Positions 1 through 64,000 of a stretch of 64,000 nt of DNA are shown here, in pieces; within the stretch, counting starts at the first letter, position 1, and the number at the start of each line of letters is the position of its first letter. A program made the position numbers and the translations under genes. Source of the DNA: an uncultured Spirochaetota bacterium (lineage in GTDB: Bacteria; Spirochaetota; Spirochaetia; SZUA-6; Fen-1364); assembly GCA_963745235.1 (NCBI GenBank), contig CAVUXE010000045.1, positions 1 through 64,000 of the forward strand, written 5' to 3'. Under the pieces are notes generated by a model. That model saw nothing but the letters and a program-made list of their open reading frames with translations. It was not told the DNA's origin and searched no databases.

Positions 1-148
1 ACCAGACTACAAGCTGAGCCGCAAACTCAAGGCGCGCCCGTTCGCAGCCTGCGGGCCCCGGTAAACGAGCTTGAACACTCATTTTCGACGGTTTTCGATG
101 TGCGACATCATGCATGGCATAGGTACAAGTCCTTTTAGGAGTCACAAT

Positions 149-1416
149 ATGCAGTTGCGCTTTCTTTTTTTCGCGATGTTGATCGCGGTGCTGTCGGCAA
201 GCCTGATTGGTGCTGGCAAACCTGGTCCGAAGCAGACGTCGCCTTATCAGGTCGCCGTCTACTACTGGCCAAACTACCATGTTGACCCCCGTAACGAAGC
301 GAAATTGGGCAAGGGGTGGACCGAATGGGAGCTGGTAAAGGCGGGCAAGGTCAAGTACCCAGGACAAGACCAGCCTCATGTGCCGCTCTGGGGATACCGC
401 GATGAGTCCGACCCCAAAGAGATGGCCCGCAGCATCGACGCCATGGCCGATCATGGAATCACCGCCATCCTGTTTGACTGGTACCGCTACAACGATGGGA
501 GCTTTCTTGATGACTGCCTGCGCAAAGGCTTTCTGCAGGCTCCAAATCGCAACCGGATCAAGTTCGCCTTAATGTGGGCTAACCATAATTTTATTGATAT
601 CTTCCCCCGAAAAAGCGACAACCCGACCCTCTGGTATGCCGGCACCGTCACCCGCCCGACGTTCGACCGCGTGACCGGTGAGGCCGTGCGCGACTTCTTC
701 TCCCAGCCCAACTATTGGAAGATCGACGGCAAGCCCTATTTCTCCATATACGAGCTGCACACCATGATCAAGGGACTCGGAGGCTTGAAGCAGACGCGCG
801 ATGCCCTGGAAAGCTTCCGCGCCCGCACCACGGCCGCGGGCTTCCCCGGATTGCACCTGGACATCGTCGGCTGGGGGCTAACGCAAGCGACGATATTGGT
901 AAAGGGGCAGCCCATGACGGGTGTGGATCCCTCCCGAACCATCCAGACCGAGGCCGATCTGGTGGCCTATCTGAATGCCGACAGCGTCAACTGGTACACC
1001 TGGACCCACGTCGCTTCGCCCACTGAACCCACGGAAACCTACGACCATTGGGGCGCCCGTTCTGTACCACTCTGGGCCAATGGCAGAGCGATGTACGCGT
1101 CCCCTTTTATCCGAATGTCAGCGTTGGCTGGGATGGCAGCCCCAGGAACTACGCGGGCGGCATCGTCGTGGGCAACTCCCCGGCACTCTTCCGTAAGTAC
1201 CTGGAGCAGGCAAAGAGCTATCTTGACCAGCAGCCTCCGGACCGCCGCATCCTGACCCTGAACGCTTGGAACGAGTGGGTGGAAGGAAGCTATCTGGAGC
1301 CTGACAAGCGAACGGGTCTGGGATACCTCGAGGCAATCCAGCAGGTCTTCGGCGCCGGTTCGCAATGGCCCATCGGGAGGGTAAGGCGACGTGCGGGTGC
1401 CGCATCAGGTCAATAA
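149..1416 (+). CDS. Secreted glycoside hydrolase family 99-like / WbsX-type protein (frameshift ~1080)
   Basis: AGGAG then ATG 149; signal peptide; YYWPNYH, WTEWELVK, PLWGY and KFALMWANH motifs; C-terminus (PNVSVGWD...LNAWNEWVEGSYLEPD) lies in ORF 1048..1416. Confidence 0.75.
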
Positions 1417-1962
1417 GCGGTGCCACCGAGTGAGGGGGGTCTTCCAGGTTACGTTTCGCACTTAATAAGTACTTTCGCGGTGCAAAAGACTGCCTTAGAG
1501 TCAAGATGACTGAATTTCGCGGAGTTAATGAGAATCTCCAATTTTAAGATTTTAGCCATTTATCGTCGAGCGCGGTAACGTACCCTGGTTCACTTTGCGG
1601 AACGGAAGAGAATAGTCGAGAATTCTTGACCACATAATGATTTGGATACAAGATGCGCCAAGGACGGGTAGTCGGTCAGTTAGATTACTGTAGTGCGGCA
1701 TTGTACCGCGAGTTTTACTCAACACGTGGCATGGCATATCGCCGTGTCCAGCTCTAATTTAGCCGACTGATGGCACAATCTACGCAGAGCTCCGATCTTT
1801 GGTTTACTGGCCGTAATACTGAAAGCTTGAAAGCGGATCTCGGGTCTTGGGTCAACGTTTGAAGACTTAATAAGAAGGGAGTTACAGGGTCTAATAAGCT
1901 TCTTCGATCTTCCAGAATATTTTCGGGCCCCGCCCGGGGGCCGCGGTTCACATTATTCGACG

Positions 1963-4900
1963 TTGGCCCTAATGGCCATTGTATTCGCGGTATTGGCATT
2001 CCCAAACTACGCCCGAGGCGAGTCGGCCACTGGCTCCATCACCGGCATCGTAACGGATGCGCAAGGTGGGGTTGTGCCTGGTGCGGCTGTCACGGCCACC
2101 AACACCCAGACGGGGGTCGTCGCTGAAGACGACGACGAACGCGGAGGGCGTCTACAATATCCCCTACCTCAAACCCGGCACGTATGAAGTCAAGATCGCT
2201 GCCAACGGCTTGAAGGAGGCGGTGATTACCGGCGTGCTGGTGGATGTGGGCAACATCGCCCGCGTGGACACCACGCTGCAAATGGGCAGCACCACCCAGT
2301 CCATAACGGTTGAGGCCACAGCCCCGCTGGTGCAACAAGACACCACGACTTATGACGCGCAGGTCAACAGAAAGTTCGTCGAGGACCTTCCCAACGCGGT
2401 CAGCGGCGGCACCCGCGACGCCTCGGTCCTGGTGAACCTGGTGCCCGGCGCCCAAACGCCTGGCGCTTCAAGTGGAAATTCCTACGGCACCCAGTTCGGC
2501 ACCAACATCGACGGCGGCCGGCAGTTCAGTACGGAATGGCAAATCGACGGCATGAATATGGCTTACCAGGGGGTCACCACCAACGTTTCCCTGGACAACC
2601 GGCCAGACCAGGATCTGGCAAGCGAAGTCAAAGTTGACGTGGGCGTGCCCAGCGCGGAGTACGGCCGCACCTCCGGCGGCGTCGTTTCCTATATCACACG
2701 CTCCGGCAGCAACGGTTTTCACGGCAATGTCTCCGGTTTCCTGCGGAACACCATTCTTGATGCCCGGCCTTACAATTCGCCCACCGTTCCACGCGATCAG
2801 CAGTGGGAGATCGGAATGTCAGCGGGCGGACCGGTTTGGATACCCAAGGTTTACAACGGCAGGGACAAGACTTTCTTCTTCTTCAACCTGACGACCTTCC
2901 GGCAGCCTCCCACCGCCGGCCCGGGAACCGTTACGGTCCCCACCGCACAGGAGCGGACCGGCAACTTCTCCGACTTCCTATCCCATCTTCGATCCAACAA
3001 CGGGCTTACAGTTTCCGGGAAACATCATCCCCACGGCACGGATCGGCGCCACAGCGACATTTCTGAACAAGCTCTATCCCCTGCCGACCAACTCCAACCT
3101 CGTCAATAACTACACAGGGACGACACCCGGCTACAACAAGCAGACCGATTGGTTCCTCAGGCTTGATCAGAATTTCGGCACCAATAACCGCGTGATGGGC
3201 AGCTTCCGCGCGCGCGCCACGCCCGCGCTACTGGCCGAAGGGCCGCCCTTCGGCGATGCCCTGTCCAGCAACCTGACTCCCCGCGGCATCTCGCAGTTTA
3301 CCCTCGCTGACGATTGGGTTTTATCTCCGCACCTGGTCAATCACTTCGCGGCCAGCGAAGTGGGTTTCCACATCACCCAGAATTCGCAACCCTTGAATCC
3401 GGCCGACTGGCCCACCATCGCCGGGGCGTACGCGCCGGCCTTCCCCAGCTTCTGTTTCACCACTAACAGCTATGCGCCTATGGGCATGGGTCTGGGGAAT
3501 TGCAGCGTGAACTCAGTCACTTACGAGGAAGACCGCAGCCGGGACCTCCAGGATTCGGTCTCTTGGGTCACCGGTAAGCACAGCCTCAAGTTCGGGGCCC
3601 GTTACCTATGGTTCCAGGCTGACACAGGTGAACTCGACAGCCGGAAGCGGGGCTTACCAGTTCTCCAATGCCGAAACCGCCCAAGTGGTGAACGGCGCCG
3701 TGGTGGCCGATACAGGTAATTCCTATGCCAGCTTCCTGCTCGGGGATGCGAACTACGCGAATATGCAAGATAATCCGTTCCCTGCTCAGCATCTCAGGCC
3801 ATAGCGTTTTTCGCGCAAGACGACTTCAAGCTCAGCAAAAAGCTCACCCTCAACTATGGGCTCCGTTGGGATTACCAGGGTGCGGAGTGGGAACAGAACA
3901 ACCAGATGGCGGCAAATGGATCCGACCCTGGCCAATCGGCGGCCGGCGGTTTGCCGGGGGCCTACGAGTTTCGCTCGACAGGAACACGTGAGGAACTTCG
4001 TTCACAATTGGCACAGAGGATTCTCTCCGCGGCTGGGCTTGGCATACAGCCGTTTCGCCTACGTTGGTTGTCCGGGCCAGCGCGGGGATCCTCTTGGCGC
4101 CGCCGGGGATGGATCGGGCACGGTATCCTGGACGAAGCCGGTTACGGCGCTGCATAAGTCAGAACAGTCCCAATGGCGGCATTACGCCGGCCATGAATTG
4201 GGACACGGGCTGGATCGGCGCACCTCGTCCACCCGACTTCGACCCGGCGATCTATAACGGCGGGAGCGCCAATATGGATGCGGCTAATGCCGACCGTTGG
4301 CCGGAGACCTACATCTGGCAGTTGGACATCCAGAAGTCTTTTGCCAGGAACTACATGATCAACGTCGGCTACGTAGGCCAGTCGTCCCACCACATACCCG
4401 CCGGGTTGGATCTGCCCAACCAGGTGAACCCCAGTACCTGGCGCTCGGCTCGCTGCTCACCACCGATATCACCGATCCGTCCGTGGTGGCTTCAGGCTAC
4501 AATCCTCCGTACGCAGGCTTCACGGGGAATCTGGCGCAAGCGCTCAAGGCCTACCCGCAGTATTACTCGGTCGGCATTCTGGATGACAACCGGGGAACTC
4601 CAGCTACAAGGCCTTATGATTAAGGCGGAAAAACGCTTCGCCAACGGGTTGCAGTTCCTGGCTTCTTTCACCGCTTCCAAGACATTAACCGATGTCTCAA
4701 TGGATTCCGAAGTTGGGAATGCCCGGACCGCAGGACACTTATAACCGGGGAGTGGAAAAAGGGCTTGCGCTTTGGACATCCCCAGAGCCCTGGGGTTAGC
4801 GCCACGTATCGCTTCCATGGGGTCCGGGGAGGCCCTTCCTCAACCAGGGTGCTGTCAGCCAGATCTTGGGCGGCTGGGCGGTTTCTGGGATCATGGATTA

Positions 4901-5347
4901 CATTCCGGAATCCCTATTAGCGATCGGGGCGCCGGACAACTTGCCGATTGCCAACGGCCACCTCGACAGCGAGTACCTCGGCGGCCAGATCTCAAAAGGG
5001 GTAAGCCGTGGCGACACTGTTATCGAGAATGGCCCACCGGCCAACCGGGAACCGTCGTGCTCAACCGCGCGGCTTTCGGTTTCCCGGCGCCATTCACCTT
5101 CGGCAATACATACATCCTGCCCAATGTCCGTAGCTGGGATATCGATGGTGAGTCCATGTCGCTCTTCAAACGCGAGACATTCCGCGAACGGTATCAGGTC
5201 GAATTGCGCTTGGACGCCTTCAACGTATTCAACCGCAAAGTGCCCGGCGGCTTGAATACCGACCTGACAAGCCCAGCGTTCGGTCAATATGGCGGCTCCA
5301 TCGTGGGCCCGCGAGGCTGTCAGCTAGGATTGAGAATCTCGTTTTGA
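1963..5347 (+). CDS. TonB-dependent receptor with N-terminal carboxypeptidase-regulatory-like domain (many frameshifts; start uncertain)
   Basis: GSITGIVTDAQGGVVPGAAVT, SAEYGRTSGG, GGPVWIPKVYNGRDKTFFF, QDDFKLSKKLTLNYGLRWD and terminal PRGCQLGLRISF spread over consecutive ORFs. Confidence 0.85.
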
Positions 5348-5362
5348 TGTTTTGGATAATGC

Positions 5363-5379
5363 CTCAGTCTCGGACTGAG
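5363..5379. terminator. Short hairpin just after the receptor stop codon
   Basis: CTCAGTC-TCG-GACTGAG inverted repeat; no clear U-tract. Confidence 0.35.
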
Positions 5380-5387
5380 CAACCGTT

Positions 5388-5440
5388 GTAGCGCCGGCAT
5401 CCTGCCGGTACATCCCTCTCGCCGGGATGGCGGCGTTAGC
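5388..5440. repeat. REP-like extragenic palindrome
   Basis: GTAGCGCCGGCATCCTGCCGG...GCCGGGATGGCGGCGTTAGC imperfect inverted pair starting with GTAG. Confidence 0.5.
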
Positions 5441-5610
5441 GCAACCGAGGGTGAGGCATTACGGTTTTGGGATTATAGTTGGGGGAAGAGACGAGAATGG
5501 GGAGTGTCCTTTTACTCTTCGTGGTCGCCGCTTCCCTCAATGCCCAGGCGCCGCCCGCGTGCCAAGCCGGGGTGTTGAAGGTAAAGAGCGGCGACTATCC
5601 GAGCGCGCAA

Positions 5611-6189
5611 GTGACAAGAACACCCGCCATTTCCGGAAGCCTGAGGAAGGCATCCGTCAACACGGCAGCGCTTCGCGTGGCTGCGGCCCTTGCACCTTCT
5701 GACGTGGAGATAACCATCTTCCCGGGCCTCGGCGGCATTCCGCCCTTCGATCCTGACCTGGACATCAACGGCTCGGCGCCATCCAGCGTGCTCTCTTTCC
5801 GGCAGATGGTGGATGAGGCGGACGGCGTTCTGATTGCAAGCCCGGAGTACGCCCATGGCGTCTCAGGTGTTCTCAAGAATGCGCTGGACTGGCTCGTCAG
5901 CTGCACTCTTGCCCTGTATGGGAAGCCGGTTGCGCTTCTGAATACCTCCCCGCGGACTTCGATTGCGTACAACTCACTGAAGGACATCATCAGGACCATG
6001 GCCGGCAACGTGGTGGAAGAAGCATCCCAGCTCATCCCGCTCCCCAACATGACAGTCACATACGATCAGATCATGGGACACCCACTCCTCAGGGAGAGGA
6101 TCCAGGCGTGCACCAGGACACTGATTGCTTCAATCCTGGACCTTCACCCTGAAGCGATCCGCACTGCCAGAGGTTCGTCCTCTCGGTGA
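5611..6189 (+). CDS. NADPH-dependent FMN reductase (start uncertain; in frame with an unrelated upstream signal peptide)
   Basis: AISGSLRKASVN, ADGVLIASPEYAHGVSGVLKNALDW and GKPVALL motifs. Confidence 0.85.
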   Translation: MTRTPAISGSLRKASVNTAALRVAAALAPSDVEITIFPGLGGIPPFDPDLDINGSAPSSVLSFRQMVDEADGVLIASPEYAHGVSGVLKNALDWLVSCTLALYGKPVALLNTSPRTSIAYNSLKDIIRTMAGNVVEEASQLIPLPNMTVTYDQIMGHPLLRERIQACTRTLIASILDLHPEAIRTARGSSSR

Positions 6190-6223
6190 GGACATGGCCC
6201 GCTTTGCAGCGGGCCATGGCTAC

Positions 6224-7438
6224 CTATCCCCTCATTTTCGGGGATTCCTTCAGGGAGAAAAGCAGCGCGCCGCTTGCCGCCAACAGGACCGCCAGCCCGA
6301 GGAAAGACGGGATGTAGGAGTTGTTGAATGAGCCCCGCAACGCGTCCATCAGGACGATCAAGAGCCCCGAAGCCTGGACCACGAGGGCGAAGATCCCGTT
6401 GCTTGTGCCTTCGGGAGCCGGATGAGTGATCTCCGCGCCGTACTGGTAGGCGAGCGGCGTGAACCCAGTCATGCAGAACCCCATGATGAAGAACAGGACA
6501 GTTTCGACGGCAAAGCTGCGCACCAGGACGAGGGCAATCGTCGCGGGGACCGCAATGAAAATCCCCACCAGGAGAATTGGCTTGCGGCGGCGAATCCCGT
6601 CCGAAATCCCGGGAACCACGACGCTGCCGATGATACCCCCCAGGAGGAGCAGGGCCACCAGGAGCACCCCCTGGTCCACGCCCAGGCCTTTCTCCTGATC
6701 CAGGCCGTCAATGAGCGTGAATACTCCGTTCACGATGCCGCTCCCGATCAGGAGCGCGAAGGAGAGAAGGTACACGCTGCGATTCCTCAGGATCTGCTTT
6801 ATCCCGTCCAGCACAAGCGCGCGGACCTCTTCCCCCGTCGGGCTGGGCGGCGTGGGCGGCTTTGCGCGCGCGAAGACCAGGAAGAGTGCTGCCGACGCGG
6901 CGCTCGCGATCCCGTAGATGAGCTGCATGCCGGCCAAACCGTAGCTGCGCACCATGCCGGGGCTCAGAGATTCGCCCAGTCCTATCCCGAGGAACAGGGA
7001 GAGAAATATCAGTCCCGTAATGGTTGCTCGCTGTTTCTGCGGGAACCACTCGGCGGCAAGCTTCGTAAAGGCGTTGAGAAGGAAGGGCTGCCCGATCGAG
7101 ATGCCGATGGATCCGATGAGCGCCGCGGAGTAGCTGAGGGGGAACACCGCGCGCAGAAGGCCGAAGACAGCCATGAGTATTGCCCCGAAGCCCACCGCCT
7201 TCTTGAAGCCGAAGGTGTCGATTGCCCAGGCGGCGGGAATGGCGACGGGAAGGTAGATGAGCAGGAAAAGGTTCGCCAGGAGGTCAACGGCCTGGCGGTC
7301 CACGCCATAGGAGGATGCGGCAATGGTGGCAACGGGCGCATAGCAGATCCAGAGCACCTGGACCATCACGTTGATCAGCATGAACGCCGCCAGGACCACC
7401 CAGCGGTACGGATAGAGCCTTACTTCTTGTTCAGCCAC
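6224..7438 (-). CDS. MFS transporter
   Basis: AGGAGG then GTG 7438; YPYRWVVL start; about 12 hydrophobic segments. Confidence 0.85.
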   Translation of the reverse strand: MAEQEVRLYPYRWVVLAAFMLINVMVQVLWICYAPVATIAASSYGVDRQAVDLLANLFLLIYLPVAIPAAWAIDTFGFKKAVGFGAILMAVFGLLRAVFPLSYSAALIGSIGISIGQPFLLNAFTKLAAEWFPQKQRATITGLIFLSLFLGIGLGESLSPGMVRSYGLAGMQLIYGIASAASAALFLVFARAKPPTPPSPTGEEVRALVLDGIKQILRNRSVYLLSFALLIGSGIVNGVFTLIDGLDQEKGLGVDQGVLLVALLLLGGIIGSVVVPGISDGIRRRKPILLVGIFIAVPATIALVLVRSFAVETVLFFIMGFCMTGFTPLAYQYGAEITHPAPEGTSNGIFALVVQASGLLIVLMDALRGSFNNSYIPSFLGLAVLLAASGALLFSLKESPKMRG

Positions 7439-7473
7439 CTGGAGCCTCCTTTTTTCGCGCGGGGCGCGAGATT

Positions 7474-8286
7474 TTACAATCCGTAGAACCCTGCAATGAT
7501 TCTCAGATAGAGCCGATCCGGAATCAGGCGACGGACCGTCGGGCTGATTCGCTCCACGAACGGCCCTGGGGTGTAGCGGAAACGCGGCCGTTCGGCGCGC
7601 GCGATCTTCCCGATGAGCCTCGCAACGCGCTCCACCTTCCAGCCATGTTTCTCGCTCTCGGCCTGGGAGCGCATTGCCTTCTCGAGGCTTTTCCGGTACA
7701 CAGAATCCGCGCCGCTTCCCGCTGAGAGCTTTCTGTGCGCCGTGATCTCGGTCGCGATGTCTCCCGGGTCCACCACGACCACCGTGATCCCGAAATCTCT
7801 CACCTCCATCTGCAGGGATTCGGAGAAGCCCTCGATCCCGTACTTGCTTGCGCTGTACACGGACTGGAAGGGAACGCCCATCAGCCCGGCCAGGGAGCCG
7901 ACGTTGATGATACGCCCGGATCCTTGCTCTCTCATGCTCGGAAGCACGGCGCGGCATGTCCGCATTGTGCCGAGGAGGTTGGTCTGGACCTGATCCGCTG
8001 CTTCCTCCGCGAGCATCTCTTCGGCAGGACCGCCCACCGCAACGCCGGCACAATTTACCAGGAGGTCGACGCGGCCCGTGTCCCGCAGAACCCGTGAAAC
8101 GCACTCCTGCACCGAGCGGTCGTCGCGAACGTCCACCGCGAGAAATGTGAAAGAGCCGTCGTGCGCCGCAGGCGCGCTGCGGGCCGCGCCGAAGACCCGC
8201 GAACCCTCCCGAGCAAGGCGGGCTGAAGTCGCTTTGCCGATGCCCGACGACGCGCCGGTCACAAGAACAACGGCGGGATTTTTCAT
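7474..8286 (-). CDS. SDR family oxidoreductase
   Basis: TGASSGIG, NCAG and YSASK motifs. Confidence 0.92.
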   Translation of the reverse strand: MKNPAVVLVTGASSGIGKATSARLAREGSRVFGAARSAPAAHDGSFTFLAVDVRDDRSVQECVSRVLRDTGRVDLLVNCAGVAVGGPAEEMLAEEAADQVQTNLLGTMRTCRAVLPSMREQGSGRIINVGSLAGLMGVPFQSVYSASKYGIEGFSESLQMEVRDFGITVVVVDPGDIATEITAHRKLSAGSGADSVYRKSLEKAMRSQAESEKHGWKVERVARLIGKIARAERPRFRYTPGPFVERISPTVRRLIPDRLYLRIIAGFYGL

Positions 8287-8614
8287 TCAACTCACTTCCT
8301 TTCATCCAACCTTTCAACGAATCACTTTGTCTGGCTCATGTGCATCGGGCCACGGTGTCCTTTACGCGAAAGAGGGACACATATGCGGGAATCTCGCTAC
8401 AGGGAGCCCATGACTGAATCGCGAATGCTTCCCTCTGAGTCTTGCAAAAATGTCTTCGATTGAAGCAAGGGCCAAGGAAGCTACGCAATACTGCATCCGG
8501 GTAGCGGCCCGCGCTGACCTTTGCCGTTCTCACGAATCTGTACATTGGGGTCTTCTTCCCTGCGATTCAAGATACGTTTCACGCCCCCCGCCAGCATCAG
8601 CAACAATGACCTAT

Positions 8615-10057
8615 TTACTCCGTCCTGAGCTGAAGCGACTTGTATTCCAGGAACTCTTCCATTCCGTATACGCCCCACTCGCGGCCGTGGCCGGACTGCT
8701 TGAATCCGCCGAAGGGCGCGTTGAGGTTTATCTGACCGCCGTTTACCTCGATCTGTCCGGCCTGTATCCGTCGCGCCACCTTTCTGGCGCGGTCTTCATT
8801 CGACGACCAGACGGCGGCCGCAAGACCGTAAATCGTATCGTTGGCAATCCGCACTGCTTCGTCCTCGTCCTTGTAGGTGATGATGGAGAGAACGGGCCCG
8901 AATATCTCTTCCTGGGCAATTGCAGAACCGGGGTTCACCTTGCCGAATATTGTGGGATTGACAAAGTAGCCGCCCGACGCATTTGCCGGCGCATCCGGTC
9001 CTCCCGCGATTACCTGGGCGCCCTCTGCAATCCCCTTCTTGATATAGCCTCGGACACGTTCGAGCTGCGCGGCAGACGCCAGGGGACCGAGAACCGTTGC
9101 CTCCGAAAGGGGACTGCCCGGCCGGTAGACTTTCGAGACTTCAGCCGCCATTGCCGCTGCCTCCTCGTATCTCGATTCGGGAACCAGCATCCGCGTCAGC
9201 GCCAGGCACGTCTGGCCGGAGTTCAGGAAGCAATTGGCGACAGTGGCCTTGACGGCCATCGGAAGGTCGGCATCGTCAAGGATGACAGACGCCGACTTGC
9301 CGCCCAGCTCCAGCTTCACCCGCTTTACAGATGCCGCTGCCAGCTCCGATATGCGCCTGCCGGCGCGCGTGGAGCCCGTAAAGGTAATTGCGTCTACCTG
9401 GGGATGCCTTACCAGGGCCTCCCCGACCACGGGCCCGTAGCCTGTCACTAGGTTGAAGACGCCGGCAGGGAGGCCGGCCGCCTGGACTACCTCCGCAAGA
9501 ACGAAGGCCGAAAACGGCGCAACCTCAGAGGGCTTGAGAACAACAGTGCAGCCTGCCGCCAGCGCTGCCGCGGTTTTCTCTGCAGCCAGGAAGAGCGGAT
9601 AGTTCCATGGCGTGATGGCCCCCACTACCCCGACTGGCTGGCGCAACACCAGGGAATTGCCAACCCTTTCCTCGAAGGTGAAATCGCAGACGATCTTCGC
9701 GTAGTTGCCGAAAACAAAAATCGGTGCGCCGGCCTGGATCCGGGCGGCCTGCTTGACTGGCATGCCCGTTTCTCGCGCCACAAGGATTGCGATCTCCTGT
9801 GTCCGCGCCTGGAGGCCGGCTGAAATCTTTGCCAGAAAGTCGGCCCGCCTGGCCACGGAGGCCTGGGACCAGCCGTCGAATGCCGCCCGGGCGGCGCTGA
9901 CGGCGGCCTCGATATCGGCAATCCCGCCCTCCGGCACTGCGCCCATTACCGTCCCCGTGCCGGAATCGAAGACGTCAATGGTTTCTGTTTTGTTCGGTGA
10001 AACCCATTGGCCGTTTATGAAAAGCTTTTCGCGCTGGATGCGATTGTCTGTGTCCAT
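8615..10057 (-). CDS. Aldehyde dehydrogenase
   Basis: ITPWNYP, FTGST, LELGGKS, GQTC and EEIFGPV motifs. Confidence 0.95.
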
Positions 10058-10234
10058 GGCTTCATTTTCTTTCGTTCTCCATTACGGTTTCGTTACGGTT
10101 CCAATCTCTGTCCAGCCTGACCTATTAATCATATAAACAGGTACTTACCCGAAATATCAATTCGCTGCAAACGCACACGCCAGTTGCAATGTATCAAGAA
10201 AAGCGATATTAAGGATGTAAAATAGGATAAGGGG

Positions 10235-11158
10235 ATGAGCGGTCCTAACATCTTGATCATCAACCCAGTCAATGATGTCGAGGTGCTGAAAGGCCTTGCT
10301 TCCGAGCTGCGCGTGCGGATCCTCGAGCTGCTGCGCGAGCAGAGCATGAACGTCAACGAGCTGACGCGCGCCCTCGACATGCCGCAGTCCACCGTCGCAA
10401 CAAACGTCCAAATCCTGGAAAGTGCCGGCCTGATCCGCACAGAGACCGTGAAGGCACGCAAGGGAAGCCAGAAGATATGCCATAACGTCTACGAGGAAAT
10501 GCTGATCCAGTTTCCCCAGACGCGAAAGTCCGAGGATGACCTCATCGAAGTTCAGATGCCCATCGGGCTGTACACGAGTTACGAGGTTTCAGCGCCCTGC
10601 GGCTTGTGCTCCACGGAAGGGATCATCGGGTACCTCGACGTGCCTGATGACTTCCTCAACCCTGGCCGCATGAAGGCTGGGCTTCTCTGGTTCGAGAAGG
10701 GGCACGTGGAGTACAAGTTCCCCAACAACAGCCTCTACAAGGACAAGCCTGTCAGGAAGATCGAGCTGAGCTCGGAGCTTTCCTCCGAAACGCCCGGGAC
10801 CAACAAGAACTGGCTTTCCGACATAACGGTCTGGATCAACGACGTGGAGATCGGCTACTGGACATCACCCGGGGATTTCGGGGACCGTCGCGGCAAGCTT
10901 ACCCCGCTGTGGTGGAAGCTGGAAGGGTCCCAGTACGGGCTCTTGAAGCACTGGATCGTCACGGAGGAAGGTTCGTATGTCGACGGGGTTCGCGTCTCCG
11001 GGGTCACGCTTGCGGACTTGAACCTGCCCGCCCATCACTCCATCCGCGTCCGCCTGGGGATCAAGGAGGAGGCGGAGCACCTCGGCGGACTGAACATCTT
11101 CGGCCGCGGCTTTGGCAACTACGACCAGGACCTGGTGTTGAGATTGTTCTTCTCCTGA
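10235..11158 (+). CDS. ArsR-type HTH transcriptional regulator with long C-terminal domain
   Basis: LASELRVRILELL HTH; WTSPGDFGDRRGKLTP and GGLNIFGRGFGNY C-terminal motifs. Confidence 0.85.
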   Translation: MSGPNILIINPVNDVEVLKGLASELRVRILELLREQSMNVNELTRALDMPQSTVATNVQILESAGLIRTETVKARKGSQKICHNVYEEMLIQFPQTRKSEDDLIEVQMPIGLYTSYEVSAPCGLCSTEGIIGYLDVPDDFLNPGRMKAGLLWFEKGHVEYKFPNNSLYKDKPVRKIELSSELSSETPGTNKNWLSDITVWINDVEIGYWTSPGDFGDRRGKLTPLWWKLEGSQYGLLKHWIVTEEGSYVDGVRVSGVTLADLNLPAHHSIRVRLGIKEEAEHLGGLNIFGRGFGNYDQDLVLRLFFS

Positions 11159-11162
11159 CGCC

Positions 11163-11191
11163 TTGACTCCCTTTCTTTCCCAGTGTACCTT
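11163..11191 (+). promoter_or_regulatory. Sigma70-type promoter of the ilv leader
   Basis: TTGACT-N17-TACCTT. Confidence 0.6.
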
Positions 11192-11201
11192 GGCTGTGGT
11201 T

Positions 11202-11297
11202 ATGAAGGACACAAGCCTCCTGCGGACACGGTTGGCGCTCATCCTCGCGGTACTCGTAGTACTTCTTCCCGAGAGCACGCCCGTGTGTGCACCGTAG
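11202..11297 (+). CDS. ilvBN attenuator leader peptide (31 aa)
   Basis: MKDTSLLRTRLALILAVLVVLLPESTPVCAP*: 8 Leu, 4 Val, 1 Ile, directly before a terminator and ilvB. Confidence 0.85.
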   Translation: MKDTSLLRTRLALILAVLVVLLPESTPVCAP

Positions 11298-11317
11298 GCT
11301 TATCACCCCGAATGATG

Positions 11318-11357
11318 AGCCCCCCTCGGTGAACACCGAGGGGGGCTTTTTTTATTT
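11318..11357 (+). terminator. Attenuator intrinsic terminator
   Basis: AGCCCCCCTCGGTG-AA-CACCGAGGGGGGCT perfect stem followed by a T-run. Confidence 0.92.
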
Positions 11358-11371
11358 CCGAAGGAGGAAGA

Positions 11372-13039
11372 ATGCAGTTCACAGGCTCCTCTCTCCTGAT
11401 CGAGCTCCTGAAGAGGCAGGGCATACGGATTGTCGCCGGGATACCGGGAGGGGCAAACCTTCCCCTGTATGACGCGCTGGGGCAGAGCGATCTCCGTCAT
11501 ATCCTGGTCCGTCACGAGCAGGCCGGCGGCTTCCTGGCGCAGGGCATGGCGAGGTCAACGGGAAACGCGGCGGCATGTCTTGCCACCTCGGGTCCTGGCG
11601 CCGTGAACCTCCTCACCGCCATTGCCGACGCCAAGCTGGATTCCGTGCCGGTTGTCGCCGTAACGGGGCAGGTGCCTTCGGGGCTCATAGGGACGGACGC
11701 GTTCCAGGAGGTGGACACGTACGGGATGAGCATTCCGGTCACCAAGCACAACTTCCTTGTCCGTTCCGCGCCTGAGCTCCTGGAGGTGGTGCCGGAGGCT
11801 TTCCGCTTTGCGCTCTCGGGCCGGCAGGGCCCCGTCCTGATCGACATGCCGAAAGACGTTCAGCAGGCGCGCGTAGAAGTCGATTCGCTGCCGCAGCCGG
11901 GTGCGGCGGACTCCGGGCCGGATGCCGACGGAGCGGTGCTTGCCTCCATGGCGCGCCTGATTGCCTCTTCCGAGCGCCCCATCCTTTACGTCGGGGGCGG
12001 GGTGATTGCCTCCAACGCCGAAGAGGAAGTGCGCGCCCTCAGCGCGGCGTGCGGGATCCCCGTGGTCTGCACGCTCATGGGGCTGGGCATCATGGCCCCG
12101 GATGATCCGTTGTCTCTCGGCATGCTGGGCATGCACGGCAGCAGGGCGACCAACGTTGCCGTGGACCGCGCCGACCTCCTCATCGCTCTGGGAGTGCGGT
12201 TTGACGACCGCGCCACGGGCTCCGTGGCCGGGTTTGCCCCCCGGGCAAAGGTGATCCACCTGGACATCGATGAGGCTGAGATCGGCAAGATCAGGCGTCC
12301 CGAGATTTCAGCCGGGTGCGACATCAGGCGCGCCCTGCGGCGGCTGAACAGGATGGTCGCAAAGGCGGGCAGGGCCGGGTGGCGGGCGGAAATGGACGCG
12401 TTGCGCGCGGAGCATCCCTTCAGCGTTCCCGCGGGTGAGTCGCATCCGGGCCTCCTGGTGCAGAGGCTGGCGGCGCTGACGCCGGAGAACGCCATTGTGA
12501 CCGTTGACGTGGGGCAGCACCAGATGTGGGCGGCCCAATGGTGGCCGGTGCGGCGCACGCGCGCTTTCCTTACCTCCGGAGGGCTGGGGACCATGGGATT
12601 CTCCGTGCCCGCCGCCATGGGAGCGGCGCTTGCGAACCCCGGCACGCCGGTCATCGTGCTCACGGGAGATGGCTCGCTCCTCATCAATATCCAGGAGCTT
12701 GCGACAATCGCGGAGAACAACCTCGACATCAAGATCTGCGTATTCAACAACGGGCACCTGGGGCTGGTGCGGCAGCAGCAGGAGCTTTTCTACGGAAAGC
12801 GCTACGTCGCTTCCCGTTTCGAAGCGCGGCCGGACTTCGCGGCAATTGCCCGGGGTTTCGGGATACCCGGATGCGCCATCGGCATCCAGCACGATGAAGA
12901 GGCGCTTCGGCGCGCTCTTTCCATCAAGGGGCCGGCGCTCCTGGATATCGCGGTACCGGAGACGGAGAACGTCTATCCCATGGTCCCGCCCGGCAAGAGC
13001 AACGTGGAAGCGATCTGGTCGCACAGGAGCACAGGATGA
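11372..13039 (+). CDS. ilvB: Acetolactate synthase large subunit
   Basis: RHEQ, TSGPG, GTDAFQE, GMLGMHG, RFDDR and TPP motif GDGS...NN. Confidence 0.96.
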   Translation: MQFTGSSLLIELLKRQGIRIVAGIPGGANLPLYDALGQSDLRHILVRHEQAGGFLAQGMARSTGNAAACLATSGPGAVNLLTAIADAKLDSVPVVAVTGQVPSGLIGTDAFQEVDTYGMSIPVTKHNFLVRSAPELLEVVPEAFRFALSGRQGPVLIDMPKDVQQARVEVDSLPQPGAADSGPDADGAVLASMARLIASSERPILYVGGGVIASNAEEEVRALSAACGIPVVCTLMGLGIMAPDDPLSLGMLGMHGSRATNVAVDRADLLIALGVRFDDRATGSVAGFAPRAKVIHLDIDEAEIGKIRRPEISAGCDIRRALRRLNRMVAKAGRAGWRAEMDALRAEHPFSVPAGESHPGLLVQRLAALTPENAIVTVDVGQHQMWAAQWWPVRRTRAFLTSGGLGTMGFSVPAAMGAALANPGTPVIVLTGDGSLLINIQELATIAENNLDIKICVFNNGHLGLVRQQQELFYGKRYVASRFEARPDFAAIARGFGIPGCAIGIQHDEEALRRALSIKGPALLDIAVPETENVYPMVPPGKSNVEAIWSHRSTG

Positions 13040-13386
13040 ACCCTGAACACAGGAACGAGGGCGCAAACGGAGACGGCACGAACGGGGAGCAGACGAACGG
13101 GCTGCCCAACACCATCGTGAGGCTCATGGTCAGAAACCACCCGGGCGCCATGTCCCACATCACGGGACTCTTCTCCCGCCGGGGCTTCAACCTGGAGGGA
13201 ATCCTGTGCGCTCCCGTGGACGGCGGCGCGGACAGCGCCATGTACCTCGTGGTGAGAAACGATGAGAGGCTCGAGCAGATCGTCAAGCAGCTCAGGAAGC
13301 TCTACGACGTGAAATCAGTGGTCGTCCAGGATGACCTGGACCACACCGTCTTCAACAGGATAGAGGAGCTCCTAAGCGAGGCCTGA
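13036..13386 (+). CDS. ilvN: Acetolactate synthase small (ACT) subunit
   Basis: VRNHPGAMSHITGLFSRRGFNLEGI...QLRKLYDV; ATGA overlap with ilvB. Confidence 0.93.
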   Translation: MNPEHRNEGANGDGTNGEQTNGLPNTIVRLMVRNHPGAMSHITGLFSRRGFNLEGILCAPVDGGADSAMYLVVRNDERLEQIVKQLRKLYDVKSVVVQDDLDHTVFNRIEELLSEA

Positions 13387-13467
13387 TTTCCGACGCCCTT
13401 CGGGGGGCGCGGGCTGGCAAAGCCGGCCCCGCTGCGCTCCTTGTGATCAGCGAGATGTGCTAAGGTA

Positions 13468-14790
13468 ATGCGATGCATGACACTTTGTCGCCGCCGGAAA
13501 GACCACGGGGACAAAGCCGGTCCAGGTTCCGGAAGCTCGTGGATCACCCAGAGAGGGGTTGGCGGCGCCCGGGCAATCCTCTTCTGGGCTCTTGTCGGCC
13601 CCGGCGTGCTTGCGACGCTTGCAAACAATGACGCCGGGGGCATGATCTCCTACACCATGACCGGAGCGCGGTTCGGCATCGGACTGTTCATCCCGCTCAC
13701 CCTCTGCCTGGGAATCGCCACCTACACTACCCAGGAGCTCGTGATGCGGCTCTCCACGGTCACGCAGACGGGCCTTGCCCGCTTGATCCGCCTTCATTTC
13801 GGCCCGTCCTGGCTCATGTACCACATAATCTCTCTTTGCCTTGCAAACCTCCTGATGATGGTGACGGAGTTCATCGGGATGACCGCCGGGCTGATCATGC
13901 TGGGGCTCCCGTTCTGGGTCGCCACCGTCCTCAGTCTTCTCCTCGCGGTGTCCATCATCATTTTCACCGGATACTGGACCAGGGAGCGGATTGCGCTCCT
14001 GATAGGCGCCGTCAACATCGTCTTCATCGTAATTGCCGTCATGACGCGTCCGAGCGCGGCCGTCATCGGACACGCCTTTGTTTCCTGGAATCTCCCCGCA
14101 GACAGCGGGAACGTGTTCTGGTACGTGGCGGCGCTCATCGGCAATTCCGTTGCGCCTTTCGCCGTGTTCTTCCAGGGCAGCGGCAACGTCGACAAGGGAG
14201 TGATCGATAGACATATCCGACTGGGACGGATCGACACGCTCACGGGCTGCATCGTCGAGACGATTGTCGCCGCCTGCGCAATTGTCGCCGGCGCGGCGCT
14301 GTTCGGGCGCATCCCGGACCTCGAGAATGCGGGCCCAGCCGTCCTTATTGGCGGCTTCCTGAGGCATGCCGGGCGCTGGCCAGCAATCCTCTTCGGCCTT
14401 GGCATCTTCAATGCCGGCCTCCTGGCCTCATTCACGGTGTCGCTTTCCACCTCCTGGGCAGTGGCGGAATCTTTCGGCTGGGCCAGAAGTCTGGATGACA
14501 GGATCTCAGAAGCCCCGGGTTTCTACGCCATTTACATCGGCGGCGTGGTCTTTGCCGCCCTGATTGTCCTGGTTCCCAACCTCCCGTTGAACTTCATGGC
14601 CGTTGCGGCGCAGGTGGTGAGTGGCGCCCTGATGGCGCCCGTCCTCGTATTCCTGCTGCTCCTGACGAACAAGAGAGAATTGATGGGGAGGCACGCGAAC
14701 ACCCTGGCGGGGAACATCAGGGCAGGGACAGTGACCACCGTCCTTATCGGGATTGTTGCGCTCCTCCTGTGGAGCGCGCTCACTCGATAG
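13468..14790 (+). CDS. Nramp-related divalent metal (Mg2+-type) transporter, copy 1 (start uncertain)
   Basis: GPG...NNDAGG, QELVMRL, TEFIG and IGNSVAPF motifs; multi-TM. Confidence 0.85.
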   Translation: MRCMTLCRRRKDHGDKAGPGSGSSWITQRGVGGARAILFWALVGPGVLATLANNDAGGMISYTMTGARFGIGLFIPLTLCLGIATYTTQELVMRLSTVTQTGLARLIRLHFGPSWLMYHIISLCLANLLMMVTEFIGMTAGLIMLGLPFWVATVLSLLLAVSIIIFTGYWTRERIALLIGAVNIVFIVIAVMTRPSAAVIGHAFVSWNLPADSGNVFWYVAALIGNSVAPFAVFFQGSGNVDKGVIDRHIRLGRIDTLTGCIVETIVAACAIVAGAALFGRIPDLENAGPAVLIGGFLRHAGRWPAILFGLGIFNAGLLASFTVSLSTSWAVAESFGWARSLDDRISEAPGFYAIYIGGVVFAALIVLVPNLPLNFMAVAAQVVSGALMAPVLVFLLLLTNKRELMGRHANTLAGNIRAGTVTTVLIGIVALLLWSALTR

Positions 14791-14894
14791 TGCCACACCG
14801 GCGCCTCAGGATTCACCGGAGGAAAGTTTATCGGAAAATCAGCGCCGCGATGGTTGACCATGCCGAGCAAATGGATTATCTGAAAGACAACAAA

Positions 14895-15068
14895 CCTCGT
14901 TAGGCGAGGCGTCCGCGTGAGATACAGGCCGCTGCACCGAAACGTCGAAAGACGCCAAGGGGTAGACCAGGCAGGGTCGGATTAAGGCCCTGCTCAAAGT
15001 GGCTGGGAGACTTCCTGCAGGGAGAAGCCATCCCTACGACACGCGGTGCCAAAGCTGGACCAGGGAGG
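14895..15068 (+). ncRNA. M-box (ykoK) Mg2+ riboswitch
   Basis: CGTTAGGCGAGGC...CTGC...GTCGAAAGACGCCAAGGGGT...TAAGG...GTGCCAAAGCT matches my recollection of the ykoK consensus blocks; precedes Mg transport genes. Confidence 0.9.
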
Positions 15069-15075
15069 GCAGCGC

Positions 15076-16386
15076 ATGCAGGCAACAGCGACAACTCCGG
15101 CGCGCGTGAAGAACCGCATCAGTTTCACTTCCCGGCTCTATTACATCCTCCGTCGAGGGTGGAAATGGTTTGCGATATTCCTGACCGTGACCGGTCCGGG
15201 CGTGATCGTGATGATCGCGGACAACGATGCGGGCGGCATAACAACATATGCCGCCACGGGAGCCAGGTACGGGTACGGCCTCCTGTGGTTCCTGGTCATC
15301 CTGGGCCCCGTGGCCTACATCATCCAGGAAATGACCGTGAGGCTGGGCGCGGTCACCAAGAGGGGCCACGCGGAAGCTATTTTCGATGCATTCGGGCCGT
15401 TCTGGGGCTGGTTCTCCCTGACGGACTTGATCCTGACGGATTGGCTGACGCTGATCACGGAGTTCATCGGGATGACAGCGGCTCTCAGCATTTTTCACGT
15501 CCCGCCCCTCCTGACCGTCATTGTGGTCTCCATCATCATGCTTCTCATGGTGCTGCAGGGGCGCTACTGGACCTGGGAAAAGATCGCCTTCCTTTTCTGT
15601 CTCTTCAATCTTGTCTACATTCCCGGGGCCATCCTTGTCAGGCCGTCCGTCTCAGATATCATCCATTCCGGCGTCATCCCCAACTTCCCGGGCGGCTTCA
15701 ACAACGACATGTTCTTTTTCCTCATGGCGAACATCGGGACCACCATCGCTCCGTGGATGATCTTCTTCCAGCAGAGCTCCGTGGTGGACAAGAGCCTCAA
15801 GGAAAGGGACATCCCGTGGGGAAGGCTGGACACGGCCGTGGGGGCTTTTGCGACGGTGCTCGTGGCTGTCTTCATCATCATCACGACGGGGGCGGTGCTG
15901 AAGGGCACGGCGGTGGAGGACGCCGCACAGGCATCCATTGCCCTCATGGGAGTCAACCGCTGGATCGGCACGTTCCTTGCCATCGGGCTTTTCGATGCGG
16001 GCTTCCTCGGAGCAATCTGCATCTCCCTCGCCAGTTCCTGGGCGTTCGGGGAAGTCTTCGGCTGGGCCCATTCCCTCAACAACAAGATCAGGGAAGCCCC
16101 GTGGTTTTATGGAAGCTATCTTCTGCTGGTCGCTTCGGCAGGGACCGTGGTCCTCATTCCGGGGGCGCCCCTTGTGCTGATCACGCTCTTCGTGCAGGTC
16201 ATCGCGACGACCCTTCTGCCTGCGGCCATGGTCTTTCTCATTCTCCTGCTCAACGACAGGGAGAGAATGGGAGAGTTCGCCAATACCCGGGCGCAGAACG
16301 TTCTCTCCGTGACGGTCGTGGTCGTCATTGTAGCGCTCTCCACCATGTACGCGGTGACCGCCCTTTTCCCGAATCTGCTGAAGTAG
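15076..16386 (+). CDS. Nramp-related Mg2+ transporter, copy 2
   Basis: GPGVIVMIADNDAGG, QEMTVRLG and IGTTIAPWMIFFQQS; SD lies at the riboswitch 3' end. Confidence 0.92.
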   Translation: MQATATTPARVKNRISFTSRLYYILRRGWKWFAIFLTVTGPGVIVMIADNDAGGITTYAATGARYGYGLLWFLVILGPVAYIIQEMTVRLGAVTKRGHAEAIFDAFGPFWGWFSLTDLILTDWLTLITEFIGMTAALSIFHVPPLLTVIVVSIIMLLMVLQGRYWTWEKIAFLFCLFNLVYIPGAILVRPSVSDIIHSGVIPNFPGGFNNDMFFFLMANIGTTIAPWMIFFQQSSVVDKSLKERDIPWGRLDTAVGAFATVLVAVFIIITTGAVLKGTAVEDAAQASIALMGVNRWIGTFLAIGLFDAGFLGAICISLASSWAFGEVFGWAHSLNNKIREAPWFYGSYLLLVASAGTVVLIPGAPLVLITLFVQVIATTLLPAAMVFLILLLNDRERMGEFANTRAQNVLSVTVVVVIVALSTMYAVTALFPNLLK

Positions 16387-16397
16387 GAGGCGTCATC

Positions 16398-16607
16398 ATG
16401 GAAACAGGCAATCAGCGGCGCGGGCCCATCCGCGCGTTCTTTTTCAACAATTTCGAGCGGGTCAGGGCGATCAATCGAAAGTATGCCGGCCATCACGTCA
16501 CGATGACCCCGGCAGTGAAAGTCGCCCTCTTCATGCTGCGAATCTACCTGCTTGCCCTGGTGGGGATTTTGATCGCCAAGTTCTTCATGATCCTTTCCGG
16601 GAAATAG
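16398..16607 (+). CDS. Small single-TM membrane protein (69 aa) in the Mg operon
   Basis: AGGAGG-ATG; METGNQ...VALFMLRIYLLALVGILIAKFF; tightly packed between neighbours. Confidence 0.75.
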   Translation: METGNQRRGPIRAFFFNNFERVRAINRKYAGHHVTMTPAVKVALFMLRIYLLALVGILIAKFFMILSGK

Positions 16608-16617
16608 GAGGCATCCA

Positions 16618-17889
16618 ATGCCGGAGCCACGGGTTCAGACAAAGCCGCCGGAGTTCTTCTTCATTTCGCAGCTTCTCAGGGACAGGGTGCTGAGGGAGCG
16701 GGGCGACAAGCTGGAGGTGCTGGGAACCCTGATCGACCTGGAGATCCGCCTCGGGCAGCACTACCCGGAGGTGGTCAACCTCATTGTGGGTCGGTCCTTT
16801 GGAAGACCACCCCTTGAAATCCCCGTCCGTTATGTGCGGTCCATTGACGCCCGGAGAAGCGTCGTCAACATCCCGGACGGACTGTCCCTCAAGGAGTTCG
16901 ACGGCGAATCATCCCGGATCCTCGTCAAGGATATGGTCCTGGACAAGAAGATCATTGATACGGACGAGTACGAAGTGGAAATCGTCTATGACATCCACCT
17001 GCTGCGCGCCGACAGCCGCATGCTCGTGGTGCACGTTGACGTAACAAAAGCGGGGATGCTCAGGCGGCTCCGCCTGGGCTGGCTCGCCCGCCTGTTGTGG
17101 GGGAAAGCGAAAGAGGCGGAGCTTCTGCCCTGGAAGTACGTTCAGCCCCTGCCGACCGATATCGACCGGTTCCATGGAAACGTGAAGCTGAACATCTCCC
17201 GCGAAAAGATAGCGGATATTCACCCGGCGGATCTCGCGGACATCCTGGAAGAGCTCAACACGGATGAGCGGGTGGCCATCTTCGACACCCTGGATACCGA
17301 GACAGCGGCGGACACCCTGGAGGAGGCGGAGCCCCGGGTCCAGCGGGACCTGGTGGCGTCCCTCCGGCATGACCGGATTGCGGAGCTTCTGCAGACCATG
17401 ACTCCGGCGCAGATTGCAGACCTCCTTGAGATCCTCCCGCGCATCGACGCGGAAGCCCTGCGAAAAACCCTTCCCGCTGAGACTGCGTCCAAGGTCAACG
17501 ATCTGCTGCAGGTGCACGAGGTCAAGCTGGGCTCGATGGCGACAACCAACTTCCTCGCGCTGCCCGCGGATGCCTTTGTCAGGACCGCGTTCACCAGGTT
17601 CCGAAACAAGAAGGCCCGCTTCGATGTCATCATGTACGTCTACGTGACAGGGGAGGACGGGACGCTGAAAGGAGTCGTGGACATACGAGAGCTGATCCGC
17701 AGCAAATCGGACGAGCGCCTGGGCAGCATCATGACGGAGCAGGTGGTCACGCTCTCGCCCGACGACACACTTTCAGACGCCGCCAGCGAGTTCTCCAAGT
17801 ACGGTTTCCGGTCTCTTCCCCTGGTCGACAAGGACCGCAAGCTCCTGGGAGTTGTCTCCTACAAGGACCTGCTGGCCATGAGGCAGTAG
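16618..17889 (+). CDS. Soluble MgtE N-terminal domain + CBS-pair protein (no TM domain)
   Basis: IHPADLADILEEL, AADTLEE, YVYV...LKGVV and LPLVD...LLGVV; ends after the CBS pair. Confidence 0.88.
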   Translation: MPEPRVQTKPPEFFFISQLLRDRVLRERGDKLEVLGTLIDLEIRLGQHYPEVVNLIVGRSFGRPPLEIPVRYVRSIDARRSVVNIPDGLSLKEFDGESSRILVKDMVLDKKIIDTDEYEVEIVYDIHLLRADSRMLVVHVDVTKAGMLRRLRLGWLARLLWGKAKEAELLPWKYVQPLPTDIDRFHGNVKLNISREKIADIHPADLADILEELNTDERVAIFDTLDTETAADTLEEAEPRVQRDLVASLRHDRIAELLQTMTPAQIADLLEILPRIDAEALRKTLPAETASKVNDLLQVHEVKLGSMATTNFLALPADAFVRTAFTRFRNKKARFDVIMYVYVTGEDGTLKGVVDIRELIRSKSDERLGSIMTEQVVTLSPDDTLSDAASEFSKYGFRSLPLVDKDRKLLGVVSYKDLLAMRQ

Positions 17890-17892
17890 GGA

Positions 17893-18021
17893 CTGAATGA
17901 GACAATCACCGTCAGGCAGACCCATGCCCTGTGCGACGCACGAGAGTGTGACCTGAAGAGAGAGATATCGAATGCCGGCGTGCTGATCCGCGTTGAGCCG
18001 CGGCAAAGGGGGAGACTATGA
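17893..18021 (+). pseudogene. 3' remnant of a cation diffusion facilitator (C-terminal dimerisation domain)
   Basis: [37 protein letters not shown]...*; its TGA overlaps the next ATG. Confidence 0.55.
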
Positions 18022-18206
18022 GATCCTGCAGCATTGAATCGAACGCAGCATCCTGCAACTGCACGTACCCTTGCGCCAGGAAGGGCATTTGCTGCGAGTG
18101 CATTTCCTACCACCGCGGCGCCGGCGAGCTGCCCGCCTGTTATTTCTCCAAAGCGGCAGAGCGCAGTTACGATCGAACCGTGGAGAACTACGTCCGCACT
18201 CGTTAG
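18018..18206 (+). CDS. Small Cys-rich protein (DUF6485-like)
   Basis: [20 protein letters not shown]...LPACYF; GGGGGAG SD. Confidence 0.75.
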
Positions 18207-18230
18207 GAGCCGGGCGGGCCGCGCCGGTAT

Positions 18231-18707
18231 TTACTGGGCGGTCCTCATGACGATGAGGACGGCGTTTCCCACCTTCTCGGTGGTAATGACGAAGGACTGA
18301 CGGGACGCCGCCCTGTGCGGATAGCTGATGGGTACCGCGCGCAGACCTTCACCCGTCAGCAGGGTGTGCTCCACCGATCTCTTGAGCCTGCACAGAAGGC
18401 AGGCAACGGTGTCTCCGCACCTCCCGAGGGTCCCCGCGTACATGCAGTCGAGTGCTTCTCCGACCCTCAGCCCGATGGTCTCGTTCTCCCGCATCATTCC
18501 CCGAAAGCGGCTGTTGGAGAAGAGAATGGTCTGGTTGTGGTCCACGAGGGCGGACGGCGCCTCCAGGGACTCGAGGTATTCAGAGAGGTTCCTGTCACGG
18601 GAGGAAAGGAGGGCGGTGAAGCACGGACCACAGGTCCTGGTCAGAAGACGAAGGTCGTCTTTCTGGTCCAGACTCTGCCTGCAACGATAGCAAACCGGCT
18701 GACTCAT
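18231..18707 (-). CDS. Hypothetical Cys-rich protein with PAS-like segment
   Basis: CxxC...CxxC N-terminus; ALVD...ILFSN; GEALDC...CG...CLLC. Confidence 0.6.
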   Translation of the reverse strand: MSQPVCYRCRQSLDQKDDLRLLTRTCGPCFTALLSSRDRNLSEYLESLEAPSALVDHNQTILFSNSRFRGMMRENETIGLRVGEALDCMYAGTLGRCGDTVACLLCRLKRSVEHTLLTGEGLRAVPISYPHRAASRQSFVITTEKVGNAVLIVMRTAQ

Positions 18708-18824
18708 CCCGCTGTTGGTCCTGCTGCAATGTACCAGCGTGCCCAGAAAATGGTCAAGATGAAACCGCTTCCGTGGACGGCGGCGCGGCCATTGGATACG
18801 TTTAAGCCGGACAAGGAGAACCGC

Positions 18825-19261
18825 ATGAGCTACTGGCTTGCCAAGAGCGATCCTGAGGCGTACGGGTGGTCGGATCTCGTCCGTGACGGGAAGACTACCT
18901 GGGACGGCGTACGCAACTACAAGGCGCGCAACTTCATCCGCTCAATGAAGCCGGGGACATTGCGCTGTTCTATCACTCGGGCAAGGAGAAGTCCGTGGTA
19001 GGCGCCATGAAAATCCTTTCGGAGCCCTACCGGGACAACACCGCGGAAGAAGAGATATGGTCCGCCGTGGATGTGGCCCCGGGATGGACGCTGAAGAATC
19101 CAGTCCCGCTGTCCCGCATCAAGAGCGAGCCATCGCTGCGCGGCATCCACCTGGTGCGCGAAGGGCGCCTGTCCGTCATGCCGCTCGAAAAGGAGGCGTT
19201 CCAGACCATCGTCTCCCTGGGCGGAGGAAGCACAGCACTGTCCGTAGACCGTCCCCGCTAG
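18825..19261 (+). CDS. EVE domain protein (frameshift ~18955)
   Basis: MSYWLAKSDP...WDGVRNYKARN; FYHSG; RLSVMPL. Confidence 0.88.
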
Positions 19262-19274
19262 GATATTAGTCCCC

Positions 19275-19532
19275 ATGGATACCTGCACGCATCTCGATCA
19301 GATCCGGGAGGTCACCCCGAGCGCCGAGGGGTGTGAAGACTGTCTGAAGATTGGCGACTCCTGGATGCATCTTCGCCTGTGCCTGACCTGCGGTCACGTT
19401 GGTTGCTGCGACTCTTCGAAGAACAAGCATGCGACGAAGCATTTCCATTCCACGGGCCACCCGATCGTCCAGTCCTACGAGCCAGGAGAGGACTGGAAGT
19501 GGTGCTACGTCGATGAGGTGGCACTCGAGTAG
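19275..19532 (+). CDS. UBP-type zinc finger protein
   Basis: CTHL...GCEDC...HLRLCLTCGHVGCCDSS...HATKHF...WCYVD. Confidence 0.92.
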   Translation: MDTCTHLDQIREVTPSAEGCEDCLKIGDSWMHLRLCLTCGHVGCCDSSKNKHATKHFHSTGHPIVQSYEPGEDWKWCYVDEVALE

Positions 19533-19544
19533 TGCGGGTGCGGG

Positions 19545-19743
19545 CTACTGGCGCATCCACAGCGCAGGCTTCATCACCATGAGAAACAGCACGAGGAGCG
19601 CGAGCACGCCCACCACCACGCCTTGTCGTGTACCCCCGCGCGCTGCCGCCCCATATGCCTGCGAACCCACCCCGTGAAGTGATGTTGGCGCCCACGGCGG
19701 TGATTGCCGCAACGACGTGCGTCCCTGAATATCGCGTCGTCAT
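19545..19743 (-). pseudogene. Internally deleted DUF2269-like membrane protein remnant
   Basis: N-terminal HVVAAITAVGANIT and C-terminal GVVVGVLALLVLFLMVMKP in different frames within 199 nt. Confidence 0.5.
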
Positions 19744-19753
19744 CTCCGGGGGG

Positions 19754-20629
19754 TCAAGCCGCCGCTTTGCCGCGTGGCGCTCTCCGCCGGGTTGCCAGGA
19801 CAGAGCCGGCCAGGACCAGGACGAAGCCGACTCCCATGCCGACGGTAAACGTCTCATGCAGGATGGTGATTCCAACCAGTGCAGCAACTGCCGGGTTGAT
19901 GTAGGTGATCACCGTGGCCCGAACGGGTCCGATTGACGCGATCAGCGCGAAAAAAAGCAGGAAGGCGATGGCTGTGCAGACAACGCCAAGCACCACGACA
20001 GAGACGATCACCGCTCCGCCAGGCATTTCCCGCGGCCAATGCATCGCGGCCAGCGGCGCGTAGACCACGGCGCACGCTGCCAGCGAAATGCCAGTGACGC
20101 TCACCGACGGAACGCCGTTCAGATACCGGCTCAGAATAGCGGGTCCGACCGCATAGCCAACGGCAACCAGCGCCATCTGGATGAGCGCGGTGGGGCCGGA
20201 TGCGTGGAAGTCCAGGCCCACGATGGCAGAGACCCCGACCAATCCCAGTGCCAGGCCGCCCAGGCCGAGCGGCCCAATGACCTCCCGGTTGCCGAAGAGG
20301 GGCGCGATGAGAATCCCGACCAGCGGCACGAAGGAGATCAGGAGCCCTGCCAGCGAGCTGGAGATCTGCTGCTCGGCGCTGGAGAGAAAGAACCACGGTC
20401 CGCCGATCTCCGCCGCGGCAAAAGCGAGCAGCGGGATCCATCTCATGCCGATTCCGCGAAGTCCTCCCTTCGCGATGACGATTGGCATCAGGATGAGCGC
20501 GCCAATGGCGGTGCGGCCGAAGACGAGCACGACCGGGGAGATCTCACCGACTGCGACGCGGATCAGAAAGTACGGGATCCCCCAGATGATGCACATTGCG
20601 GCGAACACGAGAGTGCTGTTGCGGCTCAT
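19754..20629 (-). CDS. EamA/DMT family transporter
   Basis: IIWGIPY and RATVITYINPAVA; about 10 TMs. Confidence 0.9.
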   Translation of the reverse strand: MSRNSTLVFAAMCIIWGIPYFLIRVAVGEISPVVLVFGRTAIGALILMPIVIAKGGLRGIGMRWIPLLAFAAAEIGGPWFFLSSAEQQISSSLAGLLISFVPLVGILIAPLFGNREVIGPLGLGGLALGLVGVSAIVGLDFHASGPTALIQMALVAVGYAVGPAILSRYLNGVPSVSVTGISLAACAVVYAPLAAMHWPREMPGGAVIVSVVVLGVVCTAIAFLLFFALIASIGPVRATVITYINPAVAALVGITILHETFTVGMGVGFVLVLAGSVLATRRRAPRGKAAA

Positions 20630-20686
20630 CCCCCGTGTATATCAGACCCCGGGCCCTTTGTCTTGCGTATCCGTTATATTTGGAGG

Positions 20687-21217
20687 ATGAGTGACACGGA
20701 GAAGGCTCTCGGCGCAGCGTACCTGCAGGATATCAGGTCGACTTTTGGCGCGTACAAGGCGCTCGGCGACAAGTCGTTCGCACAGGTGGACGGCACGGAG
20801 ATGCACTGGAAGGCCGACGAGGAGGCCAACAGCATCGCCACCATCATCATGCACCTGAGCGGAAACTTTCTCTCCCGATGGACTGACTTCCTGACCACTG
20901 ACGGCGAGAAGCCGTGGCGAAACAGGGATGGGGAGTTCGAGGAGCCCGCCCTGGGGAAGGAGGAGCTCCTGGCGAGGTGGGAGGCCGGCTGGGCGTGCGC
21001 TTTCGCGGCGCTTGACGCCATCCCGGAGGACGGTCTCCTGCGGGTGATCACGATCCGTGGGGAGCCGCACACCATCGTCAAGGCCCTGAATCGGAACCTC
21101 ACCCACTGTGCGTACCACGTCGGCCAGATCGTGTTCATTGCAAAGGGGCTGAAATCGGGGGATTGGAAAACTCTCTCCATGCCCAAAAGGAAGCCCAGGG
21201 GGTCTGAGCCGTCGTGA
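20687..21217 (+). CDS. DUF1572 / DinB-superfamily protein
   Basis: GGAGG-ATG; NSIATIIMHLSGN, SRWTDFLTTDGEKPWRNRDGEF and HCAYHVGQI. Confidence 0.85.
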   Translation: MSDTEKALGAAYLQDIRSTFGAYKALGDKSFAQVDGTEMHWKADEEANSIATIIMHLSGNFLSRWTDFLTTDGEKPWRNRDGEFEEPALGKEELLARWEAGWACAFAALDAIPEDGLLRVITIRGEPHTIVKALNRNLTHCAYHVGQIVFIAKGLKSGDWKTLSMPKRKPRGSEPS

Positions 21218-21233
21218 CCACGGCGGCCTGAGC

Positions 21234-22673
21234 GTGCTACTATACGGCGTGGCAGTGCCTGCTGGAACGCCCCCTGAGCGCAGCGTCTGGTGCAACAGGA
21301 CCCTCAACCTGCGCGCCATCAAGGCGGTTGGATACGACATGGATTACACCCTCGTGCATTATCGCACGGGGGAGTGGGAGCGGGCCGCATTCGAGCGCGC
21401 CCTGGGGCCGTTGGAGCGCCGCGGCTGGCCGGTGAAGGACCTCACCTTCGACCCCGCGAGCGTCATCCTGGGGCTCGCCTTCGACCTGGAGCTCGGCAAC
21501 CTCGTCAAGGCCACGCGCTTTGGCTACGTCATCAAGGCCCGCCATGGCACACGGCCGCTGTCGTTCGACGAGCAGCGCTCCGCGTACTCCAGCACCTTCG
21601 TGGATCTCTCGGATCCACGCTGGGACTTCATGAACACGCTGTTCTCCCTGTCCGAGGCGAACCTCTTTGCCCAGCTGGTTGACCTCCTGGACGCGGACAG
21701 GCTGCCGGAGACCCTTGGATACAGGGACCTGCACCATGTTCTCAGAACGGCGCTGGATGAGGCGCACAACCTCAGCGAGCTGAAGCCCCAGATCATGGCA
21801 GACCCGGATCGGTTCGTGGAGCTGGACCCCGAGCTGCCGCTGACCCTCCTTGACCAGAAGATGGCGGGCAAGAGGCTGCTGCTGATCACGAACTCCGACT
21901 GGGCATACACCCGCGCCATGATGAGCTACACCTTCGACCGCTTCCTCCCGAGCTCAATGAAGTGGCGGGAGCTGTTCGATCTCATCATCGTTGAGGCGCG
22001 AAAGCCGGGGTTCTTCTCCGGCCGCCAGGCCCTCTACAAGGTGACGGAAGAGGAGCAGGGGCTGCTGCGCCCCTCCCGCGGGCCGCTGGAGCCGGGGAGC
22101 GTCTATGTCGGTGGTGACGCGCAGCTGGTGGAATCCAGCCTGAGCCTCTCCGGAGCAGAGATCCTGTATCTTGGAGATCACCTCTTCGGTGACGTGCACG
22201 TCAGCAAGGAGATGCTGCGCTGGCGTACAGGCCTGATCCTTCGGGAGATGGAGTCCGAGATCCAGGCCCTGGAGAAATCGAGCGAGATCGACGCGCAGCT
22301 GTGGGAGCTCATGAGCAGAAAGACGGAGGTGGACAGGAGGCTCGCGCAGCTTCGCCTGGAAAGGCAGCGCCTGCAGAAGCGTTACGGGCCACGGCCCGCC
22401 GTGAGCCCCGCGGACCTGGAGACGTCCCTCCGCAGTGTCGCTGAGGAAAGCCAGGATCTGGATGCGCGGATAGCGCCGCTTGCGAAGTGCCTGGGAGAAA
22501 TGGGCAACGCTGCATGGGGGCCGCTCATGCGCGCGGGCAATGACAAGAGCCTTTTCGCCCGCCAGGTGGAGCGCTACGCTGATGTGTACACGTCACGGGT
22601 GTCGAACTTTCTTGCGCAAACACCCTTTGCTTACCTGCGGGCAGCGCGAGGCTCGCTCCCTCACGAAGGCTGA
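21234..22673 (+). CDS. HAD-IG family 5'-nucleotidase (cN-II-like)
   Basis: GYDMDYTL, LITNS, ARKPGFF, YLGDHLFGD and RYADVYTS. Confidence 0.92.
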   Translation: MLLYGVAVPAGTPPERSVWCNRTLNLRAIKAVGYDMDYTLVHYRTGEWERAAFERALGPLERRGWPVKDLTFDPASVILGLAFDLELGNLVKATRFGYVIKARHGTRPLSFDEQRSAYSSTFVDLSDPRWDFMNTLFSLSEANLFAQLVDLLDADRLPETLGYRDLHHVLRTALDEAHNLSELKPQIMADPDRFVELDPELPLTLLDQKMAGKRLLLITNSDWAYTRAMMSYTFDRFLPSSMKWRELFDLIIVEARKPGFFSGRQALYKVTEEEQGLLRPSRGPLEPGSVYVGGDAQLVESSLSLSGAEILYLGDHLFGDVHVSKEMLRWRTGLILREMESEIQALEKSSEIDAQLWELMSRKTEVDRRLAQLRLERQRLQKRYGPRPAVSPADLETSLRSVAEESQDLDARIAPLAKCLGEMGNAAWGPLMRAGNDKSLFARQVERYADVYTSRVSNFLAQTPFAYLRAARGSLPHEG

Positions 22674-22687
22674 CGCGGACCAGCCCC

Positions 22688-23305
22688 TCATGCCGGCCGT
22701 CTGGCCATGACGCAGACTGTCGGGACCGGTTTCATGACCCTGAGCTCGGTATGGACGCCCTCGAACCCGCTTGCCGCGAGCTTTTCCGCAATTCGGGATG
22801 CTGCCTGGATTGAGTCCTTTTCCGTTGCGCCCTGGCTTCGTGGTTGATGGGCAATGGCGATGACCCCGCCCGGACGCAGGCTTTCTTTCACCCGCTGGAG
22901 AACAGAGAGCGGATCCGGCCAGAATTGAAACGAATTGATATCCAGGACCTTGTCGAGCTTGTGCCCAAAGCTCGGCAGCTGAGATACCGAGGCCGCCATC
23001 AATTTCACATGTCCTGTCCCGACTGAGCTCCTGTTCCGTCGCGAAGCCTGCTTGACCATCAGCGGGGAGTGGTCTATCCCATACACCACTCCGTAGGGCG
23101 CCAGGTTGCTCAGAATCTGTATGGCGATGCCGGGACCAAACCCTGTCTCCAGGACATGATCGCCCGTGCGCACATCCAGCAGAGAAACGGCCCACTGTAT
23201 TCGTTCCCGGTTGGAAGTGCGATGCGACATGATGAATCCCACAACGTTCCCCACCGCTCCCCGTGGATTGCCGAACTGGCTGACGAGCTTCTGTCTCAAT
23301 TCCAT
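22688..23305 (-). CDS. Class I SAM-dependent methyltransferase
   Basis: QFGNPRG, VLETGFGPG, GIDHS and LRPGG. Confidence 0.88.
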   Translation of the reverse strand: MELRQKLVSQFGNPRGAVGNVVGFIMSHRTSNRERIQWAVSLLDVRTGDHVLETGFGPGIAIQILSNLAPYGVVYGIDHSPLMVKQASRRNRSSVGTGHVKLMAASVSQLPSFGHKLDKVLDINSFQFWPDPLSVLQRVKESLRPGGVIAIAHQPRSQGATEKDSIQAASRIAEKLAASGFEGVHTELRVMKPVPTVCVMARRPA

Positions 23306-23417
23306 GGCCTTGTCCTCCCGGCATACAGGCAGACGCGAAAGTCCCCTCTTTGTTGCATGACTTCATCGAAAGATTGAATTCCGTGCGCGTGCAGGGTACT
23401 GTTGATACGAAGGCCGC

Positions 23418-23798
23418 ATGCCGGGAAACGATGAGGATCTCAACAAGACTATCTACTCAGACAGCGCGGTGGGCCAGCGGCTTTCCAAGGTGCGGAAACC
23501 GGGCGCCTTGTTCATTGTCTTCCAGGGCAGGAAAATTCCTATTACGACCCGCATCACGGTGGGCAGGGATCCCGACAATATCATTTCCCTGGATGATGCC
23601 CTGGTGTCGCGTCGCCACGCGGTGATCCAGAAAGTGAAAGACGACTTCTTCGTCGAGGACCTCGGGAGCACCAATGGGACTTTCGTAAATGGCCACCCGG
23701 TCCCTTCTGGAAAATACGCGCGCCTGCACCCGGCGGATGTCATCCTGATTGGCCGCACCGAGCTTTCCCTGGAGCAATTCGGGGTACAGGGCTCCTAG
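23418..23798 (+). CDS. FHA domain protein
   Basis: VGR, VSRRHA and [12 protein letters not shown]. Confidence 0.92.
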
Positions 23799-23880
23799 CC
23801 GTTCACGGCGCGGCAGCGTCGGGCTCTGGCATGGGACAGTTGCCGGCCACAGAGGTGGAGGCACGGAGAGGACCAGGACA

Positions 23881-25641
23881 ATGGGGTGGTTCCTGAACTT
23901 GAAGGTGGGGAGAAAGCTCACCCTCGCATTTCTGATCGTCGCCTCGATCTCCGCGGTCATCGGGGCAATTGGAATCCGCAACATGGCAATCATCAAGAGC
24001 CTCGCTGATGACATGTACCAGAAGGAGCTCCTGGGAGTCCTTCACGCGCAGGACGCCAATCTGGACCTCATCTCCGTGGCACGAGCGGAAAAGAACATCA
24101 TCCTCGCGGCCAGCGAGGAGCAGCGAACGAAGTTCCTCTCTGACTACGAGAAGTACCTCAAGCAGCTGGACGATGACATCGAGAAGACCCGTCCCCTGGT
24201 CTATTCGGACAAGGCCATGCTTGCTCTCTCGCGGGTCGTTGACGCGGAGCAGGACTGGAAAAAGCTCAGCAGGCAGGTGGTCACCGCCGTCACGAGTGAG
24301 CCGCTCGACGCGACGAAGGATTCGGCCCAGCTCTCCATGGGTGAAGCCGAGGTGAAGCTCAACGTCATGGACTACCTGCTCAAGGATCTCGTTGTTCAGG
24401 AGAGAGACGGCGCGAAAGCCGAAGCGCAACGCACCGCTGCAATCTTTCAGCAGAACCTCATCGTGGCGCTTGCCTGCATCATCGGCGGTGTTCTTCTCAG
24501 CATCATCCTGGGACTGATCATCTCCCGCATGATCAACATCCCCCTGCGCAAAGGCCTCGAGTTTTCCCAGGCCATCGCGGCGGGGGATCTCACGCAAAGG
24601 ATCGACACCGACCGTCGGGACGAGATCGGCAAGCTGGCCCAAAGCCTGAACATCATGAACATGAAGCTGCGGGAGATCGTCAGCGCCGTCCAGGAGAACG
24701 CGGACCACGTTGCCTCCTCCAGCCACGAGATCTCGGCAAGCGCGCAGAAGCTGTCGGAGGGCGCCCAGAACCAGGCTTCGACGCTGGAGGAGACAAGCGC
24801 GTCCGTGGAGGAGCTCACTGCCTCAGTCCAGCAGGTGGCAGAGCACGCCCAGAGCCAGGCCTCCGGCGTGGAGCAGGGTACGGCCTCCATGACGCAGGTG
24901 CAGAAAGCCATGGATGAGGTCTCCCGGAATCTCACGGACATCGCCGCAATCGCCGGTCGATCCCTGGAAAAAGCCGCCGAAGGGGCGGCGGCCGTAAAGC
25001 ACGTGGTGGACGGTATCAGCCTGATAGCCGCCAGCTCCGAGAAGATCGGCGGGATCGTGGACGTGATCTCCGACATCGCTGATCAGACCAACCTGCTGGC
25101 CCTCAACGCCTCCATCGAGGCGGCCCGGGCGGGAGAGCACGGGAGAGGCTTCGCGGTGGTCGCGGCCGAGGTGAGCAAGCTCGCAGACAGAAGCGCTTCG
25201 TCCACGAAGGAGATTGCCGCTCTCATCAGGGAGAGCGTGAAGAACATCACCGAAGGCGTGGACACCGCCCAGGGCTCGCAAAAAGCGATGGAAGAGATCC
25301 GCGAAGGCGCGCAGAAGGCCAAGGAAATGACAGGGGGCCTCGTGAGCTCCATGGAACAGCAGGTGACGGCAATCCACCAGCTCGCTTCTGCCCTGCAGGG
25401 CATCAACGAGATGAGCTCCAGCATCTCTGCGGCAACGGAGGAGGAGACCACCAACGCGAGGCAGGTTTCCAAGGCGGTTGAGAATGTGAACGAGCTGACG
25501 CAGTCCGCGGCATCCGCTGCTGAGCAGATGTCTGCTGCCACGGAAAAGCTTTCGGAAATGGCGGAGAAGCTGCAGCGAATCATGGGACAGTTCAAAGTCG
25601 GAGAGGAGTCCACTCCCGCAGAACACATCCTGCCGTCCTGA
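23881..25641 (+). CDS. Methyl-accepting chemotaxis protein (TM-4HB-TM-HAMP-MA)
   Basis: [30 protein letters not shown] hairpin; GDL...DEIG HAMP. Confidence 0.96.
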
Positions 25642-25762
25642 GTCAGGGGTCCGACGCGATTCAGCACCATCCCGCACGCTGTTTCGCTGATCCATCCGGT
25701 GGCCGAGCTTTGCTCGATCGTCCATATTACTATCGATGGCGTTTGAAGAAAGGAAGTTCCAG

Positions 25763-28449
25763 ATGAATCAGCGCAATGATGCCTCCGCGTATCAGCTTCC
25801 CCGGAGCGTGGTGCCCCGTCACTACGACATCATGGTGAGGCCGGACCTCACGTCTTTTCGCTTCAGCGGCCGCGTTGCCGTGGAGGTGGAGGTCCGCGAG
25901 CCGGTGGATCGAATCACGCTGCACGCGCTCGGGCTGAAGATCACGGGGGCGCATGTCATGGATAACCGGGGGAGCAGGCGGAATGCCGTCTCTACCCACG
26001 CAACGGTGAGCTTTGTCGACCCCGCGACGGGAGAGGCTCGCGATGAACAGTTCGCAAGCGCGGCCGCAATGGATGAAAAGTCCCAGACCGCCACGTTTGC
26101 CTTCTCCGCAACCCTTGAAAAAGGCCTCTGGACGCTCACCGCCGAATACGAGGGCAGCCTCGTGCAGCCAGGCCTCGAGGGCTTCTACCGCAGCAAGTGG
26201 ACTGATGAGAACGGGCGCGACCACTGGGCGGCCACGACGCAATTCGAGGCAACCCATGCGCGCCGCGCGTTTCCCTGCTGGGACGAGCCAGCTGCAAAGG
26301 CAACGTATGCTGTGACGCTCGTCATCGACAGACAGCTGACGGCGCTCTCCAACATGCGCGTCACATCGGAGACGGTGGAGAAGGGTTGGAAGACCATCGC
26401 ATTTGCGGCGACTCCCCGGATGTCCACCTATCTGCTCGCCTGGTGCGTCGGGGAGTTCGAAAGCTGTGAACCCGCATGGGCCAACGGAAAAGAGCTTCGC
26501 ATCTGGTCGGTGCCGGGAAAGAACGCTGCTCAAAGGCTACGCCCTGAAGTGCGCCGCCTATGGCGTGGAATGGTACGAGCGCACGCTCGGCGTTCCCTAT
26601 TTCGGCGGGGACAAGATCGACATGATCGCCATCCCGGAGTTCCGCTCGGGGGCCATGGAGAATACGGGGCTCATCACCTACCGCGCCACGGCACTCCTCG
26701 TGGACGAGCCGCATGCCACCGTCTCGGAGCTGCAGCGCGTTGCCGAGGTGGTCTTCCATGAGCTGGCGCACATGTGGTTCGGTAATCTCGTCACCATGGC
26801 CTGGTGGGACGGTCTCCCGCTCAACGAGTCGAACGCCACCATATTCGCCTATCTCGTGATGGCGGACTTCCAGCCGGAATGGCGCATCTTCAACTCCTTC
26901 GGGCTGCATCGCGCGGCGGCGTTCGCCCTGGACTCCCTCAACAGCACGCACCCCTGCTGGGCGCCCGTGGGACACCCCGATGAGGTGGAGCAGAGGTTCG
27001 ACAAGATCACCTACGAGAAGGGCGGGAGCCTGGAGTTTCAGATCCAGCAGTTCGTGGGCGCCGCTCCCTTCTACCAGGGCATGCATGTCTACCTGATGCG
27101 TTACAGCCACGGAAACGCAGAGGTCACGGACTTGTGGGATGCGCTGGAAGAAGGTGTGAAACAGGCCGGTGCGGATGTTCCCGTGCGGCAGATCATGGAC
27201 GCGTGGTTCCTCTCCGACGGCCATCCGGTTGTGACGGTCTCCCCGTCCAGCAAGCCCGGATTCGTCAGGCTTTCGCAGGAAAGGTTTGCCTTCCTGGGAC
27301 AGGGAGAGCCACGCGGGGCAGCTCTGGCCAATTCCCCTGCAGTTGCGCTATGCCGCGGAGGACGGATCTGTCCACCCGCAGAAGCTCATCTTCGCGGACA
27401 GGGAGCGGGAAGTCCCCCTCCAGAAGGGGTTTCGGTACGCGGCCGTCAACGCAGGCGGCTCGGGCTTCTACCGCGTGCGCTATTCGCCCGAGCTGCTGTC
27501 AGGCCTCCTTTCATCACCATTCGAAAGGCTCGAGGTGATCGAGCGATTCAACCTCGTCAACGATTCGTGGGCCTTTGTGCGCGCGCAGAAAATGGGCTCG
27601 GACTCGTACATCGAGCTTGTGCGAACGCTCTGCGCAGAGAGGGACCCGAGCGTCTGGAGCATCATCGGCGGCTCGCTGCAGACGCTCCACGGCATAACCT
27701 CTGGTGAGGACAGGGCCGCGTTCAAGAAGCTCATCCAAGGCCTCGTCAGGCCGGTGTTCGAGGATCTCGGCTGGGCGCCCAAGGCAGAGGAGTCAACGGC
27801 CGCTCGGGAGCTGCGCGGTTCCCTGGCCGCGCTGCTCGGCACGGTGGGGGAGGATGGGGAAGTCCAGAGCGCGGCAGTTGGTCTCTTCACATCCTGGAAA
27901 AAGGACCGCGACTCGGTTGACCCCAACGTGGTTCCCGCGCTCGTCTCGACCCTTGCGTACACCGGGGACAGGGCGCGTTTCGAAGAGTTCCTGGCTCTTT
28001 CCCGCGCGGCCGCCACGGACCAGGAGAAGCTGCGGTTCCTGAGGGCCCTGGGCGAGTTCCGTCTCCCCGAGCTGTTCAAGGCGGCAATCGAAATGATGAT
28101 GAGCGACGTGAAGACTGACGATGCTCCCTACATCCTCGGCGCCTACCTCGTTACAGAGCATGCCGGTCCAGCAACGTGGGAGGCCATCCGTGGGAGCTGG
28201 GCAAAGATACTGAGAAGGTTCCCGACATCAGGCACGGTGCGGATGATCGAGGGATGCTCTGCGCTGGACACTCCCGAGCTGGCGGCAGAGGTGGAGCAGT
28301 TCTTTGCCCGGACCCGGGTGCCCCAGGGAGACATGGCCGTGGCCCAGATGCTGGAAAGGCTGAGTGTGAACGTGCGCATGCGCAAGGAAGAGGCGCCGCG
28401 GCTCACCGCGTACCTGAAACGCGCCGTCCAGGGAAGGATGCAGGACTGA
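25763..28449 (+). CDS. pepN: M1 family aminopeptidase (frameshifts ~26525 and ~27310)
   Basis: TQFEATHARRAFPCWDEP, GAMEN, HELAH-x18-E and YEKG; ERAP1-like C-terminus. Confidence 0.88.
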
Positions 28450-28457
28450 ATGAAGAG

Positions 28458-29045
28458 CTAGAGCTTGCGAGCTTCCTGATTTGATTCTGCCAGCTCCCGA
28501 TAGGCAATCTTCAAGCAGTCATCGCACAGACCGTGGCTGAACTCCGCCTCGGAATGACTGGCGATGTAGCTTTCCACCTGGTGCCAGTACCCTTCGCCAT
28601 CACGGATCTTCTTGCACCTGGCGCAGATGGGGAGAATGCCTCTCAGGGTTCGCAGCTCGCTCATGGCGGATCGATACTCGGTTGCCATTGCGCTGAAATA
28701 GCCGATTGTTCCTCCGGTCAGCATGTAGACGAATGTTCCGATGGTCATGACCCACCCGGGAAGCGGGAGCGGAATCCCGACGAGCCGCAGATAGAGAGCC
28801 GAAAGCACCGAGGCCATCAGGCCGGCAAGCACTCCCGGCAACACGCCAAGGGCAAGGCCGACAATGGTAATCGGCAGGAGAAGGAGCATCCCCGATTCGA
28901 ACGCCCGCGTGAAATACGAGAGCAGGAAGTACCCGACAAAGCTGACGCCGCAATAGATTGCAATCACCACGAAATGACTCTTGATCCAGTACGGCTCCGG
29001 TCTCCTCGTCATCAGGTGTTTGAAATCTTCCGGAAAGAACCCCAT
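28458..29045 (-). CDS. Membrane protein with C-terminal LPICxxCKKIRD...SHGLCxxC domain
   Basis: About 4 hydrophobic helices, then LRGILPICARCKKIRD...FSHGLCDDC. Confidence 0.8.
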   Translation of the reverse strand: MGFFPEDFKHLMTRRPEPYWIKSHFVVIAIYCGVSFVGYFLLSYFTRAFESGMLLLLPITIVGLALGVLPGVLAGLMASVLSALYLRLVGIPLPLPGWVMTIGTFVYMLTGGTIGYFSAMATEYRSAMSELRTLRGILPICARCKKIRDGEGYWHQVESYIASHSEAEFSHGLCDDCLKIAYRELAESNQEARKL

Positions 29046-29106
29046 TTCCGTCTCCCTTTCGGCGGCAGACCCGTCTCAGGCCAACCTAACCGATTATCGG
29101 CGGAAA

Positions 29107-29604
29107 CTAAAGTCTCTCCTGGATCTGGGTGATGTGGTTGATGTCATGTCCTGCCAGCATTTCCACCACGCGCAGGACCGTCTCTCTTCCGCGCTCGGAG
29201 TGCATGCCGTACAAGCTCCAGCTCTCCGGGGGAAGGCCTTTCAGCAGGCGAACCAGCCGTTCCCGGGCCGCGCGGAAGGCCTCCAGTGAAAGCACCGGGT
29301 CGTGCTTTGCGTAGTCGGAGAACTTTGCCCACGCGTCCTGGTCAATGCCCGGGATGGGCGGGCTGCCGGCTTCGAGGATGATGCGGATGCGAAACCCGTA
29401 GACAAGCTCGGAGTCCGCCAGGTGAGCCAGGATCTCCGTGACTGACCACTTGTCAGGGGCGGGGCGCCGCGACAGCTTCTTCCGCGGCGCACCCTTGATG
29501 AGCCGGGCTATCCGGCGCGGACTGGCGGCCAGGATTTCCATCGGATTCTTTCCCTCGATGTAGCCGAGGATTCTCCGCGTGTATTGCAGGGGTGTTTCCT
29601 GCAC
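29107..29604 (-). CDS. DinB family protein
   Basis: KWSVTEILAHLADSE and GHDINH. Confidence 0.88.
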   Translation of the reverse strand: MQETPLQYTRRILGYIEGKNPMEILAASPRRIARLIKGAPRKKLSRRPAPDKWSVTEILAHLADSELVYGFRIRIILEAGSPPIPGIDQDAWAKFSDYAKHDPVLSLEAFRAARERLVRLLKGLPPESWSLYGMHSERGRETVLRVVEMLAGHDINHITQIQERL

Positions 29605-29613
29605 GGCAGAATC

Positions 29614-29904
29614 CTACGGGAAGAGCCCGGCAGGCAGGCGACCCAGGGGAAAAAGAGCGCGCGTCTTCACGCGCGCTGCCTCAAAGCTCTCGAGGCGCAC
29701 CGTCGCAGTCCGGAGAGCCTCCACGACGATCCTGCCTCGCCCCGCGAATGTGACCTCGTTCCCGGCGATGAGCAGGGAGTCTTCCTGACGGCCGCTCGCC
29801 GTCACCCACAGCCTTCCCGCCACGCACGAAATACGGCAAGGCCTTCCCGTGAGCCGAAGCGATGCAAGCTCACCCCGCGCCAGGATGAAAGTTGATGGAT
29901 TCAT
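29614..29904 (-). CDS. DUF2917-like protein
   Basis: ISCVAGRLWVT...ED.LL.AG...VVEAL. Confidence 0.65.
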   Translation of the reverse strand: MNPSTFILARGELASLRLTGRPCRISCVAGRLWVTASGRQEDSLLIAGNEVTFAGRGRIVVEALRTATVRLESFEAARVKTRALFPLGRLPAGLFP

Positions 29905-29989
29905 ACGGTGAAGAAAGCAAAAGCCGGGGCAGGAAACCACCCGGTTCTTGCTGACCCGAAAGCCCCGCTAAGGCCCAGAGAATGGCGAC

Positions 29990-30250
29990 CTACTGCTCAT
30001 AGCCCTCGACGACTCGCGTCGGGCGCACCTGCGCCACGTCGGGGTCCTGGCCGAACTCGCGCCGGGCCCGGCGTTGCCGCAACAGGTCCCAGCACTTGTC
30101 GAGCTCCACCTGGAGGTTCGCCAGACGCGAACGGTCTTTTTCGTCGAGCTTCCCCTGGCTGTAAAGCTCGTGTTCTTCTGCGACGAGCCGCTTGATATGG
30201 CCAAGAACGGGCTGGTCGCCCTTGTCCTTCATCTTTTCCGTCATACGCAT
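29990..30250 (-). CDS. DUF2630 family protein
   Basis: LVAEEHEL...LDKCWDLLRQRRA...VVEGYEQ. Confidence 0.85.
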   Translation of the reverse strand: MRMTEKMKDKGDQPVLGHIKRLVAEEHELYSQGKLDEKDRSRLANLQVELDKCWDLLRQRRARREFGQDPDVAQVRPTRVVEGYEQ

Positions 30251-30326
30251 CCTTCAGTAGAAAATACTCACGGCCCTTTGCATCGGCGAATCCGTGGCTG
30301 GACTGTCCCGGCGCCTGCAGGGCGCG

Positions 30327-31265
30327 CTACACGAGCACGCATACCGTCAGCCAGGCAAAGACCACCAGTGGATAGAAACAGGCCATGTTGAAGAACCGAA
30401 GCGCCTCATCCGGAGTCTGGTGGCGGAGCCAGCGCGACAGAGGTACGAGGAGCAGCGCGATGCCCGTGGCCGCCGCACCGGGAAGATAGGCTGCGGTCTG
30501 CGGAATCGGAGCCACGAGGGGGAAGAGCAGGCTGAGGACGATGACCGCGGAGACGAAGGCGAAGGAGATCCATGAGGCCGCCTTCCGGCCGTAGCGCACG
30601 GGGACGGTCCTGATGCCGAGGTGCTTGTCCTCTTCCAGGTCGCTCCAGTCGTTGGGAATGTTCCTGCCGCCGATCTCCCAGGCGAAGGCCCAGGCGAAGA
30701 ACACGAGGACCATTGCAGGGCGGGGCGCCGGCGTCACCGCCCAGACGCCGGCCAGGCCGCCCACGCCCACCATGAGCCCCGAGAGCAGCCCTTTCCAGTG
30801 GCTCACGCGAAGCAGCTTGCAATAGGCGGTTTCGAGGATGATGGCCCCCAGGAGAAGGCCGGCGCAGACGGGCCGGAGAAGGAACGCGAGGATGAGGGAA
30901 AGCAGGCCCCAGGAGACGACCCAGGCAATCCCCGCGCCATAGCTCAGGCTGTTCTGGGCCAGGGGATGCCGCTGTCCCATCGAGTCGAGATCGAAGGTTG
31001 CGTGGTCGAATCGATACCGCGCCATCTTCTCACGGTCCACCTTCACGTCGATGGCGTCGTTGAGCGCGAAGACGCAGGTGTAGCCTGCGAAACCGGCAAT
31101 CAGTCCCATGATGATGGTGCGCACCGACGGCGCGCCTCCGAGGACCACGGCGGCGAGCGCTCCGCCGACCGCCGGATGAGCCACGTCAAGCACGGAATGC
31201 GTCATCCGCGACAGCCCGAAGAACTTCCTGAGCGTGACGACTTCCCGCAACTGCGCTTCTGCCAT
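30327..31265 (-). CDS. UbiA family prenyltransferase
   Basis: Asp-rich ALNDAID and NDWSDLEED motifs; RHPL; multi-TM. Confidence 0.9.
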   Translation of the reverse strand: MAEAQLREVVTLRKFFGLSRMTHSVLDVAHPAVGGALAAVVLGGAPSVRTIIMGLIAGFAGYTCVFALNDAIDVKVDREKMARYRFDHATFDLDSMGQRHPLAQNSLSYGAGIAWVVSWGLLSLILAFLLRPVCAGLLLGAIILETAYCKLLRVSHWKGLLSGLMVGVGGLAGVWAVTPAPRPAMVLVFFAWAFAWEIGGRNIPNDWSDLEEDKHLGIRTVPVRYGRKAASWISFAFVSAVIVLSLLFPLVAPIPQTAAYLPGAAATGIALLLVPLSRWLRHQTPDEALRFFNMACFYPLVVFAWLTVCVLV

Positions 31266-31278
31266 GTGACTCTCCTTT

Positions 31279-32243
31279 CTAAACCGGGACACCCGAGGCG
31301 CGGGCCCCGGCCCTGCGCGCGCGGAACATCCCATAGCGGCACAGCCCCCTGCCGAAGGCGAGGCGCATCAACAGGAAGGTGGGGACTTCCCGCAGGGACT
31401 TGATCAGGCCCACAAAGCCGAAGCGCACCAGGCCTTCGGGCCGGAGGAGCCCCTGCCATATCGACGCCATCCAGGACGGCAGGGTCTCCGGGGTCCAGTC
31501 TGCCGTCTCCACGCTTCCTTCGACAAGCCCTGTTGCACCCAGGAGCTCGGAGAAGCCCTCGATGCTCGAGAAAGCTGGATGCGACCACTGATCCAGGAGC
31601 TGCCGCATGACCGGCTTCTCCCAGAAGCTCAAGGGCCTGTGGCGATCGTCCCTTTGATTCCAATCCGAGACAACCAGCAGCCCTCCGGGCTTGAGAACGC
31701 GCATGAGCTCTCTCGCAAACACCGCCTTGTCAGGCATGTGCGGCCCCGCCTCGACCGACCACACTATGTCGAAGGAAGCGTCGGGGAACGAAAGAGCCAT
31801 GGCGTCGTCCACGAGGAAACGGACGGGAAGCCCCCGCGGCGTCAGCTCCACGGCACGCCTGATCTGGCTCGGGCTGATAGTGACGCCGGTCACCTCGCAT
31901 CCATAGTCCCGTGCCAGGATCCTGCTGCTGCCGCCTATGCCGCACCCCACATCCAGGATTGTCGTCCCGGGCTTGAAGCAGTCACGGCCCCCCCAACGCA
32001 CCATCTCGTGCACGAAGTCCTCTTTGGCCTTGAGGAAACCCTTGCGCCGGGGGGGGAGCCGTAATGACCCAGGTGGATATGCTCGCCCCAATAGAACTCC
32101 AGGATACCGTCTTCAGTCCACGAGTCGTAGGAATTGGCGACGGTGCTCGACGATTGATAACGGCGGGCCGTCACCGCGTAGGAGACTGTAGCGATGGCCA
32201 CCAGGGCCACCAGCACACAGAGGACCACAAGGAAGGCGGTCAC
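31279..32243 (-). CDS. MPBQ/MSBQ (Sll0418-like) prenylquinol methyltransferase (frameshift in a homopolymer ~32050)
   Basis: N-terminal TM; VANSYDSWTEDGILEFYWGEHIHLGHY, LDVGCGIGGSSR, EAGPHMPDK and LLDQWSHPAF. Confidence 0.8.
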
Positions 32244-32382
32244 AACGCTGGCTCCTCGACTGTACGGCGCGCGGAATGGTTGATGGTCACTGTGCTTCCG
32301 TTTCAGAAGCCAGTCTACTGCCATTCGACATAGCGTCAAGGCGGGGTCTTCGGTAGTATGTTAGATCCCTGCGGGAGGAAAG

Positions 32383-33153
32383 ATGGACGGATCATCCATG
32401 GGTGGCGCGGGAGACAAACGATATCCGCCCGTGTCCACCCTCGACGCGAAGCGCTTGACGATGGTGGTCAAGGAAATCTTCTCTTCGGTGCCTTCAACCT
32501 ACGATCGGCTGAACCACCTTCTGAGCTTCCGCCGCGACGTGGCGTGGAGACGGGAGACTGTCAGGCGAATGCGCTTCTTCTCAACACACGCCTTTCTGGA
32601 CGTCGCGACGGGCACCGGAGATCTCGCCATAGAGGCCGCGCTGCGAAATCCAAAGGTTGCCGTCACTGGCGTGGACTTCGTTGAGGCGATGCTCGAGGTG
32701 GGGCGGCAGAAGGTTCAGGCGCGGGGCCTCCAGGAACGAATCAGCCTGCGGTATGGCGATGCGCTCGCGCTGCCTTTTTCTGATGCGAGCTTCGATGTGA
32801 CTGCCATTGCCTTCGGCATGCGCAACATACCGGACAGGCTGCGCGCGTTGCGGGAGATGGCCAGGGTGACAGCCCCGGGCGGCCAGGTCATGATCCTGGA
32901 GTTCACCTTCGCTCCGGCGCGCGGATTCCGATCGTTGTATGGGTTCTACCTCAGGAGGGTGCTTCCGGGTTTCGCCAGGCTCGCCGTCCGCGACACTTCC
33001 GCCTATCACTACCTTGCGGACTCCATCATGGCCTACCCGGAGCCTGATGCCTTCGACTCCCTCATGAACCAGGCGGGTCTGGTCCTGGTCCAGCATTTCC
33101 CCATGACTCTGGGCACTGTCTATCTCCACGCAGGTCGCACCCCCGGCCCCTGA
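32383..33153 (+). CDS. ubiE: UbiE/MenG family quinone C-methyltransferase (start uncertain)
   Basis: YDRLNHLLS, LDVATGTGD, AFGMRN and AYHYLADSI. Confidence 0.88.
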   Translation: MDGSSMGGAGDKRYPPVSTLDAKRLTMVVKEIFSSVPSTYDRLNHLLSFRRDVAWRRETVRRMRFFSTHAFLDVATGTGDLAIEAALRNPKVAVTGVDFVEAMLEVGRQKVQARGLQERISLRYGDALALPFSDASFDVTAIAFGMRNIPDRLRALREMARVTAPGGQVMILEFTFAPARGFRSLYGFYLRRVLPGFARLAVRDTSAYHYLADSIMAYPEPDAFDSLMNQAGLVLVQHFPMTLGTVYLHAGRTPGP

Positions 33154-33239
33154 CCCCTTTGGATCAACGTCGGCTCGCGCGCGCCCGTGCGGCCGTGTAT
33201 GCGCGCCCTTGCCGCACACATCGTTTTGGTGTAAATTAG

Positions 33240-33252
33240 TTTTACTGTAAAA
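33240..33252. promoter_or_regulatory. Putative MarR operator abutting the start codon
   Basis: TTTTAC-T-GTAAAA palindrome. Confidence 0.45.
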
Positions 33253-33716
33253 TGAATGCTCCCGATAGAACCCTGGCGCGAGACCAGGAGATAGCAAACC
33301 GCATCCTGGAGCTTTTCAGAGCGATGAAGCGCTACATCCGCGGCGAGTTCCCGCCCCTTTCCGAGCGGGGAATGAGCGAGGAAAAGCTTCGCTGCCTGGC
33401 GGCCCTTCGGTTTCTCGGGAAGAGCCACCTCAAATCACTGGCCGCCTATGACGGCCTTTCCGCGTCCAGTACCTGCATCATGCTCAATCAGCTCGTGCAC
33501 GAAGGCTTCGTGAGCCGCAGCGATGATGAGGCGGATCGAAGGAACGTCTTCTACGTTCTGACCGACGCCGGCCTCGCGGCCGTGGATACGGCGCTTGCCC
33601 GGCGAGTCGACTTGCTGTGTGGGAGGCTGGAGAGGTTCGGCGAGACCGAGAAAGCGCGCCTTGCGGGCGCCCTTGCAACGGTCATGGCGGGAGTCGAGAA
33701 GCTCAGAACACCATAG
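33252..33716 (+). CDS. MarR family regulator
   Basis: LVHEGFVSR...DRR...LTDAG winged-helix motif. Confidence 0.88.
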   Translation: MNAPDRTLARDQEIANRILELFRAMKRYIRGEFPPLSERGMSEEKLRCLAALRFLGKSHLKSLAAYDGLSASSTCIMLNQLVHEGFVSRSDDEADRRNVFYVLTDAGLAAVDTALARRVDLLCGRLERFGETEKARLAGALATVMAGVEKLRTP

Positions 33717-33735
33717 AACGGAGTCAAGCATTCAA

Positions 33736-35226
33736 ATGGGCATGATAAACGACAGATCGACGGGGGAGGGCTACGAATGGGTCGCTCTCTCCGTCACCAC
33801 CATCGGCTCGCTCCTGGCATCGATTCAGGGCTCGGCCCTGATCATCGGGCTCCCGGATGTCCTGGTCAACCTGAAGGCGGAGTTTCTCACGATCATCTGG
33901 GTCCTTCTTGCATACCTCCTGGTGACCACGGCCGTCGTCCCGGTGATTGGACGCCTGGCCGACATGTTCGGGCGGAAGAACCTCTATAACGCCGGCTTTG
34001 CCATCTTCACCCTCGGGTCCCTCCTGGCGGGGCTCGCCCAGGTGCGCTTTCACGGCTGGGACCTGGTGGGCGCGCGGATCGTCCAGGGGATCGGCGGAGC
34101 GCTGCTTTTCGCCAACAGCGCCGCCATCGTCACGGATGCCTTCCGCCACGGGAGGATCGGCCTGGGTCTGGGAGTGAACCAGATCGCCATTGCGGCGGGG
34201 TTCGTCCTCGGACCCGTTGTCGGCGGCCTGCTGACCGCCATCAACTGGCGGTGGATCTTTTTCATCAACGTGCCCCTGGGCGTTGGCGGAACAATCTGGG
34301 GCCTCATGCGCCTGCGGGAGCCGGAGACCCTCCCCGGCGGCCAGCACTTCGACCTCTGGGGAAGCATCACCTTCACGATCGGGATGGGAGGGCTCCTCAT
34401 GGGTCTTTCCCTTTTCGCCTTCCCCTCCGGAGCTCCCTTCCTGCCCTACGTGCTGATGGGCGCTTCCATCCTGATCCTCGCCGCCTTCATCCTCATTGAG
34501 CGCCGGGTCCGGGAACCCATGCTGGACTTCGGTCTCTTTCGCCATCGGCTTTTCGCCCTCGCGAACCTCGCCGCGGGGCTGAACGGGCTTGCGCGCGGGG
34601 CCGTGCTCTTTCTTCTGACCTTCTTCCTGCAGGGCCCGTATGGGAAAGACCCCCTCCAGGCCGGCATCCTGACCGCTCCCTTCGGTCTTGCCTTTCTTGC
34701 GGTCGGCCCGTTCTCAGGCTTTCTCTCTGACCGCCACGGCTCGCGGGGCCTGGCCACCGCGGGACTGCTCGTTTCCAGCGTGGGACTGCTCGGCCTTGCA
34801 ACCATCACGTCGAATACCAGCTACCTGCTGCTGGCGGTCTTCATGATCCTGATGGGAGGCGGCTCGGGTCTTTTCAGCTCGCCGAATACGAACGCCATCA
34901 TGTCCTCCGTGGTGGCGGAGCGCCGGGGAATCGCGTCGGCCACGAACATCATGCTGGGGAACACCGGCCAGATGTTCAGCATCGCCATCGCTTTCCCCCT
35001 GGTCCTGAGCCGAATTCCGCAAAGCGTCATGTACCACGTGTTTCTCTACGGCGGCGGAATGAGCGACTCGCCGGGAGTCCTCCGGGTCTTCCAGGGCGGG
35101 CTGCATGAAGCTTTCATTGTTTCTTTCGCCGTGACGCTGGTTGCCGCGGCCGCATCATTCCTTCGGCCAACACGAGAGACCGCCCCGGACGCGCGTGATG
35201 CGCAGGGTGGATCAGTGCCTTCCTGA
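33736..35226 (+). CDS. MFS transporter, DHA2 (14-TM) type
   Basis: GRLADMFGRK, RIVQGIGG and GPVVGG...WRWIFFINVP. Confidence 0.92.
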   Translation: MGMINDRSTGEGYEWVALSVTTIGSLLASIQGSALIIGLPDVLVNLKAEFLTIIWVLLAYLLVTTAVVPVIGRLADMFGRKNLYNAGFAIFTLGSLLAGLAQVRFHGWDLVGARIVQGIGGALLFANSAAIVTDAFRHGRIGLGLGVNQIAIAAGFVLGPVVGGLLTAINWRWIFFINVPLGVGGTIWGLMRLREPETLPGGQHFDLWGSITFTIGMGGLLMGLSLFAFPSGAPFLPYVLMGASILILAAFILIERRVREPMLDFGLFRHRLFALANLAAGLNGLARGAVLFLLTFFLQGPYGKDPLQAGILTAPFGLAFLAVGPFSGFLSDRHGSRGLATAGLLVSSVGLLGLATITSNTSYLLLAVFMILMGGGSGLFSSPNTNAIMSSVVAERRGIASATNIMLGNTGQMFSIAIAFPLVLSRIPQSVMYHVFLYGGGMSDSPGVLRVFQGGLHEAFIVSFAVTLVAAAASFLRPTRETAPDARDAQGGSVPS

Positions 35227-36183
35227 GAGGCGCGCCTCGATCTCGAAAGCGGTTTTTCTATCGGGCATTCCCCGACAGCCACCCGGAGCAGTTACAGTGC
35301 AGGCTGCAACGATGCTGGCAAAGCGCGCGCACTCTTTCAGCCCTTTTCCTTCCAGGAATGCCGCCAGAAATCCCGCGTCAAAAGCGTCTCCTGCGCCAAT
35401 GCTGTCGACCAGCTCACCAATCTTCACGCCCGGTTGATGGAAGTGCTGGTCCTTTTCATAGATATCCGAGCCTGCCTCTCCCCGCTTGATGATCACGGCA
35501 CGGACTCCAGTTTCAAGGAGCGAAACGGCCGCCAGCGGAAGGTCCACAGCGCCGGTGAGACCGAGGGCCTCCCGCTCATCGCAGAACAGGAAGTCCAGCG
35601 CGGGGAGAATCCGGCGCATGGACGCCATCCAGGGCGGCGGAGCTTCGCGCAAGGGGAATTGGGAGTCCACCGAGGTGAAGATCCCGCGTCTGTGCGCTTC
35701 CTCATAGAGCTCGACGATGTCGCTGTCATACATTTGCGCGAAATGAAGGAAGCCGCCGCTATGAAGAGATCGCGTGTCCAGAAGGGTCTCTCTCTCTCCA
35801 GCATCATAACGCTGCGGCCACGGATCATGAGTTGGAAGCTGATAGAACAGGGGCCGCTTGCGGCTGCCGAATGCCAGCACGTATGCCCCAATGCCTGTCC
35901 GCGCCCCCTCGACGACTCGAACGTCATTGGTGTCCACGCCGCTCTCCCGGAGCTGGCGGACGATGACCGGGCCGAAGACATCGCCGGCAACGTTCGCGCT
36001 CACCGAGACTCTCAGCCCCAGTTTTGCCATGTCCTGGATCGCGTATCCCACTGAGCCAGCGACTGCCAGCTCCATTGCGGCGGGTCCCTCCCAGCTCCTG
36101 AGCGCGCCCAGGTCTTCGGGAGCTTCCCCCCGAATGAGGATGTCCACGTTCAGCGGTCCGATAGCGGTGACGTCATTTTTCAT
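35212..36183 (-). CDS. PfkB family carbohydrate kinase
   Basis: DSIGAGDAFDAGF and IIKRG. Confidence 0.9.
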   Translation of the reverse strand: MKNDVTAIGPLNVDILIRGEAPEDLGALRSWEGPAAMELAVAGSVGYAIQDMAKLGLRVSVSANVAGDVFGPVIVRQLRESGVDTNDVRVVEGARTGIGAYVLAFGSRKRPLFYQLPTHDPWPQRYDAGERETLLDTRSLHSGGFLHFAQMYDSDIVELYEEAHRRGIFTSVDSQFPLREAPPPWMASMRRILPALDFLFCDEREALGLTGAVDLPLAAVSLLETGVRAVIIKRGEAGSDIYEKDQHFHQPGVKIGELVDSIGAGDAFDAGFLAAFLEGKGLKECARFASIVAACTVTAPGGCRGMPDRKTAFEIEARLSGRH

Positions 36184-36195
36184 GACATCAGCCGC

Positions 36196-37441
36196 TCAGT
36201 GCGTGTCCTTGGGGAACAGCCAATTCCACACGCGGGCGTGTCGGGCGATATTGGCCCGCTGGCAGTCCGGATTGATGTTCCCCTGGGCCACGCCTGCGAA
36301 GTACGCCAGGAGCTGTCCCGGCAGGATGGCGAGGACCGAGAAGAGAATGGGATCACGCTCGGGGAGGCGAAACAGGTCATCAACCTGGGCGCAGATTTTC
36401 TCGTCATCCGAGCTCACAATGCCCATTGAGGGAGACTTGAGCATCATGGTGACCTGGGCAACATCGCGCAGGGCGCTGTAGGCAGGGTCGTCCAACGGCG
36501 CGACGACGATGGTGAGGATGTCGTGTGTCGTCAGTCCGAGGGCGCCGTGGATATGCCTGCCCGGACACATCCCCTTGGCCGGGATGTGGCTCATCTCATC
36601 GTACTTGAGCGCAATCTCCTGAGCGGTTCCCTCATTCGCGCCCCCTCCCACAATGAGAACGCTGCGAATGTGGGCATAGCGCGTCGAAAGGACGCGGGCC
36701 CTTTCGCTTACCCATTCGAACGAGGCTCCCATGCTGCCCGGGCAGTGCGAAGAGCCTGGTCCGAAGGTCCTTCCAGTCTCGGGCCTGCGGCTGTCGGAGC
36801 GCGCCGATTTCCAGCGCCAGCCAGATGGAGGCGGCCAGGCGGGTAGCGTAGTGGAACGTGTCCGATCCACCGGTGTCGAAGCCTCCCGCGCACAGCACTA
36901 CCTCGTCGCATTTCTTCGTGATGGGACTGCCGGCGATGCTTGTGAAAGCAACCTGGTAGGCTCCCAGCTCCCGGGCCTTCGCCGCTGCCCTGTTGCTATC
37001 CGTCGTGCTGCCGCTGCCGGAGTAGGAGAAGAAAACCGTCCGCCGGAAATCCAAAGGGTGCGGAAAGTTCACGACCTCCAGCGAGTCGTAGTCCTTCGCC
37101 TCCCAGCCTGCCCATTCCCAGAAAGCCGCGGACGCGGTCTGGGCAACAAACTGAGAGGTCCCCAGTCCGTGTCCGGCCATTCCTGTAAAGCCTTTCTCCA
37201 CGAGCCTCTGGGCCAGGGCGGGGATGGTCTTCCTGTTCAGCGCAAACGTATCCTCGAGCGCCTTCGCCTGGCTCTTGATGTCGCCGTAGAGATTGAACGG
37301 GTGCTCCGTACGAGGGCGGGAGCCAAGGCTTCTGTACATGATCGGGTACTCGCCCGTGCCCTCGATCAGCCGCGAGAGGTCACCTTCCAGCACCCATCTC
37401 TGCGCCCGCGTTCCGGTCGTGCGATCGTAACCATCACTCAT
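36196..37441 (-). CDS. Double-SIS domain sugar-phosphate isomerase/deglycase (frameshift ~36740)
   Basis: GLGTS, SGSGST, AQEIALKYDEM and QLLAY...INPD. Confidence 0.85.
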
Positions 37442-38987
37442 GAGAGGACTCCTTTGTACTGTTTGTGTATTCAGACGGCCGGGCGGTGCCATCCGCCTCC
37501 CCCAGGGCCAGGCCGAGGATCTTTTCCTGGCTCATGTGAGCCTTGTCGAGCACCGCCGCCACCCGGCCCCCACGCATCACCATGACCGTGTGAGCCAATC
37601 TCACGATCTCGGGGAGCTCGGAGGAAATGAGAAGAACGGCGCGACCTCTGCCCGCCTGGTCTACAATGAGCTGGTACAGCTCGGACTTCACGGCGATGTC
37701 GATCCCCTGCGTCGGTTCGGTCAGGATCAGGACATCGGGGGCAGCGGCAAGACATCGTGCGAGCGCCACTTTCTGCTGGTTGCCGCCACTCAGGCTGTTC
37801 ACAGACATTTCGGTGCCCGCGGTCTTGATGCTGAGAGCCTGCACTTGCCGCACAGCGACTGATTTTTCCTCTGCATGGCTCAGAACGCCGAACTTTCCAG
37901 AGATCCTGGGGAGGATGGACAGGGAGATGTTTCTCCTGATCGTTTCATCATGGAGGATGCTGTCGTTCTTCCTGTCCTCGGGAAGGTAGATCATTCCCCT
38001 CGCGATCCCGCGGGACGGAGTGGGCTCGAGGCGCTTGCCCTTGAGAACGATGCTGCCCCCGTCGATGGGAAGCTCGCCGAACAATGCCTTGCCCAGCTCA
38101 GTCTTGCCGCTTCCCGACAGCCCTGCGACGGCCAGGATTTCTCCGGCGCGGATGCTGAAACTGACCTCCTTCAAAACCGAACCGGAGCACAGCCCTTTCA
38201 CATCCAGCAGGACCGCGCCGGGGGGAGGGGCTTGTGTGCCGGTCTGGGCTTCCACATCTCTTCCGACCATGTCGAAGATCAGGGACTTCCTCGTGAACTG
38301 CGAAAGAGGCGCGGTGCGGATGTGGCGGCCATCTCTCATCACGGTCACGCGGTCTGCAATCTCGAAGACCTCGTCCAGGTGGTGGGAAATATAGAGGATG
38401 GTAACTCCCCGTTTTTTGAGGCGCCGGATGTTCCTGAACAAAGCGTCCACCTCGGAGCGATTCAGGGCGGATGTCGGCTCATCCATGATCAGGAGCTCGG
38501 TATTGTTGAGGAGGGCCTTTGCGATCTCCACGATCTGCTGCTCGCCGACGCGAAGCTCTCGGATGACTGCCTCAGGAGACACGTCCGGCGCATCAAGGGT
38601 ATCCAGGATGGCCCGCGTTCTCTTTCGCATGTCTCCGCCGTTGAGCCAGACGCCGCCCGTGACAGGCTCCTTGCCAAGGAACACGTTGCGGGCAACCGAC
38701 TGGTCGGGCAGGAGGTTGAAGATCTGGTAGATGGTCGAAACACCCGCCTTCAGGGCGTCCTTCGGGTCTCGAGGCAGATAGCGGGTTTCGTTGAGCCAGA
38801 TGGTCCCGGCTTCCGGCGCCGCCGCCCCCGCCAGAAGCTTGATGAGGGTGGACTTCCCGGCGCCATTCTCGCCTACCAGGGCATGGAGGTCCCCGCGTTG
38901 AATGTCGAAGGACACTTCCTTCAACGCGCGGACTCCCGGGTATGACTTGCTGACATTTTCGAAACGCACGTGGACCGGGCCGTCCAT
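37434..38987 (-). CDS. Sugar ABC transporter ATP-binding protein (RbsA type)
   Basis: GENGAGKST, MDEPT and LSGGNQQK. Confidence 0.95.
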   Translation of the reverse strand: MDGPVHVRFENVSKSYPGVRALKEVSFDIQRGDLHALVGENGAGKSTLIKLLAGAAAPEAGTIWLNETRYLPRDPKDALKAGVSTIYQIFNLLPDQSVARNVFLGKEPVTGGVWLNGGDMRKRTRAILDTLDAPDVSPEAVIRELRVGEQQIVEIAKALLNNTELLIMDEPTSALNRSEVDALFRNIRRLKKRGVTILYISHHLDEVFEIADRVTVMRDGRHIRTAPLSQFTRKSLIFDMVGRDVEAQTGTQAPPPGAVLLDVKGLCSGSVLKEVSFSIRAGEILAVAGLSGSGKTELGKALFGELPIDGGSIVLKGKRLEPTPSRGIARGMIYLPEDRKNDSILHDETIRRNISLSILPRISGKFGVLSHAEEKSVAVRQVQALSIKTAGTEMSVNSLSGGNQQKVALARCLAAAPDVLILTEPTQGIDIAVKSELYQLIVDQAGRGRAVLLISSELPEIVRLAHTVMVMRGGRVAAVLDKAHMSQEKILGLALGEADGTARPSEYTNSTKESSHE

Positions 38988-38991
38988 TGCC

Positions 38992-39968
38992 TCAGGCTTT
39001 CGCCGTCCGCAGCCGGTCCAGGGAAAGAGCGATAATCAGTATGGAGCCCTGGATGATCTTCTGAATGTAGATGTCGATGCTCATGAGGATCATTCCGTTC
39101 TGGATGGTCATCAGGAACACTGACGCAATGAGAGTGTTGATGATCTTGCCCTTGCCCCCGGACAGGCTCGTTCCACCCAGCACGACAGCCGTGAGCACCG
39201 GAAAGAGGAAATCCTCTCCCATGCCTCCCGCCGCCGAGCCCTGACGCGCCACTTGCATGATGCCGGCAAACGCTGCGAGCGCTCCGGCAAGCATGAACGC
39301 GTTCTGCTTGACGCGCGAGACGCTGATGCCCGCGAGCCACGACGCTTTCTCGTTGTTGCCGGTGGCGAAGATGCGCGCCCCGAAAGTGGTGTGGCGCAGT
39401 ACGAGGTGAAATACGATATAGAGGAAAAACATGATCAGGATGGGGGCGGATACCCCCAGGAACCTTCCGCTGGCAATGAAATTGATCGGAGTGATGCCGT
39501 CACCGTAAATCGTTTTTCCTTTCGTATAGACAAACGCGAGCCCGGAAAGTATGTACATCGTTCCGATTGTCGTGATGATGGGGTTGATTTTCAAACGCGT
39601 TACGATGATGCCGTTCCCGAGGCCGATGAGCGCCCCCGCGCCTACCACGACCGCCCCTGCGGCAAGCGGTGGGACGTGGAGGCTCACGAGCTGGGCTCCC
39701 ATCAGGACTCCCCCGACGGTCAGGATTGACGGCAGGGAAATGTCCATGGTTCCCAGCAGGACGATGAAATGTTCGCCAATGGCGACGATGGCGATGATGG
39801 CCGCCTGCCGCAGAACCGTGGTGATGTTGTTCAGGGAAGCGAAGGATCTGGTGGCGAAGGTGAGAAACAGGATCCAGAGAATGAAAATGACGACGAACCC
39901 CTGCTCCCCAACGACGGCGGTCCATTTCCGGGAGGTCCTGGTGGCCTCCAGCGCTGCGTCCTGCTCAT
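38992..39968 (-). CDS. Sugar ABC transporter permease (RbsC type; start uncertain)
   Basis: MDIS, FGARIFATGNNEKA and AVVLGGTSLSGGKG. Confidence 0.9.
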
Positions 39969-40013
39969 GATTGCCTGGGCGAAAGGGGGAGACGGCTGCG
40001 TCTCCCCTCCGCT

Positions 40014-41042
40014 CTACTGTCCAGCGTTCTCGCTGGTGACCAGGTGCACGGGCACGCGAACCTTCTGGGGCAGGGTGCTGCCCGCGAGCAGCTTCACCAC
40101 GGCGTTGACCGCGAGCACGCCCGTCGCGGCGGGGGCAGTATCGACTGTCCCGCGGTACATGGTGCCCTGCTTGATGTACTCCACTGCCTGCTTGTCGGCA
40201 TCTATCCCCACGATAATGGTGTCGGAGGAGGTCCTGCCCGGCATTCTGGAGTGCCTTCATTGCGCCAGGGCTCCGGCGTCGTTGATGCTCGCGACGACGT
40301 TGATGTCCGGATGGGCCTGCAGTGCGGACTCCATGGAGTTCAGGCCGTTCTGCGGAGTGCCGCCCAGGTAATTGCCGACAATGACGGCTCCCGGAGCGGC
40401 CTTGAGAAGCGCCGCGGCCATGTTCTGCGCGCGCACGACGACGTTCGGCAGGTCGGGGTAGTCCAGGATAGCCACATGCGCGCTCCCCTGCAGCTCCTTC
40501 GCGATGAGCTTGCCGGCGTATTCACCGGCGGCGCTTCCGAGATCCGCGTCTTCAATGCTGATGGAAACACCGCCGAGCTCCGTCACGTCTCGGCCCGCGT
40601 ACTGCACAATCTTGACGCCCTTCTTCGCCGCATCCATAAGGGCGGACCGCACGCTGGGCGGATCGAAGAGACCGATGATGATTGCCGCGGCCCCGCTTGC
40701 GGTGAAGCTTTCGATTGCGCTGATCTGCTTGTCGACCTTGATCTCCGAGTCGAAGGTGCGCACGGGCAGCCCCAGTTTCCTGGCGTAGCTCACTGCGCTC
40801 TCCGCCACAGTGGCGTGGTACTCGGTGGAGTACGTGATGGCAATCACGCCGACGAAGGAGCTCTCTTTCGTCAGGCGAGACCGTGCGGCAGCCACTTCCC
40901 TGTCCGTGGGAGACAGGTCCGCCGCCACGCCCAACCCTGCCGTCAGCAGCGTTGGTTCGGGATACTTCCCACCTTGCGCCTGCGCTATTGCAAGCGACGA
41001 GCACATCAGCAGCACGACAGCTGCCACTACAAATCGCTTCAT
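40014..41042 (-). CDS. Sugar ABC substrate-binding protein (frameshift ~40255)
   Basis: Signal peptide MKRFVVAA; HPDINVVASINDAGALA and IVGID. Confidence 0.88.
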
Positions 41043-41068
41043 TCGCTCCTCCTTGAAAAAGAGAATCT

Positions 41069-42079
41069 TCACGCCGACTTCTCCGGCTTCAGCTCCCTCG
41101 GGTGATTTCCAGAGGACTCGCCCCGGTTTTCCGCCCTCTGCAGGACATTGCGAATGGTAGCCTCGTCCGACACCAGCACGTTGATGAACCGCCCGCGGAG
41201 GGCTCCGAGGATGGGTCCGACCTTGTCCGCGCCGCACGCTACGCCGATGCAGAGGCGCGCCCTGCGGAGATCCGAAAGCTCGATCCCGATGATCCGCTCC
41301 GCGAAGGAAGTCCGGCGCTCCCGACCGTGACTGTCGAAGAAGCGACCGCAGATGTCGCCGACGGCCGAGCTTTTCACCTCGTCCAGCTCTCTCTGCCGGA
41401 TCATCCCCGTCCGCACGTACAGCCTGTCGCTCTGCAGGCTGCCGATGCCCACGACATAAATGTCCCCGTGACGGGCCATATCCAGGACATGGCGTATGGT
41501 CGGGTTCGCTCGAATGATGTCACTTGCCGTGCCGGAGCCGATGCCGAGAATGGCGGGTGAGCTGAGGAAATACGGCCGTGCACCGAAGGGATGGGCGGCA
41601 GCGCGGGTGATCTCGTTATAGTCGATGCCATGGGCCTCATGCCCAAGGTTGCCCATTGCCTGGACGACTGATATCTCGGACACCGTGCGCGTCAGGAGCG
41701 CGTTGGCCAACGAGCGAAGCGTGCGTCCGCATCCAATGACCAGGCGCTGCCCCGGGCGCACGGCGTCATGCAGGTAGTTGGCCGCATATCGGCCGACTGT
41801 CTCTCTCGTGCTTTCCGGGTCAGCGGTAAGCTCCGGCGCGATCACGGCATCTGTGAGGTGGGGGAAGAGCTTCCGGAGGGACTGGTCAAGCTCATCGAAG
41901 GCCGCAGCCGGATCCACGATGCGAATCTGGACAATACCGCGCTTGCGGACCTCCGTGAGGTACCGGGAGATCTGGCTGGGGGTGACCCCTGCGCTGCGGG
42001 CAATCTCCGACTGGGTGCGATGCTCGAGGTAGTAAGCCCTGGCAATCTCCATCAGCAGGACGGTCTTCTTGTCCCTCAC
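41069..42079 (-). CDS. SorC/DeoR-type sugar-binding transcriptional regulator
   Basis: ARAYY...TQSEIA HTH; AVGDICGRFFD; LVSDE. Confidence 0.92.
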   Translation of the reverse strand: MRDKKTVLLMEIARAYYLEHRTQSEIARSAGVTPSQISRYLTEVRKRGIVQIRIVDPAAAFDELDQSLRKLFPHLTDAVIAPELTADPESTRETVGRYAANYLHDAVRPGQRLVIGCGRTLRSLANALLTRTVSEISVVQAMGNLGHEAHGIDYNEITRAAAHPFGARPYFLSSPAILGIGSGTASDIIRANPTIRHVLDMARHGDIYVVGIGSLQSDRLYVRTGMIRQRELDEVKSSAVGDICGRFFDSHGRERRTSFAERIIGIELSDLRRARLCIGVACGADKVGPILGALRGRFINVLVSDEATIRNVLQRAENRGESSGNHPRELKPEKSA

Positions 42080-42093
42080 CCGTTCGCATCCCC

Positions 42094-42129
42094 GTTGTGC
42101 ATATTTGTGAATTCACATTTATGCACAAC
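42094..42129. promoter_or_regulatory. 36-bp palindromic putative operator
   Basis: GTTGTGCATA-TT-TGTGAATTCACA-TT-TATGCACAAC. Confidence 0.7.
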
Positions 42130-42187
42130 TATGAGAGACTACACCCGGGGGAATGCAAATGCAAGAGCTTTTCTCACGGAGGCCGTT

Positions 42188-42826
42188 GTGAGGCTGATCC
42201 TCGTACGGCACGGGGAAACCGACTGGAACCGCCACGCCCGACTGCAGGGAAGCTCCGATCTGCCTCTCAGCCAGACGGGGAGGGCTCAGGGCCTGGCCGT
42301 CTCCAAGACGTTGAGCCGGGAAAAGATCGATGCTCTGGTGTCCAGCCCCCTCCTCCGGGCCGCGGAAACAGCCCGGATGATCAGCGACGCCCGGCCCGCC
42401 GGGCCCTCTCCGAGGTTTGAACCGCTTTTGGCGGAGATCCACCTGGGCGCCTGGGAGGGACTGACGCTCGAAGAGCTGCGGGAACGGTTCCCACGGGAGC
42501 TCGATCGGTGGAGAACCGACCCCCGGGCGGTTCCGCCTGGCGGAGAGCCCCGCCGGTCAACGGCTGCGAGGATACGCTCGTTCATAGGCCGCCTGGCCGG
42601 GGACAGCACTGAAACCGTCGTTATCGTGGGGCATCTGCTGGTCTTTCAGGCTTTGATCTGCGCGCTCATGGGGATCTCCCCCCGGTCGAGGTGGCCCTTC
42701 CACCTGTACGCGGCGTCCCTGTCAGAGCTGCGGACCGAGGGAAGCACAACCTCCATCATTCAACTGAACAACCTTTCACATCTGGTCGCTGCCGGCCTTG
42801 ACGTCGAGTCAATACGAGACCGTTGA
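42188..42826 (+). CDS. Histidine phosphatase family protein
   Basis: LVRHGET, SSPLLRA, E..LGAWEG and VGH. Confidence 0.92.
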   Translation: MRLILVRHGETDWNRHARLQGSSDLPLSQTGRAQGLAVSKTLSREKIDALVSSPLLRAAETARMISDARPAGPSPRFEPLLAEIHLGAWEGLTLEELRERFPRELDRWRTDPRAVPPGGEPRRSTAARIRSFIGRLAGDSTETVVIVGHLLVFQALICALMGISPRSRWPFHLYAASLSELRTEGSTTSIIQLNNLSHLVAAGLDVESIRDR

Positions 42827-42857
42827 AATACGCTACCATTCTTCTGAGGGGGTCACC

Positions 42858-44045
42858 ATGACAGAGCAAGGCTTCTCAACCCGCGCCATTCACAAGGGGG
42901 ACCATGCGGACAGGTCCATGGTCACCAGGCCCAAGACAATGCCTCTCTACGAGACGTCGGTGTTCGTGTACGAAGACCTGGCGCAGGTGGACGATTTTCT
43001 CAGTGGCAACCGCGACAACTACATGTACACACGCCTGGGAAACCCCAACCAGCGGGCGCTCGAGCTTTGGGGAGCTTCCCTGGAGGGAGGAGAGGACGCG
43101 CACGTCTGCGCCTCCGGTATGGCGGCGCTCCTGGCTCTCCTGGGCTCGGAGTGCGGGGCAGGGGACGGAGTTGCTGCGGCAAGCGACATTTACGGCGGGA
43201 CGCACAGCCTGCTGGAAAAAGAGCTTTCCCGTTTCGGGATCGGGGCTCAGTTCCTTTCCGTGGAAGATCCGCGCGAGGTTGAGCGCGTCATGCGACCGGG
43301 AACGAAAATCCTCCTTGTGGAGACATCCTCCAATCCCCTGGTAAGAGTGGCGGATGTTCCAGCGCTTGCAGAGGCCGCGCACCGCAGAGGCGCGAAGCTC
43401 GTTGTCGACAACACCTTCCTTTCTCCCGTTCTCTTCCAGCCTCTGGCCCACGGGGCAGATGCGGTGGTGCATTCGACCACCAAATACATCAACGGTCACA
43501 GCGATGCCACCGGAGGCCTCATCGTGTCCGACCCGGAGTGGATTGCGCGGTGTCGGAGGTTCACGCAGAACGGCGGAGGGCTCCTCAGCCCGTTTGAAGC
43601 GTGGCTCACGCTGCGCGGGGCAAAGACGCTGTCGCTGCGCATGGAGCGGCATACGGCCAACGCGAAGGACATTGCGCGGTGGCTGGAGTCCCGGCCCGGC
43701 GTTGCGCGTGTGCATTACCCGAGCCTCCCGAGTCATCCCCATCACGCGCTTGCCGCGCGGCTTTTTCCGCGCGGCGCCGGCGGGATGATGGCCTTCGACC
43801 TTTCCGGGGGCTTGCAGGCGGCGGATGCGTTCATGAAGGGCCTTTCCTTCATCGCCTTTGCTCCGTCACTGGCCGGGGTTGCAACCACCATTTCGCACCC
43901 TGCCAAGACTTCCCACCGGGGGCTGTCCGAGGGCGAGCTTCAGAAGCTTGGCATCACGCAGGGCACAATACGTCTGAGCGTCGGCATCGAGGACGTGGAG
44001 GATATCAGAAGGGACCTCGACCAGGCGCTCGCACACGCCACCTGA
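42858..44045 (+). CDS. PLP-dependent trans-sulfuration enzyme (cystathionine gamma-synthase / methionine gamma-lyase family)
   Basis: YTRLGNP, SGMAA, VDNTF, HSTTKYINGHSD and IRLSVGIED. Confidence 0.93.
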   Translation: MTEQGFSTRAIHKGDHADRSMVTRPKTMPLYETSVFVYEDLAQVDDFLSGNRDNYMYTRLGNPNQRALELWGASLEGGEDAHVCASGMAALLALLGSECGAGDGVAAASDIYGGTHSLLEKELSRFGIGAQFLSVEDPREVERVMRPGTKILLVETSSNPLVRVADVPALAEAAHRRGAKLVVDNTFLSPVLFQPLAHGADAVVHSTTKYINGHSDATGGLIVSDPEWIARCRRFTQNGGGLLSPFEAWLTLRGAKTLSLRMERHTANAKDIARWLESRPGVARVHYPSLPSHPHHALAARLFPRGAGGMMAFDLSGGLQAADAFMKGLSFIAFAPSLAGVATTISHPAKTSHRGLSEGELQKLGITQGTIRLSVGIEDVEDIRRDLDQALAHAT

Positions 44046-44080
44046 TTCACCGTTGCGACGGTCCGGCCTTTGCTCAGGCA

Positions 44081-45613
44081 CTATGATTGAGCAGGCTGCG
44101 CTTCCGGTCGGTCGTCCGGGGCGGAAGGCTGCAGCCAGTTTCTGCCGTCCCGCGCGATGAGGGACGTGGCCGCTTCCGGCCCCCAGGTGCCCGCCGCGTA
44201 GTTGGGCATGTCCACGGGCTCCGCTGCCGCCCACGCCTCGAGGACAGGGGTGATGACCGCCCAGGCGGATTCCACCTGGTCCGCGCGCATGAACAGCGTG
44301 GCGTCTCCCCGCATCACGTCAAGGAGAAGGGTCTCGTAGGCTTCCGGCGGGGAAGCGTTGAAGGCCTCCTGGTAACCGAAGCTCATATCCACAGGGCTGA
44401 GCCGCAGCTCGGGCCCGGGATGCTTTGCCTGGAACCGAAGGCTGATCCCCTCTCGGGGCTGGATGCGCATCACCAGCCTGTTGGCCTGCCAGTCGATGGC
44501 CGCGGAGCCGGGGAAAGAGCGGTGGGGAACCGGGCGGAACTGGATGACCGCCTCGGACGACCGGGCGGGGAGGCGCTTGCCCGTGCGCAGGTAGAACGGC
44601 ACGTCCTGCCATCGCCAATTGTCCACGAAAAGCTTCACGGCGGCGAATGTCTCCGTCAGGGAGTGCGCCGATACCCCGGGCTCCTCGCGGTACGCCGCCG
44701 CGCGCTCTCCCTCCACCCATCCCCGGCCGTACTGGCCCCGCACGGCGAACTCGTGCACCCGATCTTCCGGGATGGGCCGCACGGCGCGCAGCACGTCCAC
44801 CTTCTTGTTCCTGATCTGATCTGCGTCGAAGCTCACCATCGGCTCCATGGCAACGAGGCAGAGGATCTGCAGGAGGTGGTTCTGGATCATGTCGCGCAAC
44901 GCGCCGGCGTGGTCATAGTAGCCACCCCTGTGCTCCACCCCGATCTGCTCGGCCACGGTGACCTGGACGTGGTCCACGTAGCGGCGGTCCCAGACCGGCT
45001 CGAACAGGCCGTTGGCGAACCGGAAGGCCAGGATGTTCTGGACGGTCTCTTTGCCAAGGTAGTGGTCAATGCGGAAGATCTGCTGTTCCTCGAAGGTCTT
45101 CCCGAGGAAGAGGTTCAGCTGCCGCGCAGACTCGAGGTCCCGCCCGAACGGCTTCTCCAGAACCACGCGCGCGCGCGAGCGATCGAGGCAAAGGCTCGCC
45201 TTTCCCAGCCCCTCCACCACGGTAGCCATGACGATGGGCGGCACGGCCAGGTAGAAGATGCGGTCTCCCGCGGCGCCCCACGCCTTTTCCTGGTCCGTCA
45301 GCACGCGGGCCAGGGACGCGAAAGTGCCGGGGTCCTTGAAGTCTCCCGTCACCAGGTGCATCGCGGCGGTGAGGGGCTCCCACACGGCGCTGTCCACCTT
45401 GCCGCGGCGGGAGAAGTGGTCAACGCCGTCGCCGAGGCGCGCGCGGAACGCCGCCTCTTCCATGGGCTTGCCGTCCACGCCTACCACCGCGAAGCGCTCA
45501 GGCAGCCGGCGGTCCAGCGCCAGGTTGTAAACCGCGGGGCCGAGCTTCCGCCATGCCAGATCGCCGGCCGCCCCGAAGATCACCAGGATAACGGGCTGAT
45601 TGTTCCGAGCCAA
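44081..45613 (-). CDS. zwf: Glucose-6-phosphate 1-dehydrogenase
   Basis: GAAGDLA, EKPFG and RIDHYLGKE; AGGAGG then TTG. Confidence 0.96.
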   Translation of the reverse strand: MARNNQPVILVIFGAAGDLAWRKLGPAVYNLALDRRLPERFAVVGVDGKPMEEAAFRARLGDGVDHFSRRGKVDSAVWEPLTAAMHLVTGDFKDPGTFASLARVLTDQEKAWGAAGDRIFYLAVPPIVMATVVEGLGKASLCLDRSRARVVLEKPFGRDLESARQLNLFLGKTFEEQQIFRIDHYLGKETVQNILAFRFANGLFEPVWDRRYVDHVQVTVAEQIGVEHRGGYYDHAGALRDMIQNHLLQILCLVAMEPMVSFDADQIRNKKVDVLRAVRPIPEDRVHEFAVRGQYGRGWVEGERAAAYREEPGVSAHSLTETFAAVKLFVDNWRWQDVPFYLRTGKRLPARSSEAVIQFRPVPHRSFPGSAAIDWQANRLVMRIQPREGISLRFQAKHPGPELRLSPVDMSFGYQEAFNASPPEAYETLLLDVMRGDATLFMRADQVESAWAVITPVLEAWAAAEPVDMPNYAAGTWGPEAATSLIARDGRNWLQPSAPDDRPEAQPAQS

Positions 45614-45653
45614 AGGCTCCTCCTTGCCGCCGCTTCCGGGAACGGCCCGCGGT

Positions 45654-46322
45654 TCAAGCGGTGAGCCCAGCGCGGCCCAGCGCCGAGCGGGTGGTCTCGA
45701 AATCCGTGTGGTGGATTCCCAGGATGCCCATCTGTCTGGCCACCTGCACGAACATGCGCCGGTCCTCGACATAGGCAACCTCCGTCGCGGGGACCTGGGC
45801 GATGTCGAGGGCAAGCCGGAAAATGTCGGTGTCCGGCTTTCGGATATGAACGAAGCAGGAGGAGACGAAGAAGTCCACGAACTCATTGAGCCTGAATGTG
45901 CGGATGCGGTGCTCGGTGAGCTCGCGTCCCTCGTTGCTCACCACCGCGACCTTCAGCCCATGGCGCGCTTTCAAGTTTCGCACGTAGTCCATCATCGGCG
46001 GGAGCGCCGTGGACTGGGCGAACATGAACTCCTTGAACTCAGCCGGAGTGAACGACCGCTGGGTATGGAAGACAACCCGGGAGAGATACTCGTCCAGGCT
46101 CAGCTTGCCTTCTTCGTAGGTGTCGAAAGTGAGATGGTGCCGCTCGTCCATCTCCTCCCGGTCAAGATGGTACGCCTCCGCCGCTCGATGCCGCTCTTCC
46201 CTTCCCCAGCCGTTGGACAGGAGCACACCGCCGATGTCCAGGAAAAGCGCCCGGATGGAGGCACTCCTCGAAGCGGAACCGGGCCGTGTTCGTGCTTTGG
46301 ACATCTCATTGAAAGTAATCAA
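45654..46322 (-). CDS. HAD family hydrolase
   Basis: LDIGGVL, VSN and RKPD motifs. Confidence 0.88.
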   Translation of the reverse strand: MITFNEMSKARTRPGSASRSASIRALFLDIGGVLLSNGWGREERHRAAEAYHLDREEMDERHHLTFDTYEEGKLSLDEYLSRVVFHTQRSFTPAEFKEFMFAQSTALPPMMDYVRNLKARHGLKVAVVSNEGRELTEHRIRTFRLNEFVDFFVSSCFVHIRKPDTDIFRLALDIAQVPATEVAYVEDRRMFVQVARQMGILGIHHTDFETTRSALGRAGLTA

Positions 46323-46462
46323 AAGTGAAAACGTTCGTCATTCTGCGCGTTTTTCAATAAGATAGTCGGGACGCCGCAGCGTCGCATCTGCTTGACGGCC
46401 GCTGATGAGCAGGCACACAGGAAACAGGAGGTCGTTATGTTGGGCGGGTGGAGAAGCGATTC

Positions 46463-47215
46463 GTGACTGATCCGAAACGGACTCTGGGTTCCGAGGTGCT
46501 CCTGGTTCTCGGCGTTTCCCTGGGATACAGCGCGGCATACTCAGTGACAGACCTCGTCGGAAAGCTTGTCGCAAGGAAGGCCCTTTCCGCACAGACAAGC
46601 ACTCTCAACCCGTCCCACGCTTCGGGCCACCCGTGGCTGGACCTGGCCTTTCAGCTTGTCGGCATTTTTTTTGGCGTAATTCCCGCCCTGCTCGCCCTCT
46701 ATCTGCTGAGACAGAAAGGGCCTGCTGACCCCATGGGTTTCAGGTCTCGGCGGATCGGTTTTGACGCATGGTCAGGCGTTGGGCTTGCCGCCGCCATCGG
46801 AATACCGGGGCTTGGGCTCTACCTTGCCTCGCGGGCGATTGGGATCAACACCACCGTGATTCCAGAGGCGCTGCCCCTTGTCTGGTGGACTGTGCCAGTC
46901 CTCCTGCTTTCGGCGGTTCAAAACGCCTTCCTGGAGGAAGTGGTTGCAGTAGGGTACCTGGTGAATCGCCTGCGAGAAATGTCTTGGGGCATTCCGGCGG
47001 CCGTTGCGGCAAGCGCCTTGCTTCGAGGTTCCTACCATCTCTACCAGGGTTTCGGCGGGTTCATCGGCAACACCGTCATGGGGGCGGTGTTCGCATTGTT
47101 CTTCATTCGCTTCAGGCGCGTGAGCCCGTTGATCGCTGCCCATTCGATTCTGGATTCCGCAGCTTTCATCGGGTACGCTTTCCTGCACGGTCATCTGGGC
47201 GCACTTGGCATATGA
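46463..47215 (+). CDS. CPBP (Abi) intramembrane metalloprotease
   Basis: LEEV, RGSYHLYQG and AAHSILD. Confidence 0.88.
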   Translation: MTDPKRTLGSEVLLVLGVSLGYSAAYSVTDLVGKLVARKALSAQTSTLNPSHASGHPWLDLAFQLVGIFFGVIPALLALYLLRQKGPADPMGFRSRRIGFDAWSGVGLAAAIGIPGLGLYLASRAIGINTTVIPEALPLVWWTVPVLLLSAVQNAFLEEVVAVGYLVNRLREMSWGIPAAVAASALLRGSYHLYQGFGGFIGNTVMGAVFALFFIRFRRVSPLIAAHSILDSAAFIGYAFLHGHLGALGI

Positions 47216-47263
47216 GCGCCCAGATGACAGCAGATGAAGGGAACAAACTGAAGGGGGCGGATC

Positions 47264-48238
47264 ATGAAGACCATAGCAATTGAGGAGCATTTTTCCATTC
47301 CTGCTTTTGGCGGGAGCGGGACGGGCTCTTCCCGAGGCGGACCAGAAGGACAGTACATGGCGGAGATGAACAGGAAGCTGCTCGACCTCGACCAGGGCAG
47401 GCTTGCGGACATGGACGCCGCGGGGATCGACATGCAGGTGCTCTCACTTTCGGCAGTCGGGGAGGGCACGGCGGAGGGCGCGCCGGCCGCCGCCCTCGTT
47501 CGCAGCGCGAACGATATTCTGTCCGACGCCATCCGCCGGCAGCCTCGCCGCTACGCCGGATTTGCCGCCCTGTCGTTGCAGGATCCGCAAGGTGCCGCTG
47601 ATGAGCTGGAACGGTGCGTCACAAGGCTCGGGCTCGTCGGGGCCATGATCGACGGAACCATTGACGGGCAGTTCCTGGATAACCGACGTTTTGAGCCTGT
47701 GCTTGCCGCGGCCGAACGGCTCGGGGTCCCCCTCTATCTCCACCCCGCTCCGCCGCCCAAGGCAATCTACCAGGCGTACTACAGCGGGTTGCCCGAGGCG
47801 GTGAGCTTTTCACTTTCCATCGCCGGCTGGGGCTGGCACGTTGAAACGGGCCTTCACAGCCTCAGGATGGTCGTGGCGGGAGTGTTTGACAGGTTCCCGA
47901 ACCTGCAGGTCATTATCGGACACATGGGTGAGCTCATTCCCTATTGTCTCGCTCGATCTGACATGATCCTGAGCCGCGCGGCTCCCCACCTGCAGCGCAG
48001 GGTGAGTGACTATTTCCGCACCAATTTCCACTTCACCACCAGCGGGTATTTCACCATACCGCCTCTTCTCTGCGCGCTCATGGTTTTTGGCGCGGAGAAG
48101 ATGCTTTTTGCAGTGGACTATCCCTACAGCCCCAATGCCGCGGGCCGTGGGCTGCTCAATACCGCTCCGATAAGCCCGTCGGATCTGGCAAAGATCTCGC
48201 ACGAAAACGCGGAGCGGGTGCTGAAGCTTCCCGCGTGA
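47264..48238 (+). CDS. Amidohydrolase_2 family protein (decarboxylase/hydrolase)
   Basis: IAIEEH, YLHP, GHMGE and FAVDYPY. Confidence 0.9.
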   Translation: MKTIAIEEHFSIPAFGGSGTGSSRGGPEGQYMAEMNRKLLDLDQGRLADMDAAGIDMQVLSLSAVGEGTAEGAPAAALVRSANDILSDAIRRQPRRYAGFAALSLQDPQGAADELERCVTRLGLVGAMIDGTIDGQFLDNRRFEPVLAAAERLGVPLYLHPAPPPKAIYQAYYSGLPEAVSFSLSIAGWGWHVETGLHSLRMVVAGVFDRFPNLQVIIGHMGELIPYCLARSDMILSRAAPHLQRRVSDYFRTNFHFTTSGYFTIPPLLCALMVFGAEKMLFAVDYPYSPNAAGRGLLNTAPISPSDLAKISHENAERVLKLPA

Positions 48239-48273
48239 ATGACCGCGGGGCGCGGAGCCTCAGGATTGCCAGC

Positions 48274-48603
48274 TCAGGGGAAGAGCTCTTTGAGCGCTTG
48301 AGAAGCGGCGTAGATGCTGCCAACACCCGCCAGGTGACAGGTCACCCGCAGTACCTCGGCTATTTCTTCCTTTGTCGCTCCCGCATTTACCGCGGACTGC
48401 GCCAGAGATCGTACTCCGCTCACGGCGCCGTGGGACGCGTCAAAAGCCATCGCGATGAGCAACTTGATCTTTCTCGGCAGGGCGCCATCTGAATAGACCA
48501 GGCTATCCCCGCTTTTCATGTGGTCCATGAACACGGGATCGATTTTCATCATCGTCGTGAGAAACGACGATCCCTGGAGCTGGTCTTTGGGATTTTCCGG
48601 CAT
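48274..48603 (-). CDS. Carboxymuconolactone decarboxylase / AhpD-like protein
   Basis: GALPRKIKLLIA...GATKEEIAE. Confidence 0.85.
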   Translation of the reverse strand: MPENPKDQLQGSSFLTTMMKIDPVFMDHMKSGDSLVYSDGALPRKIKLLIAMAFDASHGAVSGVRSLAQSAVNAGATKEEIAEVLRVTCHLAGVGSIYAASQALKELFP

Positions 48604-48678
48604 GGAGAGCCTCCTTTGAGTTGTGCGTGAACGACCAATCCTCACAAGCTCCTCGGCAGATGTCAAGGAGGTTGAAGG

Positions 48679-49386
48679 TCACAGCCCCAGGTAGGCTTTT
48701 CTCACGTTCTCGTTGCCAGCGACGTCCGCGGAGGTGCCGGAAAGCACGATGGTGCCCGTCTGCAGGACGTAGGCGCGGTGCGCGACCCTGAGCGCCATCA
48801 GCGCGTTCTGCTCCACCAGGAGGATGGTGGTCCCCTTCGCGTTGAGCTCCTTGATGACGTCGAAGATCTGGTCCACGAGCACGGGGGCAAGCCCCATGGA
48901 GGGCTCGTCCATGAGGAGGATCTGCGGATGGGACATGAGGCCGCGGGCGGTTGCGAGCATCTGCTGCTCGCCGCCGGAGAGGGTGCCGCCCTTCTGATTC
49001 TCCCGCTCCTTGAGGCGGGGGAAGAGCGTGAAGGCGTACTCGATACCGTCCTGGATCTCGGCCTTGTCCTTGAGGATGTAGGCGCCCATCTCGAGGTTCT
49101 CCAGCACGGTGAGGCGCGGGAAGATGCTGCGGCCCTCCGGCACCATGCCGATGCCCCTCTGGTGAACCACGTGGGGGGCCAGCTGCGTGATGTCCGCTCC
49201 GTTGAGGAGGACCTTGCCCTCGCCGCGGGTGAAGGAGGCCGGAGATGGAGCGCAGGGTGGTGGTCTTGCCCGCGCCGTTCGCGCCGATGAGGGTGACGAT
49301 CTCGCCCTCCTCAACCGTGAGCGAAACGCCCTTGAGCGCGTGGATGTTGCCGTAGTAGGAGTGGATGCCGTCCAGTTCCAGGAGGC

Positions 49387-49390
<4 letters not shown>
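48679..49390 (-). CDS. livF: Branched-chain amino acid ABC ATPase (frameshift)
   Basis: [18 protein letters not shown] and DEPSMGLAP. Confidence 0.9.
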
Positions 49391-50253
<863 letters not shown>

Positions 50254-50286
50254 CCGTTGTCTCGTCCGCCGCGTCTGCCTTCGTCG

Positions 50287-51634
50287 TCATCGGCCCTTGA
50301 GCTCGCGCTTGCGCCGCGCCGCGGGAAGGATGCCCGCCGGCCGGTAGATCATCATGAGGACGAGGATGATGCCGAACACCAGGCGCTGGTACTTGGAGGG
50401 GTCGAGCTGGTTGGAGAGGTCCTTCCAGTGGAAGTTGATGATCGGGATCACCGCGTCGCTCTGCCGGAGCTGCGCGAGGAAGAGCGAGAAGCTCTGCAGC
50501 ACCTGCAGGTTGAGGAGGGTGACCACCGCCGCGCCGATGATCACTCCGGGGATGCTGCCGATGCCGCCGAGGATGACCATGGTGAGCACGCTCACCGACT
50601 GCGAGGAAGCGTGAAGGATTCGGGGCTGACGAAGGTGCGGCTCGCGGCGAAGAGCACGCCCATGGCCCCGGCGAAGGAGGCGCCGACCGCGAAGGCGCCG
50701 AGCTTGAGCCTGTTCGCCGGGATGCCCATGGCGGTGGCGGCGAGCTCGTCCTCGCGGATGGCCGCCCAGGCCCGCCCGATCTTGGAGTCGTCCAGGCGGT
50801 ACGTGACGATGATCACGGCGACCACCACGAGGACGGCGATGAGGTAGAACAGGATGTTGTAGAACTGGTTGGCCGTCACCGGGTGCCCGACCAGCGGCTC
50901 GAAGAGCGGTTGAAGAAGGCGAGGAGCTCCTGGGCAGGGTCGGCCGCTGGATCGGCGTGATGCCCTGGGGCCCGTTCGTGAGGTTGAGGGGCTTGTCGAG
51001 GTTGTTCGCGAGCTGGCGGACGATCTCGCCGAAGCCCAGGGTGATGATGGCCAGGTAGTCGCCGCGGACGCGCAGCACCGGGCAGGCCGAGGATGAGGCC
51101 GACGATGGCCGCCACGATGATCGCCGAGGAACATGAAGAGGTAGAACCAGTCGGGCGCCAGGAAGAAGGGCGTGCCGGGCGGCGCGGTGCCGGGTATCGC
51201 GTGGAGGAGGAAGGGCTGCTGGGAGCCGAAGAAGCCCCAGAGGTAGGCGCCCACCGCGTAGAAGGCCATGTAGCCGAAGTTGAGCAGGCCGGAGAAGCCC
51301 ACCACGATATTGAGGCCCGAGGGCCAGGGCCGAGAAGACCGCGATCTGGAAGATGACCTCCAGGTAGAAGATGTTGCGCGCGCCCGAGGATCGGCACGAG
51401 GACCACCGCGACGAGGACGGCCAGGGCGAGCTGTGCCGGCTTCTTCATGTCGCAGGAAGTAGGCGAGCGACGCTGCCGCCGACGAAGAGGAGGAAGGCGG
51501 GGATGGACCGCGGGCTCAGGTAGACGAGGACGAACCCTGCGGCGATGACAGCGCCGGTCAGCGAGTACGGCGTGGCGCCCCTGTTGCAGGACGCCGAGGA
51601 AGCGGCGCGCCATGTCCCGAAGCGTGGTTCTCAC
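50287..51634 (-). CDS. livM: Branched-chain amino acid ABC permease (many frameshifts)
   Basis: [34 protein letters not shown] and YRPAG. Confidence 0.85.
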
Positions 51635-51644
51635 CTCGCACCCC

Positions 51645-52836
51645 CTATGCCTTCTGCGAGACCTGCTCGCCGAGCAGTCCCGAGGGGCGGAAGATGATGA
51701 CGATGATCAGCACCAGGAAGGCGATGATATCCTTGTACTCGGACCCGAAGGCGCCCCTGGTGAAAGTTCCGAGGTAGGCGCCCGCGAAGCTCTCGAGCAT
51801 GCCAAGGACAATGCCGCCCAGGAGGGCGCCGGTGAGGTTGCCGATGCCGCCGAGGACGGCGGCGGTGAAGGCCTTGATGCCCGGGCATGAAGCCGACGAA
51901 GGGGTCGATGCGCGTGAACTTGAGGGCGTACAGGACGCCCGCCGCGCCGCCGAGGGCGCCGCCCATGAGGAAGGTGAAGGAGATGATCGCGTTGACGCCG
52001 ATGCCCATGAGGGCGGCGGTGGTGCGGTCCTGGGCCACCGAGCGGATGGCCTTGCCGATCTTGCGTCGCGTTGACGATGTAGTTGAGGCCGACCAGCATG
52101 AGGACGGCCGCGCCGATGACGACGAGCGACTTGACCTGGATGTCGACGCAGGGTGGCGTCCTGCCCGGTCGGGAGGGAGAAGAGGGGCAGGCGCTTGTCG
52201 AAATTGCCGAAGGTCGGGAATGACCCGGTAGAACTGGCCCGTCGTGAGGCTCTCCACGAGGCGGATGATGTCCTGCAGGGCGAAGGAGACGCCGATGGCC
52301 GAGATGAGGGGCACGAGCTGGGGCGAGTTGCGCAGGGGCCGGTAGGCCGTCCGCTCCACGAGCATGGCCATGCCGCCCGCGGCGGCCATGGCGACCGACG
52401 AGGGCGAGGGTGAGATAGAGGTAGGAGCCCATGGGGCCGGCGGCCTTGCAAGCACGCCGAGCTTGTCCATCGCGATGAGGAACTCCACGCCCGCGAAGGC
52501 GCCGATCGCGAAGATCTCGCTGAATGGGCGAAGTTGATGAACTCGAGGACGCCATAGACCATGGTGTAGCCCAGGGCGATGGCGGCGTAGACGAAGCCGA
52601 GGGTCACGCCGTCGATGAGGACCTGGGGCAGGTTGTTGAGGGTGTAGGCGACGATGCTGACGCCCTGCGTGTCATGGAGGAGCTTGTCCGCCCCCGAACC
52701 CTGCGCAGAGGAGGGCGAGGACGAACATCAGCGCGGAAAAGAGCGCGCCCGCGCCGGCGACGAAGACCGCCATCCTGCCCAGGGGCAGGAAGATCTCCCG
52801 CAGAGCGCGATCCGAGCTCTCATGGATCTTTCGCAT
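51645..52836 (-). CDS. livH: Branched-chain amino acid ABC permease (many frameshifts)
   Basis: ALGYTMVYG...INFAH, KAFTAAVLGGIG and FRPSGLLG. Confidence 0.85.
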
Positions 52837-52897
52837 AGCGAGCCTCCACCCGGAGACCGGGGAACGGAGCGTCTCACCGCATCCTGGTCCCGAAAGG

Positions 52898-52931
52898 CCC
52901 CCGCCCCGCGGAGACTCCGCGGGAGCAGGGG
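52898..52931. terminator. GC-rich hairpin between livK and livH
   Basis: CCCGCGGAG-A-CTCCGCGGG core with flanking CCCC/GGGG. Confidence 0.5.
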
Positions 52932-52947
52932 CGAGCAACGGTTGAGA

Positions 52948-54146
52948 TCAGCCACTGCGGAGGAGCGATGTCCAGGGTCTGGTCGATCTTGTTGGCCGAC
53001 CACTTGGCGGGATCTGCCGAGGTGACCTGGATGATGAAGTACTTGGCCTTGGTGAGGTCGCCCTTGGCGTTGAAGTTGATGGTGCCGGTGATGCCCTTGA
53101 AGTCCTTGAGGGCGCGGACCGCCTTGGCGACATCGGCGCGGGCGGGCAGCTTGTTGCCGGCGGCCATCGGCGGCGTTCTCGATGGCCTTGAGGGCGATGG
53201 CCGCGCAGTCGTAGGACTGGGCGGCGAAGGGCTGGGGCTCGGCGCCGAACTTGGCCTTGAAGTCGGTGATGAACTTGGCGGTGCCGGGGTAGACGCTCGC
53301 GGGGCCGGAGACCGTGGAGTAGTAGGTGCCCGCGCCCTTCAGGAGGGCGTCGCCGCCGATCTTGGCGGCGTCGGAGGAATCGAAGCCGTCGTCGGAGAGG
53401 AACATGCCCTTGAAGCCCTTCTGGCGGGCCTGCTTGAAGAGGACGGCGGCCTGGTCGAACATGCCGCCGAAGTAGATGACCTGGGGCTTGGCGGCGAGGA
53501 TGGGCGAGAGGATGGAGTCGAAGTTGGCCTTCTCCTCGGTGCCGTCGAAGCCGAGCACCTTGATGCCCGAGCTTCTCGGCCTCGTTCTTGAAGTACTCGG
53601 CGATGCCCTGGCCGTAGGCGGTCTTGTCGTGGAGGACGTAGGCGCGTCTTGATGCCCTTGGTGGCGGCGAACTGGGCGCCCACCGCGCCCTGGACGTCGT
53701 CGCGGCCGCAGACGCGGTTGACTTCCAGCGTAGCCGCGATCGGTGACCTTGGGGTTGGTGTTGGCGGGGGAGACGTTGACGAGGCCGGCGGCGTGGTACT
53801 CCTCGGAGGAGGGGATCTGGACGCCGGAATTGTAGTGGCCGACGACCGCGAGGATGGCCGGGTCGGCGACGATGCTCTTGGCGTTGGCAACGCCGGTGTC
53901 CGGGTTGCCCTGGTCGTCGAAGGGCGCGAGCTCGACCTTGAACCCCATCTTGGCCAGGGGTCCGGAAAGCTGCTCGACGGCGAGCTGGGCGCCGTTCTTG
54001 ATGTCGGTGCCGACGGCGGACATGCCGCCGGAGAGCGGGCTCTGGGTGGCGATCTTGATGACCTTGGGAGCGGGGGCTCCGCACCCGGCGAGCACGAGGC
54101 CCGCAAGGGCAAGTATTGCAAGAAAGAGAAAGACGGACTTTCGCAT
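52948..54146 (-). CDS. livK: Branched-chain amino acid ABC substrate-binding lipoprotein (frameshifts)
   Basis: Lipobox LAGC; PLSG, VVGHYNSG, DKTAYGQG and GITGTINF. Confidence 0.88.
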
Positions 54147-54485
54147 GGGTTCTTCCTCCTTAGAAGCTGGCTTTGAATCTTGTTTTTTCAAGACAGGAGC
54201 CGCGTGATTCCGGCGCGGATCCCGCTGCGAGGTGGCTGGTCTCTATAGTTCCGGCGCCCCTCCTTCCAGAGTTCGGGCACGTTCCCTGCCCTGGTCTCAT
54301 TCACCTGCGCTGCACCGGCGTTCGACGAGCCCGCAGAGGATGCGGGAGTCTAGACGCTGGAGGCCAGGACGTCAAGATTGCGTTCTACTCCGCCGCGATG
54401 GCCTTCTTTGGACAGCACATTACATTCTTAGAATAATCCCTTCGGGGGCCGAACGGAAAGGATTTTGTCGGGAAGGAGGCGAGCG

Positions 54486-55599
54486 ATGAGAGAAACCGCG
54501 GAACAGGTCATTACCGAAATCGAGATCAGGCGCTTTACCATCCCGTTGCGCGGGTCGGTTCAGATCTCCACCATGAACATGGAACGCGCGGAGAACCTGC
54601 TGGTAAAGCTTGTCAGCAGCGACGGTGTATGCGGCTGGGGAGAAGCATCACCCATGCGGTCCATCACGGGAGAAACGCAGGCGATTGACCTTGCGGCCGC
54701 GGCAGAGCTGAGGACGCTCCTCCTGGGCAGAAACCCGCTGGCCATCGGCGCCTTGTCAGCCTTGATGGCCCGGCATCTCCCTCACAATACGACCATCCGA
54801 AGCGCGTTCGATATGGCGCTCTATGACATCGCCTCACGGTACGCCTCCATGCCCTTGTACCGGTTCCTTGGAGGGGAGCAACGCGACCTGGAAACCGACA
54901 TTACCATCTATATCGGTGATCCTGGCGAAGCAGGTGCGCGGGCTGAGCAGCTCCTCCGCGCCGGTTTCCGCGTCATCAAGGTCAAGGTAGGGCTCGATCG
55001 GGGAGACGACCTCAAGAGGGTTGATGTGATTCGCCGGGCAATCGGCAAGACGCCGAGACTGCGAATAGACGCGAACCAGGCGTGGGGCCGGACCGGCCGC
55101 CTTGAGCATGCTCCGTTCTCTGGAGGAGCATTCGATCGAGTTCTGCGAGCAGCCCTGCCTTGCCGCTGACCTCAGGACCCTGAAGTTCCTTTCCGCGAAC
55201 AGCCCCATCCCGATCATGGCGGATGAATCCCTCTTCAGCCCGCAGGATGCCCTTGCACTGGATCGCGACGATGTCGTGCCCTATTTCAATATCAAACTGA
55301 GCAAATCCGGTGGACTCTACCAGGCCCAGCGGATTGCGCACATTGCTGCCGCGGGCGGACGGGTCTGCATGATAGGAGGCATGTCCGAGTCCCGCCTGGG
55401 AGTGACGGCGGCAGCGCATTTTGCCCTGGCCAACCCGATAGTCGAGTTCTGCGATCTCGATTCTTTCTATGAGCACCGGGACGATCCGATCCACGGAGGG
55501 TTGACCATTCGAGACGGGAAGGTAATTGTCCCCGACGAACCCGGGATAGGCGCCGTGCCGGATGAGTCATATCTTGCATCTCCCCCCGCCCGCGTATAG
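54486..55599 (+). CDS. Dipeptide epimerase (enolase superfamily; frameshift ~55090)
   Basis: GWGEA, KVKVG, RIDAN, EQP, MADES, NIKLSK and DLD. Confidence 0.88.
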
Positions 55600-55622
55600 G
55601 ATCGCCTCCGGGCAGCTGAGTC

Positions 55623-58600
55623 ATGGCGTCCAACAAGAGGAAACACACGCGCGTCGATCACCGCGCAGCCGTGGAGCTCACGTCGGAGTCCTCCATATTT
55701 CCCGGTACGTCTGTCAACGTCAGCGTGAGCGGAATGCAGGTGGTGGTCGGACTGCCGGCGTCGTACGATTCGATCCAACGTATTGCATTTCATATCCCTG
55801 GCTCTGATAAGCGCGTCGAGCTGCCCTGCCGGCTGATTCGCAACTCGGAGCACGACGGTGAAGGTGACCAGGTCCTGGGCCTGGAGTTTCTCTATGAAGC
55901 CGATGCCCAGCTCCTGCTCATAGAGAAGTTCATCCAGGACAGCCAGCCGGGCCGGGACGATGCGCGCCAGCTTCCTCGAACTTCCTGCCGCCTTGACGAT
56001 GTCACGGTCGATACCCCCGCCTTTCACGTCCTCTCAATCGACAATCTCTCCACCGAGGGAATGCTCCTGAGCTTTCGCGGGAACCTGAAAGAAGGGGACG
56101 CGCTCGCCATGAGCGTCGGCATTCCCGGCGACGACCGCCGTCTTGGCCTCTCGGGAACGGTCGTCTACGTTGTCGAGAACGTGTTTCGCGGCTCCCTGAC
56201 GGCCGGCGTTCGATTGTCGACCTTGAAAGAGACCGAGGAAAGCCGACTCAGGAATCTCATCGTCGCCTGCTCATCAGGGAGCGCATTGCGCGGACTGCAC
56301 GAGCATCTTCATTCCAAGGAGATGGAACCCGAGTCCCGAATTGTAGATCCGGTCCTGATCGGCGACATCCTGCATTCACTGAAAGTGGAATGCGTTCGAT
56401 TGAGCACCCTGGTGGAAGGATCTTTCACCATCATCGAGCACGAGCTCGAAGGCGTTGACCTTGGATTGCAGCGGTTTGCAATCAGAGCAGGCAGCGAGCT
56501 TGCCACACGCAGTCTCGGACCGGGGGCGACGGCGTACTTCAGCTTCTATTGGAAGAAGGCCAGCTACTATTTCAAGGCGGTCGTGGGCTCCGCCCGTGAT
56601 GATCTCCTCAGGTTTTCCTTTCCGAGCGTCATGTTCCGCTCGGACAAGAGGTCATACCAGAGAAAGCCGCTGGAGAGCGCCTCCCGCGCAAGGCTCGCAA
56701 TACGCGGGCATACGTTCGAGGGGACACTGATCGATATCAGCCGCAGGGGGTTTCTCTGCGAGCTTCACCTTCCTGCCGAATCCCAGGCATTCTTCCAGAA
56801 AGGAAAAAGCCTTCACTACACCGTGGATGACAGGCTCGGGCTGGGAAGCGAAGGCCAGATCCGGCACCTGAGAGTGCTGCCAGCGCCGGAGGGCGTCGTT
56901 CTGCAAGTGGGCGTGGAAGCGGGAATCGGGAGAAACGCGGTGCGCTTCCGGCGCATCCCAGCCGAAAAATGGGAAGAAAGAACCTCTCGCAGCGGCGGCC
57001 TCCCGGGTTCTGAACGACGCATCGAGTCTCATTTCGTGCGGTTTCCCGACCGGGCAGGCCATGAGATCTGCGCCCTGCTCAATGCGACCGAGCTGCGAGT
57101 CAAAGCCCCGGTCGTCATCATTCCTTCCGCGTACGGGAAAAAGAAGGAAGCATTCTCTCCCCTCGTGGCGACTCTGCTCGCGAGCTTCTGGAGCGAGGGG
57201 AGAAACATAGTCACGCTCCGCTATGATGGCGTCAATCGTCCGGGTGAAAGCCATCGGGACGAGATGAACCCGAAGCGCGGGTACGAAATGCTCACCTACA
57301 GGATCAGTCAGGGGCTCGGTGATCTCGAGGCGGCGTTGGATTTCGCGAACGATAACCCATACTTCGTTGCTGAAAAGGTGATCGTCATCTCCTTCAGCAT
57401 GGCCGCCATCGATGTGCGGCGCTTCCTGAGCCGGGATGAAGGCACGGCAATCGACTACTGGGTCAGCGTCATGGGGGTTCCTTGCGCGCAAACGACTCTG
57501 CGCAACATCCTCGGCGGAATCGATATCGTCAGCAACTATCGCCTGGGAATCCCCAACGGGATCATAGGGCTGTTGGGGCATCTGATCGACATGGACATCA
57601 CGGCCGCTGATTTGGTCGACAGAAGGTACGCCTTCCTGACCGACGCGCGCCTCGACATGTCTCGAATCGCAATTCCCGTGCTGTGGATCTACGGCCTGTA
57701 CGACAGATGGGTCGACATCGATGAGGTGAAGGACCTCATGTCGGTCAAGGCGCCGGGGAGACGCGAGATTGTCGAGATCCCCACCGGACACAACCTGCGC
57801 ACCAGCGACGATGCCATCGAGACTTTCAAGCTGATCACGGCCTCCATCCATGAGGAGCTCTACGGCACGCGGATAGTGGCCCGAGACCCATGGAAGGAGG
57901 AGATGATTCGCCTGCTCACCGAGGAGCGTGAGCGTCTCCAGAACAGGGTCGCTCCCCCTCTGACCGAATACTGGCGCGGGTACCTGCTCGGAAACGAAAG
58001 GAATCGCGTCGGCTACGACTTCTACAGGAACATTCCGGAGTTCACCGACTTCCTCAGAACGCAGGCAAAGTGCCTGGCGCTCGGGGAAGGGGAGATCATT
58101 GCCGACCTGGGTTGCGGGACCGGCATTTTCCTGGAGGCGCTGCTGGACTTCATCGCTGAGGCGGGAGCGCGAATATCGGCAAAGGAGATCATGGCCGTTG
58201 ACCTCGTTCCGGATGCCCTGGACAAGGCGCGGCAAAAGTGTGAAGACGCTCTTGCCTTGAACCCCCGCCTGCGGAGCATTCACTTCCAGTACGCGCAAAA
58301 GAACCTGGAGCCCAATCGGCTCATTCCCGTTTCGCGCTTCATCGAGTCGAAGGTGCCTTCCCTCGATTCACTGAGGAACAAAATCGAGGGCCTTTCAGGA
58401 AAAGTGCTGGACAGTCTCATAGAACGCGCATCTCCCGACGTGTACGCCGTGATGCGCGGCGGGACGCCGGAGGGGGAGCCCTTTCTAAGGTTGAAATCGA
58501 CGCTGCAAGCCGTCGAGCTTCAGACGGTCCTGGAGTTCAACAGGGCGGCCCGATACCTCTTGCACAGGCTCGAGAAGCATGACTTGAGACCTGACCGGAT

Positions 58601-59122
58601 TTCGGAAAATGTTTCCCTGGAATGCCTGCGCACGAGCGATCTGGTGTTCGAGAAGCTCAACTTTGGAGACTATGATTCCAATCTCGGACTGGGCTTGCCC
58701 GGCGAACCATTTCACCAGGATCGTCGCAAGTCTCTTCATCTCGTATCTCCATAACCCTGACTACGCGCTTGCCGAATGCTACAGAATGTTGAAACCAGGC
58801 GGCATCCTCCTTGTCTCCTCCATGAAGCCTGACAGCGACATCTCAATGATGTTCACCAACTATATCAGGAAGACGCTGACCCCGAATTGCTCCGAGGATG
58901 ACGGGATGGAAAATGGGGTGAGCGGCGCACGGGCCATGCTGAATGAGGCCGCCAGTCTCTTCGAGCTGGAAGAGGACGGCTTTTTCAGATTCTACACGCT
59001 CGAAGAGCTGAAAGACCTGCTGGCTGACGCTGGATTCGTTGAGGTCACCGGTGCTTTCTTCCATGGGAGACCCTCCTCAGGCTTGCATCGCAGTTGCAAA
59101 AAAGACCTTGACAACATCTTAG
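55623..59122 (+). CDS. Multidomain protein: three PilZ domains + LuxD-like alpha/beta hydrolase + class I SAM methyltransferase (frameshifts ~58700 and ~59055)
   Basis: RKHTR/NVSVSG, RQLPR/NLSTEG and RSYQR/DISRRG; LRYDG, SFSMA, DRWV and GHNL; DLGCGTG; ECYRMLKPGG. Confidence 0.8.
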
Positions 59123-59135
59123 ATTACTCTACAAT
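59108..59135 (+). promoter_or_regulatory. Sigma70-type promoter for the ligase-ACP-radical SAM-kinase unit
   Basis: TTGACA-N16-TACAAT in an AT-rich patch. Confidence 0.65.
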
Positions 59136-59174
59136 AGCCACTATACCAAAAAACTCCACTAGGAATGAAATCAA

Positions 59175-60569
59175 ATGGTTGGAATAGGGAGAAAGATAGA
59201 CGAAGCGTTGCATGACTGGGGCGATTCGCCTGCATTTCTTCAAGTCACCCAGGCGAACGGGGCCACTGTCATCCCCTCCATCGCGTTCTCGCAGAAGATC
59301 TTGGAGATTGCGAGCCAACTCCAGGCATGGGGGATCCGAGAAAAGTATCTCGTTCCGATTTTCCTGGGCAACTCGACAGATTTCATTGCCATCTTTCTTG
59401 CCCTGATTCGCATCGGCGCGATCCCCGTCCTCGCCAAGCTGGACTACCGAACGCTGGAGCTCGACGAAGTATTCGCCAACGCGCAGCCGCAGGCGGTGAT
59501 AGCTGAGAAAGAGCACCTCCGGCACCTGTCGCCATACCTCCACAATTCCATCGTTATCGTTCGATCAGGGGATCAGTTCCTGCTGGAACAGTCCGTCGAG
59601 GGCCTGACGCGCCGGGAGGACATTCCCGACGATATCGCGTCCATCAACTATACCTACCGCGGGTACGGGTATCCGCTGGGGGCCATGATCTCCCATGACC
59701 AGTACCTTCACGGCGCCAGGGTACTGCAGGACGGGCTGCAGGGGTCTGCGGGAGAGAAGATGCTCATTATCCTGCCGATGGCGCACATTTTCACGATGGT
59801 AGGATGCGTCCTGGTCCCCTTGCTCTACCGGATGACCAGCGTCATTGTCGATACGTTGCACCCCCGACTTCTCTTTCAATACATTCGTGATTTCCGTATC
59901 GAGCACATCACATCCGTTCCGGAAGTTTACGAGCTGCTCTACCGGCTCCGCGACCCCGCGGTCGACCTTTCCTCACTGAAGGTCTTTGTGTCGGGAGGCA
60001 GCATCCTGACCCCTGACAGCTACGCGAATCTCAAGAGGGCCTTTTCGATCGACCTGCTTCATGGATACGGCCTGACGGAGTTCACTCCGGTCAGCCGCAA
60101 CATGCGAGGTAAGTCCCGGTCGGGAACGGTCGGACCCCTGTGTGACCTCGTGGAGTGCCGAATCGACTCTTGCAGCCCCGGCGGGGCAGGAGAGATCCTG
60201 ATCAGGACGCCGCATATGACGGGTACGTACTACCGCAGGCCGCGCGAGTCGGCCGAGGCGCACAACGATGGCTGGTTCAGGACGGGGGACATGGGCCGTA
60301 TCGATGCGGGACACCTTGTATTCGTGAAAGAGTTGAAGAATACGCGCAAGATAAATGGAAATCTCGTGGACATCGAAGAGGTCACACGCGCCCTCAAGCT
60401 GGACCCCGATGTGGCGGACGCACAGGTGGGTTGGGAGAGCAACTCCCTGTTCGCGCGGGTCGCGGTGAGCCAGCGCATCGACTTCGATGAGAAGGCGAGA
60501 CGTATGAAGTCCCTCCTCAGAGAGGTCATAGCGGAGTACAAGGTTCCGAAACGATTCAGCGTGCTTTGA
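59175..60569 (+). CDS. AMP-binding (ANL superfamily) acyl ligase, atypical
   Basis: LPMAH, SGG, GYGLTE and WFRTGD; P-loop region reads YTYRGYGYPLG. Confidence 0.85.
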   Translation: MVGIGRKIDEALHDWGDSPAFLQVTQANGATVIPSIAFSQKILEIASQLQAWGIREKYLVPIFLGNSTDFIAIFLALIRIGAIPVLAKLDYRTLELDEVFANAQPQAVIAEKEHLRHLSPYLHNSIVIVRSGDQFLLEQSVEGLTRREDIPDDIASINYTYRGYGYPLGAMISHDQYLHGARVLQDGLQGSAGEKMLIILPMAHIFTMVGCVLVPLLYRMTSVIVDTLHPRLLFQYIRDFRIEHITSVPEVYELLYRLRDPAVDLSSLKVFVSGGSILTPDSYANLKRAFSIDLLHGYGLTEFTPVSRNMRGKSRSGTVGPLCDLVECRIDSCSPGGAGEILIRTPHMTGTYYRRPRESAEAHNDGWFRTGDMGRIDAGHLVFVKELKNTRKINGNLVDIEEVTRALKLDPDVADAQVGWESNSLFARVAVSQRIDFDEKARRMKSLLREVIAEYKVPKRFSVL

Positions 60570-60602
60570 CGAAAGCACCTGCCCTGAGGAGGGATACGGC
60601 AG

Positions 60603-60878
60603 ATGGGCAATGTGCAGGAAAACTGGAACCCGGATAAGTTCAAGAAGGAAATCAAGCAGATCGTTTCGAAAATTTCCCGAATCGAAGCAGCGGATCTGGA
60701 GGACCACCTTCTGATTCGCGAAGAGCTGGGAATCGACAGCCTGATGGCAATGGAGATTATCGCCACCTGCGAAAAGCTCCTGCGACTGAAGATCGACGAA
60801 ACACTGTTCGGTGAAATACAGACTGTCGGAGACTTTCTTGACCTTCTCGTAACGCTCTCAGGGCGGGCGGATGCGTGA
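60603..60878 (+). CDS. Acyl carrier protein
   Basis: LGIDSL phosphopantetheine motif; TVGD; AGGAGG SD. Confidence 0.92.
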   Translation: MGNVQENWNPDKFKKEIKQIVSKISRIEAADLEDHLLIREELGIDSLMAMEIIATCEKLLRLKIDETLFGEIQTVGDFLDLLVTLSGRADA

Positions 60879-62190
60879 GTCCCGGATCCGCATCCTTCTT
60901 GTCTCCCCCAAGGGGGAGTTTCTCTGTCGATCGCCCGAGTTCGGAGAGTTCATGCAGAGCTCACGCGACATGCGGACCATTCTGCACTTCTGGAACGGAA
61001 TTGGTGTCGCGCTACCGACGCTCGCCGCTCTGACACCGCCTTCGTTCGAAGTATTCATCGTTGACGAGAACATGGAGCCCATAGACTTCAGTGCTCCGTG
61101 TGACATTGTGGGCGTTACCGCCATGACCCAGCAGGCCACACGAGCCTATGAAATCGCGGATGAGTTTCGAAGGAGAGGGCGTCACGTAGTTCTTGGAGGC
61201 ATCCACGTGACTGCACTGCCCGGTGAAGCGATGCATCACGCGGACACGGTCATTGCGGGTGAGGCGGAAAACCTGTGGCCCAAGTTCCTGCAGGACTTTC
61301 AATCGGGAACGACACGTCGTATCTACGATCAGGAAGGGATCTCGCCCGTGGACATGACTCGCATCCCTGTGCCCCGCTACGAGTTGCTCGCGAAGTATCG
61401 CTACCCGGTTGTATACGTTCAAGCGACGCGCGGATGTCCGCACGATTGCGAGTTCTGTGTTGCGTCCAACATCTACGGGAAAAGATACAAGCACAAGACC
61501 GTTCAGCAAGTCGTGAACGAGGTCACGGAGGCGAAAAGGCTCTGGAAATACGCGCAAATCGGCTTCGCGGATGACAACATGTTCGTTGATCACGCGTACT
61601 CGACTGAGCTCGTCGAAAGGCTGAAGGAGCTGAAAATTGCCTGGTTCGCGATATGCGACATCGCCGTTGCCAAGGACGAAGCATTCCTCCGCCTGCTCCA
61701 CGAGAGCGGGTGCCGCACTCTCCTCATTGGATTCGAGAGTGTGTCCAAGACAAGTCTCCACGGCATGAACAAAGACGCGTGGAAACAAAAGCGATTCGAT
61801 TCCTACCCGGAGTATATCCGGAGAATTCAGAGCCAGGGGATCGGCGTCTATGGATCCTTCATTCTCGGGCTGGACGATGACGGTCCTGAGTCGATCGATG
61901 CGACTGTTAATTTTGTCAACGATAATATCCTCTTGGGAACACAGATTACTCTTCTCACCCCCTTCCCGGGCAGCCGTCTGCGCTCCCGGCTCGAGCGGGA
62001 GCGGCGGATCGTTCATGATGATTGGAAGTGGTACACCGTTTGGAACTCAGTGATCCGACATCCCAGGTTCACGTCCGAGGAGCTCGAGAGGGGGCTTCTG
62101 CGAGCGTACGAAGGGGTGTATAATCCCGAGAGCAACGCCAGGCGTGCCCAGTATTTTCGAAAGGTGTGCGAAAATCTCGTCGAAGGGTAG
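60871..62190 (+). CDS. B12-binding domain radical SAM protein
   Basis: LGGIH and GEAE N-terminal domain; RGCPHDCEFC; DDN, GFES and TPFPGS. Confidence 0.93.
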   Translation: MRESRIRILLVSPKGEFLCRSPEFGEFMQSSRDMRTILHFWNGIGVALPTLAALTPPSFEVFIVDENMEPIDFSAPCDIVGVTAMTQQATRAYEIADEFRRRGRHVVLGGIHVTALPGEAMHHADTVIAGEAENLWPKFLQDFQSGTTRRIYDQEGISPVDMTRIPVPRYELLAKYRYPVVYVQATRGCPHDCEFCVASNIYGKRYKHKTVQQVVNEVTEAKRLWKYAQIGFADDNMFVDHAYSTELVERLKELKIAWFAICDIAVAKDEAFLRLLHESGCRTLLIGFESVSKTSLHGMNKDAWKQKRFDSYPEYIRRIQSQGIGVYGSFILGLDDDGPESIDATVNFVNDNILLGTQITLLTPFPGSRLRSRLERERRIVHDDWKWYTVWNSVIRHPRFTSEELERGLLRAYEGVYNPESNARRAQYFRKVCENLVEG

Positions 62191-62192
62191 CG

Positions 62193-64000
62193 ATGGGCTC
62201 TCGGAATCCCGCAATCTCAAGCGACCAACTCTCTTTGCGAGCCGGATTCGAGGCGGAAACCCGAGACAAGGCGGTCCGTGACACCCGTCTCACCGCGATC
62301 GTTGCCAGTATTCTCTTCCTTCTGTTCTGCATTCTCGACTATTTCGCGTATCCGCGTTCGTTCCTTCTTTTTTTCCTGATACGGTGCGTGGTCGTGCTTG
62401 GCAGCGGGCTGATCTTTCTCCTGATGTGGACCCAAGTTGGCACGAGGCATCCCCGGCTTTTTGCCATGCTGGAGTACATGTTGTGCGGCTCGGGAATCGT
62501 GCTCATGGTCCATTTGTCGGATGGGTATGCCAGCCCATACTACGCCGGGGTCAACCTGGTCCTGATGGCGTTCATTTCCATCATTCCCCTCGACGCAAAA
62601 AGAACAGCGCTGATATGCACCATTCTGTATGCAATTTACCTGATTCCGATCCTCGCCCTGCAGAGGATCATCCACTTCCACATTTTCCTGAACAACAACT
62701 TCTTTCTTGTTGCCACTATTGTTCTCGTAGTCCTCAGCTCGCGCCTTGCCACTCAGATGCGATTTCGGGAGTTCAGCGCGAGGTTCAATCTCGCCCGTGC
62801 GAATGAGGAACTGAAGAAGCTGGACATCCTGAAGTCGCAGTTCTTCGCGAACGTGAGTCACGAAGTCCGCACTCCACTCACTTCCATCCTGTCTCCCATC
62901 CAGAGCCTGTACCAGGGGGACCTCGGACCACTGAATCCCGACCATCAGACGGCTGGTGGGCCAGGTCTATCGCAACTCGCTCAAGCTGCTCGACATGATC
63001 AACCAGATGCTTGACTTCTCGAAGTTCGAGGCCCGCAAGATGCAGCTTCACCTCAGGCACCTGGATATCGACGAGCTCGCCCGAGACATCGTCACCACAT
63101 TCCAGGACGTCACGGAACGAAAGGGATTGAAGCTTCGCTACGTGAGGGAAGGGGAGCTGCGGCCCGCCTATCTCGATGCGGAGAAACTGGAGAGGATTCT
63201 CACCAACCTCATACGCAATGCCATCAAGTTCACGGAAAGTGGCTCCATCACGGTTCGCGCCGGCGCCAGCCTCAAGCAATCGATTGGGTCGAAGTCAGGG
63301 ACACCGGCATCGGCATTCCCTCGCAGCACCTGGCGAACATCTTCAACAGATTCCAGCAGGTGGATTCCTCCAGCACGCGAAAATATGAGGGCACGGGGCT
63401 TGGGCTTACTATCGTCAAAGGAGTCGGTGGATCTGATGAAGGGAAGCATCAAGGTCCAGAGCGAGGAGAGCACGGGGCACGGCATTCCGCGTCGAGCTGC
63501 CGACCAACCTGGACACAGCTGGTTCCCGACGCATTCATCGACAGGCGGAAGGATCAGCCGCGCCGGCAGACCGCGGACGATTTCGACGGAGAAGAGAGAA
63601 GAAGACAGGCGCGCCGGGAATCGGACCAGTCGCGAGGATCAGCGTGGACGACCTCGCGCTCATAGAGAAAGAGACCATGGAGCGTCGGAGCGGGGAGAGG
63701 ACGGCGTCTTCGCCCACGCCGGGCAACGGCAAGGCGGACCGTGTCCTTCTGGTGGAAGACAACATCGACCTCAGGGCATACATCAGCAAAATGCTTTCGC
63801 GTTTCGGACATGAAGTGGCGACGGCGATCGACGGGCTGGACGGCTGGGAGCACGCGCAGACAGACCTTCCCGACCTCGTGGTCTCGGACATCATGATGCC
63901 CCGCATGGACGGGTACGAGCTGGTCAGCCGCATCAAGTCAACCGACACGACCCGCCACATCCCGGTGATCCTGATCACGGCGAAGCCGGAGCTGGAATCG
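62193..64000 (+). CDS. Multi-TM hybrid sensor histidine kinase with receiver domain (frameshifts; runs off the window)
   Basis: About 6 TMs; [11 protein letters not shown]-box, [17 protein letters not shown] and GTGLGL; REC VEDN...[10 protein letters not shown]...ITAK. Confidence 0.9.

Follow-up and report, generated by a model that had tools for sequence, protein, structure and literature searches.

Five neighbouring genes close to the end of the window, as we call the whole 64,000-nucleotide stretch of DNA analysed here, are a conserved module in bacteria, and at a probability of roughly 70% we read their domains as a self-contained, horizontally mobile unit that couples c-di-GMP signalling to a small-molecule pathway based on an acyl carrier protein (ACP). 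A carrier-bound, lipid-like molecule is probably released and methylated by an enzyme that reads c-di-GMP, and the module may thereby make a novel type of cell-to-cell signal. The module is undescribed so far; an earlier reading made from the DNA alone (the sequence-only reading) had not recognised this combination from any described system, and we likewise found no description of it in the literature. The genes and domains are arranged as follows.

55623..59122, + strand: fusion gene (PilZ, PilZ, YcgR-like PilZN plus PilZ, LuxD-like hydrolase, SAM methyltransferase), ~1165 aa when read through
55632..56924, + strand: putative c-di-GMP-reading region of the fusion gene (PilZ-1, PilZ-2, PilZN-like domain plus PilZ-3)
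57009..57917, + strand: LuxD-like alpha/beta-hydrolase domain of the fusion gene, with invariant Ser592, Asp694, and His723
57930..59122, + strand: class I SAM methyltransferase domain of the fusion gene, with a helical insert of ~170 aa; carries both frameshifts of this gene
59175..60569, + strand: ANL-superfamily (AMP-binding) enzyme, 464 aa (Pfam AMP-binding, E 2.1e-50, 172 bits)
60603..60878, + strand: acyl carrier protein, 91 aa (PP-binding, E 6.6e-10)
60871..62190, + strand: B12-binding radical SAM enzyme, 439 aa, with CxxxCxxC (Radical_SAM plus B12-binding)
62193..62807, + strand: kinase sensor domain, six TM helices, MASE8-like, frame intact
62808..64000, + strand: kinase transmitter (HisKA, HATPase_c) and start of REC, cut at the window end

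The observation on which the sequence-only reading was built, namely five closely spaced, co-directional genes, was partly confirmed. All five lie on the + strand and close together: three of the junctions are gaps (52, 33, and 2 nt), and at the other the radical SAM gene overlaps the ACP gene by 8 nt; the kinase gene begins 2 nt past the radical SAM stop, at ATG 62193, the same codon at which its relative P0122 begins. The gene content is as had been described, except that the first and last genes are frame-broken in the window.

A genome scan identified 189 relatives of the fusion protein, from which 78 loci were retained, and gene-content counts were restricted to the 53 related loci with ≥6 kb downstream. 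The ligase-like gene, the ACP gene, the kinase core, and the REC domain are each present in 53/53 of these loci, and the TM domain is present in 52/53; thus the PilZ fusion and the kinase, whose co-conservation the sequence-only reading had proposed as a test, lie beside the ligase-like and ACP genes in every case. The radical SAM gene, which had been counted as a full member, occurs in 41/53 loci and is absent or a mere remnant in the other 12, and along the ligase tree it switches between present and absent at least six times, which makes this B12 radical SAM gene an accessory part of the module. Among the 63 loci with ≥1.5 kb downstream, the ligase-like gene is the immediate downstream neighbour of the fusion gene in 62, and at locus L023 the fusion gene stands by itself, with the rest of the module missing. 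This five-gene arrangement is far above chance expectation. No sixth conserved gene family was found across the 78 loci (the next commonest occurs in 9/78), and none of the five proteins scored as high as the cut-off of an NCBIfam model.

Pfam identified PilZ in three stretches of the fusion gene (E 8.6e-24). The motif residues are R6/R10 and N32-S34-G37 in PilZ-1, R115/R119 and N141-S143-G146 in PilZ-2, and R343/R347 and D371-S373-G376 in PilZ-3, which is preceded by a PilZN-like domain; these motifs are present in at least 57 of 59 aligned rows. Positions 247-434 of the fusion-protein profile match PP4397 (2gjg) and 3kyf, both YcgR-like. From the motifs, we infer that the three canonical PilZ domains bind c-di-GMP, and in doing so they would gate the two fused catalytic domains. 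Cellulose synthase BcsA is a PilZ-gated enzyme in which c-di-GMP exerts direct allosteric control; as in BcsA, canonical PilZ motifs and a catalytic domain occur on one polypeptide, suggesting direct gating by c-di-GMP. Unlike BcsA, the fusion protein has three PilZ domains, the third of which forms part of a YcgR-like pair, and the gated activities would be those of a thioesterase-like hydrolase and a methyltransferase rather than a glycosyltransferase. This architecture is not mentioned in the consulted parts of two PilZ surveys (10.1101/2020.02.11.943704 and 10.1101/814665).

Based on profile and model comparisons, the hydrolase domain is LuxD-like, i.e., it resembles an acyl-ACP thioesterase. 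LuxD is the myristoyl-ACP thioesterase/acyltransferase of Vibrio harveyi (PDB 1tht). When a profile of 41 hydrolase sequences was searched against the PDB, 1tht was the sole match under E 0.1 (E 7.2e-5), and when the AF2 model of the domain (pLDDT 92.4) was submitted to Foldseek, 1tht again ranked top (E 7.8e-15, TM 0.77/0.79). The Ser/Asp/His triad is present in 59/59 rows; counting residues on the profile alignment places the invariant Ser and Asp opposite positions 114 and 211 of LuxD, both of which are catalytic there. As in LuxD, the nucleophile occurs in a motif of the A/S-x-S-x-S-A type, not GxSxG, and precomputed domain annotations include PF02273 for 17 of the 120 fusion homologues listed. 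However, identity to LuxD is just 15-16%, the LuxD Pfam score of the fusion protein (16.3 bits) is under the curated cut-off of 20.3, and the NCBIfam LuxD score is also under its cut-off. The module hydrolase further differs from LuxD in sharing one polypeptide with PilZ domains and a methyltransferase, and no luxC, luxE, or luciferase genes are present. Judged by fold and triad, this serine hydrolase would take the acyl group off the dedicated ACP, which fits the release step that the sequence-only reading had proposed.

The methyltransferase domain retains motif I, DxGxGxG, in 59/59 rows, and its structure was modelled at pLDDT 87; however, Foldseek matched this model to generic methyltransferases only (TMq ≤0.40), with no specific relative. 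The enzyme may methylate the released product or a precursor, with a carboxyl methyl ester as one option only. Because the fold is generic, a methyl ester is just a guess. In Ralstonia, the PhcB/PhcS system has a methyltransferase that makes 3-hydroxy fatty acid methyl esters, and these are sensed by a membrane kinase. By description, the module resembles it in that a SAM methyltransferase is encoded next to a multi-TM sensor kinase, and fatty acid methyl esters would be plausible products; Phc is not known to have a PilZ domain, ACP, ligase, radical SAM enzyme, or HD-GYP domain. The two catalytic domains could instead protect and release a substrate in the manner of BioC and BioH, with the methyltransferase capping the free carboxyl of an ACP-bound dicarboxylate for processing and the hydrolase later cutting the methyl ester rather than the thioester. 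The top NCBIfam matches of the methyltransferase do include BioC, at 39 bits versus a cut-off of 185, and source annotations name the hydrolase “pimeloyl-ACP methyl ester carboxylesterase,” a generic COG name. We nevertheless consider such a role very improbable: every score is far under its cut-off, fatty-acid elongation genes are missing from the module, and the hydrolase finds its only PDB sequence match under E 0.1 and its best structural match in the thioesterase LuxD, not in BioH-type esterases.

The adenylating enzyme of the sequence-only reading does belong to the AMP-binding family, but two canonical adenylation motifs are missing. Across 62 aligned rows, the P-loop takes the variant form TYRGxGxxLG rather than the canonical one, and in an alignment to the best PDB match (8wev), the enzyme stops ~25 residues short of the end of that structure and consequently lacks the C-terminal A10 lysine motif. 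This ANL-like enzyme is non-canonical and may not perform the usual adenylation. Loading of the ACP by the enzyme, which we infer, is uncertain because of the two missing motifs. The DS phosphopantetheine site of the ACP is conserved in ≥90% of 60 rows, and the B12 radical SAM enzyme, where present, would tailor the ACP-bound chain.

The kinase has six predicted TM helices followed by HisKA, HATPase_c, and REC, and the window ends within REC. Over its first 256 residues it is 98.8% identical to P0122, a protein of 836 aa with HD_5, and the two are 98-99% identical wherever the window sequence is clean. In relatives, the kinase continues through the rest of REC into HD-GYP, which would lie outside this window. 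HD_5 was detected in loci L001, L004, and L056 (E 1.9e-36 to 3.2e-35) and is carried by 48/51 close sensor homologues; of 49 full-length kinases, at least 90% retain the H-box, the receiver Asp, and the HD, HxE, and GYP motifs. By these motifs, the kinases of relatives end in an intact, predicted HD-GYP c-di-GMP phosphodiesterase domain. The relatives contributed three points that the sequence-only reading lacked: the HD-GYP domain of the kinase, the LuxD-like nature of the hydrolase, and the variant ligase motifs.

With its MASE8-like 6-TM sensor, HisKA, HATPase, and REC domains, the kinase would phosphorylate its own receiver, and receiver phosphorylation would in turn set the activity of its own HD-GYP phosphodiesterase. 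The parts consulted of an HD-GYP survey preprint describe RpfG-type phosphodiesterase activity as dependent on REC phosphorylation (10.1101/2021.11.05.467447). The flow supported by the domains would thus run from the sensor to HD-GYP, the c-di-GMP level, PilZ, and finally the enzyme. Because the kinase carries HD-GYP and the enzyme carries PilZ, the two would be linked through c-di-GMP itself; this link explains their co-location, which is therefore not a specific argument that the kinase senses the product.

In the Rpf/DSF system of Xanthomonas (synthase RpfF, ligase RpfB, multi-TM hybrid kinase RpfC, and RpfG with REC-HD-GYP), a multi-TM hybrid kinase controls an HD-GYP phosphodiesterase via a receiver domain, as is predicted for the module; in both, the kinase gene adjoins fatty-acid-handling enzymes that include an ANL-type ligase, and a lipid signal, putative in the module, is tied to c-di-GMP turnover. 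Whereas HD-GYP belongs to a separate regulator in Rpf, it is fused to the kinase in the module, and the synthase side of the module combines the LuxD-like hydrolase-methyltransferase with a dedicated ACP and, optionally, a B12 radical SAM enzyme, with no Pfam match to a crotonase (RpfF) among the ORFs of the window. The module synthase also differs in carrying three PilZ domains, and we know of no PilZ gating of the synthase in Rpf systems. RpfC binds DSF, according to the consulted part of one report (PMC5391125).

The module may likewise form a closed loop, in which the adjacent 6-TM sensor binds the module product, derived from the ACP, tailored by the radical SAM enzyme, and possibly methylated; c-di-GMP would switch synthesis of this product on or off via PilZ, and the signal would act through kinase, REC, and HD-GYP on c-di-GMP, giving an autoinducer circuit like DSF-RpfC-RpfG with second-messenger feedback. 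We hold this reading tentatively, at somewhat short of an even chance. The sensor has very short loops between its six TM helices and invariant E22, D49, R64, Y116, G119, F171, and R197, and the polar intrahelical residues D49, R64, H107, N168, and N169 are invariant or nearly so; a sensor so fully embedded in the membrane would suit a ligand that is hydrophobic but carries a polar head group.

The history of the sensor also favours the closed loop. Using Spearman correlation of identity matrices (30 loci, 435 pairs), we found that the TM domain follows the ACP (0.72) and the radical SAM enzyme (0.69) rather than its own transmitter core (0.46), and its correlation with the fusion protein or the ligase is 0.06-0.16. 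When ligase and core were controlled in a partial Mantel analysis, TM remained correlated with radical SAM (0.75) and ACP (0.67), and 0/2000 permutations were as high. There is an abrupt change in identity at the TM/HisKA junction; for example, loci L011 and L056 share 0.36 identity in TM and 0.92 in the core. Two divergent pairs gave finite estimates, and in both the TM dS is 2-3x that of the flanks; it is not elevated in two pairs with conserved sensors, and in five further pairs TM dS did not resolve. Loci L007 and L011 are reciprocal best matches for radical SAM and TM, not for ligase or core. These patterns are suggestive of a sensor domain that behaves as a swappable cassette with the ACP and radical SAM genes; however, ACP, radical SAM gene, and TM segment are contiguous in the DNA, so linkage alone could yield the same pattern, and recombination between conserved flanks could mimic it without functional matching.

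Alternatively, the circuit may only feed forward, with the kinase sensing an unrelated membrane or environmental cue, setting c-di-GMP via HD-GYP, and so gating the PilZ enzyme, whose product (for example, a volatile or a modified lipid of the membrane or surface) would be an output that the kinase does not sense. An HD-GYP output beside a PilZ input suffices to explain the strict pairing of the two genes, and TM domains commonly diverge within families, which we count in favour of this alternative. With 3780 representatives at E ≤0.001 and 125 at E ≤1e-30, the sensor belongs to a broad family that occurs chiefly in other settings; among 69 sampled members, 8 have HD-GYP and 61-62 are kinases of other architectures. 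A sensor of the same kind is also kept in loci without the radical SAM gene, which tells against the closed loop. On the other hand, beyond linkage, a feed-forward circuit gives no account of why the sensor tracks the ACP and radical SAM genes over its own transmitter, and the module, across the 78 loci, has no conserved gene for an acceptor lipid or an exporter; we regard this circuit as possible, a little less so than the closed loop. The interpretation of the sequence-only reading as a whole is partly supported. As for the kinase being the receptor of the product, the co-inheritance of the sensor speaks for it, whereas the c-di-GMP explanation of the co-location and the breadth of the sensor family do not.

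For the closed loop, the agrBDC pherotype cassettes of staphylococci offer a parallel. There, signal-making genes and the membrane sensor of the receptor form a variable cassette beside a conserved kinase transmitter, and the module similarly has a variable central part, including the sensor and the putative signal-making genes, flanked by a conserved transmitter. Unlike agr, the chemistry of the module would be lipid-like rather than peptide, and only the ACP and radical SAM genes vary with the sensor, whereas the main synthase does not.

In the window, the fusion gene is broken by two frameshifts, located near 58699-58712 and 59054-59109 by comparison with its intact relative P0001 (1165 aa, 98% identical). 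The 1043-aa ORF runs only as far as 58754, a further ORF in a different frame (58609-59187) encodes the second half of the methyltransferase, and the true stop is the TAG at 59120-59122. The kinase gene has six frame changes between about 62940 and 63640. These breaks could mean that both genes are pseudogenes and that the module is dead in this genome. Only 3/8 junction regions across the two genes contain a homopolymer of ≥4, so simple homopolymer error cannot account for all shifts, and the six kinase shifts are bunched within ~700 nt, while the ~3 kb of ligase-like, ACP, and radical SAM genes are clean. However, we consider decay unlikely and, because the near-identical relatives P0001 and P0122 are intact, favour sequence error, which is also suggested by a local fall in identity to P0122 at the kinase breaks, to 75-88% versus 98% in the flanks, as if sequence quality were poor along this stretch. 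Other, unrelated genes of the window are likewise split: an outer-membrane barrel gene (2057-5347) into four ORFs, an MR_MLE gene (54465-55599) into two, and ABC-transporter genes (48503-54191) in the same manner.

The genes of the module lie in the window as follows, and their coordinates and domains are based on the ORF listing and Pfam/NCBIfam matches.

55623-59122, + strand, fusion gene encoding three PilZ domains, an alpha/beta-hydrolase and a class I SAM methyltransferase
59175-60569, + strand, ligase-like AMP-binding (ANL) protein of 464 aa
60603-60878, + strand, carrier protein (ACP) of 91 aa
60871-62190, + strand, B12-binding radical SAM protein, with an 8-nt overlap with the ACP gene
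from ATG 62193, + strand, kinase comprising six hydrophobic helices, followed by HisKA, HATPase_c and the first part of a receiver, cut by the window end

The kinase ATG is 2 nt past the radical SAM stop. The sequence-only reading had described five co-directional genes, and all five are located where it placed them on the + strand; however, the fusion gene and the kinase gene are frame-broken in the window.

We used 32 aligned fusion-protein homologues (alignment A1) to scan species-representative genomes; this analysis identified 189 fusion-protein relatives, and 78 loci were kept. Based on organism names, 66 of these belong to Spirochaetota and six to Thermodesulfobacteriota, two are labelled Bacillota, one is from Aminicenantes, and three are unplaced. 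Genes in the loci were counted using tblastn with the window's proteins. The ligase-like gene lies directly 3' of the fusion gene in 62 of the 63 loci whose downstream DNA extends for at least 1.5 kb. The sole locus with a solitary fusion gene is L023 (2738-6298), where a truncated Na:alanine symporter, DsbD and pyruvate kinase are encoded downstream. Among loci with at least 6 kb downstream, the ligase-like gene, the ACP gene, the kinase core and the receiver were each present in 53/53, and the TM sensor was present in 52/53, with only a sensor fragment in locus L020. The radical SAM gene was identified in 41 of the 53 loci (38 downstream on the same strand and three elsewhere in the locus); the other 12 have no radical SAM gene, and remnants remain in two of them (L008 and L017). 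The order ligase-ACP-radical SAM-kinase occurs in 34 loci and ligase-ACP-kinase in 12, with other orders in seven. All-against-all clustering of 1043 ORFs identified no sixth conserved family, as the commonest further family occurs in 9/78 loci.

We built a tree of 46 ligase-like proteins, excluding seven of the 53 loci in which no intact ORF of at least 400 aa was matched. The presence of the radical SAM gene switches at least six times on this tree. The ligase-like proteins of L061 (Desulfotignum) and L064 (Aminicenantes) nest within the spirochaete ones, which fits the transfer of an entire module from one phylum to another; two loci from MAGs labelled Eubacteriales (L040 and L071) are not part of the tree. 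Based on the locus counts and this nesting, the module has a core of four genes, to which a tailoring gene is added as an accessory member, and it has crossed phylum boundaries. According to the names given by the sequence sources, module holders include the cultured Salinispira pacifica and Desulfotignum phosphitoxidans DSM 13687, which makes experiments feasible.

The fusion gene is not a single open frame in the window: a 1043-aa ORF reaches a stop at 58754, and the latter half of the methyltransferase is encoded in a different frame. Alignment to P0001, an intact fusion protein of 1165 aa that is 98% identical, places frameshifts near 58699-58712 and 59054-59109 and the true stop codon (TAG) at 59120-59122. 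The kinase gene has six frame changes between about 62940 and 63640. Compared with P0122, an intact kinase relative of 836 aa, the window kinase has 98.8% identity over the first 256 residues and about 98% in the receiver, and identity falls to 75-88% in short segments at the frame breaks. Unrelated genes of the window are broken across frames in the same manner, including a CarboxypepD_reg/OMP beta-barrel gene in four ORFs (2057-5347), fragmented ABC-transporter and permease genes (48503-54191, where GC skew is unusually high at 0.14-0.17), and an MR_MLE enolase-superfamily gene in two ORFs (54465-55599). This suggests that the window sequence is indel-rich in patches. Taken at face value, the broken frames would mean that both genes are dead in this organism, which we consider unlikely; because intact relatives with 98% identity exist, identity dips locally, and unrelated genes are split the same way, local sequence error is the more likely cause than decay. 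Homopolymer error does not explain all of the frameshifts, as a run of four or more is present in only 3/8 junction regions. Local base composition shows no anomaly.

Pfam identified PilZ in the fusion protein in three stretches (84.3 bits vs a cut-off of 22.5). The motifs of all three PilZ domains are conserved in at least 57/59 aligned rows, and a YcgR-like N-domain that matches PP4397 (2gjg) and 3kyf precedes the third. The fusion protein is thus a predicted c-di-GMP reader. Within the hydrolase, Ser592, Asp694 and His723 are invariant in 59/59 rows. The only PDB match of a hydrolase profile (41 sequences) below E 0.1 was 1tht (E 7.2e-5), which is LuxD, a myristoyl-ACP thioesterase. By our residue count, the invariant Ser and Asp align to LuxD residues 114 and 211, presumably its catalytic residues. 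The AlphaFold model of the hydrolase (pLDDT 92.4) also gave 1tht as the top Foldseek match (TM 0.77/0.79, E 7.8e-15). Neither curated LuxD model reached its cut-off (Pfam PF02273, 16.3 bits vs 20.3; NCBIfam NF052253, 20.8 vs 420); because fold and triad match and the curated models were missed, we describe the predicted hydrolase as LuxD-like rather than as a LuxD.

In the methyltransferase domain, motif I is invariant and a helical insert spans ~170 aa (model pLDDT 87). Foldseek matched it only to generic class I enzymes (Coq5, CmoA, phosphoethanolamine methyltransferases and others) with TMq at most 0.40, and this fold search yielded no acceptor-specific relative. Searching for shorter hydrolase-methyltransferase proteins that lack PilZ gave 29 matches. 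Many come from short contigs (1-3 kb), and several on longer contigs could be fragments of split genes. The 29 matches do not indicate a named stand-alone hydrolase-methyltransferase family.

Source annotations of the fusion homologues are generic (e.g., “PilZ domain-containing protein”). The homologue from D. phosphitoxidans DSM 13687 (P0114) is named “tRNA-specific adenosine deaminase TadA” by the sources; as this protein has the PilZ and methyltransferase domains of the fusion family, the name is probably a misannotation. Two other homologues (P0054 and P0101) carry an additional receiver domain (PF00072).

Full-length kinases of the module are ~840 aa long and comprise the TM sensor, HisKA, HATPase_c, REC and HD-GYP. 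The window kinase frames hold HisKA, HATPase_c and REC, the domain set of a hybrid histidine kinase, and these are contiguous in the kinases of L001, L004 and L056 and in P0122. The HD_5 model matched all three relatives scanned (3/3; E 1.9e-36, 3.2e-35 and 6.5e-36) as well as 48/51 close homologues of the sensor region, and the three without HD_5 are 465-587 aa long. The H-box, N/G boxes, receiver Asp, HD, HxE and GYP motifs are each kept in at least 90% of 49 full-length kinases. The window ends inside REC, and the near-identical P0122 carries HD_5; we infer from these relatives that the kinase of this genome has an HD-GYP domain. Based on the REC followed by an HD-GYP with conserved motifs in the relatives, the kinase is predicted to act through an RpfG-type c-di-GMP phosphodiesterase. 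In an HD-GYP survey preprint, the activity of RpfG-type proteins is described as dependent on receiver phosphorylation (10.1101/2021.11.05.467447). The kinase of locus L005 (16582-19671; 1029 aa) has two receiver stretches ahead of its HD-GYP.

Going by domains alone, the kinase output would break down c-di-GMP, and the PilZ inputs of the neighbouring enzyme would read it. The resulting link would be one-way, from the sensor through HD-GYP, c-di-GMP and PilZ to the enzyme, and it would account for the 53/53 pairing without further assumption. The sequence-only reading had proposed co-location of the PilZ fusion and the kinase with the ligase, ACP and radical SAM genes in other genomes as a test of the idea that the kinase is a receptor of the product. 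The fusion, kinase, ligase-like and ACP genes are present together in 53/53 loci; the idea passes this test, yet the outcome does not discriminate for it.

The ligase-like protein clearly has the ANL fold (Pfam AMP-binding, 172.1 bits vs 29.9). ANL enzymes have an A3 P-loop of the form T[ST]G[ST]TGxPKG and a C-terminal A10 motif that holds the catalytic lysine. The A3 P-loop is absent: TYRGYGYPLG of the window protein stands opposite “tsgstgrpkg” of 8wev, and the variant TYRGxGxxLG occupies this site in at least 90% of 62 rows. Family members all have a length of about 465 aa, and the 62 aligned rows all stop before A10; in the window protein, the last residue (464) aligns to residue 466 of the 491-residue chain of 8wev, its best PDB match, and since the protein thus ends ~25 residues short, the A10 lysine motif is absent. 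These proteins may represent an unusual, uncharacterised branch of the adenylate-forming superfamily. The ACP matched PP-binding (39.5 bits vs 20.8), with the DS serine motif in at least 90% of 60 rows. The radical SAM protein matched Radical_SAM (56.7 bits) and B12-binding (38.9 bits vs 32.1), and its CxxxCxxC motif (C189, C193 and C196) is invariant in 42 rows; it is predicted to be cobalamin-dependent (class B). None of its 26 NCBIfam matches, which include HpnJ, ladderane, BchE, PhpK, HpnR and other named B12 radical SAM families, came near its cut-off, and the best was HpnJ at 115 bits vs 577.6. NCBIfam gave no name for any of the five proteins.

The most economical reading of the enzyme side is a four-step ACP chemistry, every step of which we infer from sequence. 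The dedicated ACP would be loaded with an acid, the B12 radical SAM enzyme would optionally tailor the ACP-bound acid, the LuxD-like domain would take it off the ACP, and the fused methyltransferase would methylate the released acid or an earlier intermediate. ACP loading is the weakest link of this pathway model because the ligase-like protein has a variant P-loop and no A10.

The sensor has a history different from that of the rest of the kinase. Between loci L011 and L056, amino acid identity is 0.36 in the sensor vs 0.92 in the kinase core, 0.90 in the receiver and 0.95 in HD-GYP, and the fusion, ligase-like, ACP and radical SAM proteins are at 0.38-0.53. The step in identity falls at residues ~200-214, the TM6/HisKA junction, in all seven pairs examined. 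These identities were taken from tblastn segments, among which the ACPs of L029 and L031 have an identity of 0.99. We also computed identity matrices for the 30 loci with all ten segments (435 pairs) and compared them by Spearman correlation, which separated three blocks: PilZ, hydrolase, methyltransferase and ligase (within-block 0.32-0.73); ACP, radical SAM and sensor (0.59-0.72); and kinase core, REC and HD-GYP (0.87-0.88). For the sensor, the coefficients are 0.72 against ACP and 0.69 against radical SAM, but just 0.46 against the core of its own protein and 0.06-0.16 against the first block. In partial Mantel tests that controlled for ligase and core, sensor-radical SAM was 0.75 and sensor-ACP 0.67 (0/2000 permutations as high in each case), whereas sensor-hydrolase was -0.12 and sensor-REC 0.03. 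Loci L007 and L011 are mutual best matches for the radical SAM protein (0.59) and the sensor (0.54), but not for the ligase-like protein or the core.

Synonymous divergence, although noisy at this depth, is higher in the sensor than in its flanks for L029/L031 (dS 2.96 vs 0.66-0.94) and L001/L004 (1.93 vs 0.70-1.10); in two pairs with conserved sensors, sensor dS is 0.33-0.34 and not raised. Because TM dS was saturated in the other five pairs, only these four inform the comparison. The sensor dS above that of the flanks in the divergent pairs points to replacement of the sensor by recombination rather than only fast protein change.

The pattern shared by ACP, radical SAM protein and sensor resembles a specificity cassette. 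Such tracking would be expected if the kinase senses the product of the module, a closed loop to which we give somewhat less than even odds. However, the three segments are contiguous, so that exchange between conserved flanks could yield the same pattern without functional matching. The large size of the sensor family also argues against a dedicated receptor. It comprises 3780 representatives (50% clustering) at E up to 0.001, of which 125 are at E up to 1e-30. Among the best 150 matches, we scanned 69 of the 114 proteins of at least 400 aa, and only eight have HD-GYP, compared with 62 with HATPase_c and 47 with REC; most are hybrid kinases without HD-GYP, and GGDEF, EAL, an adenylate/guanylate cyclase domain and SpoIIE each occur in single members. 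D42, R57, YY-G, Y142 and N161 are nearly invariant across the family, a widespread putative intramembrane sensor. The sensor may be related to MASE8: the local model (PF20968.2) gave E 0.013 (16.1 bits vs 26.2) in the L004 kinase, E 0.56 in that of L056, no match in L001 or the window, and matches in 7/69 family representatives, whereas precomputed PF20968.4 matches are present on 43/51 homologues, and the best Atlas cluster is MASE8 (score 0.96).

Alternatively, the kinase might only feed forward, responding to an unrelated cue and setting c-di-GMP without sensing the product; we hold this as possible, though well short of even odds. Two further comparisons favor neither this nor the closed loop. 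Sister loci that differ in radical SAM presence have sensor-divergence ratios that overlap those of same-state pairs and do not discriminate, and complex prediction for the sensor (residues 1-215) with the radical SAM enzyme, run without controls, scored 0.00, which is evidence neither way.

Returning to the closed loop, its fullest form would be a lipid-type autoinducer system, not previously described, in Spirochaetota and, by transfer, in some Desulfobacteraceae and others, to which we assign a probability of roughly 0.3. A carrier-bound acyl chain would be tailored by the cobalamin radical SAM enzyme and then released, and possibly methylated, by the c-di-GMP-gated LuxD-like/methyltransferase enzyme; the adjacent 6-TM kinase would sense the chain in the membrane, and its own HD-GYP would reset c-di-GMP. 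ACP, radical SAM protein and sensor would be exchanged as one specificity cassette and would set the “pherotype,” in the way that agr does with peptides.

Rpf/DSF is the known system nearest in logic, with a lipid signal, a multi-TM hybrid kinase and a REC-HD-GYP protein. Its synthase is a crotonase (RpfF), whereas the module is without one: no crotonase domain was identified in the window's ORFs, and the 78 loci share no additional conserved family. The module also differs in that HD-GYP is fused to the kinase and PilZ domains are part of the biosynthetic enzyme. PhcB/PhcS, LuxD, PilZ-gated BcsA and agr-type cassettes each have one feature in common with the module. Searches of full-text literature found no description of the module or the fusion architecture and none that pairs PilZ with LuxD, and the architecture is not mentioned in passages of two PilZ surveys (10.1101/2020.02.11.943704 and 10.1101/814665) or the HD-GYP survey (10.1101/2021.11.05.467447). 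We rate the module as a lipid-linked c-di-GMP circuit from a new set of parts.

The c-di-GMP effectors known to date act mostly on polysaccharide synthases, motors, transcription and proteolysis. A c-di-GMP-gated thioesterase-methyltransferase with its own carrier, if true, would extend the reach of the messenger to lipid or secondary metabolism. The module pairs a dedicated phosphodiesterase (kinase-REC-HD-GYP) and a dedicated c-di-GMP reader in one transferable unit, and with this pairing the local wiring of a second messenger can be tested in a compact system. Should the sensor bind the product, the module would represent the first proposal of a quorum-sensing-like chemistry in free-living Spirochaetota and a lipid counterpart of peptide pherotype cassettes.

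A promoter and terminator scan of the window, which reports consensus matches only, identified a sigma-70-like site at 59108-59135 (+ strand; TTGACA, 16 nt, TACAAT; 11/12 matches). This site spans the fusion-gene stop 40 nt upstream of the ligase-like start and, as a consensus match, might act as an internal promoter that serves the four genes that follow. Scanning the entire window with Rfam gave no riboswitch near the cluster, and no tRNA genes were found in the window. Elsewhere, an M-box magnesium riboswitch (RF00380; 122 bits vs a gathering score of 44) is located at 14889-15074 (+ strand), upstream of a 482-aa ORF without a Pfam match (15159-16607) and a gene encoding an MgtE-N/CBS protein (16618-17889); together, these likely form a Mg2+-regulated transport operon.

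What the first reader, a model, noticed from the sequence alone, without database searches (positions are those of the whole stretch)
55623..59122. Triple-PilZ / LuxD-like thioesterase / methyltransferase fusion
Seen: three complete RxxxR + (D/N)xSxxG motif pairs (~55638, ~55965, ~56649), with a YcgR-N-like spacer before the third. A hydrolase follows whose motifs (VVIIPSAYG, TLRYDG..RPGES, nucleophile SFSMA ~57396, DRWV ~57702, GHNL ~57786) parallel the LuxD acyl-ACP thioesterase motifs as I recall them (RYDS..HVGLS, AASLS, D.WV, SHDL), and then a SAM-binding DLGCGTG. Inference: a release-and-methylate enzyme allosterically controlled by c-di-GMP, and a LuxD-like domain outside any lux operon.
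Basis: partly seen in the sequence, partly recalled or inferred. Interest (0 to 1): 0.8.

Follow-up and report, generated by a model that had tools for sequence, protein, structure and literature searches.

The report
c-di-GMP-gated LuxD-like acyl hydrolase–methyltransferase
This is one large gene that joins three c-di-GMP-sensing PilZ domains to a LuxD-type acyl-carrier thioesterase and a methyltransferase, and it sits in a conserved operon with its own membrane sensor, so it looks like an undescribed way for bacteria to put a fatty-acid-derived product under second-messenger control.

Summary
Window 55623-59122 (+) encodes a ~1165-aa protein with this domain order:
- PilZ1, PilZ2, a YcgR-N-like domain and PilZ3. 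[quoted passage not shown]
- An alpha/beta hydrolase whose closest known relative by profile and by fold is LuxD (PDB 1THT; VIA Z 29.6). Invariant S592, D694 and H723 align to LuxD S114, D211 and H241.
- A class I SAM methyltransferase with a ~130-aa helical insert.

As assembled, the gene is broken by two extra G's, at 58701/2 and 59053. Short-read contigs of other studies lack the base at 59053, and they show many more such insertions across 54-64 kb. All 66 complete orthologues read in one frame. The frameshifts are therefore most likely assembly errors.

The gene leads a conserved operon: ANL ligase, ACP, B12-radical-SAM enzyme (42 of 52 loci) and a MASE8-like HK-REC-HD-GYP protein (50 of 50). 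A shorter subfamily (xPilZ-PilZ-hydrolase-MT) keeps the homologous sensor kinase and often an MMPL exporter.

The most likely function is c-di-GMP-gated release and methylation of an acyl chain. The product is unknown and no biochemistry exists.

The scan noted the same operon before in another genome (e1-1093399). I class it as a new variant of a known kind.

The parts
55623..59122 (+). Whole gene for the ~1165-aa PilZ x3 / LuxD-like hydrolase / methyltransferase protein, read through two single-base insertions
   Evidence: ORFs. Three-frame translation. 98% identity (1005 of 1030) to the 1165-aa P0001. Of 120 listed relatives, 114 are 1100-1260 aa long.
55632..55934 (+). PilZ domain 1 (aa 4-104), with R6xxxR10 and N32xSxxG37
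   Evidence: Pfam PF07238 at 44.3 bits alone. R6 is kept in 102 of 115, R10 in 103, N/D32 in 108, S34 in 108 and G37 in 107; most of the rest are gaps from cut N-termini.
55983..56261 (+). PilZ domain 2 (aa 121-213), with R115xxxR119 just upstream and N141xSxxG146
   Evidence: PF07238 at 29.0 bits alone. R115, R119 and G146 are kept in 115 of 115, N141 in 113 and S143 in 114.
56334..56627 (+). YcgR-N-like (xPilZ) domain before PilZ3 (aa ~238-335)
   Evidence: The profile of A1, positions 248-433, matches the YcgR-like protein PP4397 (2gjg_A at E 8.9e-5, 3kyf_A at 1.3e-4). The ~820-aa subfamily aligns from aa 238 onward.
56643..56906 (+). PilZ domain 3 (aa 341-428), with R343xxxR347 and D371xSxxG376
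   Evidence: PF07238 at 26.8 bits alone. R343, R347 and G376 are kept in 115 of 115, D/N371 in 112 and S373 in 113.
57030..57902 (+). LuxD-like alpha/beta hydrolase (aa ~470-760). Triad: S592 (57396-57398), D694 (57702-57704), H723 (57789-57791)
   Evidence: The triad is invariant in 115 of 115. The A2 profile hits 1THT at E 3.7e-5, with S/D/H aligned to S114/D211/H241. The AF2 model has pLDDT 91. Foldseek's top hit is 1tht_B at E 8.7e-16. VIA gives Z 29.6, rmsd 2.9 over 279 residues. PF02273 scores 16.5 bits in the window protein and 25.4 bits in the L001 orthologue.
57981..59122 (+). Class I SAM methyltransferase (aa ~787-1165). It has motif I D828-G830-G832 and a ~130-aa helical insert, and in the window it is split over three frames
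   Evidence: Pfam finds fragments in the window. P0001 scores Methyltransf_11 at 49.4 bits and Methyltransf_23 at 48.2 bits. Motif I is kept in 115 of 115. The AF2 model of the L001 orthologue has pLDDT 88. Only generic class I MT folds match it.
58701..58702 (+). First extra base (one G of GG). The frame shifts by +1 after codon 1026
   Evidence: Two short-read contigs that span it (records 22 and 28) each carry one gap (table 8). The place of that gap was not printed.
59053..59053 (+). Second extra base (G). The frame shifts by +1 again
   Evidence: Listed as 'left out 1' at 59053 in the contigs of X2 and X4, the two runs listed with a contig there (table 4).
59175..60569 (+). ANL (AMP-forming) acyl ligase, 464 aa
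   Evidence: PF00501 at E 2.1e-50. Below every NCBIfam cut-off. The nearest solved structures are acyl-/aryl-CoA and carrier-protein ligases. It lies directly downstream in 52 of 52 loci with >=4.5 kb of downstream sequence.
60603..60878 (+). Acyl carrier protein, 91 aa, with a DSL motif
   Evidence: PF00550 at E 6.6e-10. Present in 52 of 52 loci.
60871..62190 (+). B12-binding radical SAM enzyme, 439 aa. It overlaps the ACP gene by 8 nt
   Evidence: PF04055 plus PF02310. The best NCBIfam hit is HpnJ at 115 bits against a cut-off of 577.6. It lies downstream in 42 of 52 loci and elsewhere in 3 more.
62166..64000 (+). Start of the MASE8-like 6TM sensor histidine kinase-REC-HD-GYP gene. It runs past the window end to about 64713 of its contig and is riddled with single-base insertions
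   Evidence: tblastn with the L001 orthologue. Pfam on L001:16584-19100 finds HisKA, HATPase_c, REC and HD_5/HD. All four parts are present in 50 of 50 loci. The HD and GYP motifs are kept in 48 of 50. MASE8 likeness rests on Atlas structure, TM 0.88. Indels are listed.

Best explanation
The gene encodes one ~1165-aa receptor-enzyme.

Shown by computation:
- It has an alpha/beta hydrolase whose nearest relative in sequence profile and fold is LuxD. LuxD takes the acyl chain of acyl-ACP onto its serine and releases it.
- It has a class I SAM methyltransferase.
- It is the first gene of a conserved operon with an AMP-forming ligase, a private ACP, usually a B12-radical-SAM enzyme, and a membrane sensor kinase-REC-HD-GYP (a c-di-GMP phosphodiesterase type).

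Inferred:
- The ligase loads an acid onto the ACP and the radical SAM enzyme tailors it.
- The LuxD-like domain takes an acyl chain from a carrier protein onto Ser592 and releases it.
- The methyltransferase methylates the released product, most simply its carboxylate, giving a methyl ester.
- c-di-GMP bound at the PilZ domains switches the hydrolase, through the PilZ3 module that packs against the hydrolase cap and the His-loop region.
- The neighbouring sensor's HD-GYP output sets the c-di-GMP level that the enzyme reads.

The two frameshifts in the window are assembly errors, not pseudogenisation.
For: Architecture and motif conservation.

LuxD likeness:
- 1THT is the only significant PDB hit of the hydrolase profile (E 3.7e-5; the next hit is 0.37). 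The triad aligns to S114/D211/H241.
- 1THT is the top Foldseek hit, at E 8.7e-16 with TM 0.74/0.81.
- VIA gives Z 29.6 against 25.8 for the next entry.
- PF02273 scores above its cut-off in 4 of 6 scanned relatives, in 4 of 14, and in the L001 orthologue.
- Ser114 is LuxD's acylated residue (PMC6279958, passages read).

One gene, not two:
- 66 of 70 loci holding both MT halves read to a stop in one frame, and the other 4 run off their contig.
- The extra base at 59053 is absent from contigs of 2 runs, and 12 listed single-base insertions lie across 54-64 kb.
- The 7 other genomes of the phylum sample with a match have open frames of 1178-1206 aa.

Operon: ligase 52 of 52, ACP 52 of 52, sensor kinase 52 of 52, rSAM 42 of 52. 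REC and HD-GYP are present in 50 of 50.

Deeper conservation:
- The ~820-aa subfamily keeps invariant RxxxR, D and G of DxSxxG (the S at 90% or more), and the triad.
- In 24 of 26 of its loci a homologous 6TM-HK-REC gene follows. In 14 of 26 an MMPL transporter lies between.

Domain docking: xPilZ-PilZ3 against the hydrolase with c-di-GMP riding along scored 0.80, and the best of 3 controls scored 0.01.
- That mark was reached by 116 of 157 solved complexes and 2 of 215 mismatched pairs. These counts hold only roughly here, because my own alignments were used and a ligand rode along.
- The runs agree in at least 80% of contacts, and the partner's pLDDT is at least 83.
- Contacts include aa 338-345 around RxxxR, aa 375 in DxSxxG, and hydrolase aa 627-649, 670-680, 703-721 and 727-737, which flank H723.
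Against: - No binding or activity data exist for any member. All members seen come from uncultured organisms.
- The window's own hydrolase scores below Pfam's cut-off for PF02273 (16.5 against 20.3 bits). It is far below the LuxD equivalog cut-offs, so substrate and chain length cannot be carried over.
- The methyltransferase matches only generic class I folds (RebM, Coq5, CmoA, PE/phosphoethanolamine N-MTs, LahSB). O-, N- and C-methylation are therefore all open.
- The order of steps is not fixed. The LuxD-like domain might act first on housekeeping acyl-ACP, with the ligase re-activating the acid as LuxE does after LuxD. Or it might act last, on the private ACP.
- The shorter subfamily lacks the ligase, ACP and rSAM, so these are not needed for the core reaction.
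- The docking test used two consecutive pieces of one polypeptide, so some proximity is trivial, and it is a model's confidence only.
- The short-read contigs come from related strains (mostly 95-99% alike), not proven to be the same strain.
Confidence: 0.6

Rival explanations
1. Membrane-lipid remodelling enzyme. The LuxD-like domain acts as an acyltransferase to a lipid or other acceptor rather than to water. The methyltransferase methylates a lipid head group or chain. The adjacent multi-TM kinase senses membrane state, so the module gives c-di-GMP-dependent membrane homeostasis and makes no signal molecule.
For: [quoted passage not shown]
- The MT profile weakly matches phosphatidylethanolamine and phosphoethanolamine N-methyltransferases and cyclopropane-fatty-acyl-phospholipid synthase (E 1e-4 to 4e-6).
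- The sensor is an integral-membrane MASE8-like domain.
- MMPL lipid transporters occur in 14 of 26 loci of the short subfamily.
- The rSAM enzyme's best family hits are lipid-tailoring ones, HpnJ and TIGR04072.
Against: - All those MT matches are generic class I similarity over motif regions, below any family cut-off.
- The enzyme has no predicted membrane segment in the Pfam or AF2 outputs seen.
- Nothing identifies an acceptor.
Confidence: 0.2
2. BioC/BioH-like 'methyl-ester disguise'. The methyltransferase caps a free carboxylate of a dicarboxylic acyl-ACP so that other enzymes, such as the rSAM, can act on it. The hydrolase later removes the methyl ester instead of cleaving a thioester.
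For: - JGI's automatic names for relatives include 'pimeloyl-ACP methyl ester carboxylesterase'.
- NCBIfam BioC is among the top MT hits (36.5 bits).
- The operon has its own ACP and ligase.
Against: - The BioC score is far under its cut-off of 184.95, and it ties with unrelated MT families.
- The hydrolase's specific nearest relative is LuxD, an acyl-ACP thioesterase/transferase, not a BioH-type esterase.
- The short subfamily has no ACP, ligase or rSAM.
Confidence: 0.1
3. The frameshifts are real. This copy is then a decaying pseudogene, or the methyltransferase C-terminus is made as a separate product.
For: - The assembly as given has two +1 shifts.
- Other members of the same 90% cluster on long contigs are also short, at 1019, 1043 and 1112 aa.
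Against: - Every listed difference of this type is a single extra base in the window relative to short-read contigs of four studies. There are 12 listed across 54-64 kb, hitting neighbouring genes too. That is the pattern of assembly insertion errors.
- The three 1165-aa members of the cluster sit on short contigs.
- 66 of 70 orthologous loci are intact, and the other 4 run off their contig.
- The second piece has no start of its own at the break.
Confidence: 0.05
4. The PilZ domains no longer bind c-di-GMP and serve only as protein-protein or scaffold modules.
For: PilZ surveys describe many divergent PilZ domains that have lost binding (bioRxiv 10.1101/814665 and 10.1101/2020.02.11.943704, passages read).
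Against: [quoted passage not shown] Here all three domains keep both, in 102-115 of 115 sequences, and the short subfamily keeps them too.
- A c-di-GMP phosphodiesterase-type HD-GYP domain is encoded in the same operon in 50 of 50 loci.
Confidence: 0.05

Closest known systems
LuxD (myristoyl-ACP thioesterase / acyl transferase of the lux fatty acid reductase system; PDB 1THT; Pfam PF02273)
   Same: - It is the best and only significant PDB match of the hydrolase profile.
- It is the top fold match.
- The Ser-Asp-His triad aligns residue for residue.
- The nucleophile motif is non-canonical in both: x-S-x-S/A here and A-S-L-S in LuxD, not G-x-S-x-G.
- An AMP-forming acid-activating enzyme is encoded next to it, as LuxE follows LuxD in function (PMC6279958).
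   Different: - Identity is only ~16%.
- It scores far below the LuxD equivalog cut-offs.
- There are no luxC, luxE, luxA or luxB neighbours.
- It is fused to PilZ domains and a methyltransferase.
- Its neighbour is a PF00501 ligase with an ACP, not LuxE.
YcgR / PP4397-type PilZN-PilZ c-di-GMP receptors (PDB 2GJG, 3KYF)
   Same: The segment aa ~238-433 matches PP4397 over both of its domains (E ~1e-4). The C-terminal PilZ keeps the binding motifs.
   Different: Here the module is fused in cis to an enzyme and preceded by two further canonical PilZ domains. YcgR-type proteins act in trans on flagellar motors (PilZ survey passages).
PilZ-fused enzymes such as cellulose synthase BcsA and Alg44
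   Same: A PilZ domain sits in the same polypeptide as the catalytic domain it is thought to gate. The survey 10.1101/814665 lists BcsA and Alg44 as such fusions.
   Different: Those are membrane polysaccharide synthase systems with one PilZ. This is a soluble acyl hydrolase/methyltransferase with three PilZ domains. The searched literature showed no PilZ fusion to a thioesterase or methyltransferase.
Phc quorum sensing of Ralstonia (PhcB methyltransferase makes methyl 3-hydroxymyristate; PhcS sensor kinase)
   Same: A SAM methyltransferase produces a fatty acid methyl ester that a membrane histidine kinase encoded nearby senses (abstracts of PMC8578825 and PMC11960443). That gene logic resembles enzyme plus adjacent multi-TM kinase here.
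   Different: Homology to PhcB or PhcS was not tested, because no sequence was on hand. Phc has no PilZ, no LuxD-like domain and no HD-GYP. This is a resemblance of logic only.
Rpf/DSF system of Xanthomonas (RpfF, RpfB, RpfC, RpfG)
   Same: A fatty-acid signal is made from acyl-ACP by an enzyme with thioesterase activity. A fatty acid ligase gene is linked. A membrane hybrid kinase senses the signal and activates a REC-HD-GYP c-di-GMP phosphodiesterase (PMC8042644 passages).
   Different: RpfF is a crotonase, not an alpha/beta hydrolase. The kinase and the HD-GYP regulator are separate proteins there and one protein here. The synthase is not PilZ-gated there.
BioC / BioH
   Same: A class I methyltransferase and an alpha/beta hydrolase act on ACP-bound acyl chains.
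   Different: BioC scores 36.5 bits against a cut-off of 184.95. The hydrolase's nearest relative is LuxD, not BioH.

Membership tests
PilZ (PF07238), c-di-GMP-binding type | Pfam model score at or above the gathering score, for each domain | tested here: met
   44.3, 29.0 and 26.8 bits against 22.5 when each third is scanned alone.
PilZ (PF07238), c-di-GMP-binding type | [quoted passage not shown] | tested here: met
   Present in all three domains of the window protein. Kept in 102-115 of 115 aligned sequences.
PilZ (PF07238), c-di-GMP-binding type | Binds c-di-GMP | not testable with these tools
   Needs DRaCALA or ITC. The docking job carried c-di-GMP along, but ligands were not scored.
YcgR-like PilZN-PilZ module | A divergent N-terminal PilZ-like domain directly before a canonical PilZ | tested here: met
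   The profile matches PP4397 (2gjg_A at E 8.9e-5, 3kyf_A at 1.3e-4) across positions 248-433. No Pfam PilZN model scored.
LuxD / Acyl_transf_2 (PF02273) | Pfam model score at or above the gathering score of 20.3 | tested here: inconclusive
   The window protein scores 16.5 bits, below the cut-off, though this is its top Pfam hit. The L001 orthologue scores 25.4. Relatives score 23.7-40.6 bits in 8 of 20 scanned and below the cut-off or nothing in 12.
LuxD / Acyl_transf_2 (PF02273) | Ser-Asp-His triad at LuxD positions S114, D211, H241 | tested here: met
   HMMER alignment of the family profile to 1THT. Invariant in 115 of 115. Ser114 as the acylated residue comes from PMC6279958.
LuxD / Acyl_transf_2 (PF02273) | LuxD-like fold including the cap | tested here: met
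   1tht_B is the top hit. Foldseek gives E 8.7e-16 and TM 0.74/0.81. VIA gives Z 29.6, rmsd 2.9, 279 of 293 residues, against 25.8 for the next entry.
LuxD equivalog (NCBIfam NF052253 / NF010127) | Score above the curated cut-off of 420 / 529 bits | tested here: not met
   23.8 bits for the L001 orthologue and 13 bits for the window protein. It is not a LuxD orthologue.
LuxD equivalog (NCBIfam NF052253 / NF010127) | lux operon context (luxC, luxE, luxA, luxB) | tested here: not met
   The neighbours are a PF00501 ligase, an ACP, a B12-rSAM enzyme and HK-REC-HD-GYP.
Class I SAM-dependent methyltransferase | Motif I (DxGxGxG) and Pfam methyltransferase models above cut-off | tested here: met
   D828, G830 and G832 are kept in 115 of 115. 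P0001 scores Methyltransf_11 at 49.4 and Methyltransf_23 at 48.2 bits. In the window only fragments score, because of the frameshifts. The Rossmann-type model has pLDDT 88.
BioC malonyl-ACP O-methyltransferase (TIGR02072) | Score above the cut-off of 184.95 | tested here: not met
   36.5 bits.
HD-GYP c-di-GMP phosphodiesterase (neighbouring gene) | HD_5/HD domain with HD and GYP motifs after a REC domain | tested here: met
   PF13487 at 121.8 bits on the L001 orthologue. HD and GYP are kept in 48 of 50 loci, and the window's own contig carries the domain beyond nt 64000. Activity was not tested.
Phc-type fatty acid methyl ester signalling | Homology of the MT to PhcB and of the kinase to PhcS | not tested
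The resemblance is one of logic only (abstracts).

The most novel reading that the evidence does not exclude
The enzyme and its neighbour form a self-contained lipid-signal circuit wired through c-di-GMP. The PilZ-gated LuxD-like/methyltransferase enzyme makes a fatty-acid methyl-ester-type molecule. In the window's subfamily this is made from a chain prepared on a private ACP by the ligase and the B12-rSAM enzyme. In the shorter subfamily it is exported by an MMPL transporter. The adjacent MASE8-like membrane kinase senses the molecule. Its REC-HD-GYP output then lowers c-di-GMP, which feeds back on the synthase's own PilZ domains. That would be a quorum-sensing or membrane-state loop merging the logic of Ralstonia Phc and Xanthomonas Rpf in one operon. 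It would be widespread in uncultured soil and sediment Spirochaetota, Desulfobacterota, Acidobacteriota and others.
Probability: 0.15. Interest if true: 0.85.

Novelty: new variant of a known kind. Interest (0 to 1): 0.68.

Why it matters
PilZ domains fused to enzymes are known mainly from polysaccharide synthases. Here a large and well-conserved family puts an acyl-ACP thioesterase-type domain and a methyltransferase under three PilZ domains. The hydrolase domain has 431 clusters at 50% identity with E <= 0.001.

The family always travels with a homologous membrane sensor kinase. In the window's branch that kinase carries a c-di-GMP-degrading HD-GYP domain.

If the reading is right, c-di-GMP directly controls production of a fatty-acid-derived molecule, and the cell has a dedicated sensor next to the synthase. 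That link between second-messenger and lipid-signal chemistry has not been described in the literature I could search. It is directly testable with one recombinant protein.

Tried and rejected
- **Methyl acceptor.** I tried to read it from the methyltransferase. The PDB profile search and Foldseek on the AF2 model gave only generic class I methyltransferases. TM by query was at most 0.44, because of the ~130-aa insert. No substrate class can be named.
- **Literature.** I searched 'PilZ / methyltransferase / LuxD', 'HD-GYP / PilZ / acyl carrier protein / methyl ester / radical SAM' (0 papers) and 'PilZ / thioesterase / methyltransferase domain / c-di-GMP'. I also looked for passages in two PilZ surveys. 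None showed this fusion. Their supplementary tables are closed for bioRxiv preprints and were not seen, and they might list the architecture.
- **Earlier notes.** By place and by sequence there was nothing. By words there was one earlier report of the same operon in another genome.
- **BioC/BioH membership.** Rejected on score.
- **LuxD orthology.** Rejected on score and context.
- **Runs holding the stretch**. Soil, peat, sediment and wetland metagenomes hold at most 0.45 of its words. I draw no habitat claim from that.
- **First frameshift in the read tables.** The position of the gap in the two contigs that span 58701/2 was not printed ('5 more not shown'). That site is supported only by 'one gap within the spanning contig'.

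Full report
**What is in the sequence.**
ORF listing gives 55623..58754 (+), 1043 aa, and an overlapping 58609..59187 ORF in the next frame.
- Pfam finds PilZ in three stretches (E 8.6e-24), plus the first half of a class I methyltransferase, on the long ORF. It finds the second half of a methyltransferase on the short one.
- The closest relative, P0001, is 1165 aa and 98% identical (1005 of 1030). Aligning it to all three frames shows two +1 shifts in the window. One comes after codon 1026 (an extra G in the GG at 58701/58702). One is at 59053 (an extra G). The true stop is TAG at 59120-59122.

**Are the frameshifts real?**
I laid contigs of four public metagenome runs from four studies on 54000-64000.
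- The contigs are mostly 95-99% alike to the window.
- The table of indels lists 12 places, with 5 more not shown. All are single letters that the window has and the contigs lack.
- They include 55095 (all 4 runs; this splits the upstream enolase-family gene), 59053 (X2 and X4) and a run of sites in the kinase gene from 62948 to 63721.
- The two contigs that span 58701/2 each carry one gap, but its position was not printed.
- In the 90% cluster of P0001, the three 1165-aa members lie on contigs of about 5 kb. The 1019-, 1043- and 1112-aa members lie on contigs of 82-163 kb.
- Of 70 related loci holding both methyltransferase halves, 66 read to a stop in one frame and 4 run off their contig. 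None has a shift or an internal stop.
- In a sample of 401 genomes of the phylum, the 7 other genomes with a match have open frames of 1178-1206 aa, against 1044 here.

I conclude that the shifts are insertion errors of this assembly. The caveat is that the contigs come from related strains, not proven to be the same one.

**The PilZ part.**
- Scanned separately, aa 4-104, 121-213 and 341-428 score 44.3, 29.0 and 26.8 bits. Pfam's cut-off is 22.5.
- I aligned 115 sequences: the window plus the 114 of 120 listed hits that are 1100-1260 aa long. Six hits of 827-1074 or 1328 aa were dropped.
- PilZ2: R115, R119 and G146 are kept in 115, N141 in 113, S143 in 114.
- PilZ3: R343, R347 and G376 are kept in 115, D/N371 in 112, S373 in 113.
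- PilZ1: R6 is kept in 102, R10 in 103, N/D32 and S34 in 108, G37 in 107. Most of the rest are gaps at cut N-termini.
- A profile of 35 full-length members matches the YcgR-like protein PP4397 across positions 248-433 (2gjg_A at E 8.9e-5, 3kyf_A at 1.3e-4).

**The hydrolase.**
- No Pfam family reaches its cut-off on the window protein. The best is PF02273, the LuxD family, at 16.5 bits against 20.3.
- PF02273 does pass in the L001 orthologue (25.4 bits), in 4 of 6 relatives scanned, and in 4 of 14.
- NCBIfam's two LuxD models are the top hits for the L001 domain. At 23.8 bits they fall far short of the cut-offs of 529 and 420.
- A profile of 52 hydrolase domains (A2) finds one significant PDB sequence, 1THT (LuxD), at E 3.7e-5. 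The next hit is 0.37.
- In that alignment the family's invariant S592, D694 and H723 fall on LuxD S114, D211 and H241. The triad is invariant in 115 of 115.
- Ser114 is LuxD's acylated residue and part of its catalytic triad (PMC6279958, passages read).
- The AF2 model of aa 461-786 has mean pLDDT 91 and pTM 0.90.
- Foldseek ranks 1tht_B first, at E 8.7e-16 with TM 0.74/0.81. Other alpha/beta hydrolases follow at TM by query of about 0.52-0.64.
- VIA-align gives 1tht_B Z 29.6, rmsd 2.9 A, over 279 of 293 residues. The next entry scores 25.8.

So the domain works like LuxD and is a distant member of its Pfam family. It is not a LuxD orthologue.

**The methyltransferase.**
- Motif I (D828, G830, G832) is invariant.
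- P0001 passes several Pfam class I methyltransferase models.
- The AF2 model of the L001 orthologue (pLDDT 88) is a Rossmann-type methyltransferase with a helical insert of about 130 residues between strands.
- Profile and fold searches return only generic relatives. The acceptor atom is unknown.

**Context.**
tblastn of the window's neighbours on 74 related genome loci shows a fixed order downstream.
- Among the 52 loci with at least 4.5 kb downstream, the ANL ligase, the ACP and the sensor kinase are each present in 52.
- The B12-radical-SAM gene lies downstream in 42, and elsewhere in the locus in 3 more.
- The kinase gene of L001 carries HisKA, HATPase_c, REC and HD_5/HD (HD-GYP) after about 200 membrane residues.
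- All four parts are present in 50 of 50 loci with room for them. The HD and GYP motifs are kept in 48 of 50.
- The window's own contig carries REC and HD-GYP beyond nt 64000, again across three frames.
- The membrane part resembles MASE8 in the Atlas's structure search (TM 0.88). This is a lead, not a test.
- In the window the genes overlap or nearly abut: ACP/rSAM by 8 nt and rSAM/kinase by 25 nt.

**The wider family.**
- An exhaustive HMMER search with the hydrolase domain finds 431 cluster representatives at E <= 0.001, and 228 at <= 1e-30. Nearly all listed are 0.5-1.2 kb-aa proteins with the domain in the middle.
- All 14 sampled have the methyltransferase after the hydrolase. The N-termini vary: PilZ, REC plus PilZ, or nothing that Pfam sees.
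- The common ~820-aa form aligns to the window protein from aa 238 onward. It is therefore xPilZ-PilZ-hydrolase-MT.
- In 30 of these, R119, R123, D152 and G157 and the triad S379, D480 and H509 are invariant, and S154 is kept in 90% or more.
- Of 26 metagenome loci of this form with at least 3.5 kb downstream, 24 have a gene for a homologous 6TM-HK-REC protein downstream, with a second HATPase domain instead of HD-GYP. In 14 an MMPL-family transporter lies in between. None has the ligase, ACP or rSAM. In the two loci scanned with Pfam (L079, L110), a REC-GAF-HK gene follows.

The conserved core is therefore the PilZ-gated hydrolase-methyltransferase plus a membrane sensor kinase.

**Domain docking.**
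I asked whether the xPilZ-PilZ3 module (aa 236-462) sits against the hydrolase (aa 461-786), with two c-di-GMP riding along.
- The score was 0.80, and the best of 3 controls was 0.01.
- That mark was reached by 116 of 157 solved complexes and 2 of 215 mismatched pairs. These counts hold only roughly here, because I used my own alignments and a ligand rode along.
- The runs agree in at least 80% of contacts, and the partner's pLDDT is at least 83.
The last two flank H723.
- The two pieces are consecutive in one chain, so some proximity is expected. This is a model's confidence, not a measurement.
- It fits gating of the active site by the ligand-binding face of PilZ3.

**How it most likely works.**
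Shown by computation: the architecture, the conserved binding and catalytic residues, the LuxD-like fold, the single reading frame elsewhere, and the operon.

Inferred:
- An acyl chain carried on an ACP is taken onto Ser592 and released.
- The methyltransferase caps the product, most simply as a methyl ester.
- c-di-GMP at the PilZ domains switches this on or off.
- The neighbouring sensor's HD-GYP sets the local c-di-GMP level.

The short subfamily, which has only the enzyme, an exporter and the kinase, argues two things. The core reaction needs no private ACP, and the product leaves the cytoplasm or enters the membrane. Two points cannot be decided here. One is whether the LuxD-like step comes first (diverting housekeeping acyl-ACP, with the ligase re-activating the acid as LuxE does after LuxD) or last (off-loading the private ACP). 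The other is the sign of c-di-GMP control.

**Comparison with known systems.**
- The gene logic recalls Ralstonia Phc, where the methyltransferase PhcB makes methyl 3-hydroxymyristate and the kinase PhcS senses it (abstracts).
- It also recalls Xanthomonas Rpf. There an acyl-ACP-derived signal, a linked ligase RpfB, the membrane kinase RpfC and the REC-HD-GYP protein RpfG work together (PMC8042644 passages).
- No homology to those synthases was tested or is claimed.

**In print?**
- My searches and passages of two PilZ surveys show no description of this fusion. Their supplements were not seen.
- Database names are only 'PilZ domain-containing protein', 'methyltransferase domain-containing protein' or COG-style labels.
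- The scan itself reported the same operon earlier in another genome, with the same Phc comparison (e1-1093399). I saw that note after forming my reading. I tested the operon's composition but not its claim that the ACP-rSAM-sensor block is swapped between genomes.

**Verdict.**
The function is plausible but unmeasured. I class it as a new variant of a known kind (PilZ-gated enzymes), with interest 0.68.

Noticed in passing
window 54000-64000 (e.g. 55095, 59053, 62948, 63265, 63416, 63473, 63518, 63635, 63638, 63688, 63691, 63721): The window has many single extra bases relative to short-read contigs of four studies. All listed differences of this type are insertions in the window. This looks like an indel-prone (long-read-type) assembly, so ORF calls in this genome are unreliable.
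   Followed up: partly
window 54465-55599: A mandelate racemase/enolase-superfamily gene is split into two ORFs (54465..55169 and 55102..55599). The split coincides with the extra base at 55095, which is absent from contigs of all four runs laid.
   Followed up: partly
window 51631-54191 (- strand): Branched-chain-amino-acid-type ABC transporter genes (permease and substrate-binding protein, judged by eye from the translations) appear spread over all three frames. This is probably the same assembly problem. No family search was run on them.
   Followed up: no
window 50000-64000: G+C falls from about 0.67 (50-54 kb) to 0.60 (54-58.5 kb) and to 0.53-0.58 (58.5-63 kb) across the operon. None of the 74 related loci has the upstream enolase gene, so the left boundary of conservation is the PilZ gene's start.
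   Followed up: partly
L005, L007, L004, L002 (downstream of the ACP gene): Among the closest relatives the B12-radical-SAM gene varies. It is reduced to a fragment (L005, L002), or it is replaced by a ~40%-identical copy on the opposite strand (L007, downstream) or upstream (L004), while the flanking genes stay 60-80% identical. An earlier scan note claims that this block is swapped between genomes. I did not test that.
   Followed up: no
L110 7908-17267; L079 7932-15013: The shorter subfamily operon reads xPilZ-PilZ-hydrolase-MT (840-859 aa), an MMPL transporter (L110 only), a 926-aa 6TM-HisKA-HATPase-REC-HATPase protein, then a REC-GAF-HisKA-HATPase protein.
   Followed up: partly
L001 16584-17200; window 62166-62790: The ~200-residue membrane domain of the sensor kinase has no Pfam hit. 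In the Atlas structure search it resembles MASE8 (TM 0.88).
   Followed up: partly
L001 19137-22103 (- strand): Downstream of the operon in L001 lies a BatA/VWA, DUF58 and MoxR-type AAA cluster. It is not conserved with the window as far as checked.
   Followed up: no
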